This document shows, piece after piece, positions 1-32,000 of a DNA stretch of 32,000 nt. The translations under genes were made by a program, and so were the position numbers. The notes under the pieces are model-generated. The model ran no database searches, was not told the DNA's origin, and saw nothing but the letters and a program-made list of their open reading frames with translations. How positions within the stretch are numbered: position 1 is the stretch's first letter; the number at the start of each line of letters is the position of its first letter. The stretch comes from Gemmata obscuriglobus (GTDB lineage: Bacteria; Planctomycetota; Planctomycetia; Gemmatales; Gemmataceae): contig NZ_CP042911.1 in NCBI RefSeq assembly GCF_008065095.1, forward strand, positions 7,920,001 through 7,952,000, read 5' to 3'.

Positions 1-1
1 A

Positions 2-328
2 GTGGCCGCGGCGTTTAAAGGTACAGGCCGCCTCCAGAGTACACGTCTGACCCGGGGGCAGTGTCAGGGGGAACTCGCCCGCCAGTTCGGCACACCCTTC
101 CACTTTGCAACACCCCTGTCCCCCAAGAAGTACAAGGTCCGAAGTGCCGTCGTTGGTGACACCGAACCGGGCCACGGCTTCAGCCCCGGCCGACACGCGC
201 CCCAAGTCTATCGACCGATTAACCGTCACCTGATCGCGAACGGACGGCGGTTGGCTGTACCGCGCGTGCGAGTCGCACCCGGCGAGCGCGCCGGCGCCAC
301 ACAAAACCAAAGCTCTCACCATACGCAT
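2..328 (-). CDS. Partial lipoprotein, DUF1573-like; its C-terminus lies beyond the window start
   Basis: Not in the ORF track (runs off the window edge). My own minus-strand translation from ATG 328 gives MRMVRALVLCGAGALAGCDSHARYSQPPSVRDQVTVNRSIDLGRVSAGAEAVARFGVTNDGTSDLVLLGGQGCCKVEGC... It has a lipobox L-A-G-C and a GGAGG 8 nt upstream of the ATG. The hDhGxV..G....F.V.N.G...L pattern recalls DUF1573. The start is 33 nt after the stop of the upstream gene. Confidence 0.45.
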   Translation of the reverse strand, partial: MRMVRALVLCGAGALAGCDSHARYSQPPSVRDQVTVNRSIDLGRVSAGAEAVARFGVTNDGTSDLVLLGGQGCCKVEGCAELAGEFPLTLPPGQTCTLEAACTFKRRGH

Positions 329-361
329 GTCATCGACCTCCGCCCTGGCGGCCGCATCGGG

Positions 362-1378
362 CTACGCGGTTCGCCGCTTCCGGTAAACGGCGGTAGCAGC
401 GAGGCACAGCCCCACGACGCTAAAGGCGGCCAGCCCGATCCAGCCCCAGCGCCAACTGGGAGGTGGGGTGGGAGGTGTTTGGCCGCCGGCTTGGTCATCG
501 CGCGGGGCGCCGATCTCGGGCAACCCGTAGGCGGGCAGGGTGTACGATTCGTCAGGGGTCGGGTCTTGCGAGATCGATTCAATCGTAAACGTTTTAATTA
601 ACTCGCGGGACGGCAGCTTGCTGGTCACCGTCACCCGCTCCCAGGCGAGCGGGGAGGGCTCGGACGCCGCGTACTGGATCTTCGCCTCGTCACTCGCTTT
701 GGGACGGCTGATGACCCGCCGGAGCATGGCCCACCCCCGCCCCGGGTCGTACACCGCTTCGCCCTGGAGGGCGGTGCGGTTGGGGTCCGCCGGCAAGGTG
801 AAATCGAACGTCGCCCGCACGAGTTCGCGATCGTCCTCGCGGACGGTGTCCGCGTGGAGCAGTTTGACGAAGGGCTGATCGAACCACTCGTCCATGCGAA
901 CGCCGGCGTAGAACCGGTGCGGCGCGATCAGCCAGCCGTGCTCCAGTTCGACCCCGTCCCGCATACGGACGGCCTCGGCCTCGCTGACCGCCAAGTTGCT
1001 GAGCGACCAGTTCTTGGTCGTCAACTGGGGCTTCGTGGCGATAAAGGAGTACGTAGGGTTGAAGACGATCGCGGAGTGGGCCGCGCTTTGCTTGTCCGGC
1101 AGCTCCTTCCGGTGAGCCTCGAAGGCGAGCCGGTCCGGCCGCCGGCGCACCGCGACCTCAATGTTGTGGTAGCGCCCGGGCACCTTCGCCTCGCCCGGCT
1201 TCTGCACCTCGTCGGTAACCCGACCGGTCCACGAGCGGCTGGTCGCCGACTCTTCGAGCGCACGCCACGCCGGCCGGCCCTCGACCTTGAGTCGGGTCAA
1301 CGTCGCATCGTCGGCCCCAATCCAACCGGGCGACGTGAGCACGAGAGCCGTCGCCGTACATCGAACCACGAGCCACAT
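362..1378 (-). CDS. Hypothetical exported protein with a C-terminal membrane anchor
   Basis: ORF 362..1429. The start is moved to an internal ATG that gives a signal-like N-terminus (MWLVVRCTATALVLTSPG); 1429 remains an alternative. The C-terminus is a Pro-rich stretch (TPPTPPPS), a hydrophobic helix (WGWIGLAAFSVVGLCLAATAV) and a YRKRR tail. No family recognised. Confidence 0.55.
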   Translation of the reverse strand: MWLVVRCTATALVLTSPGWIGADDATLTRLKVEGRPAWRALEESATSRSWTGRVTDEVQKPGEAKVPGRYHNIEVAVRRRPDRLAFEAHRKELPDKQSAAHSAIVFNPTYSFIATKPQLTTKNWSLSNLAVSEAEAVRMRDGVELEHGWLIAPHRFYAGVRMDEWFDQPFVKLLHADTVREDDRELVRATFDFTLPADPNRTALQGEAVYDPGRGWAMLRRVISRPKASDEAKIQYAASEPSPLAWERVTVTSKLPSRELIKTFTIESISQDPTPDESYTLPAYGLPEIGAPRDDQAGGQTPPTPPPSWRWGWIGLAAFSVVGLCLAATAVYRKRRTA

Positions 1379-2273
1379 GGCCCCCTCCGTCTCGCGCGTG
1401 CGGGTCGGAAATCGCATACAGCCCACCAACCACGTGCGACGCCCGCCGCGCCTGGCGGGACCCGACAGGTCAGAACACGTAAAGCGGACAGTAGCAGAGG
1501 CCGCGCACCATCACACAGCCGACGCACGCCACTGGTGCGCAAGTCCCGGCGTAATCGGTCGAGCGGTTACCAATGCACTCGGCCAGTCGCCCACCACCAC
1601 GAAACAGGGGCGCATGATACTTTGCTGCCGATCAGCCGAATTGGCGTGCCGGCCATGTGCCGGATGGTGACGAACCGCCGGACCGGCTCTCCCTCTCGCA
1701 TGTCGCTCGGGTCGTCCGCAACAGCACCAAGGCTGCGTGCGTGAGTAGCGATTTCCGACTGGATACTGCGGTGGTCATCTGTCACCCGATAGACCGAGCA
1801 AGGGCGCGTACCGGTGACGTGTCTGGCAAATCGGCCTGGCGATCGATCAGCCAGAACGCAATTAAAAATCTGACAATATTTGCACACCGCGGATGCTAAC
1901 GTCACAACAGCGAGCGATCAAGTGAATTCGGCGATATTATTTCCCTGCCCTGGCGCCGGCATTTGCTGCAGAGGATGTGAGGCGCCGGACTGTCACAAAA
2001 GCCATTCCGTCCGCCGCGGCGTGCCGGTCACAAGTCTCTCTTGGCGCCGAAACAGGACACTGGGTTCAAGGCGTGACGTTGCCACGGGGTGCGCGGGTAA
2101 CGACCGGCCTCATAACCACAGCGGTCGATCGTCACTCGCACGGGCCGTGGCAGGGACACGTGAGGGTTGATCGCTTCCAAAAGGCACAGCGATGTTTCGA
2201 CCTTACGATTCATCTTGACCGCCCCGCTATGGCAGCTATGTCCCTGGTAACACAACCGGGGGCGCCGGCGCAC

Positions 2274-2753
2274 ATGAAGGGCCTTTACACACTCATCGCC
2301 GCAACCCTTTTATCAACCGGCTGCTCGATTTTCATCGTCGGCAGCGGCACCGACTTGAACACGTTCGAGACGCGCGAGCAGGTTCACAACTCCTTCGGTC
2401 GGCCGACTGTTAGCGGAGACGGGGAGCAACCGTTCGACGAGTTCCGAACTCACCGCAAGCTGACGGAACAGGAAAAGATCATCTACCGTGTGATGGAGTT
2501 CTGCATCACCCTCGGTCTGAGCGAGGTCGTTACCACCCCGGTGGAACTCTACAGCGCGGCCAAGCAGTGTATTGAGGGCCGGACCGTTCGGTTCAGTTAC
2601 GGCCCGGACGGGCAGGTAATCGGGGTTCTTGTGGACGGCCAACAGCCCATTTTGTCGCGCCACCCGCGACCTCCCAGGCCCGTCGAATCTGGTGGCACGG
2701 GTCCTGTCGTGCCCGCTTCCGGAGGGCAATCTCCGAACGCCGCAACGCCCTGA
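2274..2753 (+). CDS. Hypothetical lipoprotein
   Basis: Internal ATG of ORF 1977..2753 gives MKGLYTLIAATLLSTGC, a signal peptide with lipobox L-S-T-G-C. The tail is Pro/Gly-rich. The part of the ORF upstream of this ATG looks non-coding. Confidence 0.6.
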   Translation: MKGLYTLIAATLLSTGCSIFIVGSGTDLNTFETREQVHNSFGRPTVSGDGEQPFDEFRTHRKLTEQEKIIYRVMEFCITLGLSEVVTTPVELYSAAKQCIEGRTVRFSYGPDGQVIGVLVDGQQPILSRHPRPPRPVESGGTGPVVPASGGQSPNAATP

Positions 2754-2803
2754 AATACGGCGCCCCGCGGTTCAAGTCCGGAAGCCGTCCGGCACAGAAC
2801 CGC

Positions 2804-3181
2804 TCAGCGAGCCGGGTCCGGGTCGCCTACCATCAGGCGGCTGCACCGCACTACGATCCGGACATCCACCCGCTCGAACGCCAGTTCAAGGAACAAGCCC
2901 CCTGGTCTGGACCGAGGATGATCGGCGTACCGTAGCCACGCCAATTCGGAGCGCGCGTGCGGGGCGCCGGCAAAGAACGCCGACACCTCCGAGACGTTCT
3001 CGATCTCGCCGAACCGCACCGGGACGGGGGCCGCGTACCGGCCGGCGCCCCCATCCCAAACCAGCGGCGAAACGGACAGCGTGACCTCTCGCCGCGGCCC
3101 GACCGCGACCGCTTCAACGCGGGCATGGCTGAAGTCGTGAACGAGTAACGGCAACGCGATCGGACGTTTCCGCATTTCCAA
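2804..3181 (-). CDS. Hypothetical protein (125 aa)
   Basis: ORF track. Third-codon positions are about 80% G/C by my manual count, consistent with coding in this genome. No family recognised. Lies 57 nt downstream of the DUF4291 gene on the same strand. Confidence 0.45.
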   Translation of the reverse strand: MEMRKRPIALPLLVHDFSHARVEAVAVGPRREVTLSVSPLVWDGGAGRYAAPVPVRFGEIENVSEVSAFFAGAPHARSELAWLRYADHPRSRPGGLFLELAFERVDVRIVVRCSRLMVGDPDPAR

Positions 3182-3206
3182 ACTGCGCTGAACTGCCGAA
3201 CTGAAG

Positions 3207-3222
3207 CGACAGGTTTCTGTCG
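3207..3222 (-). terminator. Small hairpin downstream of the DUF4291 gene (CGACAG-gttt-CTGTCG)
   Basis: 6-bp perfect stem with a 4-nt loop, read directly. There is no U-tract, so this is weak. Confidence 0.25.
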
Positions 3223-3238
3223 TGAGCCCCGTGCGCTC

Positions 3239-3835
3239 TCACGCGCGAAGCGACAGCCGTCGTCCCAGCTCGCCGCCGACCGGGTACACGCGCTCCGGGG
3301 GAAGGAACCGCCGGGCCTTGTCCGCCCGACCGGATTGCAGCAGAGTGTAGACCTTCCGCACCACCGGCGTGTAGTCTTCGATCCGTGCCACCCAGTCGTC
3401 CGCGTACTCGCGGATCACGTGCCGGCTCAACCCGACCTGAATGCTATCGTACGGCAAACCGGCCCCCCGCAGCGACCGCTCGGGGTCCCATTGGAGGTGA
3501 ACCCGGGCCGTAGCGAACTGCTCCGCCCACGTGTCAGGGTCGGTGAACACCGTGGGCTCGAACGACGTGAGAACTGCTTGCGCCAGGGCGGCTTCCCAAC
3601 CGGACCGCCGCACCCGCACGCACAGCACCCGCTCCTGACCGCGTTTCTGTGCCCAGTTGCTGCGGTGCATCAGCCACAGGAACGACGGCTTGATCCACGT
3701 CATCCGGTGGAACGAGAACGGCGGCACGAACCGCCCCGCGGCCAGCGCCGCGTCGGCGATCGCCGGCGGGTACGCTTGATAGATGGCGATCGTGTCCCGG
3801 TCGTAATCCGCCCGGATCTCGCGCGCTGCGCCCAC
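3239..3835 (-). CDS. DUF4291 domain-containing protein
   Basis: 198-aa ORF. IRADYDRDTIAIYQAY...HRMTWIKPSFLWLMHRSNWAQKRGQERVL matches my memory of the conserved DUF4291 core, and the length is typical. Confidence 0.7.
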   Translation of the reverse strand: MGAAREIRADYDRDTIAIYQAYPPAIADAALAAGRFVPPFSFHRMTWIKPSFLWLMHRSNWAQKRGQERVLCVRVRRSGWEAALAQAVLTSFEPTVFTDPDTWAEQFATARVHLQWDPERSLRGAGLPYDSIQVGLSRHVIREYADDWVARIEDYTPVVRKVYTLLQSGRADKARRFLPPERVYPVGGELGRRLSLRA

Positions 3836-4058
3836 GTCACACTCCGTCTAATAGGCTTCTGGTCTTGAGTGTGGCCCGCTCGCTCCGCGAGCGGTTGCAA
3901 CATCGTGCCCTCGTGCCACGAATGTGGTTCATTTGATGCTCAGAGCACCGCTCGCGGCTCGGGCGGGCCGCACTCAACACCAAAACCTCGAATAGAACCG
4001 TACACCTGGAGCAGGCTACCGACACGGCGGCGTGATCCGCGGTTCGCGCGCCCGGTTG

Positions 4059-4087
4059 TTGACTCGGGGCGCGGCGGCGCGGACAAT
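4059..4087 (+). promoter_or_regulatory. Candidate sigma70-type promoter (TTGACT-17 nt-GACAAT)
   Basis: TTGACT at 4059-4064, a 17-nt spacer, then GACAAT at 4082-4087, about 30 nt upstream of ATG 4118. Applying the E. coli-type consensus to this phylum is an assumption. Confidence 0.25.
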
Positions 4088-4117
4088 CAACTCACCCAAC
4101 GTCTCAGAGCGGCGAAC

Positions 4118-4327
4118 ATGAAGCGACTCCTTGCGGCCGCGCTTGTATCCGCGCTACTCAGCGCGAGCCACGTTCGCGCGGATGTGATCATGCCGCCCCC
4201 GCCCCCACCGCCACCGCCACCGGGCGAGCTGACGGCGCATGTCGTGGCGGGACTCGCCACCGCGGCCGCGCTGGTGTTTGCGGGTGTGTGGCTCGTTCGC
4301 TCGCGTCGGGCGGCACTGCGGGGGTGA
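4118..4327 (+). CDS. 69-aa mini-protein: signal peptide, Pro10 run, TM helix and Arg-rich tail
   Basis: Internal ATG of ORF 3869..4327 gives MKRLLAAALVSALLSASHVRA DVIM PPPPPPPPPP GELTAHVVAGLATAAALVFAGVWLV RSRRAALRG. The stop is 4 nt before the next ATG. Confidence 0.5.
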   Translation: MKRLLAAALVSALLSASHVRADVIMPPPPPPPPPPGELTAHVVAGLATAAALVFAGVWLVRSRRAALRG

Positions 4328-4331
4328 TCCC

Positions 4332-5372
4332 ATGTCCGTATCGGCCCCTGCCTCTCTCCACGCAGGTGCACGGCGAACGAGCGGGCTGGCGTTCGCGGGC
4401 GGGTTCGTCGCCCTCGCGGCCGGTGCGGCGGCGCTGTCCGGCGCGCTGCCGGTCGGGTTCGCGCTGGCGACCGTGTTCCTGTTCGCCGGGCCGCACAACT
4501 GGTTCGAGGCCCGTTACGCCCTCGGGCGGCTCCCGGCCCGGGCCGGGAAGCTCTGGGGCTTCTTCGCGGTCAGCGTGTGCGGCATCGTCGGGCTGACCAC
4601 CGGGTACGCCGCGCTCCCGTTCCTCGTTTCGCCCGCGGACCTGGTGTCCGGTCCCGAACTGTACGCGGTGTGGTGCTCGGCCTTCCTGTTCTGGGTGGCG
4701 TTCCTGGTGTGGATGCGGTCCCGCACGAACCCGCGGTTCGACGGCGGGTGGGTGTGGCCGCTGGCGTTCTTTCTGTGTGCCGGGGCGTGGCTGAGCCCGT
4801 TCGCGCTGCCGATCGCGCTGGTGTACCTCCACCCGCTCATGGCCCTCTGGCTCTTGGACCGCGAACTGGCCCGCTCGCGCCCCCACTGGCGCAAGGCCTT
4901 CCGCGTGGCGGCGCTGTGCGTGCCGCTGTTTCTGGTGGCCCTCTGGTGGTGGCTGAAGGACGCGCCCGGGTTGCCGGGAACGGACCAAGTGACCCTGGCG
5001 TTCGCGCCGACGGCGCTGCGTGCCGACACACTCGCGGACCACTCCGGGGCGTGGGCGCTGCCGGACGTGTCGCCGCACTTCCTGGTCGCCGCGCACACGT
5101 TCCTCGAAATGGTGCATTACGGCGTGTGGGTGCTTCTGATCCCGCTGATCGGCCTGCGCTCCCGCCCGTGGGAGCTGAAGGCCATCCCGGCGGCGCGACG
5201 CAGCCCGACGTGGGCGCGGGGCGTCGCCGCCGTGCTGCTGTTCGGGCTGTCGGCGGTGGTGGCGCTGTGGGTGTGCTTCGGCATCGATTACGAAACGACC
5301 CGCCGCGTGTACTTCACCGTCGCGATGCTGCACGTGCTGGCCGAGGTGCCGTTCCTGCTGCGCATGATCTAG
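4332..5372 (+). CDS. Polytopic membrane protein (about 9-10 TM), family not recognised
   Basis: Internal ATG (MSVSAPASL...) of ORF 4239..5372. Hydrophobic segments run throughout. His-containing motifs are GPHNWFEARY, HTFLEMVHYGVW and MLHVLAEVPF. Confidence 0.65.
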   Translation: MSVSAPASLHAGARRTSGLAFAGGFVALAAGAAALSGALPVGFALATVFLFAGPHNWFEARYALGRLPARAGKLWGFFAVSVCGIVGLTTGYAALPFLVSPADLVSGPELYAVWCSAFLFWVAFLVWMRSRTNPRFDGGWVWPLAFFLCAGAWLSPFALPIALVYLHPLMALWLLDRELARSRPHWRKAFRVAALCVPLFLVALWWWLKDAPGLPGTDQVTLAFAPTALRADTLADHSGAWALPDVSPHFLVAAHTFLEMVHYGVWVLLIPLIGLRSRPWELKAIPAARRSPTWARGVAAVLLFGLSAVVALWVCFGIDYETTRRVYFTVAMLHVLAEVPFLLRMI

Positions 5373-5449
5373 AAGCGGACGGGCTCGCCACATAGGCGCA
5401 TGTGTGCCTGTGGGGCGAGACCTTTCATCCTTCGCAATCGGTTCGCTCG

Positions 5450-5830
5450 ATGCCCTATTTGCAACAGATGCTCGTCGGCTATTGCATCACGGTCGCAGTA
5501 GAAACGGTGGTGCTGCTGCTGTTGCTGTCCCGCCGGCACCCGGTGGGGGCGCGGCTGTTCGCGGGGGCGTGGCTCACCGCCTGCACGTACCCGGTGGTGT
5601 GGCTGGTACTGCCGGGCCTGTTCGGCGCCGACGAGAGGGGGCTGTACCTATTGACCGCCGAGACGTTCGCGCCGGCCGCGGAGTGCGCGATCTTCTGGGC
5701 GGCGTTCGTGCGCCCGCTCCCGCCCGACCGCCGCGCCGCCCTCCGGGACGCGGGCGCGATCGTGCTCGCGAACCTGTGCTCGTTCGGGTTGGGCGAGGCG
5801 CTGATCGCCCTCGGCTGGTTCGGCTGGTGA
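5450..5830 (+). CDS. Small membrane protein (about 4 TM), family not recognised
   Basis: ORF 5402..5830 with the start placed at MPYLQQMLVGYC (5402 is an alternative). Hydrophobic helices carry embedded Glu residues (AVETVV, TAETFAPAAECAIFW, GLGEAL). Confidence 0.5.
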   Translation: MPYLQQMLVGYCITVAVETVVLLLLLSRRHPVGARLFAGAWLTACTYPVVWLVLPGLFGADERGLYLLTAETFAPAAECAIFWAAFVRPLPPDRRAALRDAGAIVLANLCSFGLGEALIALGWFGW

Positions 5831-5836
5831 GCGGCG

Positions 5837-7843
5837 TTATAGGTCGGTACGGTACTGCGCGCCGAAGACGTGCTCGCGGCCGGTGTGCTGCACCCGGATC
5901 AGACGCACCAGCACCGCGTGCCCGGCGGCCGGGCCGACGTTCGGGAACGCGATGTACGCGTACTTCGTCGCGACCGGCACCGGGGTCGCGAACCCGAGCC
6001 CGCCCAAGGACACGTCGCGGCACCGGCCCTCGACCGCCGGGTCCACCCCGCCGTCGCCGTGCAGCGGGTACACCGTCAGCACCCCGCCAGACGCGATCCG
6101 CGGCGTCTTGCGCCGGTCCTGCACGTTGCACAGTTGCCCGCGGATGTCCCCGAGGAGTTCCGGGAGTATGCGCTCGGAGTCCCGGGCGAACTTCGGGTCC
6201 GGGGTGCCGACCAACTGGGCCGTCGTGCCGATCTCCCCGATCGGGCGTCCGGCCGGAGGCAGCGTCACCGTCACCTCGAACCCGAACTTCTTGCCCCCGA
6301 ACAGCCCCCCGCCGCCCACCGTGCGCTTGAGCACCAGCCGCCCGGGGTCAGGCTGCTCGACCGACACGCCCCAGCTCTCGCGCAGCACCGCCAGCTTGAG
6401 CGGCACCACCGACACGGGGACCGTCGTGGGGAACCGGCACTCCCACCCGCCGTCCGGAAGCCGGTTCACGTCGCCGGGCACGTGAGAAACGTACCCGCCG
6501 GCGGCGGCCCCCACCACGGCCGCCGCGAACGTTTGCGGGTCGGGCGGTTGCCCCGTCGGCTCCATGCCGAGCAGCAGCGCGACCGGAATCACCGAAGTGA
6601 TCTGCTCCAGGACCACCAGCCCGGCCTCGAACTCGTCGGCGAACAGCGGCGGTGGAGGCGGCGCCGGCACCGCCGGGTGCGGGGCGCCAACCGGCGCCGG
6701 GCGCCCGTGAACGGTGGGGCTCGCGGTGCCGGGACGGGTCAGCCCCTTCTGGGTGTTCGCCACCAGCGGCGGCAGCCCACCTCGCGGTGCCCCGGGCACG
6801 GTTAGCGACGGCTTGGCCGGGAGCGTGAAGCTCTGCGTGAGGTGGGTCTGACGGCCGCGCCCCGGGTGCGTCGGATCGCTCCGCTCGGCCACCGACGAGT
6901 CGCCGGGGGCGTCGCCCAGGTTCATTTCGGCCACCGAGCGGTCGACCCGCGCCCGGCGCATGAGGACGCTCGCGTTCGGCAGCGCCGTGGCGCTCTCGGC
7001 GCTCATGAGCGCCTGCACGAACGCCAGGCACGAGGGGAACCGGTTCTCAGGTTTCTTCGCCAGCGCCCGCGCGACCGGCTCCTGATCGGCCGGCGGCAGC
7101 ACCGACAGGTTCGGTTGGGCCGACACGTGCTGGAGCATCAACTGCTGCGGGGTGCGCCCGGTGTACGGGAACTCGCCCGTCAGCAGCTCCTGGTACACCA
7201 GAGCGAGGCTGTACTGGTCCGAGGCGCTGCTCGGGGTGCCGTGGAGCACCTCGGGCGCGACGTACCGGGGAGTGAGCCCGCGGTTCCCGGCGTCCGGGCC
7301 TTCGAGCTGCGCCACCAGCCCGTAGTCGCCGACCTTCACGTGCCCGGACACAAGAAATAGGTTCGCGGGCTTCACGTCGAGGTGCTGGAGGCCGAACTTG
7401 GCGGCGATCACGTCGAGCGCCTCAGCGGCATCGGCGAAGTACGCCAGCAGTTCGTCGCGCGGGATGCCCGGCAGCCCGCAGGTGCGGCACTCGCAGAACC
7501 GGTCCTGGAGCTGGCGGTCGGCCAGCTCCATCACCATGATCAGCTCACCGTTGATCTGCTCGACGCGCTCGAGGGTGAGTAGGAACGGGTGCCGAATCGC
7601 CTTGATCTGCTCGAACGCCGCGAGTTCCTGTTCGAACCGCTCGTCGCCGCGCCCGTCTTCGGATTCGGACGTGACGAACTTGACGGCCTTGTGAAGTCCG
7701 CCGGGGGCCTCGCACTTCCACACCTCACCGAACCCGCCGCGGCCGAGCGGCGCGAGCAGCTTGTACCCGGGCAACGGCTCGGTGCCTGCCAGCTTCGTGT
7801 ACGGTCGTGAGGTGCCGCTGTCGGCGGTGGTGACCGGTGGCAT
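5837..7843 (-). CDS. Ser/Thr protein kinase with a C-terminal PilZ domain
   Basis: The N-terminal Hanks kinase has GRGGFGEVWK...AVK, HLDVKPANLF, VGDYGL and YVAPE. A Pro-rich linker and an unrecognised middle domain follow. The last 92 aa carry RRKTPR (RRxxxR) and DVSLGG (DxSxxG). Confidence 0.85.
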   Translation of the reverse strand: MPPVTTADSGTSRPYTKLAGTEPLPGYKLLAPLGRGGFGEVWKCEAPGGLHKAVKFVTSESEDGRGDERFEQELAAFEQIKAIRHPFLLTLERVEQINGELIMVMELADRQLQDRFCECRTCGLPGIPRDELLAYFADAAEALDVIAAKFGLQHLDVKPANLFLVSGHVKVGDYGLVAQLEGPDAGNRGLTPRYVAPEVLHGTPSSASDQYSLALVYQELLTGEFPYTGRTPQQLMLQHVSAQPNLSVLPPADQEPVARALAKKPENRFPSCLAFVQALMSAESATALPNASVLMRRARVDRSVAEMNLGDAPGDSSVAERSDPTHPGRGRQTHLTQSFTLPAKPSLTVPGAPRGGLPPLVANTQKGLTRPGTASPTVHGRPAPVGAPHPAVPAPPPPPLFADEFEAGLVVLEQITSVIPVALLLGMEPTGQPPDPQTFAAAVVGAAAGGYVSHVPGDVNRLPDGGWECRFPTTVPVSVVPLKLAVLRESWGVSVEQPDPGRLVLKRTVGGGGLFGGKKFGFEVTVTLPPAGRPIGEIGTTAQLVGTPDPKFARDSERILPELLGDIRGQLCNVQDRRKTPRIASGGVLTVYPLHGDGGVDPAVEGRCRDVSLGGLGFATPVPVATKYAYIAFPNVGPAAGHAVLVRLIRVQHTGREHVFGAQYRTDL
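5840..6115 (-). other. PilZ (c-di-GMP-binding type) domain within the kinase
   Basis: RRKTPR is encoded at 6098-6115 and DVSLGG at 5999-6016. I verified both codon by codon. They are 27 residues apart, as in canonical PilZ. Confidence 0.7.
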
Positions 7844-7965
7844 GGGGCGTGCCGGGACGAGTATAAGCAGGGCGCCGTCTCAACTGTAGAACGCGAACCG
7901 TCGAAATGTTGGGGAAATGATCTGATTCGGCCGCACAAGAATTTCGGCCCCAGAGGAGGTGTAAA

Positions 7966-7995
7966 GGCCGGGGCAGGAGGCGCGCTGGCCCGGCC
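7966..7995 (-). terminator. GC-rich hairpin directly after the propeller gene stop
   Basis: GGCCGGG (7966-7972) pairs with CCCGGCC (7989-7995). On the minus-strand transcript it is followed by UUUACACC. Confidence 0.4.
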
Positions 7996-8922
7996 TCAAA
8001 GGTCAACGTCGAACACCGCGAACTGCTTGTTACTGCCACCGACCGCACAGGTGAGGCCGTCGGGCGAGAAGGTGAGGCACGTGGCCCGAGTACCCAGTTG
8101 AAAATCGAGCGCGCGGAGCGCCGCGCCGGTGTCGAGGTCGAACAGCGTCGGGTGCCCGCTGTCGTTTATGGCGGCGAACACCCGCGCGGTTGGGTGAAAC
8201 GCGGTGGTCTCGTACCGGTTACGCCCGCCAAGCCGGACCGCCGGCCCGACCGTTTCGCCGCGGGCGGCATCCCATCTCTGAACGTGCCCCAAGTGGAACA
8301 ACATAAGTGACTGCCCGTCCGGGGTGAATTTTACGCGGTTCATACCGAGGGCCTGGTCCCGCGGGATCGGGAACCGCGCCGACACAACTCCTGTCACCGG
8401 GTCGAACAAGACGACGGCCTCCATGACATACAGCACTGCGACGGTGCGCCCGTCCGGGCTGAGGTCGTAGCTCCAGATGCCTTTCTCAAACGGCCCGGCA
8501 AACACAGCGCCGGGCTCTCGGCCGTTGGGCACCCAGACCAACAGGCTGCGACAGTCTTCGGCCGCGTAGACGACCCGAGGTTCGGTCCCGGGAAGCGGGA
8601 CCATTTCGCGCACGGCAGGCAAGTCCAACCGGTCGCGCGGGATGCCCGGCAGCTCCAATCGCGCGCGTTCGGCTCCCGTTTCAAGGTCGTACGCCCGCAT
8701 CGCGCGGCCGACCAGGGCGACGAGGTAACGCCCCGCACCGGCGATGAACAACCGGACGATCGCCGCGTGGTCGTTGCGCGTGAGCTTGAACAAAGGGCGG
8801 CAGGTGCGTGTGATCGTGTCCCAAGCGGTCACCGCGCGGCCGCGGTCCGCAACGTATAGTGTCCGCCCGTCTGGTGCAAACGCTATCGCCGCCACCCCGG
8901 CCGCGAGCTTTTGAACCCACAT
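7996..8922 (-). CDS. Beta-propeller repeat protein (WD40/PD40-like), 308 aa
   Basis: C-terminal part of ORF 7996..10194, starting at MWVQKLAAG. GGAGGGGA lies 3-10 nt upstream. Repeated xPDG(R/Q)(T/S)L...D blades are present. No signal peptide. Confidence 0.75.
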   Translation of the reverse strand: MWVQKLAAGVAAIAFAPDGRTLYVADRGRAVTAWDTITRTCRPLFKLTRNDHAAIVRLFIAGAGRYLVALVGRAMRAYDLETGAERARLELPGIPRDRLDLPAVREMVPLPGTEPRVVYAAEDCRSLLVWVPNGREPGAVFAGPFEKGIWSYDLSPDGRTVAVLYVMEAVVLFDPVTGVVSARFPIPRDQALGMNRVKFTPDGQSLMLFHLGHVQRWDAARGETVGPAVRLGGRNRYETTAFHPTARVFAAINDSGHPTLFDLDTGAALRALDFQLGTRATCLTFSPDGLTCAVGGSNKQFAVFDVDL

Positions 8923-8933
8923 CGTCCCCTCCG

Positions 8934-10007
8934 CTACTGTTCGTCCTCGTCTGCACCGTCCGATGCGTCGCCGTCTTCCGCGATGTTGGCCTTCATCACC
9001 TCCGCGAGCAGCACCGTCGCGTAGCTGCCCGCCGGGAGCGTGAACGACAGCCGCAACCCGTCCGCCTCCCACGCGGAGGTGAGGTCGTCGAGGTAGACGA
9101 TGTTCTGGCGCCGGGTGCCCATCACCAGTTTGCCGAACCCGGCGAACGACGCCACCGAGAGCTTGTTGTCGCTCAGCACGACGGCCTCGCGTTCCGCCGC
9201 CACACCGGCCCCCGGGAACGTTTTCTTCCCGAACATCGGCCCGGCCGTCACCGTTTCGCGCGCGTCGAACCGCGCCTGCTCCGCGGGCACGTCCTGCGCG
9301 ACGAACATCCCGCCGAACGGCCACTTCGTCATCACGTCGCCGTCGAGTACGGTGCGGAACAGCCCGTCCTTCATCCGGCGCGAGAGGTAGTCGTTGAACA
9401 GCAGCGACTGAACCGCCGAGAGCGCGAACCGGAAGAGAAACGGACGGATGCGGCGCGGCGCCTTGCCCGCGAGGCACTGGAAGCCGAGGTCCACGGTGCC
9501 GCCGTCGCGGCCGAACCGCTGGGGGCCGTAGTAGTTCGGCAGCCCCTGGGTGCGGATGCGGTCCAGGATCGCGTCCGCGGGCGCGGAGCGATCGGCGTCG
9601 CGGATCAGAATGGTGAACTTGTTGCCGCGCAGGTGACCGGGCTTCAGCTTGTTCGCGTGCAGCCCTGTTTTCAGCACCCGCACGCCGTCGCCGTCGAGTT
9701 TGCCGACGCGGGGCTCGCACTCGCGCGGCACGGACACCCACTGCCGGGTGACCGCGTGGCGGTCCTTGAGGCCCGCGGTGCCGACGTTCCCGGGGTGCGT
9801 GCCCAGCTTGCGCGCAATAGTCTGGGCGAAGAACTCCGGCGCGACGCCCTTCTTTTCGACCCAGAGGTACAGGTGGTCGCCCGAGCCGCTCGGCTCGTAG
9901 GAGGGCACCTCTTCGACCTCGAAGTCTTCGTCGCGGGCGCGGATGCGCCCGCCGACCCCCGGCAGGTCGGCGGTGAACAGCGGGGGACTCATCGCGGGGT
10001 GTTGCAT
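8934..10007 (-). CDS. truD: tRNA pseudouridine synthase D
   Basis: ORF 8934..10211 trimmed to MQHPAMSPPLF (9992 is an alternative start). FEVEEVPSYEPSGSGDHLYLWVEKKG and GTAGLKDRHAVTRQW (catalytic Asp motif) are present. About 358 aa, typical for TruD. Confidence 0.85.
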   Translation of the reverse strand: MQHPAMSPPLFTADLPGVGGRIRARDEDFEVEEVPSYEPSGSGDHLYLWVEKKGVAPEFFAQTIARKLGTHPGNVGTAGLKDRHAVTRQWVSVPRECEPRVGKLDGDGVRVLKTGLHANKLKPGHLRGNKFTILIRDADRSAPADAILDRIRTQGLPNYYGPQRFGRDGGTVDLGFQCLAGKAPRRIRPFLFRFALSAVQSLLFNDYLSRRMKDGLFRTVLDGDVMTKWPFGGMFVAQDVPAEQARFDARETVTAGPMFGKKTFPGAGVAAEREAVVLSDNKLSVASFAGFGKLVMGTRRQNIVYLDDLTSAWEADGLRLSFTLPAGSYATVLLAEVMKANIAEDGDASDGADEDEQ

Positions 10008-10153
10008 GGTCGGTCCGGTCGGGTGAAAGCGACATTGTACCGCCGGACCGCGCGTTCCGTCCGCCGCGGCGCTTGCGGCACCCGGCAGCGCGTGCCATAA
10101 TCCTCCCCGCGCCGCGGATTCCCGCGGCGCGCCTCTCACCACAGGGCACGCAC

Positions 10154-10492
10154 ATGTACACCGCGTTCCGCGCGCTCGCGCTGTCCGCCGCCATCGCCGC
10201 ACTGGTCGCATCCGGCGGCGGGCTCGCCCCGGCGCTTCAGAAAGACAAGGACAAGAAGCCCGAGGACAAAAAGGCCGTCGATAAGAAAAGCGACGACGTC
10301 GGGACGGTCGAGGTGTGGAAGGCCAAGGACGGGTGGCGGTTCAAGGTGCTGAACGCGAGCGGCAAGGCGATCGCCGGCAACTACGTCCCGCACGAGAAGA
10401 AAGAGGACGCGCTCAAGGAGGTGGAGTTGCTCAAGGCGACGCTCGCCAAGGGCAAGGTGGAGGTGAAGGACGAGAAGGGCAAGGACAAGTGA
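10154..10492 (+). CDS. Exported YegP/DUF1508-like protein with Lys/Asp-rich flanks
   Basis: Internal ATG of ORF 10073..10492. The N-terminus MYTAFRALALSAAIAALVASGGG looks like a signal peptide. The core VEVWKAKDGWRFKVLNASGKAIAGNYVPHEKKEDALKEVELLK resembles a single DUF1508 repeat. Confidence 0.6.
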   Translation: MYTAFRALALSAAIAALVASGGGLAPALQKDKDKKPEDKKAVDKKSDDVGTVEVWKAKDGWRFKVLNASGKAIAGNYVPHEKKEDALKEVELLKATLAKGKVEVKDEKGKDK

Positions 10493-10503
10493 CCGAAGCG
10501 GTC

Positions 10504-10545
10504 GTGAAACGCTCGGCGGCCGGTCGGAAGCACCGAGCGTTTCAC
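10504..10545. terminator. Bidirectional hairpin between convergent genes
   Basis: Perfect 13-bp inverted repeat: GTGAAACGCTCGG (10504-10516) and CCGAGCGTTTCAC (10533-10545). It sits between stop 10492 (+) and stop 10551 (-). Confidence 0.55.
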
Positions 10546-10550
10546 CTCGC

Positions 10551-11558
10551 TCAGTCGAGGTTGATGACCGCGCCGTCCGCGATCGGTCCCATGTTCAGCC
10601 ACGTGGCCGGGTCGATGTTGTTGCGGATGAACCGCACGCTGGCGTCGCCGAGGCACGTGTTCGCCCCGCCGCTGTGCCGGCTCCGGCTGTAGTAGACGAT
10701 CGGGTTGGCCGAGTCGCTGGCCGCACACGGCAGCCCTTGCGCGGGCTGGTTGTTACAGTAGGTGGCAAAGGAGATCCGGTCCGGGGTCGCGGTGTTCGGC
10801 GGTTGGAACGTGCTGAACCCGGCCGCCTCGCCGTACCAGGTGAGCCCGCGGAAATCCTTCCCCTGGCTCTGGAGCACTTCGCCGATCATTACCGTGTTCG
10901 TGAGCCCGTCCGCCACGTCGATCAGCCGGGTGAACCGTACGTTCGGTGCCTGCGTTGCGGTCACTCCCGCGCCCGAGAGGATCGTTGCGGGTGCCAGCGC
11001 GTCGAACATGCCGGCCTGCGGCGTGTACCCAGCGGGAGAGGGGACCACGGCCCCCAAGCCCCCGACCGTACTCCGGTTCCCCGCGCACACGGCGTAGTTG
11101 TTGGTCGTGATGTTGCTGTACGGGGTGTTGTCGTTGTCTCCCGGACACGTCAGAACGGAATACCGGCGGGTGGTGACGTTGGTCGTGTTCGGGGCGGTGC
11201 TGAACCGGGGAGGCGTGCCGGGGACGCCCGGAGCCGGGTAGTTCGAGTTGAAGTTGTCGTTGCCGCCCCAGTTCTGGTACAGCTTGAACGCGTTTTCAAG
11301 CTCGACATAGGGCATGATCGTAACGACCCAGGTGCCCCAGCAGCACCCGCTCCCGAGCATCGCCGGCAGCTTGCCGTTGCCGCCGTTGTCGTGGTAGTTG
11401 TGCATCGCCAGCCCGAGTTGCTTCAGGTTGTTCTTGCACTTCATGCGGGCCGCCGCCTCGCGCACCTTCTGGACCGCCGGCAGCAGCAGCCCGATCAGGA
11501 TCGCAATGATCGCGATCACCACCAACAGCTCGATGAGCGTAAAGCCCCGCCGCTTCAT
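10551..11558 (-). CDS. DUF1559 protein with an N-terminal prepilin-type cleavage/methylation motif
   Basis: [57 protein letters not shown] is the hallmark planctomycete DUF1559 N-terminus. The C-terminal ...[15 protein letters not shown] tail also fits. Confidence 0.9.
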
Positions 11559-11606
11559 GAATCACACCTCTAATGAATGAACGAACGCGGCGTGCGGTGC
11601 CGCACG

Positions 11607-12050
11607 TTATTTGAGGTCGAAACTGATCTCGTTGCCTGCCCCGGCTTTGATCTCGGCCGAGAGTTCGGTGCGCGTATTGTATTTGGCCGGAAGGTATTCT
11701 TTGGCCGGGTTCGAATAATCGCCGGGTCCCTCGTCAGCCGGGCGCGCCGGGGCCTTCGGGTCCGGCGAGCAGACGGTCACCTGGTACTGACCGGCGGGGA
11801 GGCCCGAAACCGCGGGAATGTTGTAGCGGCCCTCGGCGATGGTACCGACCGCAATGTGTGCCCGGTCGGGCGAGCGGAACGTGATTGTCCCGGCCTTGAG
11901 CGGCTCGCCCCTGTACTGAACGGTGCCCGTGACGGGATACTTCTTTGGCTCGGACGAGCCGCAGCCCGAAAGCAGGACGCACACCAGTGTGAGAACGGCC
12001 GCGCCACGCAAGGGCTGGACTCGGTGCGCGAGTGTGAACGCTACAAGCAT
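11607..12050 (-). CDS. Small lipoprotein, carboxypeptidase-regulatory-like fold; frequent DUF1559 partner
   Basis: Lipobox LLSGC is present. VTGTVQYRGEPLKAGTITF...GRYNI...LPAGQYQVTV is an all-beta pattern. It lies 48 nt upstream of the DUF1559 gene on the same strand. Confidence 0.65.
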   Translation of the reverse strand: MLVAFTLAHRVQPLRGAAVLTLVCVLLSGCGSSEPKKYPVTGTVQYRGEPLKAGTITFRSPDRAHIAVGTIAEGRYNIPAVSGLPAGQYQVTVCSPDPKAPARPADEGPGDYSNPAKEYLPAKYNTRTELSAEIKAGAGNEISFDLK

Positions 12051-12075
12051 CGCGTTAGCAGCGGACGTTGGTTGT

Positions 12076-12102
12076 CCCGCACCTGAGGCATAACGGTGCG
12101 GG
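12076..12102 (-). terminator. Hairpin downstream of the C45 peptidase gene
   Basis: CCCGCACC (12076-12083) pairs with GGTGCGGG (12095-12102) around an 11-nt loop. No U-tract. Confidence 0.3.
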
Positions 12103-12187
12103 GTTGTGAGCGATAGGAAAAGGTAGCTCGCTCCTCAAACGGGACGCAAGTGCCAAACGGGTGAAAGCACCCACATTTCGTGCGGCC

Positions 12188-13627
12188 TCACTTCCTCGCC
12201 GGCGGGTCCGCCGTCAGCACGGTCCACGGGTGCGGTTCGAGTGCGACGATCTCCGGGTGGTCCCGCAGTTGCTCCGGCGTGGGCTTCCACACCTTCCCGG
12301 TCGGGGGGCCGTAGAGCGCGTGGGTGGAGAGCTTCGCAGCCAGCGCCGCCGTCGTGTACTTCGCGTCCAGCGCCGTGTCCTGCGCGAGCACCTCGTTGGT
12401 GAACGCCTTCTTGGCGAACGCGGCGTCGATCTTGCCGGCGTGCGCCTTGTACAGCGCCAGCCACTCCTTGTCGCGCTCGTCAGGCTCCCACTCCGTGCCG
12501 GTCGGCCGGTCGGCGTCGTCCGCGGGGAGCGCCTCGAGGCGGACCGCCCGGTCTTTCGCGTTGTTGCAGCCCCAGTAGAACCCCTTCGTGCCCCCGAACC
12601 ACTGGTCCTTGGAACTGCGCCACAGCTTTTGGGCCTTCGTGCCCAGCTCGAACATCGCGATCTCGTTGGTCTTCAGGTCGCCAACGAGCCACTCGTTCGC
12701 ATACAGCCCGTTGTTCTTCTCGGACAGCGCCTTCACCACCGTGTCGATGCCCTCGGCGTACTGGATCGCCTTCCGGGTGCGGCTCGCGAGCGGCACCCCG
12801 CCGGCGTCGAACGGGGTCTGGTCGATGGTCGTCTCGCACAGCAGCACGCCGGCGTCGTTGATGTAATAGTCCTGGCTCGACCACACCCCGCCCGGGAACG
12901 CCTGCATCACGAACCGGCGGCCCTTGTGCGGCGCCACGTCGATCCAGTAGTTGACGAACGGCCCGGCGGTGAGCCCGGCCATCGTGATGTGCCCGAACAC
13001 GATCTTCCCGTCGGCGGTCGCCGGGCCGGTCGCGATGAACGCGGAGCAGTGGTCCACCTTTTTGGGGCGCGGGGCCGGCGCGCGAGGCCGCCCGGGGCGG
13101 GGGAACGTCTTCCCCTCCAGCCCGGTCGGCATGGTGTGCAGCGCGGACTCGAGGCTCGCCAGCTCCATCTGCACGTTGAGCACCGCGACATCAAGCAGGT
13201 CGATGTCGCGCCCCTCGTAGCTGGCGCCCGCGTCGGTGGCCCCGTCCGCGATGCCCTTCATCTCCTCGAGCAGCTCGGAATCGATCTTGCGGAGGAACGC
13301 GGCGTTCGTGATCAGCCGGACGGCCTTCCACCCGTCGGCGGGCGCCTTCGGGCTGCACTCGGTCGCGAGCATCCGGACGTACGCGGCGATCTCCTTCGCG
13401 AGCAGCCGTCCGTGCTGGTACCCGCGGGGGTACGGCTCGCCCTCGATGTGCAGCACCACCCAGCCGTCTTGCGTGTACCGGTAGGCCGGGCCGTAGCGGT
13501 TCGGGTCGGCGGCGGGTTTCGGCACCGGATCGGCCGCGGCGGGCTGGACCGGTGCGGGCGGTGCGGGCGGTGCGGTCAGCACCAGGGGTGCGAAGCCGAG
13601 CGGCAAAACGAGTGCGAGCCAGCGCAT
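12188..13627 (-). CDS. Secreted C45-family / Ntn-hydrolase peptidase (acyltransferase-like)
   Basis: Signal peptide MRWLALVLPLGFAPLVLTA is present. VLHIEGEPYPRGYQHGRLLAKEI and the presumed autoprocessing nucleophile context VDHCSAFIATGPATADGKIVFGH match my memory of C45/phospholipase-B-like Ntn hydrolases. Confidence 0.65.
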   Translation of the reverse strand: MRWLALVLPLGFAPLVLTAPPAPPAPVQPAAADPVPKPAADPNRYGPAYRYTQDGWVVLHIEGEPYPRGYQHGRLLAKEIAAYVRMLATECSPKAPADGWKAVRLITNAAFLRKIDSELLEEMKGIADGATDAGASYEGRDIDLLDVAVLNVQMELASLESALHTMPTGLEGKTFPRPGRPRAPAPRPKKVDHCSAFIATGPATADGKIVFGHITMAGLTAGPFVNYWIDVAPHKGRRFVMQAFPGGVWSSQDYYINDAGVLLCETTIDQTPFDAGGVPLASRTRKAIQYAEGIDTVVKALSEKNNGLYANEWLVGDLKTNEIAMFELGTKAQKLWRSSKDQWFGGTKGFYWGCNNAKDRAVRLEALPADDADRPTGTEWEPDERDKEWLALYKAHAGKIDAAFAKKAFTNEVLAQDTALDAKYTTAALAAKLSTHALYGPPTGKVWKPTPEQLRDHPEIVALEPHPWTVLTADPPARK

Positions 13628-13796
13628 AAGCGATCGGCCTCAGCGGATCGGGGCGGACAACGGTTCAGAGCGTTCAGCATCGCACACCGGCGCGGCGTTG
13701 GGAACGGCAATTGCTGGGCCGCCGGGCGTGAAAGCGCCCGGCTCGGGGTGTGATGGGTCGGGCGCCCGTGGGTGAGTTCACAACGGAGGACGTGCG

Positions 13797-14203
13797 ATGC
13801 GTCAAACGCTGTTCGTCGCGCTGGTGAGTGCCACGGTGGCGCCGGGGCCGGCTCAAGAGCGGCAACCGCCGCCGGTGCGCCCGGCCGCGCGGCTGGCCCA
13901 GGTGGAAGAAGAGGCCGAGGTGCTGGAGGCCGAACGGGACGTGAACAAGGCGCACATTAAGGCGGCCGAGGTCGGAGTGAAAGCGGCGGAACTCGGGGCG
14001 GTGCGACTCAAGAAGGCGCTGGGCGGCGGAGCCCTGGCCGTCGAGGAGTTCGATCGGGCGAAACTGGAGGTCAAGATGGCCCTCAACTGGAGATCCGCCT
14101 CGCCGAGCTGAAGGCGTTCGACGTGCGGCTGAAGTTCGCCCGGAAACGCGTGGAGGACGCGAAAAGTGCCAGCCCGCCGCCGTCCGGTAAGGCACCGAAT
14201 TGA
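13797..14203 (+). pseudogene. Secreted coiled-coil protein with an apparent 1-nt frameshift near 14084/14085
   Basis: ORF 13797..14111 has a signal-like N-terminus and heptad-like AEVLEAERDVNKAHIKAAEV. It ends ...KLEVKMALNWRSASPS*. The other frame continues coherently as LEIRLAELKAFDVRLKFARKRVEDAKSASPPPSGKAPN* and stops at 14201-14203. Confidence 0.45.
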
Positions 14204-14247
14204 ATGTGGGAATCGGCAGCACTGATGGCACCAAATCCCCCAAGGTT

Positions 14248-14275
14248 ACCCCCGCCTGCATCAGCAAGCGGGGGT
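14248..14275. terminator. Hairpin between convergent stops (coiled-coil gene and A2M gene)
   Basis: ACCCCCGC (14248-14255) pairs with GCGGGGGT (14268-14275) around a 12-nt loop. Confidence 0.35.
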
Positions 14276-14296
14276 GCGTCGCTACCGCACTCGCGG

Positions 14297-17200
14297 TTAC
14301 TCGTTCCCGGCGGCCGGCGCGATCCGGATCGACAGCGGCTCCACCCAGTGCTTGTGGTCCGCGTCGTAGTAGAGGTACCCGCGGCTCGCCGGCCCGCGGT
14401 ACGTTCCGGGCACGTCGCACACCAAGTCGATGCTCAACTCGACCTTCTGCTCGGGGGCCAGCTCGCGCCAGTACAGCACCAGCTCGCGCGAGCCCTTCAG
14501 CTCGAAGTACGCGACGGCGCCTTTCTCCCGCAGGTCCGTGAGCTGCTTCAGGTCGGTGGGCACCTTCATCCCGGCCGGGATGCCGATCACCGCCGTGGTC
14601 ATCCCCTGGCCCTGCTTCTGGCGGTTCTCCAGCGTGACCGCGAGCGGCACCGTGTCGCCCTCGGCCGCTTCCGCACTCGCGAGTTTGGTCGCGATGCGCA
14701 CCGCGCACCGCTCCGCGCTCAAGGGCGTCAGGGTGGTGTAGGTGTAGCTCAGGGCGAACGGGTACGGCTGTTTCGCGTCCGTGGCGATCGCGATCTCGTT
14801 CCGCCCCCCGAGCTTGAAGACGGTTTCGGGGTTCGGCACGTCCAGCCCGATCACGTCCACGTCGTTCGGGGTGAACGTGCGGGTCGCGGCCACCGTGCCG
14901 TCTACCAGCAGGCGCAGCTCCCCGGCCTCGGCCGGGTGCTTGTTCTTCTGGGCGTGCAGCGCCAGCGCTTTCAGCGCCATGATGGTCGACTGCGTGGACC
15001 CGAACCCGCCGTAGCCCCCGCGCTGCTGCGCGATCCACTTGATCGACTCCTTCGCGGCGGTCGCGTAGCTCGGGTCGTTCGCCCGGAGCCAGCCCAGAAG
15101 CGCAAGCGCGGTGGTTTCGATCTGGAGGTCGCGCCCGCCGGACCGCGTGATGCTCATGATCCCGCCGGTCACCGCCCCGCCCTTCGCGTGCTTCTCCTTG
15201 AGCCGGTCGAGCAGCTTGTGGCCGGTCTCGCGGTCGCCGCGGAGCAGCGCCACGTTGGCCGCCAGCGCCACCGTGTACGCGTCCCTGCCGGTCGCGGAGT
15301 TCTCGTCGAGGGCCGCGGTTTTCAGTGCCGTGATTTCGGTCCGGAGGTCGAGCTTCTCCTTGTCCTCGGGGTCGCTCTCGACCAGCGCCCAGACGATGTA
15401 GGCGTCGGTGGTGGGCTTCGGGGAGCCGCCGAACCCGTCGAGCGCGCGGGCGTTCCGCAGGAACCCGCCCTTCCCGTCCCGGCGCGACAGCAGGAACGCC
15501 TGTGTGCGTTTGATTAGTTCCGGGTCCACCGGGTGAACGCGGGCCATGTCCTTGAACTGCAGGAGCCCGTACGCGGTGAGCGCCTCGTGCTGGCTGTCGG
15601 CCTTCCCGAACCACTCGAACCCGTGCTTAACGCGGTTCGGGGTGTCCGGGCACTCGAACGACGTGAGCCGGCCGTACCCCCGGTCGAGCAGCCCCCGCGC
15701 CCGCGTCGCGGCCTCGGGGTTGGCCTGGTTCGACTGGTTCAGGTAGTCCAGGATCAGCGCGTTCGGGTAGTTCGTGGTGGAGGTCTGCTCGAAGCACCCG
15801 TGCGGCTCACGGAGCAGCCCGTCGAGCCCCTTCACCAGATCGGACATCGACGTGGGGTACATTTCCAGGCGCACCTTGAGCGTCCCGGGCACCACATCCT
15901 TCGGGAGCGTGACGCTGCTGGTCGCGCGGCCCTTCTCGAGCATGTCGCTGAACGCGCCCACCCCCGGGAACCCGTCCGGCACCACGCGGACGGTCCGCCG
16001 GATGACGTCCTTATCGGCGGCCGGGATGCTGGTGCCCTCGATCACGAGGCTCGCCGGACCGTCGCGCGTGTCGGCGTTCAGCTTCAGGAACTGGCGGCCC
16101 GATTTGAACGGGTCGAGGTTGATCGCGCCTTTCAGCGAACCGTCCGTCTTGAAGCCCGTTGCGGTGGTCGCGAACGCCACGTTGCGGCGCACGGCGCTGT
16201 CGTTGGTGACGCGTACGGGCACGTCGATGGTGTCGGTGTGGGCGACCTCCAGCGGCAGCTTCGGGTCGAGGCTGAACGGCTTGCGGGCCTCAATGGTTTT
16301 CGTGATCGCGCCGACGCGGCCGTCGAGCGTGTGCCCGGCGACCAGCACCTGATAGCGGGCGATGTCGTCGGAGAGCTGGAACTCGACGCTTGCTGTCCCG
16401 GTCGCCGGCAGCACCAGCACGGGGTGCCAGTACACGGTTTCGGCGAAGTCGGCTCGCACCTCGCCCAGCGCCGGGTCGCGCTCGTGGGCGTACTCGCGCA
16501 CAACGGATGGCGTGACCGTCGGTGTGACCGGCCGTGCTGTCGACTGTGCCACCGGGTCGAGCACCGGCGCCTCTGGGAAACCGTCTCGTACCGGTGGCCC
16601 GAGAGCCACCTTGCCACCCACGGGTCGCTGGGCAAGCGCGTGGGCGAGCCATTCCTTTTCGGGCGACGGCTTGACTCCTACCTGTGGGGGCGTCCGTTGG
16701 TTGCGGTCGAGTACGAGGCCGCGACCGGCCGGGAAGAAGCCGGCTGGAGCGGGTGAGCTTGGAACGCCCACCGGCGTCGGTCCCTTGGGGGCGGGCGTGC
16801 CGCCCGCCAGGTCGATCCCCTTTCGTGGTCCCTGCGGACCAATTCCCGTGAGGGGAACCGGAGCCATCGGCGCGGCTTCCATCGCCGCTCGCGCGTCCGC
16901 TTCAAGCGGTGACTTCCGGAAGAACAGCTCGCCGCCACCCGCACCCGGCGGCTTAATCGAACTGCCCACGAACTCAAACGTGGGGGCGGACTTCTTCGCA
17001 CTCGTCACGGACTTCACGGCAATCAGCACCAGGACTCCAAGCACCACAAGACCGGCCGTTACCAGTGTCGCGCGGGAGCGGCCGGCTCCGGTCGCCGCCA
17101 CGAGGCCCTTGAACCCCAGGAACGCGAGCGTCAGGACGAGCACGACCGTGAGCACCGGCACGGCCGCGTCGCGCGCTGTATCGAAACGCTCGCTGTACTC

Positions 17201-19984
17201 GTTGAGTTCACTCGTCGCGACGGACTTCTTGATCTGCGCCGCGGAGACGGCGGCGTTGGCCGCGGTGACCGCTTCGTTCCCCTTCGCACTCAGAGCGTTG
17301 AATTCGTCTTCGACCGCCGCGGTCGCCAGCCGCACCTGCTCGACCCGCGGCGCGAACTCGGCGGCGATCCGCTGCTCTTCGAGCTTGAACAGTTCCAGCG
17401 GCGCCGTCAGCCGCTGGCCGTGGGCCACCAGCATCTGGTCCACGTCGGCGCGGTCCTCGGCCTGCGGCGGGGCCACGTCCTGCTCCGCGAACCGGCGCCA
17501 GCCCTGGGTCCCGAGCAGCAGGTCGAGCGCGACCGCCGCTTTCGGGTGATCGGTGAGCAGGAAGTCCGCGTGCTCGAGTTCTGCCGAGTTGCGCACCTCT
17601 CCCGAAAGGAGGAAGTGCGTCGACTGGAGCCGGTCGTGCTTGTTGTCGGCCATCGTGATGACGCTGCGGTTGACCACGCCGACCAGCAGCACCGCGGGCG
17701 TTGATTGGCCCTTCTCATTCCGGGCGGACAGGTCGAGCTTCACCTTCCCGCCGGGGGTGTAGCGGTCGCGGTCGGGTTTGGCGTCCAGAACGAGGTGTTC
17801 GCCGGACCCGCGGAACACGAGTCGCTCCGCCCGCGGAACCAGCGCCGTGCGCCCCGGGGCGTCGCCGCTCAGTTCCTCGAACACCGTCACGCGGGTCACG
17901 CCGCCGGCCGATTCGTCGCCCTTCAGTGAAACGTCGAGCGGCGCGTTCGCCTCCAACTCGACCTTCTGGTGCGCGACGAGGTTGCCGCGGGCGTACGCGC
18001 CGACGTGGAGCGTCTTCGGGCCGCGGGCGCTGTGGAGCCGCACGCGCACCGCGCCGCCGCGGGGCGTCGCCGCGTCGAGCGCGGTCAGGGCGACGCCGTC
18101 GGGCTTGGCCGCCGGCAGCGGGAACCCGTTCGGGGTGGGCGGCGTGATGCCGAGCGGCGACGAAACCTTCAGGAAGTACTTCACGCCGGGCTTGGGCGTC
18201 AGTACGAACGCGCCGTGCCCGCGGTTCACGCCGGGATTTTCGGCGTCCGTGAGGGTGCTCACTTCGGCGATCGTGTTCGTGCCGTCGGTGATCGTGCCTT
18301 TCAGATCCGCCGGTTTCCCGGCAGCTCCGGGCGTGCGCACCATGAAGTAGACGCGCCCGGGGACGTTCTCGACCATCTCCCCGCCCTCGGGGAAGAACTC
18401 GACCTTCAGGTTCTTCGTGACGAGCGGGATCGGCCGCACGATCGGTTCGGCGTCGCTGCCGTCCACCACGTTCACGCTCAGGGTGGCGTTGGGAACGGCA
18501 CCGGGCGCGACCTTCTCGAACACCTCCGCGGGCAGCTTGAACCGCACGTCCAGGTAGGTCTTCCCTTCAGAGGTGGTGAACCGCGCGTTCGGCTGCTCGT
18601 GGAACGGCTTGTCGCCGGACGCGGCGACCACGTTCGCGCGGGCGTCCTTCATCGGGCCGCCGGCGGTACGCGAGACCTCGATCCGCGCCTGCACCACGTC
18701 GCCGGGGCCGTAGCTCTTGCCGTCGAACTCCAGCTTCTTCTCGAACACGTCGGGCACGTACCGGTTCACGATGAACTTGCGCGTCTCGAGCAGCACTTCC
18801 TTCTGCGTGCCGCTCTCGACCTCGTACAGGTCGAGCTTGTACTCGCCGCCCGGTGCGTCGGCCGAGAGCGCGTGCTCGCCCACCCCGAGCCCGCGAAGCG
18901 GTTGGTCATCAGGGCCATTAACGGGCTTCAGGTCGCGCAGCACGCGGCCGTTGCCCGTTGCGAGCGGGGTGACGGTGTCCGCCGGGTCACGCAGCTTGAA
19001 CGCGAGGTGCTGCTCGTGGGCCGGCGGCTTCAGGGTGGACCGGTCGAGCGTGAGCGACCGGAACCGCACCACCTCGCCCGGCTTGTAGAGCGGCTTGTCG
19101 GTGACCAGGTGCGTGACGTACACCGGGCGCGCCAGCGACAGCCGCTCGGCGAGCACACTCTTGCGGTCGTCGTTCGTGTGGGCGACGACTTCGAGGAACA
19201 GGTCGGTGCCCGGCTTCACCCGCTCCCAGAACGCGACCGGGAGTTCGAGGTTCGTGGCCCCGACCGGCTTGTCGTCCGTCTTCCGCAGCAGTTCGCCGCC
19301 GCGGGCGTCCTTGACGATCAGGTCGAGCCGCTTCGGCCGCCCGACGGCGCCGTGGCGCAAGGTCTCGACGGTCCACTTGTTGGGCGCGCCGGGCTGGACG
19401 TGGGTCGGGCCGGACAGGCGGACGACGAACTCTTTCTCCTCAATGGCTCTGCGGGCGTCGTTCCGCGCCGTGGTGTACTCCTGGGCGAGTTCGGCCTCCC
19501 GCGCGAGGGCGGCGGCGAGCGGCCTCCGCTGCTCCTCGCGTGTGGCAGCCTGCTCGGCTTGGACCCGGGCAAGTTCGGCGCGGCGTTCCGCGATCTTTTC
19601 TTCGGCCCGGGCGACATCGCGCGCCCGGGCGGCGTAGCCGTACACCTGCGAGCCGATCAGCCCGCCCACCGTGCCGATGACGGCCACCCACGCGATCGCT
19701 TGCCACGACGGCACCCGGCTCGCCTTCTTGGCCGTTGCGGGGTCGGCTTTCGGTTCGGCGGTAGCGGTGCCGGGCTCCGGCGCGGTCGCCGGTTCGGGCA
19801 GGCCGGCGAAGTGCCCGATCAGGTCGGCCTGGAAGCTCATGAAGCGGATGTAATGCGCCTCGGCTTCCGGGTGCATCAGGACCAGCTCTTCGAGCCGCTG
19901 CGTTTGCTCGGGGGTGATCGTCTCTTCGCAGAGCGCGTCGAGCAGCGGCTGCAGTTCGGTGAGAATTTCGGACGCGGGTGTCAT
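14297..19984 (-). CDS. Anti-sigma-like N-terminal domain + TM + alpha-2-macroglobulin-like thioester protein (1895 aa)
   Basis: Part of ORF 14297..20614. The ATG at 19984 overlaps the sigma gene stop (ATGA). Residues 1-60 are helical (LLDALCEETITPEQTQRLEELVLMHPEAEAHYIRFMSFQADL), and a TM lies at about 19631-19702. MG-domain signatures are DKPLYKPGEVVRFRSLTL, VEFFPEGGEMVENVPGRVYF and LLGTQGWRRF. The A2M core has ETVYWHPVLVLPATGTASVEF. The thioester is GCFEQT. TED/receptor-type motifs are EALTAYGLLQF, DAYIVWAL and GSTQSTIMALKAL. Confidence 0.85.
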   Translation of the reverse strand: MTPASEILTELQPLLDALCEETITPEQTQRLEELVLMHPEAEAHYIRFMSFQADLIGHFAGLPEPATAPEPGTATAEPKADPATAKKASRVPSWQAIAWVAVIGTVGGLIGSQVYGYAARARDVARAEEKIAERRAELARVQAEQAATREEQRRPLAAALAREAELAQEYTTARNDARRAIEEKEFVVRLSGPTHVQPGAPNKWTVETLRHGAVGRPKRLDLIVKDARGGELLRKTDDKPVGATNLELPVAFWERVKPGTDLFLEVVAHTNDDRKSVLAERLSLARPVYVTHLVTDKPLYKPGEVVRFRSLTLDRSTLKPPAHEQHLAFKLRDPADTVTPLATGNGRVLRDLKPVNGPDDQPLRGLGVGEHALSADAPGGEYKLDLYEVESGTQKEVLLETRKFIVNRYVPDVFEKKLEFDGKSYGPGDVVQARIEVSRTAGGPMKDARANVVAASGDKPFHEQPNARFTTSEGKTYLDVRFKLPAEVFEKVAPGAVPNATLSVNVVDGSDAEPIVRPIPLVTKNLKVEFFPEGGEMVENVPGRVYFMVRTPGAAGKPADLKGTITDGTNTIAEVSTLTDAENPGVNRGHGAFVLTPKPGVKYFLKVSSPLGITPPTPNGFPLPAAKPDGVALTALDAATPRGGAVRVRLHSARGPKTLHVGAYARGNLVAHQKVELEANAPLDVSLKGDESAGGVTRVTVFEELSGDAPGRTALVPRAERLVFRGSGEHLVLDAKPDRDRYTPGGKVKLDLSARNEKGQSTPAVLLVGVVNRSVITMADNKHDRLQSTHFLLSGEVRNSAELEHADFLLTDHPKAAVALDLLLGTQGWRRFAEQDVAPPQAEDRADVDQMLVAHGQRLTAPLELFKLEEQRIAAEFAPRVEQVRLATAAVEDEFNALSAKGNEAVTAANAAVSAAQIKKSVATSELNEYSERFDTARDAAVPVLTVVLVLTLAFLGFKGLVAATGAGRSRATLVTAGLVVLGVLVLIAVKSVTSAKKSAPTFEFVGSSIKPPGAGGGELFFRKSPLEADARAAMEAAPMAPVPLTGIGPQGPRKGIDLAGGTPAPKGPTPVGVPSSPAPAGFFPAGRGLVLDRNQRTPPQVGVKPSPEKEWLAHALAQRPVGGKVALGPPVRDGFPEAPVLDPVAQSTARPVTPTVTPSVVREYAHERDPALGEVRADFAETVYWHPVLVLPATGTASVEFQLSDDIARYQVLVAGHTLDGRVGAITKTIEARKPFSLDPKLPLEVAHTDTIDVPVRVTNDSAVRRNVAFATTATGFKTDGSLKGAINLDPFKSGRQFLKLNADTRDGPASLVIEGTSIPAADKDVIRRTVRVVPDGFPGVGAFSDMLEKGRATSSVTLPKDVVPGTLKVRLEMYPTSMSDLVKGLDGLLREPHGCFEQTSTTNYPNALILDYLNQSNQANPEAATRARGLLDRGYGRLTSFECPDTPNRVKHGFEWFGKADSQHEALTAYGLLQFKDMARVHPVDPELIKRTQAFLLSRRDGKGGFLRNARALDGFGGSPKPTTDAYIVWALVESDPEDKEKLDLRTEITALKTAALDENSATGRDAYTVALAANVALLRGDRETGHKLLDRLKEKHAKGGAVTGGIMSITRSGGRDLQIETTALALLGWLRANDPSYATAAKESIKWIAQQRGGYGGFGSTQSTIMALKALALHAQKNKHPAEAGELRLLVDGTVAATRTFTPNDVDVIGLDVPNPETVFKLGGRNEIAIATDAKQPYPFALSYTYTTLTPLSAERCAVRIATKLASAEAAEGDTVPLAVTLENRQKQGQGMTTAVIGIPAGMKVPTDLKQLTDLREKGAVAYFELKGSRELVLYWRELAPEQKVELSIDLVCDVPGTYRGPASRGYLYYDADHKHWVEPLSIRIAPAAGNE
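15785..15796 (-). other. Thioester motif C-F-E-Q (CxEQ) of the A2M-like protein
   Basis: The reverse complement of 15785-15796 reads TGC TTC GAG CAG, in frame, within REPHGCFEQTSTTNYPNAL. Confidence 0.75.
17015..17160 (-). other. Internal TM hairpin at the bait position of the A2M-like protein
   Basis: VPVLTVVLVLTLAFLGFKGLVAA - TGAGRSRA - TLVTAGLVVLGVLVLIAV. Two roughly 20-residue hydrophobic helices are joined by a short basic loop. Confidence 0.6.
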
Positions 19985-20574
19985 GCCTGCCCCTCCTGCA
20001 CGAGCGAGTTCTGGACGCACCGGAACAGGTTCTCGCGGACCTTCGCCAGCGCCTTGTAAACGGCGTCCAGCGAGCGGCCCAGTTGCTCGGAGGCGGACTG
20101 CGTGGTGGCCCCGTCCGCGAACCGGTGCGCGAGCAGGTCGCGGTCCGGCTGGGGGAGCTTTTCGACGCAGCGGGTGAGCGCCGCGCGGCGCTCCTCGAGT
20201 TGCAGCTCGTCGGCCTGTGCGGCGGCGGTCTCGGCGAGCCGCTTCACGAAGATGGCGCTGAGCCGGGCCTGCGCGCGGGTCGATTTCTTGTGGAAGTCGA
20301 GCACCTTGTGGTACGCGACCTTGCGCGCCCAGGCGATGAACTCGGTGGGGGGCGCGTCCGCGTCGAACTTGTCCCACATGGTGAGGCTGGTCTCCTGGAG
20401 CACGTCGTCCGCGTCGGCGCGGTGCGGCAGCAGGGTGAGCACGTAGGCGTAGAGCCGGCGCTCGTTCTGGAGGAACAGTCGCAAGAACAGCTTGTGCTTG
20501 TCCTGTGCGGGGCGGGGCGTGCCGTCCGAGGGAGCGGCGGGCGCGTCGGGCCCCGCGTCGGCGTTCACGGTCAT
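19981..20574 (-). CDS. ECF-type RNA polymerase sigma factor (sigma-70 family, group 4)
   Basis: ORF 19981..20640 trimmed to MTVNADAG (GTG 20640 is an alternative). Region 2 has RLYAYVLTLLPHRADADDVLQETSLTMWDKF. Region 4 has LPQPDRDLLAHRFADGATTQSASEQLGRSLDAVYKALAKVRENL. Confidence 0.85.
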   Translation of the reverse strand: MTVNADAGPDAPAAPSDGTPRPAQDKHKLFLRLFLQNERRLYAYVLTLLPHRADADDVLQETSLTMWDKFDADAPPTEFIAWARKVAYHKVLDFHKKSTRAQARLSAIFVKRLAETAAAQADELQLEERRAALTRCVEKLPQPDRDLLAHRFADGATTQSASEQLGRSLDAVYKALAKVRENLFRCVQNSLVQEGQA

Positions 20575-20642
20575 GTCGAACACCTGCGCGTGGAATAGAG
20601 GTGACCGGCCGCACGCGGGCCGGGGCGAGAAGAACCGCACCC

Positions 20643-20667
20643 TACAGTGGACCCCATTGTCTAGACC
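20643..20667. repeat. IS3 terminal inverted repeat (orfB-proximal end)
   Basis: Direct alignment with the reverse complement of 21856-21880. Confidence 0.75.
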
Positions 20668-20686
20668 AAAAAGTTGCTATCCTTCG

Positions 20687-21553
20687 CTACTGTTTCGTCG
20701 GGGCCTTCGTGGCTCCGACGCCATACACCTGAGCCGGGGTGCGGTAGTCCAGGGACTGGTGTAACCGCTCGGTGTTGTAGAACCCGAAGTACGCCCGGAG
20801 CCCACTCTCCAGGGCCGGCACCGACTCGTAACCCTTGAGGTACACGTCCTCGTACTTGACGCTCCGCCACAGGCGCTCCACGAACACGTTGTCCAGGCAC
20901 CGGCCCCGCCCGTCCATGCTCACCGCGACCCCGGCCCGCTCCAATCGCCCGACCCACGCGGCGGCCGTGAACTGGACTCCCTGGTCCGTGTTGAACACCT
21001 CCGGCTTGCCCCGGCCCAAGGCCTCCTCCAGCATGTCCTGGCAGAATGACCCGTCCAACGTGTTGGACAGTCGCCAGGCCACCACGTACCGGCTGAACCA
21101 GTCCATCGTTGCGGCCAGGTACATGAACCCGGTGGGCATCGGGATGTACGTGATGTCCGTGCTCCACACCTGATGGACCCGGTCGATGGCCACGCCCCGC
21201 AACAGGTACGGGTACACCTTGTGCCCGGACCCGACCGACAGCTTGGGCTTGGGGTACAGGGCCTCCAACCCCATGATCCGCAACAGCCGCTGCACCCGCT
21301 TGCGGTTCACCTCGTGGCCCTGGGTGCCCAGCCACGCGGCCAGGCGCCGGCTCCCGTAGAACGGGCACGTCGTGTACTGCTCGTCGATCAACCGCATCAG
21401 CGTCAGGTTCTCCGCGCTCTCCGGGGTCGGCTCGTAGTACACCGTCGAGCGGTTCAATCCGATCAGCTCGCACTGGCGCCGGACGCTCAGCTCCGGGTGC
21501 TCGGCCTCGATCCGGGCACGCTTGGCCTCAGCCGAGGGCGGCCGATTTTTTTT
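20687..21553 (-). CDS. IS3-family transposase OrfB (DDE/rve catalytic part); no independent start
   Basis: The frame is open from just after the TGA at 21554-21556. It reads KKNRPPSAEAKRARIEAEHPELSVRRQCELIGLNRSTVYYEP..., then WSTDITYIP, FNTDQGVQFT, RGRCLDNVFVERLWRSVKYE and YNTERLHQSLDYRTP. The ORF-track segment 20687..21457 starts at a TTG. Confidence 0.85.
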   Translation of the reverse strand, partial: KKNRPPSAEAKRARIEAEHPELSVRRQCELIGLNRSTVYYEPTPESAENLTLMRLIDEQYTTCPFYGSRRLAAWLGTQGHEVNRKRVQRLLRIMGLEALYPKPKLSVGSGHKVYPYLLRGVAIDRVHQVWSTDITYIPMPTGFMYLAATMDWFSRYVVAWRLSNTLDGSFCQDMLEEALGRGKPEVFNTDQGVQFTAAAWVGRLERAGVAVSMDGRGRCLDNVFVERLWRSVKYEDVYLKGYESVPALESGLRAYFGFYNTERLHQSLDYRTPAQVYGVGATKAPTKQ

Positions 21554-21815
21554 TCACCCAGTCGAGTTCCACCTTGAGGCGGCCGATCTGCTCGTACAAC
21601 TCGGTCGTCTTGTCTTCCGGGGGGCCGGTGCCCTTCGCCCCCGAGGCGAACACGGCCTCGGCCCCGGTGAGCAACTGCTTCTTCCACCCATGAATCAGGG
21701 TCGGGTGGACGCCGTGCTGACTCGCCAGTTCGTTGATGGTCTTGTCGCCCTTGAGGGCCGCCAGCGCGACCTGGGCCTTGAACGCCGCCGAGTGACTCTT
21801 CCGCTTGCCCGCCAT
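21528..21815 (-). CDS. IS3-family transposase OrfA (HTH)
   Basis: MAGKRKSHSAAFKAQVALAALKGDKTINELASQHGVHPTLIHGWKKQLL followed by a leucine-zipper-like tail. It ends 6 codons after the A9 run. Confidence 0.9.
   Translation of the reverse strand: MAGKRKSHSAAFKAQVALAALKGDKTINELASQHGVHPTLIHGWKKQLLTGAEAVFASGAKGTGPPEDKTTELYEQIGRLKVELDWVKKKSAALG
21546..21554 (-). promoter_or_regulatory. A9 homopolymer recoding site at the orfA/orfB junction
   Basis: The plus strand shows T9 at 21546-21554. On the minus strand this reads GTG AAA AAA AAA TCG in the orfA frame. orfB is in the +1 frame as assembled (G TGA AAA AAA AAT CGG). Confidence 0.7.
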
Positions 21816-21855
21816 GGGTTCCCCTTTCCTGGGCCTCCGGTATAGCTTAACCGGC

Positions 21856-21880
21856 GGTCCAGTTTTCGGGGTCCACTATA
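21856..21880. repeat. IS3 terminal inverted repeat (orfA-proximal end)
   Basis: Direct alignment with 20643-20667. Confidence 0.75.
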
Positions 21881-21972
21881 CCCCGCCGGAAAAGCGGTTC
21901 GGCAAAGGGAGCGGTTCTTTGCTACTTAGTTGACGCCGCTGGGGCGGATTGGAAGGGAAAAATCGGAACGTG

Positions 21973-22581
21973 TCACTCGTCGCCGCCGAGCCAGCGGCAC
22001 ATGATGTCGGACCGCATCACGTACTTGCGGCCGTCGGCGACCGGGGCGCCGCGGTGGTAGAGGCGGTGCGGAAACACCAGCACCTTCCCGGCTTCCGGCT
22101 GCACCCGCACGATGGGGTCGTCGCCCCGAGTCCCCCCGTGCGAGCGCAAGTTGAACTCGGTGGCCCCGCCCGAAACCCCGCCGTTCAGGTAGATCATGAG
22201 CGTGAACGCGCTGCGCTCGGCCGGCGACCGCTCGTAGGCGCCGTCGAAGTGCCAGTCGAACTGCTGCCCCGGGTCGTACCGGTAGAACCGCCAGCGCTCG
22301 TTCAGCCCCACCGGCTGCCAGAACTGCACCCGGTCCGGCACGAACGGCCGGAGCCGCTCCCACACCGACCGCGCGATGCCGGCGTCGTCGATCATGACGC
22401 GGTCGTTGTTGCGGATGTCCTTGCGCATGACCGGGCCGCCCGTCGTGGTGATGGGCGCGTCCCCGTAACCCGCGGACTCGGTCATCGTGATGTAGTAATC
22501 GCACTCGTCCGGCGAGAAGAAGTCGTGGATCACGAACAGGTCGTCGCGCTCGGTGAGGAACTCTTTGCGCATCTCGGGCAT
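21973..22581 (-). CDS. 2OG-Fe(II) oxygenase (prolyl 4-hydroxylase-like)
   Basis: ORF 21973..22614 trimmed to MPEMRKEFL. The motifs are RFYRYDPGQQFDWHFDG (HxD), ...VLVFPHRLYHRG (distal His) and ...KYVMRSDIM (Arg/Lys 2OG contact). Confidence 0.7.
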   Translation of the reverse strand: MPEMRKEFLTERDDLFVIHDFFSPDECDYYITMTESAGYGDAPITTTGGPVMRKDIRNNDRVMIDDAGIARSVWERLRPFVPDRVQFWQPVGLNERWRFYRYDPGQQFDWHFDGAYERSPAERSAFTLMIYLNGGVSGGATEFNLRSHGGTRGDDPIVRVQPEAGKVLVFPHRLYHRGAPVADGRKYVMRSDIMCRWLGGDE

Positions 22582-22590
22582 GACGAACCT

Positions 22591-22620
22591 CCGCGGGTGT
22601 GTGCGGAGCGACACCCGCGG
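22591..22620. other. Perfect 10-bp-stem hairpin in the 5' leader of the oxygenase gene
   Basis: CCGCGGGTGT (22591-22600) pairs with ACACCCGCGG (22611-22620) around a 10-nt loop. It starts 10 nt upstream of ATG 22581. Confidence 0.4.
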
Positions 22621-22624
22621 AACG

Positions 22625-22660
22625 CCCGCGGTTCGCCCGCGAAGTGAAACGAACCGCGGG
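22625..22660 (-). terminator. 11-bp-stem hairpin after the Gfo/Idh/MocA gene stop
   Basis: CCCGCGGTTCG (22625-22635) pairs with CGAACCGCGGG (22650-22660), 12 nt downstream of stop 22673. Confidence 0.45.
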
Positions 22661-22672
22661 CCGCGCCCCCGC

Positions 22673-24085
22673 TCACACCGGCGGCAGCTCGAAGCCCTTG
22701 CGGTACTCCTTGCTCACGAGCTTCGTCGCGGGGGCCGAGTTGGTGAAGGCGAGCTTCGCCGCGTCCCAGTCGAGCTTCGTGCCGGCGAACCGCACCGCGA
22801 TGTTGCCGAGCAGCATCGCCTCCGTCAGCCGGCCCGCGTAGTCGAAGTTCGACGACGCCAGTTCCGGCTTGCCGGCCCTGATCGCCTCCGCCCACTCGCG
22901 CTTCATGTGGACGTCCTGGTCCCCGTCCACGCCCGCGGGCAGCTTCTCGGGCTTGGTGGTCTGGAGCCCGGTGAAGTCCTTCTCGGGCGTGATCCGGAAC
23001 TGCGCGCCGTAGTCGTTGGGCGAGAACAGGATTCCCTTCTCGCCGACGAGGATCGACCCGCTGTCGGCGAGCTTCTCGCCCTTCTTCAGCAGCTTCGCGA
23101 GCAGTTCGGCCGGCGGCAGCACGGTCTTGCCGTCCTTCTTCCCCTCGTACCAGTGGAGCGTACAGGCCGGCGCGTCCCCGCGTGCCGGGAACAGGTACTG
23201 AATGTGTGCCCAGGCCGGGAACGTTTCGGAATTGATCTCCGCGGCCTCAGCAGCAACCGCCACGGGCGCGTCGAGTTGCAGCGCGCGGAACGTCATGTTG
23301 GCGGTGTGGCACGCCATGTCGCCCAGCGCGCCGGTGCCGAAGTCCCAGTACCCGCGCCAGTCGTGCGGGTGGTACGCGGGCCGCGGCGCGAACGCCACGG
23401 CATAGGGCCGCATCGGCGCCGGGCCGATGAACTCGTCCCAGTGGACGTGCTTCGGGACGGGCGCCTCCTTCGGCCGCGCGACGATGTCGGGCGACTGCTT
23501 CCAGTACTGTGCCGGCCGGTTGGTCCACACGTGGGCCTCGCGGACGGCGCCGATGGTGCCGGCCCGGACCAGTTCGACCGCCCGGCGCAGCCCGTTGAGG
23601 GCCGAGCCCTGGTTGCCCATCTGGGTGCAGACCTTCGCCTTCGCGGCCAGCTCGCGCATCACGCGGGCCTCGTGGACCGTGTGCGTGAGCGGCTTCTGGC
23701 AGTACACGTGCTTGCCCAGCTTCATGGCCCGCATCGACGCCGGGGCGTGCGAGTGGTCCGCGGTGGACACCACCACGGCGTCGATGTCCTTCGCCATTTT
23801 GTCGAAGAGCACGCGGTAGTCGAAGAACTGCTTCGCGTCGGGCCACGTGCGGGCGCGTGTGGCGATCCGCTGGTCGTCGATGTCGCACAGCGCGACGACG
23901 TCCATGAACTTCCCGGCCTGCTCGATGTCGCCAGAGCCCTTACCGCCGACGCCGATCCCGGCGACGCGGATCTTGTCGCCCGCGCCCCAAACCCGGCGCA
24001 TTGACGCACTGGATGCGGTGAGCAGGTAACCGGCGGCGCCCGCGGTGCCGAGTTGCAGCGCGCGGCGGCGAGTGATACGGGACAT
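22673..24085 (-). CDS. Tat-exported Gfo/Idh/MocA family oxidoreductase
   Basis: ORF 22673..24487 trimmed to MSRITRRRALQLGTAGAAGYLL (twin-arginine signal). Rossmann motif IRVAGIGVGGKGSGDI is present. The body (KHVYCQKPLTH..., MGNQG...) is typical of planctomycete Gfo/Idh/MocA proteins. Confidence 0.85.
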   Translation of the reverse strand: MSRITRRRALQLGTAGAAGYLLTASSASMRRVWGAGDKIRVAGIGVGGKGSGDIEQAGKFMDVVALCDIDDQRIATRARTWPDAKQFFDYRVLFDKMAKDIDAVVVSTADHSHAPASMRAMKLGKHVYCQKPLTHTVHEARVMRELAAKAKVCTQMGNQGSALNGLRRAVELVRAGTIGAVREAHVWTNRPAQYWKQSPDIVARPKEAPVPKHVHWDEFIGPAPMRPYAVAFAPRPAYHPHDWRGYWDFGTGALGDMACHTANMTFRALQLDAPVAVAAEAAEINSETFPAWAHIQYLFPARGDAPACTLHWYEGKKDGKTVLPPAELLAKLLKKGEKLADSGSILVGEKGILFSPNDYGAQFRITPEKDFTGLQTTKPEKLPAGVDGDQDVHMKREWAEAIRAGKPELASSNFDYAGRLTEAMLLGNIAVRFAGTKLDWDAAKLAFTNSAPATKLVSKEYRKGFELPPV

Positions 24086-24253
24086 GGAAGCACTCCGGCG
24101 GAGAGAAAAGGGGTGCCGAGAGCGTAACCCGTCGCGCGCGCGATGTCTACAACGCGAATTCGGTAGTTGCGAACCCATTGGGCCTCTGGCCCGCCGAGGT
24201 AAGCGCCGAAAGATGTTTGGCGGACCTTCGCCACGCGACACGGACGCACATAC

Positions 24254-24600
24254 TGGAGGTCCCCACGAAAAGTGGACAGCTTTTAGCGGTGGGTTTTGAT
24301 GGGTGTTCGTACTCGTCCGGGGCAACGTGCCCCAGTGACGAGTGCCTTCGGACCCGGTCGTCGAGCGCTTCGGGGTACTCGAAGATGCTCGCCTGCGCGT
24401 CGTCGCGGGTGGCGTCGCCCTCGTCGCGAACCCGTTCCTTATTTCAGACCGGCGAAGGAGCTCTCCATTGCCGCACGATCCCAACACTGGCCCACGCCGC
24501 GCATGAGTTTGTAGCCGAGTAAGGGTGCGCTTCGAAATCGCCCGGCAGAGGCCGGCTACAGAATACGGCGTGGATACGGATCAGCCGGATTCGGTGCCCG
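24254..24600 (-). pseudogene. Relic of a second IS3-family element (transposase C-terminus plus terminal IR)
   Basis: My own minus-strand translation gives ...LGYKLMRGVGQCWDRAAMESSFAGLK*ERVRDEGDATRDDAQASIFEYPEALDDRVRRHSSLGHVAPDEYEH, with an in-frame stop. This compares with the IS3 consensus GNCxDNAxxESFFxxLK.E...YNxxRxHSSLGYxSPxxFE. The terminal sequence TGGAGGTCCCCACGAAAAGTGGACAGC at 24254-24280 resembles IS150-type IRs. The upstream boundary is approximate. Confidence 0.55.
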
Positions 24601-24621
24601 ATCGAGTTGCGCCCGGCGTGG

Positions 24622-26712
24622 CTACTGCCTCACCAGTTCTTTGACGAGCGGGGCGGCCGGGTACAGCTTGCGGAGCGCCTCCAGCACCGCCTTCGAGTGG
24701 ACGGCGATGTGCCGGGCCTGCACGTCGGTGTACACGAAGTTCCGCACCAGCCCGTGCCGGTTGCGGTCGAAGTTGATGCCGACCAGCTCGCCGGCGCGGT
24801 TCAGCACCGGGCTGCCCGAGTTCCCGCCGATCGTGTCCGCCGTCGAGACGAAGTTGAACGGCGTCTTCAGGTCGAGCTTGTCCTTGCCGTCAAGCCAGCG
24901 CTTCGGCAGGTCGAACGGCTCCGCGCCGCCGAGCTTCGCGGACTTCTCGAACGCCTCGCCGAAGGTGGTGTGGAAGTTCAGCTTCTCGCCGCCCACCTCG
25001 TACCCCTGCACGGTCCCGAACGCGAGCCGCAGGGTGAAGGTGGCGTCCGGGGCCACCGTGCTCCCGTAGGTCATGAACCGCACGGCGGCGAGCGCCGCGT
25101 ACGCCTGCCGCTCGGGCTCCTCCACCTCGTTCTCGTAGCGGGCGCGGAGCTTGCGCGCCTCGGCGTCGATCGCCCGGGCGAGCTGGATGAGGGGGTCTTT
25201 GCTCTCCGCGACTGCCTGGGCGCCGCCTTCGACCAGGCGCTTGCGCTCGGCCGGGGCGAACAGCTTCGTGCCGGCGGTCAGCTCCTCGGCCCGCGCCGCC
25301 GGGTTCTTGCCCGCGAGCGCGAGTTTCACGAGGTCGTGCTCCCCGCCCAGGTTCTCGGCCAGGAAGGTGAGCGACGCGGTGAGCTTCGCGCGCTCCAGCT
25401 CGGGGTACAGCGGCGCGGGGCTGAAGAGCTGGTACTTGAGCGACTCCAGGTTGCTGTCGCGGTACTCGCGGAGCCGGTCCGCCGACTTCTTCGGCAGCTC
25501 GTCGCCCATGCGCACGCAGTGCCGGGCGATGCCGAACAGCGGGCTGAAGAACGCGTGCCCGGTTTCGACCAGCGCGTGCGCCTTCTCGAACCCGCGCAGC
25601 TTCGCCTGCACCGCCTCGACCTTCGCCAGCGCGTTCATGGCGTCATCGAACGCCGACCGGCCCTTCGGTTCGGCGGCGCGGGCGGCCCCGAGGAGCAGGT
25701 CGCGCTCGGCCGCCTGCTTCTGTTCCATGATGTTGGGATCGAGCAGCCCCTGGAGCTGCCCGCTGAACGCCTTCCGGGCGTTCGCCACGCTGTGCAGGTC
25801 GGTGGCGGCCTGGCGGGCGCACTCGGGGCTCTGCTCGCCGTACTGCTTCAGCGCCGCTTCGAGGGTGCGCAACCGGTACAGCGTGTACGGGAGCAGTTCG
25901 TCGCGCCGGTGTTTCAGGCGGGCGAGCGTTTCGAGCCGCTGGGTCGTGCCCGGGTGCCCGGTGACGAACACCAGCTCGCCGCTTTGCGGTCCGACTTGGC
26001 TCCACTTGAGGAAGTGGGGCGTCTTCGCGGGCTGGCCGTTCTCGTAGGCGCGGAAGAACGTCACGTCGAGGTTCATCCGCGGGTACTCGAAGTTGTCCAC
26101 GTCGCCGCCGAAGCTCGCGATCTGCTTTTCCGGCGCGAACACGAGCCGCACGTCGGTGTACTTCTTGTAGCGGTAGAGGTGGTAGAGCCCGCCGTTGTAG
26201 AGCGTGACCACGTCCGACCGCAGGCCGGTTTTGTCGAGCGACTCCTTCTCGATGCGGCCCATCACCGCCCGGCGGGCCGCGAACGCCTCGGCCGCGGTCA
26301 TCTCCGGTTTGACCGCCGCGTTCACCTCCTTCGTCACGTCGGCGATGTCCTGGAGAACATTGATCTCCTGGTCCGGGCACTTCAGCTCTTTGTCGCGGGC
26401 GTCCGCGTAGAAGCCGTCCCGGAGCAGATCCCGGCCGGCCGCGCTCAGCTTCTGAAGCGAGTCGGCCGCGACGTGGTGGTTCGTCACGAACAGCCCGTCC
26501 GGCGACACGAACCCGCCGGACCCGCCGCTGTTGAGCCGCACCGACGCGAGCATCGCGTTCTTCAGCCACGGGTCGGTGAGGTCGAACTGGTGGCGCTCCT
26601 TGAGGAGCTGCCGGGGCGGGTCGTTGAGGAGCCACATCCCTTCGTCGGAATGCGCCATCGGGAACCATCCTCCCACAAGCACGAGAGCCAGCGCCGCGCG
26701 CGTGTATCGCAT
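24622..26712 (-). CDS. S46-family serine peptidase (DPP7/DPP11-like dipeptidyl-peptidase)
   Basis: The signal peptide is followed by DEGMWLLN. GGSGGFVSPDGLFVTNHHV carries the catalytic His context. The C-terminal TIGGNSGSPVLN carries the catalytic Ser. At 696 aa the size is typical. Confidence 0.85.
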   Translation of the reverse strand: MRYTRAALALVLVGGWFPMAHSDEGMWLLNDPPRQLLKERHQFDLTDPWLKNAMLASVRLNSGGSGGFVSPDGLFVTNHHVAADSLQKLSAAGRDLLRDGFYADARDKELKCPDQEINVLQDIADVTKEVNAAVKPEMTAAEAFAARRAVMGRIEKESLDKTGLRSDVVTLYNGGLYHLYRYKKYTDVRLVFAPEKQIASFGGDVDNFEYPRMNLDVTFFRAYENGQPAKTPHFLKWSQVGPQSGELVFVTGHPGTTQRLETLARLKHRRDELLPYTLYRLRTLEAALKQYGEQSPECARQAATDLHSVANARKAFSGQLQGLLDPNIMEQKQAAERDLLLGAARAAEPKGRSAFDDAMNALAKVEAVQAKLRGFEKAHALVETGHAFFSPLFGIARHCVRMGDELPKKSADRLREYRDSNLESLKYQLFSPAPLYPELERAKLTASLTFLAENLGGEHDLVKLALAGKNPAARAEELTAGTKLFAPAERKRLVEGGAQAVAESKDPLIQLARAIDAEARKLRARYENEVEEPERQAYAALAAVRFMTYGSTVAPDATFTLRLAFGTVQGYEVGGEKLNFHTTFGEAFEKSAKLGGAEPFDLPKRWLDGKDKLDLKTPFNFVSTADTIGGNSGSPVLNRAGELVGINFDRNRHGLVRNFVYTDVQARHIAVHSKAVLEALRKLYPAAPLVKELVRQ

Positions 26713-26904
26713 AACAAAAGCCGGGTTGGTTGAGCGGGGAGCGGGTCGGTCGCTTCACGTTTCCGGTCGGGGACCGGCTCGGTCGAGCTCCGGGCGACGT
26801 GTGTCGCCCGCGGCACCGCCCCGGAACCCGAAACCGGAAACGACCGGAACGCTCTCCGTTGTACCCGGGCGCGCCGGGCGCCGCCATCCGTTGTTCCGCG
26901 GCGC

Positions 26905-27426
26905 TCAGCCGTATTTCTGCTTGTGCTCGGTCTTGAGCCGTGTGTACTCGGGGTCGGCTTCGGCCTGCTTCCAGACGGTGTAGAACACCGCGGCGGCTTC
27001 GGCCTTCACCGGATCGTTCTTGTACGGCCGCACGCGCCCGTCGGCGCCGTACTTCCGGCCGCCCTTGTGGTTGGCGTACCGCCGCGCGCGGGTGTACCCC
27101 ATCTGGAGGAACTTGCGCGCCATGTCCATGCCGACAAAATCGCCCCGCCCCTTGTAACCGAGGAACAGCGCGTAGATCGCCCGCGACGACTCCTGGGCCA
27201 CGTCCGGCGTGGCGAACCGACAGTGCGGCAGGATCTCGCCCTTGTACGGCTCGACCAGCAGCACGCCCTCCTCGCCGCGCCCCACTTTATAAAGTTCCGG
27301 GTGGTCGCGGAAGTTGACCGTGCGGAAGTCGAGCGCGTAGTCGAACGTCGGGCTGCGGTGCGCGGCCGGGCGCTTCGGCTTCGTGTCCGAGCGCGGCGCG
27401 CGGCGGTTCGGAGATGCTTTCGCCAT
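26905..27426 (-). CDS. DUF4385 domain-containing protein
   Basis: ORF 26905..27459 trimmed to MAKASPNRR. YKVGRGEEGVLLVEPYKGEILPHCRFATPDVAQESSRAIYALFLGY...FVGMDMARKFLQMGYTRARRYANHKGGRKY matches my memory of the DUF4385 core. Confidence 0.7.
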   Translation of the reverse strand: MAKASPNRRAPRSDTKPKRPAAHRSPTFDYALDFRTVNFRDHPELYKVGRGEEGVLLVEPYKGEILPHCRFATPDVAQESSRAIYALFLGYKGRGDFVGMDMARKFLQMGYTRARRYANHKGGRKYGADGRVRPYKNDPVKAEAAAVFYTVWKQAEADPEYTRLKTEHKQKYG

Positions 27427-27601
27427 GTGACCCCTCCCGGTCGGGAGGATGCAGTTCATGTGCCGTCCGGCGCACGAGCGGGTCGCGCCGGACGGTGAAG
27501 CGCACCGTTCGGACCTGGAATTTGAACCGACGGATTTCTGTCCGCTCGGCGGCCCGGTCTGGCAGTATCACGGGATCGAGTTCCACTCGCTGGAGTGCGT
27601 C

Positions 27602-29485
27602 GTGACCCACATTACGCTCGCCCGCCTCATCCGCCCGGGACCGTGCGCCGCCGCGCCCGACGCCGACCTGCTCGCCAGATACGCCGGCGAGGGGGACGAG
27701 GCGGCGTTCGCCGAGTTGCTTAGCCGCCACGGTCCGATGGTCCGGTCCGTGGCCTATCGCGCTCTCCGGGACCGCCACGCGGCGGATGATGTCTTGCAGG
27801 CGGTGTTCCTGATTCTCACCCGTCAGGCCGAGCGGCTGACCCGTCCGGACCAACTCGCCGGGTGGTTGTTCGGGGTCAGCCGCCGGGTCGCGCTGCGGGC
27901 GGTGCGCGTGCGCCGGCAGCACCGAGCCGCGACCCTCCGCGCCGACCTCTCGGCCCCGGCCCCGTGCGATCCCGGGTGGAGCGACCTGTTGCGCGTGCTC
28001 GACGACGAACTCGCTCGATTACCCGAAGGCGAACGGGTGCCACTCGTGCTGTGCTACCTGGAAGGCCTCACCCAGGACGAAGCGGCGCGCGTCTGCGGGT
28101 GGAGCGTCCGAACGGTCCGGCGCCGGCTGGCGGCCGGGCGCGACCGGCTGCGCCTGCGTCTCGGCCGCCGGGGCGTCGAACTCGGGGCCGTTCTGACGGC
28201 CCTCGCGGTGGCTGCGAGCCCGGGCCGCTCGATGCCGCTCGAACTCGGGACCGGCCCCGTGACCGGTCGGGTTTCGGACCTGGTTCGGGCCGAACTCGGC
28301 TCGGGCCGGTGGGCCGCTGTCGTCGGGTTGGTCGCCGGGCTCACGGTCGCGGCTACCGTTGCAATCGGGGGCCTGGCGCCCGCCCGCCCCGAGGCGCCGC
28401 CCACGGCCCCCGCACCGCGCGTCGTCACGAACGCACCTGCCGATCCCGGTCTGCCATCCGGGGCTCTCGCCCGGCTCGGGTCGGTCCGGTTCCGGCACAC
28501 CGAACCGATCGAACTCCTCGCCGTTTCGCCGGACGGCGGGACCGTCTACGCCCGCGGCGGCGGTTGGCTGTCGGCGTGGGACGCGGGCGACGGCCGACGT
28601 TTGTTCCGGGTCGAAATCGGAGCGGACACCGGCGGCCGGTCGTTCGGGACGCTGTTCGCTGCCGCCGACGCCGTTCGGGGCATCAGAGCTGACGGTAACG
28701 GGCGTGAGGACAAGAGGTACTCGGTCGTCTCGTTCGACCCGCGAACGGGACGGGAACTGACGCGGGCGCCGGTCGCCGGGGGCGTGGCGGTCAGCCCGGA
28801 TGGGAGCCGCATCGTTCGTTGGGACGCGGGGGCAGCCGTGATCGAACCGACCGCACCCCGACCGATCTCCTACACGCTGTTCGATGTCGCGAGCAACAAG
28901 GAAATCGCCGTGCTGGGCCGCGGCCTGCGCCTCTCGGTCCAGTTCTCCGCCAACGGCCGCACCGTGGTGCTCGTCGATCACGGCGCGAGCTTCCGGGCGT
29001 TCGACGCCGCGACCGGGAAGCAAACCGGGGAGTTCCGGTTCGGCGGGGAGAACGGCCGGCAGATGACCACGATCCGGGCCTTGACCGAAGACACGCGGCT
29101 GACGGTTCCGACTCCGGACGGACGGGCGCTTGTGTTCTGGGGATTGGACGGGGAAAAGGCGGTGCTGAAGGTTTGGGACATCGGGGCGAAAACCGCGCGA
29201 ACGCTCGGCGACGGGGACGGGCCGTACGCCGAGGACTCGATCGCGATCAGCCCCGACGGCTCGCGGGTCGCCACGTTCCGGCGGCACGTCGGGTGGACGG
29301 TTCGGGACACCGCCACGGCGAAGGAAGTTGGCCGCATTCCCCAGCCCGGAACGAGCCAGCGGGCGGCGCTCAGCGCGGACGGCCGGACGCTGTACGCCAT
29401 CCGGGACCGGGATTCTGTCGTGACCGTTCTGGACGTGGCGAGCGGCCGCGCGATCGAACCGCGCCCGGACACGACAGGAGAATAG
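27602..29485 (+). CDS. ECF sigma factor fused to TM + beta-propeller; 5' fragment truncated by an IS insertion
   Basis: ORF 27449..29485. The start is uncertain and is placed at GTG 27602 (VTHITLARLIR), because 27449 would overlap the divergent DUF4385 gene. Region 2 has DDVLQAVFLILTRQ. Region 4 has LPEGERVPLVLCYLEGLTQDEAARVCGWSVRTVRRRL. The TM is WAAVVGLVAGLTVAATVAIGGLA. SPDG-type blades follow. The stop TAG is supplied by the first 3 nt of the IS. Confidence 0.8.
   Translation: MTHITLARLIRPGPCAAAPDADLLARYAGEGDEAAFAELLSRHGPMVRSVAYRALRDRHAADDVLQAVFLILTRQAERLTRPDQLAGWLFGVSRRVALRAVRVRRQHRAATLRADLSAPAPCDPGWSDLLRVLDDELARLPEGERVPLVLCYLEGLTQDEAARVCGWSVRTVRRRLAAGRDRLRLRLGRRGVELGAVLTALAVAASPGRSMPLELGTGPVTGRVSDLVRAELGSGRWAAVVGLVAGLTVAATVAIGGLAPARPEAPPTAPAPRVVTNAPADPGLPSGALARLGSVRFRHTEPIELLAVSPDGGTVYARGGGWLSAWDAGDGRRLFRVEIGADTGGRSFGTLFAAADAVRGIRADGNGREDKRYSVVSFDPRTGRELTRAPVAGGVAVSPDGSRIVRWDAGAAVIEPTAPRPISYTLFDVASNKEIAVLGRGLRLSVQFSANGRTVVLVDHGASFRAFDAATGKQTGEFRFGGENGRQMTTIRALTEDTRLTVPTPDGRALVFWGLDGEKAVLKVWDIGAKTARTLGDGDGPYAEDSIAISPDGSRVATFRRHVGWTVRDTATAKEVGRIPQPGTSQRAALSADGRTLYAIRDRDSVVTVLDVASGRAIEPRPDTTGE
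29478..29482. repeat. Target-site duplication GAGAA (left copy)
   Basis: An identical 5-mer directly flanks both IS termini. Confidence 0.8.
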
Positions 29486-29499
29486 GACTTACGTAGTTG
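29483..29499. repeat. IS terminal inverted repeat (contains the transposase stop codon)
   Basis: Direct comparison with the reverse complement of 30534-30550. Confidence 0.8.
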
Positions 29500-30484
29500 A
29501 CTTTTGGGTAAGTAGGTATGTAGGTGCGGCGAGGTAGGTTCGCACCGCTTCGCGCACGATGGCCGTCTTGGCCGCGAACCAACTGACGCCGGACTTGAGC
29601 CGGTGCCACTCGAGCCGCAGGAACGCGCGGATCGCGAGCCCGATGTGGACCGCTTGGGCCCGGCTCATGCGCACCTGGCACCGGTCCACGTGGCAATGCT
29701 GCTTGAGGCCCCGGTGATACTCCTCGATGCCCCACGCGTGCCCGGCCAGAACCGCACGAGTGGCCTCGTCCATGTCGAGGTCGTTGGTGATCCAATGCTC
29801 CGTGCCCCCATCACCGGTGGCGATCCGGAACGCCTTCACCAATCCGAACCCCTCCAGGTGCACCACCGTACCGGCGGCCCCGATCGGGCACCCCTCGATG
29901 GCCCGATTGCCCGTGCGATCCGGGTTCACCCGCCGGTTGCTCCGCACCCGGGTCAGGAAGTGCCACCCCAGGGCCCGCACCGCCTTCCGGTTGTCCTTGC
30001 CCGAGTACCAGGTGTCGAACAGTACCACCCGGGGCGACAGGTCCCGTCCCTTGGCGACCGCCAGCATGGCTCGGAAGTGGTCGTTCTTGGTCTCGGCTCG
30101 GGCCGGGTCGGCGAGCCGGTAATCACACGGTACCAGGGCGGCCCCGTCGGTCCACAGCAGGGTCACCAGCCCGATCCCGCTCACCACCCGGCGGTGCCGC
30201 CCGGACCAGCACCGGCGCACCAGCCCCATGTGCCGGGCGAACGGCTTGTCCAGCACCGAGTCGTCGAGCACCACGGCACCGCCCGGGCGGACCGACGACC
30301 GGGCTTCGTCCCACAACGCCGCTGGGTCCGGTTCCAGCCGGTGCAGCAGTCGGGTGAACGCATCATGCGCGGGCGCCGTCGGATGGTCCGGTTGGGCTCG
30401 CGCGGCTTCCGCGGCCGACGCCACCTTGGGGGTGGCGATCAGGAATTGGATGTAGTCCTCGGCGCTCGCACGTGGTGCGTTCAT
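29489..30484 (-). CDS. DDE transposase, IS701/DDE_5-like
   Basis: ORF 29489..30508 (ATG 30484, or GTG 30508). SAEDYIQFLIATP..., VLDDSVLDKPFARHMGLVRRCWSGRHRRVVSGIGLVTLLWTDG, VLFDTWYSGKDN and IEEYHRGLKQ match the IS701-type pattern as I remember it. Confidence 0.8.
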   Translation of the reverse strand: MNAPRASAEDYIQFLIATPKVASAAEAARAQPDHPTAPAHDAFTRLLHRLEPDPAALWDEARSSVRPGGAVVLDDSVLDKPFARHMGLVRRCWSGRHRRVVSGIGLVTLLWTDGAALVPCDYRLADPARAETKNDHFRAMLAVAKGRDLSPRVVLFDTWYSGKDNRKAVRALGWHFLTRVRSNRRVNPDRTGNRAIEGCPIGAAGTVVHLEGFGLVKAFRIATGDGGTEHWITNDLDMDEATRAVLAGHAWGIEEYHRGLKQHCHVDRCQVRMSRAQAVHIGLAIRAFLRLEWHRLKSGVSWFAAKTAIVREAVRTYLAAPTYLLTQKSTT

Positions 30485-30533
30485 GGCCCGATCATAGACC
30501 AACAACACACCATGCGCAAATCCTGCGCCAGCG

Positions 30534-30550
30534 CAACTGCGTAAGTCCTA
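30534..30550. repeat. IS terminal inverted repeat (transposase-start end)
   Basis: Direct comparison with 29483-29499. Confidence 0.8.
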
Positions 30551-30555
30551 GAGAA
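30551..30555. repeat. Target-site duplication GAGAA (right copy)
   Basis: An identical 5-mer directly flanks both IS termini. Confidence 0.8.
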
Positions 30556-31953
30556 ATAACCGACCTCCGGTTCGACCGCGCGGGCCGGTTGACCGCGCTG
30601 GCCGACGGTGCGCTGGTCACGTGGGACGCGGCAACCGGCCGGGTCGCGAGCCGGTCCGGTCCGTTCCCCATCGGCAAGCCGGTCTGGTCCTCGCGGTGGG
30701 CCGTATCTGCCGACTGCGGGCGTGTGTTCCGAACCGATTCGTCTCACCGGTTCGCGGACGTGAGCGATACGGGCACGGGTAAAATCGTGTGGGCGGAAGA
30801 GGGGTTTCATCTCGGTTTCGTTCACGCCGAGTTCGATCAGACCGGGCGGCGGGTGTTCGCGGCTCATTCCGGGCGGGTGATCGCGTTCGACGGGCAGTCC
30901 GGGAAGACGCTCTGGACGGCCACGGCCGGCACCGGGCGCGGGGCGGTCGGGACGGCACTGGCGGTCAACCCCGACGGCCGGTCCGTCGCGCTGGCCGGCG
31001 GTTGGGCGGCGACCCGTCGAGCGGGTACTATGGGCCTGTTCGACGCGGCCACCGGGAAGCCACTGTGGGCCGGGGAGAGCGACGGCTTTGAAGCCGTTGC
31101 GCTGACGTTCGCACCGGACGGCCGAACGCTGTACGCCGTGGAAGCGGGCGAGAACTACACGGTCGCCCGGGTCCGCGCGTACAGCACCGGTACGGGAAAG
31201 GTCGTGACCACCTTCAACGTGCCCACGCCGCTACCGCGAGTGGCCATCGTCAGTCCGGACGGCCGGACCCTGGCCGTTGCCTCCGGGCGCCACGTCCACC
31301 TGCTGGAACCGCTCACGGGGCGGCTGCGGCACACGTTCATCGGCCACGAGGGGCGGGTGAGTGCCCTTCGGTTCCGCCCCGATGGTCGGGTACTCGCTGC
31401 CGCCAGCCCGGACGCGCCGGTGTTGCTGTGGGACGTGTACGGCACGTCCGCCGATCGCAGGCCGCTTCCCGCCCCGGATGCCCTGGGGAAGGGGTGGGAC
31501 GATTTGGCCGGCGCAGACGCGCAGGTGGCGTTCCGCGCGGTCCGGCTGCTCGCTGCCGGTTCGGATGCGATTCCCGTTCTGCGCGAGCGGATGAAGGCCG
31601 TCCGCCCGCCGGATCTGAAAACGGTGAATCAGTGGGTTGCGGACCTCAGTTCGGCCGACTTCGCGACGCGGGAGCGGGCCTCGGCCGCGCTGGCGAAGGT
31701 CGCCCGGTTGGTGGAGCCCGAACTCCGGAAGGCGCGAGAGGCGTCCGAATGGCCCGAAGTGCGGCAGCGGCTCGACGCGGTGCTGGCGCACGCCAAACCG
31801 GCGGGAGAGGAACTCCGCGTCGTCCGGGCGGTGGAAGTGGTCGAGGCGATCGGCACCCCGGCCGCAGCGAAGTTACTTGGTGAGTGGGCGGAAGCGGGTG
31901 GCCTCTTGGCCCAGGAAGCGAAGGCCGCGGGAAAGCGGCTCAGTGGGAAGTGA
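30556..31953 (+). pseudogene. 3' fragment of the IS-split sigma-TM-beta-propeller gene
   Basis: It is in frame within ORF 30472..31953. It continues ...TTGE|ITDLRFDRAGRLTALADGALVTWDAATG with further propeller blades (APDGRTLYAV, SPDGRTLAVA, RPDGRVLAAA). The tail is helical (ADLSSADFATRERASAALAKV...). It has no start codon or promoter of its own. Confidence 0.8.
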
Positions 31954-32000
31954 ATCCGATCCACGATCCGGTTGATTGATCTTGTGTCATTGCATTTTAG

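Follow-up and report, generated by a model that had tools for sequence, protein, structure and literature searches.

ECAM/YfhM of E. coli and the A2M of Salmonella are periplasmic, inner-membrane-anchored protease traps composed of multiple MG domains and bearing a thioester. The class I membrane anti-sigma factors (RsiW, RseA, and MucA; zf-HC2/ASD type) are released by regulated intramembrane proteolysis. An anti-sigma factor may also meet the attacker itself, as in the RsiV/SigV system, which senses lysozyme: RsiV engages the attacking enzyme, and sigma release follows. A dedicated sensor partner is used in the SigP system, where PbpP engages the beta-lactam and triggers release via RsiP (PMC8092216).

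The locus discussed here lies in a window of 32,000 nt of the Gemmata obscuriglobus genome (contig NZ_CP042911.1, positions 7,920,001 to 7,952,000) and encodes, next to an ECF sigma factor, a protein in which an anti-sigma module is, with high probability as far as the architecture alone is concerned, fused to an A2M thioester protein. A literature search found no paper describing an anti-sigma::A2M thioester design, and the architecture is apparently undescribed so far.

Operon Layout and Recurrence of the Fusion

The two genes of interest are as follows:

19981..20574, minus strand: ECF sigma factor gene, 197 aa, TIGR02989 (Rhodopirellula/Verrucomicrobium) subfamily, with Sigma70_r2 and Sigma70_r4_2
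14297..19984, minus strand: gene for the putative anti-sigma::transmembrane A2M thioester protein, 1895 aa plus stop, continuous ORF

The sigma protein scores 142.7 bits against TIGR02989 (cut-off 124.55) and, by Pfam, contains only the sigma-2 and sigma-4 domains that characterize ECF (group 4) factors; its start, MTVNADAG (ATG 20574), is kept in relatives. The gene ends with GCA TGA (19983-19981), and the ATG of the next ORF occupies 19984-19982, giving the 4-nt overlap ATGA. A preliminary description of this DNA had correctly reported both the overlap with the sigma stop and the uninterrupted 1895-aa ORF, which is 100% identical to a G. obscuriglobus protein (P0001) in the homologue set. 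The reading frame of the long ORF remains open upstream to 20614 because of the high GC content, and the coding signature there belongs to the sigma frame (GC3 0.91). The gene 3' of the long ORF is phospholipase-B-like; elsewhere in the window there is a second transposase gene, besides the IS3-family element discussed below. The sigma factor and the 1895-aa protein are best explained as a two-gene signaling cassette with translationally coupled genes.

The survey of sigma-A2M adjacency and fusion proposed in the preliminary description was carried out in species-representative genomes, where 510 relatives were found. The full-length architecture occurs in more than 110 proteins, from both isolates and MAGs, in Gemmata, Frigoriglobus, Zavarzinella, Telmatocola, and Limnoglobus, and at 56 of the 65 informative loci the gene immediately upstream, in the same orientation, encodes an ECF sigma factor. 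This sigma gene is the sole widely conserved neighbor of the A2M-family gene. At the G. algarum locus the protein identity is 94% (best tblastn segment), all 1895 residues are matched, and the overlap is preserved.

These data bear directly on whether the long ORF is an artefact, namely a misassembly, an accidental fusion in one genome, or a pseudogene decaying beside an insertion sequence. An IS3-family element does adjoin the operon, the window has its second transposase gene, and a high GC content leaves spurious frames open; however, beyond its presence in several genera and its near-identical G. algarum counterpart, the ORF has a GC3 bias typical of coding sequence, and hundreds of its alignment columns, spread from end to end, are invariant. 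The recurrence of the architecture in relatives refutes a fusion artefact, and we give next to no credence to an artefact of any of these kinds; the IS may silence the operon in this strain. With the fusion recurrent, the CxEQ motif invariant, and the A2M fold recovered (see below), the doubts raised in the preliminary description about an accidental fusion, an unconserved cysteine, or a missing fold fall away.

The N-Terminal Module and the Putative Sigma Partner

The N-terminal part of the protein, up to its first membrane segment, consists of:

19805..19984, minus strand: three-helix module of "type A", aa 1-60, putative cytoplasmic sigma-binding anti-sigma domain
19700..19804, minus strand: Pro/Ala-rich linker, aa 61-95, predicted to be disordered (pLDDT <50) and cytoplasmic
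19643..19699, minus strand: transmembrane helix 1 (TM1), aa 96-114, hydropathy 1.68

Helices are predicted at aa 4-19, 25-36, and 39-60 of the module in a structure model of low confidence (pLDDT 61). TM1 lies near the position given earlier for a membrane segment (about 19631-19702) and, in an AF2 model, within one continuous helix spanning aa 93-183.

Residues 1-123 have no Pfam match up to an E value of 5 and no HxxxCxxC motif. The module has no PDB sequence match, hhalign against the N-terminus of zf-HC2 returned a probability of 1%, and Foldseek comparisons of the low-confidence model with RsiW and MucA were nonsignificant (E about 1-4). Of the profile and structure searches suggested in the preliminary description, those on the macroglobulin half recovered A2M and TED domains and the MG1-6 fold, but no curated anti-sigma model matches the N-terminus. 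The absence of significant similarity to curated anti-sigma models, to solved anti-sigma structures, and to zf-HC2 by hhalign would fit a module that is not an anti-sigma domain at all, with the sigma factor merely driving transcription of the A2M gene and the tail serving for anchoring, sorting, or another partner.

The pairing of sigma and module classes across relatives argues otherwise. Sigmas like that of the window pair with the type-A module in eight of eight loci (the two checked against TIGR02989 both exceed its cut-off), while the other ECF sigma clade, of which the three members checked match only the generic TIGR02937, is accompanied at 42 loci by a zf-HC2 or HC2-like module and at 6 more by an unclassified one. 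No mixed pair occurs among the classified loci, and paralogues without the N-terminal module are also without the sigma gene, so that the two classes covary without exception and are lost together. Moreover, the N-terminus of the paralogue P0115 scores 34.8 bits against the Pfam zf-HC2 anti-sigma model (cut-off 22.2), and the module of this larger clade is, at the level of sequence profiles, a bona fide zf-HC2 domain. About one third of the A2M family carries no anti-sigma module, indicating that the trap works without signaling.

Additional support came from a profile search with the type-A module, which found 1712 proteins. Ten of the longer matches (404-846 aa) were scanned with Pfam and carry FecR/Laminin_G_3, PSCyt2/PSD1, or CBM96 domains C-terminal to the module; in the FecR/Laminin_G_3 proteins the match covers residues ~1-70 (E 1e-28 to 1e-11). 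The one FecR/LamG locus examined for sigma coupling (L081) has a 4-nt overlap with a sigma gene of the TIGR02989 subfamily, whose product is 61% identical to that of the window, and also has the TTCCAA/GTCAAC promoter motif described below. The FecR domain itself (PF04773) has no match in the 1895-aa protein. By this comparison, and not from the literature, a TIGR02989-sigma/type-A cassette is defined here, of which the locus shows every component: the shared module, the TIGR02989 sigma, the overlapping genes, and the upstream motif.

Taken with a gene arrangement that is standard for sigma and anti-sigma genes, these comparisons make the anti-sigma role of the N-terminal module well supported, and a module devoted to some other task is quite improbable. 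The type-A module would then hold the sigma factor inactive at the cytoplasmic membrane.

The Upstream Candidate Promoter Motif and an IS3-Family Insertion

Two features are found upstream of the sigma gene:

21929..21954, minus strand: candidate ECF-type autoregulatory promoter motif TTCCAA-N14-GTCAAC, within the conserved block 21921-21965
20630..21919, minus strand: IS3-family insertion sequence, orfA 21528-21815 and orfB 20687-21457, outside the system

The motif has one match in the window versus zero expected. Exactly one copy is present upstream of the sigma gene in all nine loci having the window's sigma class and in none of the 74 loci lacking it, and on this count of sequence matches the motif is specific to that class; its spacing across the TIGR02989-sigma cassette loci is TTCCAA-N13/14-GTCAAC. 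Its position upstream of its own operon suggests autoregulation.

The IS3-family element encodes HTH_Tnp_1 and rve/HTH_21 domains and is bounded by 14-nt terminal inverted repeats (20630-20643 and 21906-21919). In two relatives (L001 and L007) the flanks of the site are joined directly, without the IS, and this alignment indicates that the element interrupts the promoter-to-sigma leader in G. obscuriglobus. As 1.29 kb of IS DNA separates the sigma gene from its promoter motif, expression in this genome is uncertain. The separation of motif and operon by the element was absent from the preliminary description.

The Macroglobulin Half

The remainder of the protein is predicted to be organized as follows:

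19436..19642, minus strand: stalk helix 1, aa 115-183, predicted periplasmic and continuous with TM1, pLDDT ~80-90 over most of its length
17720..19426, minus strand: beta-sandwich region, MG1-MG6-like, aa 187-755, with Foldseek matches to C3/C5/C4 beta chains
aa 292-386, minus strand: Pfam MG2, above the curated cut-off
17423..17668, minus strand: helical linker with the ELEHADFLL...LLGTQGWRRF block, aa 773-854, much of the block invariant
17168..17404, minus strand: stalk helix 2, aa 861-939, predicted periplasmic and continuous with TM2, part of a single helix (aa 861-964) in the model
17015..17167, minus strand: transmembrane hairpin TM2 + TM3, hydropathy 2.51 and 2.73
16505..17014, minus strand: Pro/Gly/Ala-rich low-complexity linker, aa 991-1160, predicted periplasmic
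16193..16438, minus strand: A2M domain PF00207, aa 1183-1264, 48.5 bits, E 8e-13
14960..15853, minus strand: thioester domain TED_complement PF07678, aa 1378-1675, 113 bits
15785..15796, minus strand: thioester motif C-F-E-Q, aa 1397-1400
14300..14959, minus strand: C-terminal region, aa 1676-1895, presumed second half of CUB plus an MG8-like domain

All the Pfam assignments (MG2, A2M, TED_complement, Sigma70_r2, and r4_2) exceed the curated cut-offs. The AF2 model that includes stalk helix 1 was built from an alignment of 41 sequences and has a pLDDT of 78.5 over aa 91-1000. Residues 187-755 match the beta chains of C5, C3, and C4 by Foldseek with E values of 2.8e-24 to ~1e-19 over ~650 columns (probability 1.00). 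The thioester is strictly conserved: CFEQ is invariant in alignments A1 and A4, and all 113 full-length homologues have GCFEQ. An invariant VREYAH...DFxETVYW motif immediately precedes the A2M domain. A Pfam scan of aa 1676-1895 gave no match; the alignments to C4 and A2M reach ~aa 1785, and two homologues have PF17973, the MG10 domain of bacterial A2M.

The motifs quoted in the preliminary description are all in place, with DKPLYKPGEVVRF at aa 296, FFPEGGEMV at 530, LLGTQGWRRF at 823, ETVYWHPVLVL at 1182, CFEQ at 1397-1400, and GSTQSTIMALKAL at 1662. LLGTQGWRRF, taken there for the start of an MG domain, belongs in the model to the helical linker that follows the sixth MG domain; the invariant columns of this linker are at aa 803-835. 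The verified MG, A2M, TED, and thioester signatures bear out the claim of a complete A2M-type protein except for the canonical bait region, for here the bait position, between the halves of MG6, is filled by a ~340-aa insertion made up of a coiled coil, a transmembrane hairpin, and a low-complexity linker. The hairpin and linker thus take up precisely the place that belongs to the bait region in A2M and to the processing site and anaphylatoxin domain in C3.

The hairpin consists of TM2 (aa 940-958, nt 17111-17167), a basic 13-aa loop, and TM3 (aa 972-990, nt 17015-17071); only one of the 113 full-length homologues lacks it. Hydropathy therefore yields three transmembrane helices where one had been reported, and a hairpin overlooked at the bait position changes any mechanistic model. 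On hydropathy and logic only, the 1895-aa protein would have three membrane passes and a cytoplasmic N-terminus. Two segments could serve as bait: the flexible stretch at aa 832-862 that follows the LLGTQGWRRF block and has a low pLDDT in the model (candidate segment 1), and the linker at aa 991-1160 (candidate segment 2), whose columns are unconserved and whose length varies in alignments A1 and A4.

Proposed Mechanism and Its Meaning

In the proposed mechanism, a stalk helix of ~70 residues extending from TM1 would bear six MG domains arranged in a ring, the counterpart of the C3 beta chain. The polypeptide would then go back to the membrane through another long helix, which becomes TM2, leave it again with TM3, and proceed through a flexible linker of ~170 residues to the equivalent of the C3 alpha chain, that is, the A2M domain, CUB, and the TED with its CFEQ thioester. 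A periplasmic protease may cleave an exposed segment at the bait position, either aa 832-862 or the 991-1160 linker, upon which the protein would rearrange in the manner of A2M/C3 and capture the protease through its thioester. The stub in the membrane, whether cut or rearranged, would become unstable or be degraded, as in the regulated proteolysis of other membrane anti-sigma factors, and the freed sigma factor would act at TTCCAA-N13/14-GTCAAC promoters, including that of its own operon. The whole chain, a sigma/anti-sigma cassette with A2M-type release triggered by a protease, is neither favored nor disfavored, and protease-triggered sigma release, taken by itself, falls just short of an even chance. 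A cut at the bait position alone leaves the periplasmic part beside TM1 unshortened, and classical site-2 proteolysis requires shortening. The thioester could also have another target.

The same architecture and anti-sigma role might instead answer to a signal other than a foreign protease, with release reporting the engagement or consumption of the trap and replenishing the operon's products. The TED thioester might react with another nucleophile or attach to an envelope or environmental polymer, or the cell's own periplasmic proteases might turn the trap over. This would agree with the motif upstream of the operon itself, with the function that the trap evidently has of its own in module-less paralogues, with a bait-position linker that is low in complexity and unconserved and not a tuned bait, and with the lack of a protease gene among the conserved neighbors of the A2M-family loci. 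However, the protein retains every hallmark of the protease-triggered A2M/CD109-type proteins, its top sequence matches are the protease inhibitors CD109, A2M, and A2ML1, and flexibility and exposure, as in the segments at the bait position, are typical of A2M baits. We consider a signal other than a foreign protease unlikely; damage to the trap outside the cell probably switches on transcription.

A broader and rather doubtful interpretation is that the Gemmataceae have, embedded in the cytoplasmic membrane, a surveillance receptor resembling complement. This would be a thioester protein of the C3/CD109 type whose beta-like and alpha-like halves are linked by a membrane hairpin in the bait position, and to which two unrelated sigma/anti-sigma cassettes were joined independently. 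If true, such an architecture would convert periplasmic cleavage or thioester firing directly into transcription. It would give the bacterial A2M family a transmembrane signaling role, none having been found described, and constitute a direct sensor of "protease attack". It would also be relevant to the origin of the A2M/complement scaffold, since the metazoan branch is closer to this family than ECAM is.

Comparison with Known Systems

The proposed logic resembles that of RsiV/SigV and RsiP-PbpP/SigP, where an attacker is engaged by the anti-sigma factor or its partner and sigma is released. The sensor folds are unrelated, those systems have no covalent thioester capture, and they have experimental tests behind them, whereas the Gemmata system is known from sequence comparison and models.

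With the ECAM/YfhM-type traps the Gemmata protein shares the layout of an inner-membrane-anchored, multi-MG thioester trap, predicted here to be periplasmic. ECAM has no anti-sigma module; conversely, no lipoprotein signal was found at the N-terminus of the 1895-aa protein, where the helical module is followed by a TM at aa 96, and no PBP1c (pbpC) gene was found adjacent in the window or as a conserved neighbor. The family profile matches the ECAM-type structures 5a42, 4ziq, and 4rtd only marginally (E 0.22, 12 bits), as opposed to 1e-44 for CD109. Membership in the ECAM/YfhM type was rejected on this basis, and the ECAM/YfaS comparison offered in the preliminary description is misleading.

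For the alpha-chain-like half, the PDB sequence search gave as best matches CD109 (E 1.3e-44), A2M (~7e-41), and TEP1 (2.5e-32), with matches ranging to C3 (1e-19), and the alignments to human A2M and the C3 alpha chain start near the A2M domain; those to the TED region are CD109, A2M, TEP1, C4, and C3d. Like CD109, A2M, A2ML1, and insect TEP1, the Gemmata protein has the A2M domain, a TED_complement-type TED with CxEQ, and the MG1-6 ring. Like the metazoan CD109 it is predicted to be membrane-tethered, although through three predicted transmembrane helices instead of a GPI anchor. In contrast to the metazoan proteins, it is bacterial, predicted periplasmic, and sigma-coupled, starts with a predicted cytoplasmic anti-sigma module, and has the coiled coil, hairpin, and low-complexity linker in place of the bait region.

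In the comparison with C3, C4, and C5, the beta chain (MG1-6) is matched in structure by the N-terminal half across ~650 columns, and the C-terminal half aligns to the alpha chain in a stretch that runs from the alpha'NT/MG6 motif (R.DF.ETVYW, whose complement counterpart we take to be RSEFPESWLW) through the TED, with the insertion at the beta/alpha chain junction. Unlike the complement proteins, it has neither an anaphylatoxin nor a C345C domain, and its halves are joined via the membrane and not split by furin processing, with no convertase context.

The class I anti-sigma factors RsiW, RseA, and MucA resemble the Gemmata protein as predicted here: a short helical domain lies in the cytoplasm, a transmembrane helix follows, and the sensor is extracytoplasmic. 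Their genes come directly after, and overlap, an ECF sigma gene, as here (ATGA; sigma upstream at 56/65 loci). The profile-recognizable ASD that marks the class, with HxxxCxxC in its zinc-binding forms, is present in the paralogue P0115, the larger clade carrying a true zf-HC2 domain, and absent from the window's module, which belongs to a different sequence family. The Gemmata sensor also differs in being a thioester protein of ~1780 aa with two extra transmembrane helices. Finally, the planctomycetal FecR-like anti-sigma proteins that accompany TIGR02989 sigmas have the N-terminal module in common with the Gemmata protein; where they carry a periplasmic sensor of FecR and Laminin_G_3, it has a transmembrane A2M scaffold.

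The sigma/thioester protein gene pair

The ECF sigma factor and the large thioester protein are encoded by two overlapping reading frames:

19981-20574, minus strand: sigma ORF, 197 aa, with the 3' end ...GCA TGA
14297-19984, minus strand: large ORF, 1895 aa, whose ATG overlaps the sigma stop codon as ATGA

The frame of the large ORF stays open upstream to position 20614, and a single longer protein was considered; this reading was rejected because the sigma frame shows a coding signature (GC3 0.91) and its start, MTVNADAG, is kept among relatives. The sigma protein contains Sigma70_r2 and Sigma70_r4_2 domains (Pfam) and passes the NCBIfam model TIGR02989, with 142.7 bits against a cut-off of 124.55. 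The large protein is 100% identical to P0001, a protein retrieved in the homologue search under the name 'A-macroglobulin complement component [Gemmata obscuriglobus]', and its Pfam matches, all over the cut-off, are MG2 (aa 292-386), A2M (aa 1183-1264) and TED_complement (aa 1378-1675). The motifs that the preliminary description had read in this protein were all recovered where it had placed them, including the thioester CFEQ at aa 1397-1400 (nt 15785-15796).

Conservation of the fusion

More than 120 proteins of 1800-2050 aa were recovered in the homologue search; they come from Gemmata, Frigoriglobus, Zavarzinella and Telmatocola and from many MAGs. A scan of species-representative genomes confirmed at least 510 matching stretches as relatives, from which 80 loci were kept, nearly all of Gemmataceae or Gemmatales. 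The thioester cysteine, whose conservation had been in question, lies in a GCFEQ motif in 113/113 full-length homologues; in both alignments of homologues (A1 and A4), CFEQ never varies, nor do many other TED residues. A transmembrane hairpin, 100-150 residues past the GTQGWR motif, is found in all but one of the 113. Misassembly or an accidental fusion, raised earlier as a possible explanation of the architecture, was therefore rejected, as the same arrangement recurs across genera and MAGs.

Several genomes hold paralogues both with and without the anti-sigma module described below, e.g., Frigoriglobus P0003 and P0046. Paralogues with neither the module nor a sigma gene occur at L002, L004, L017 and L028, at L003, L011 and L013, and at L029; some of them begin with a short tail, some with another conserved segment (RLTYEAMRRDGRFVPQSPDEVA...), and one with a zinc-ribbon-like CxxC...CxxC tail.

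Family placement

PDB sequences were searched with a profile built from ten members of the family.

Matches of the family profile in the PDB sequence search
CD109: E 1.3e-44
human A2M: E about 7e-41
A2ML1: E 2e-39
TEP1: E 2.5e-32
C4: E 1.6e-21
C3: E 3e-19
E. coli ECAM/YfhM: E 0.22, 12 bits

By profile score, the family stands far nearer to CD109/A2M/TEP than it does to ECAM. The preliminary description had taken the bacterial ECAM/YfaS proteins as its frame of reference; given the ECAM score, the lack of a lipoprotein signal in the large protein, and a downstream gene that is phospholipase-B-like and not PBP1c, this is not the right reference.

Membrane scaffold and macroglobulin ring

Where a single transmembrane segment had been proposed, hydropathy analysis gives three strongly hydrophobic segments, at aa 96-114, 940-958 and 972-990. 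An AlphaFold2 model of aa 91-1000, calculated with a 41-sequence alignment (pLDDT 78.5), arranges this part of the protein as follows:

aa 93-183: single unbroken helix, TM1 plus a stalk of ~70 residues
aa 187-755: beta-sandwich domains
aa 773-854: small helical region
aa 861-964: helix of ~104 residues, a stalk running into TM2
aa 970-999: TM3 helix

In Foldseek, the beta region matches the beta chains (MG1-MG6) of complement C5, C3 and C4 over ~650 aligned columns, with probability 1.00 and E values from 2.8e-24 to about 1e-19, which, together with the Pfam matches, bears out the A2M/TED fold proposed at first reading. TM3 is followed by a Pro/Gly/Ala-rich linker of ~170 residues and then by the A2M domain, which starts with an invariant VREYAH...DFxETVYW motif; we take this motif to be the counterpart of the alpha'NT/MG6 segment of C3. 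Thus, C3-like beta and alpha parts are joined via a membrane hairpin, and the join sits at the position of the A2M bait region or, in C3, of the processing site and anaphylatoxin domain. With a cytoplasmic N-terminus and three TM helices, both halves would be periplasmic.

A separate observation concerns the block ELEHADFLL...LDLLLGTQGWRRFAEQ (aa 803-835, window about 17480-17578), in which, across all homologues, invariant columns are packed about as tightly as anywhere in the N-terminal half; it is located in the helical linker just ahead of the flexible bait-position stretch.

The N-terminal module

The preliminary description had assigned the first ~60 residues of the large protein to an anti-sigma domain. 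Direct profile searches gave this no backing: the N-terminal 123 aa have no match in Pfam or NCBIfam, a profile of the type-A module (the three-helix segment of aa 1-60) has none among PDB sequences, and hhalign finds no relationship between this module and a zf-HC2 N-terminus (probability 1%). AlphaFold2 run on aa 1-129 without an alignment produced a low-confidence three-helix model (pLDDT 61), and Foldseek returned no significant match for it, though RsiW and MucA were among the top ten. The assignment therefore rests on context, where the comparative evidence is strong.

Of the 65 loci with enough upstream sequence, 56 have an ECF sigma ORF directly before the large gene and on its strand, in agreement with the adjacency that had been suspected. 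The sigma gene is the only widely conserved neighbor of the large gene; across the loci, no conserved operon partner such as a protease, PBP1c or a site-2 protease was found beyond it. Furthermore, the class of sigma factor and the type of module vary together.

Pairing of sigma class and N-terminal module
Window-like sigma (phmmer E < 1e-50; two checked pass TIGR02989 at 145-148 bits): type-A module, 8/8 loci
Other ECF clade (three checked, passing only the generic TIGR02937): zf-HC2 or Cys-less derivative, 42 loci
Mixed pairings: 0 loci

Six further loci of the other ECF clade were left unclassified by the regular expression, five of which look HC2-like by eye, and the start of L057 is miscalled. 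The zf-HC2 module itself is recognized in the paralogue P0115 with 34.8 bits against a cut-off of 22.2, and the 4-nt ATGA/GTGA overlap is common to most type-A loci. Among the nine loci without a sigma gene directly upstream, eight carry neither module (short tail, unrelated N-terminal segment, or zinc-ribbon-like segment), whereas L032, the remaining one, combines an HC2-like tail with a sigma gene at a distance of about 800 nt upstream. L032 (sigma 8341-8913, HC2-like A2M gene 9722-15616) is the sole locus with a non-adjacent sigma, which suggests an intervening gene or a rearrangement.

The type-A module also occurs outside the A2M family. A word-indexed homologue search with a profile of the N-terminal 65 aa found only short contig-end fragments, which were reused to build the profile A3; an exhaustive search with A3 then found 1712 proteins. 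Ten longer matches (404-846 aa) contain FecR/Laminin_G_3, PSCyt2/PSD1 or CBM96 domains by Pfam, and the module is N-terminal in 10/10. At L081, the one FecR/LamG locus examined, a sigma gene shares a 4-nt overlap with the FecR/LamG gene, and the sigma that it encodes is 61% identical to the window sigma (E 1e-83) and reaches 148 bits with TIGR02989. A sigma/type-A cassette thus exists with interchangeable periplasmic sensors, and the transmembrane A2M scaffold is, as sequence comparison indicates, separately joined to two different sigma/anti-sigma cassettes. Such a pattern would be predicted for a module that binds its cognate sigma, with the A2M part as the sensor. An anti-sigma::A2M architecture is considered highly probable.

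Promoter-like motif and IS element

A bipartite motif, TTCCAA-N13/14-GTCAAC, with a variable spacer, preceded by a T-run and followed by a conserved CTAAGTAG, lies upstream of all class-1 (window-like) sigma genes, including that of the FecR-type locus. It is present exactly once in each of the nine class-1 loci and in 0/74 other loci; the window contains it once (21929-21954), against 0 expected by chance. It resembles a typical autoregulated ECF promoter and may serve as such. The window's copy stands 1355 nt away from the ATG of the sigma gene, with an IS3-family element in between:

21921-21965: conserved promoter-like block, upstream of the IS
20630-21919, minus strand: IS3-family element with 14-nt terminal inverted repeats, between the block and the sigma leader, in the same direction as the operon
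21528-21815, minus strand: IS orfA, HTH_Tnp_1
20687-21457, minus strand: IS orfB, rve

Because of this insertion, expression of the operon in this strain of G. obscuriglobus may depend on read-through. In Gemmata algarum (L001, about 2640-2690), the same site holds an element of roughly 47 bp consisting of just the two IS-like inverted repeats (AAGAACCGCTCCCC...GGGGGGCGGCTCTT), for which a deletion derivative, a MITE-like remnant and an excision footprint are all conceivable readings. Directly upstream of the motif, the window has a 2OG-Fe(II) oxygenase gene (21973-22614, minus strand); its 3' end has an aligned counterpart upstream of the promoter block in L007, so that the order oxygenase-promoter is probably shared with at least this close Gemmata relative.

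A metagenome scan for the motif, meant to find the regulon, was dominated, among the matches listed, by chance matches from unrelated low-GC organisms and therefore says nothing about the regulon; among 80 loci taken from the matches listed, one (L160) is a Gemmata-like sigma locus.

Other genes in the window

27449-29485, plus strand: second ECF sigma (Sigma70_r2/r4_2) with a C-terminal extension of ~430 aa
24622-26712, minus strand: full-length S46 (DPP7/DPP11-type) peptidase, Peptidase_S46 E 2e-198
29489-30508, minus strand: DDE_Tnp_1 transposase (Pfam)
5837-7843, minus strand: Ser/Thr protein kinase (Pfam)
10551-11558, minus strand: DUF1559/N-terminal-methylation (pseudopilin-like) protein (Pfam)

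The extension of the second sigma gives weak WD40/PD40/PQQ beta-propeller matches, and the protein belongs to a C-terminally extended kind of sigma whose duplication in Planctomycetes, G. obscuriglobus among them, has been reported (PMC7671368). The S46 peptidase gene, 4 kb upstream of the operon, is not a conserved neighbor in other loci.

Proposed mechanism

The observed features are the gene overlap, the complete set of thioester-protein domains, three hydrophobic segments, a conservation and co-variation that run through the whole family, and the class-specific upstream motif. In the mechanism proposed here, the sigma factor would be sequestered by aa 1-60 of the large protein, which would be oriented N-in, C-out, and the MG ring would be kept clear of the membrane by two stalk helices that are similar in length (69 and 79 residues). 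An exposed segment at the bait position, either the low-pLDDT stretch aa 832-862 or the linker at aa 991-1160, would be cleaved by a protease of periplasmic or foreign origin, and an A2M/C3-like rearrangement followed by thioester capture would leave the membrane stub destabilized or proteolysed, freeing the sigma. We hold this protease-triggered release only tentatively, at somewhat less than an even chance, and it has two weak points. Classical site-1/site-2 proteolysis needs trimming of the region next to TM1, and a cut at the bait position alone leaves that region untrimmed. The second is the paralogues without the anti-sigma module, in which the trap must have a function without signaling.

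Comparison with known systems

A full-text literature search, Planctomycetes and Gemmata included, found nothing relevant on a sigma or anti-sigma factor joined to a macroglobulin or thioester protein, in line with the preliminary description, whose author knew of no such architecture. Macroglobulin, A2M and MG2 likewise go unmentioned in the main text of the paper on ECF reclassification (PMC7826278). Database names of the homologues are 'alpha-2-macroglobulin family protein' and, in a few JGI entries, 'anti-sigma factor RsiW/RskA', so that both halves have been picked up by automated annotation. Among the routes by which bacteria sense their envelope, ECF sigma/anti-sigma pairs rank with the main ones, and for most ECF groups the signal is not known. 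The biochemistry of A2M is very well understood, from bait cleavage through a large rearrangement to covalent capture via the thioester, so that the hypothesis 'protease in, transcription out' is directly testable by standard assays. The presence of two different anti-sigma modules on one scaffold is natural evidence that the scaffold can pass information across the membrane. For the A2M/complement field, the family adds a large bacterial clade, in which the membrane hairpin at the beta/alpha chain junction is apparently unprecedented. Compared with known systems, the protein would be a variant on two counts, apparently undescribed: as a membrane anti-sigma factor it would have a new sensor, and as a bacterial A2M its anchoring and its bait arrangement would be new.
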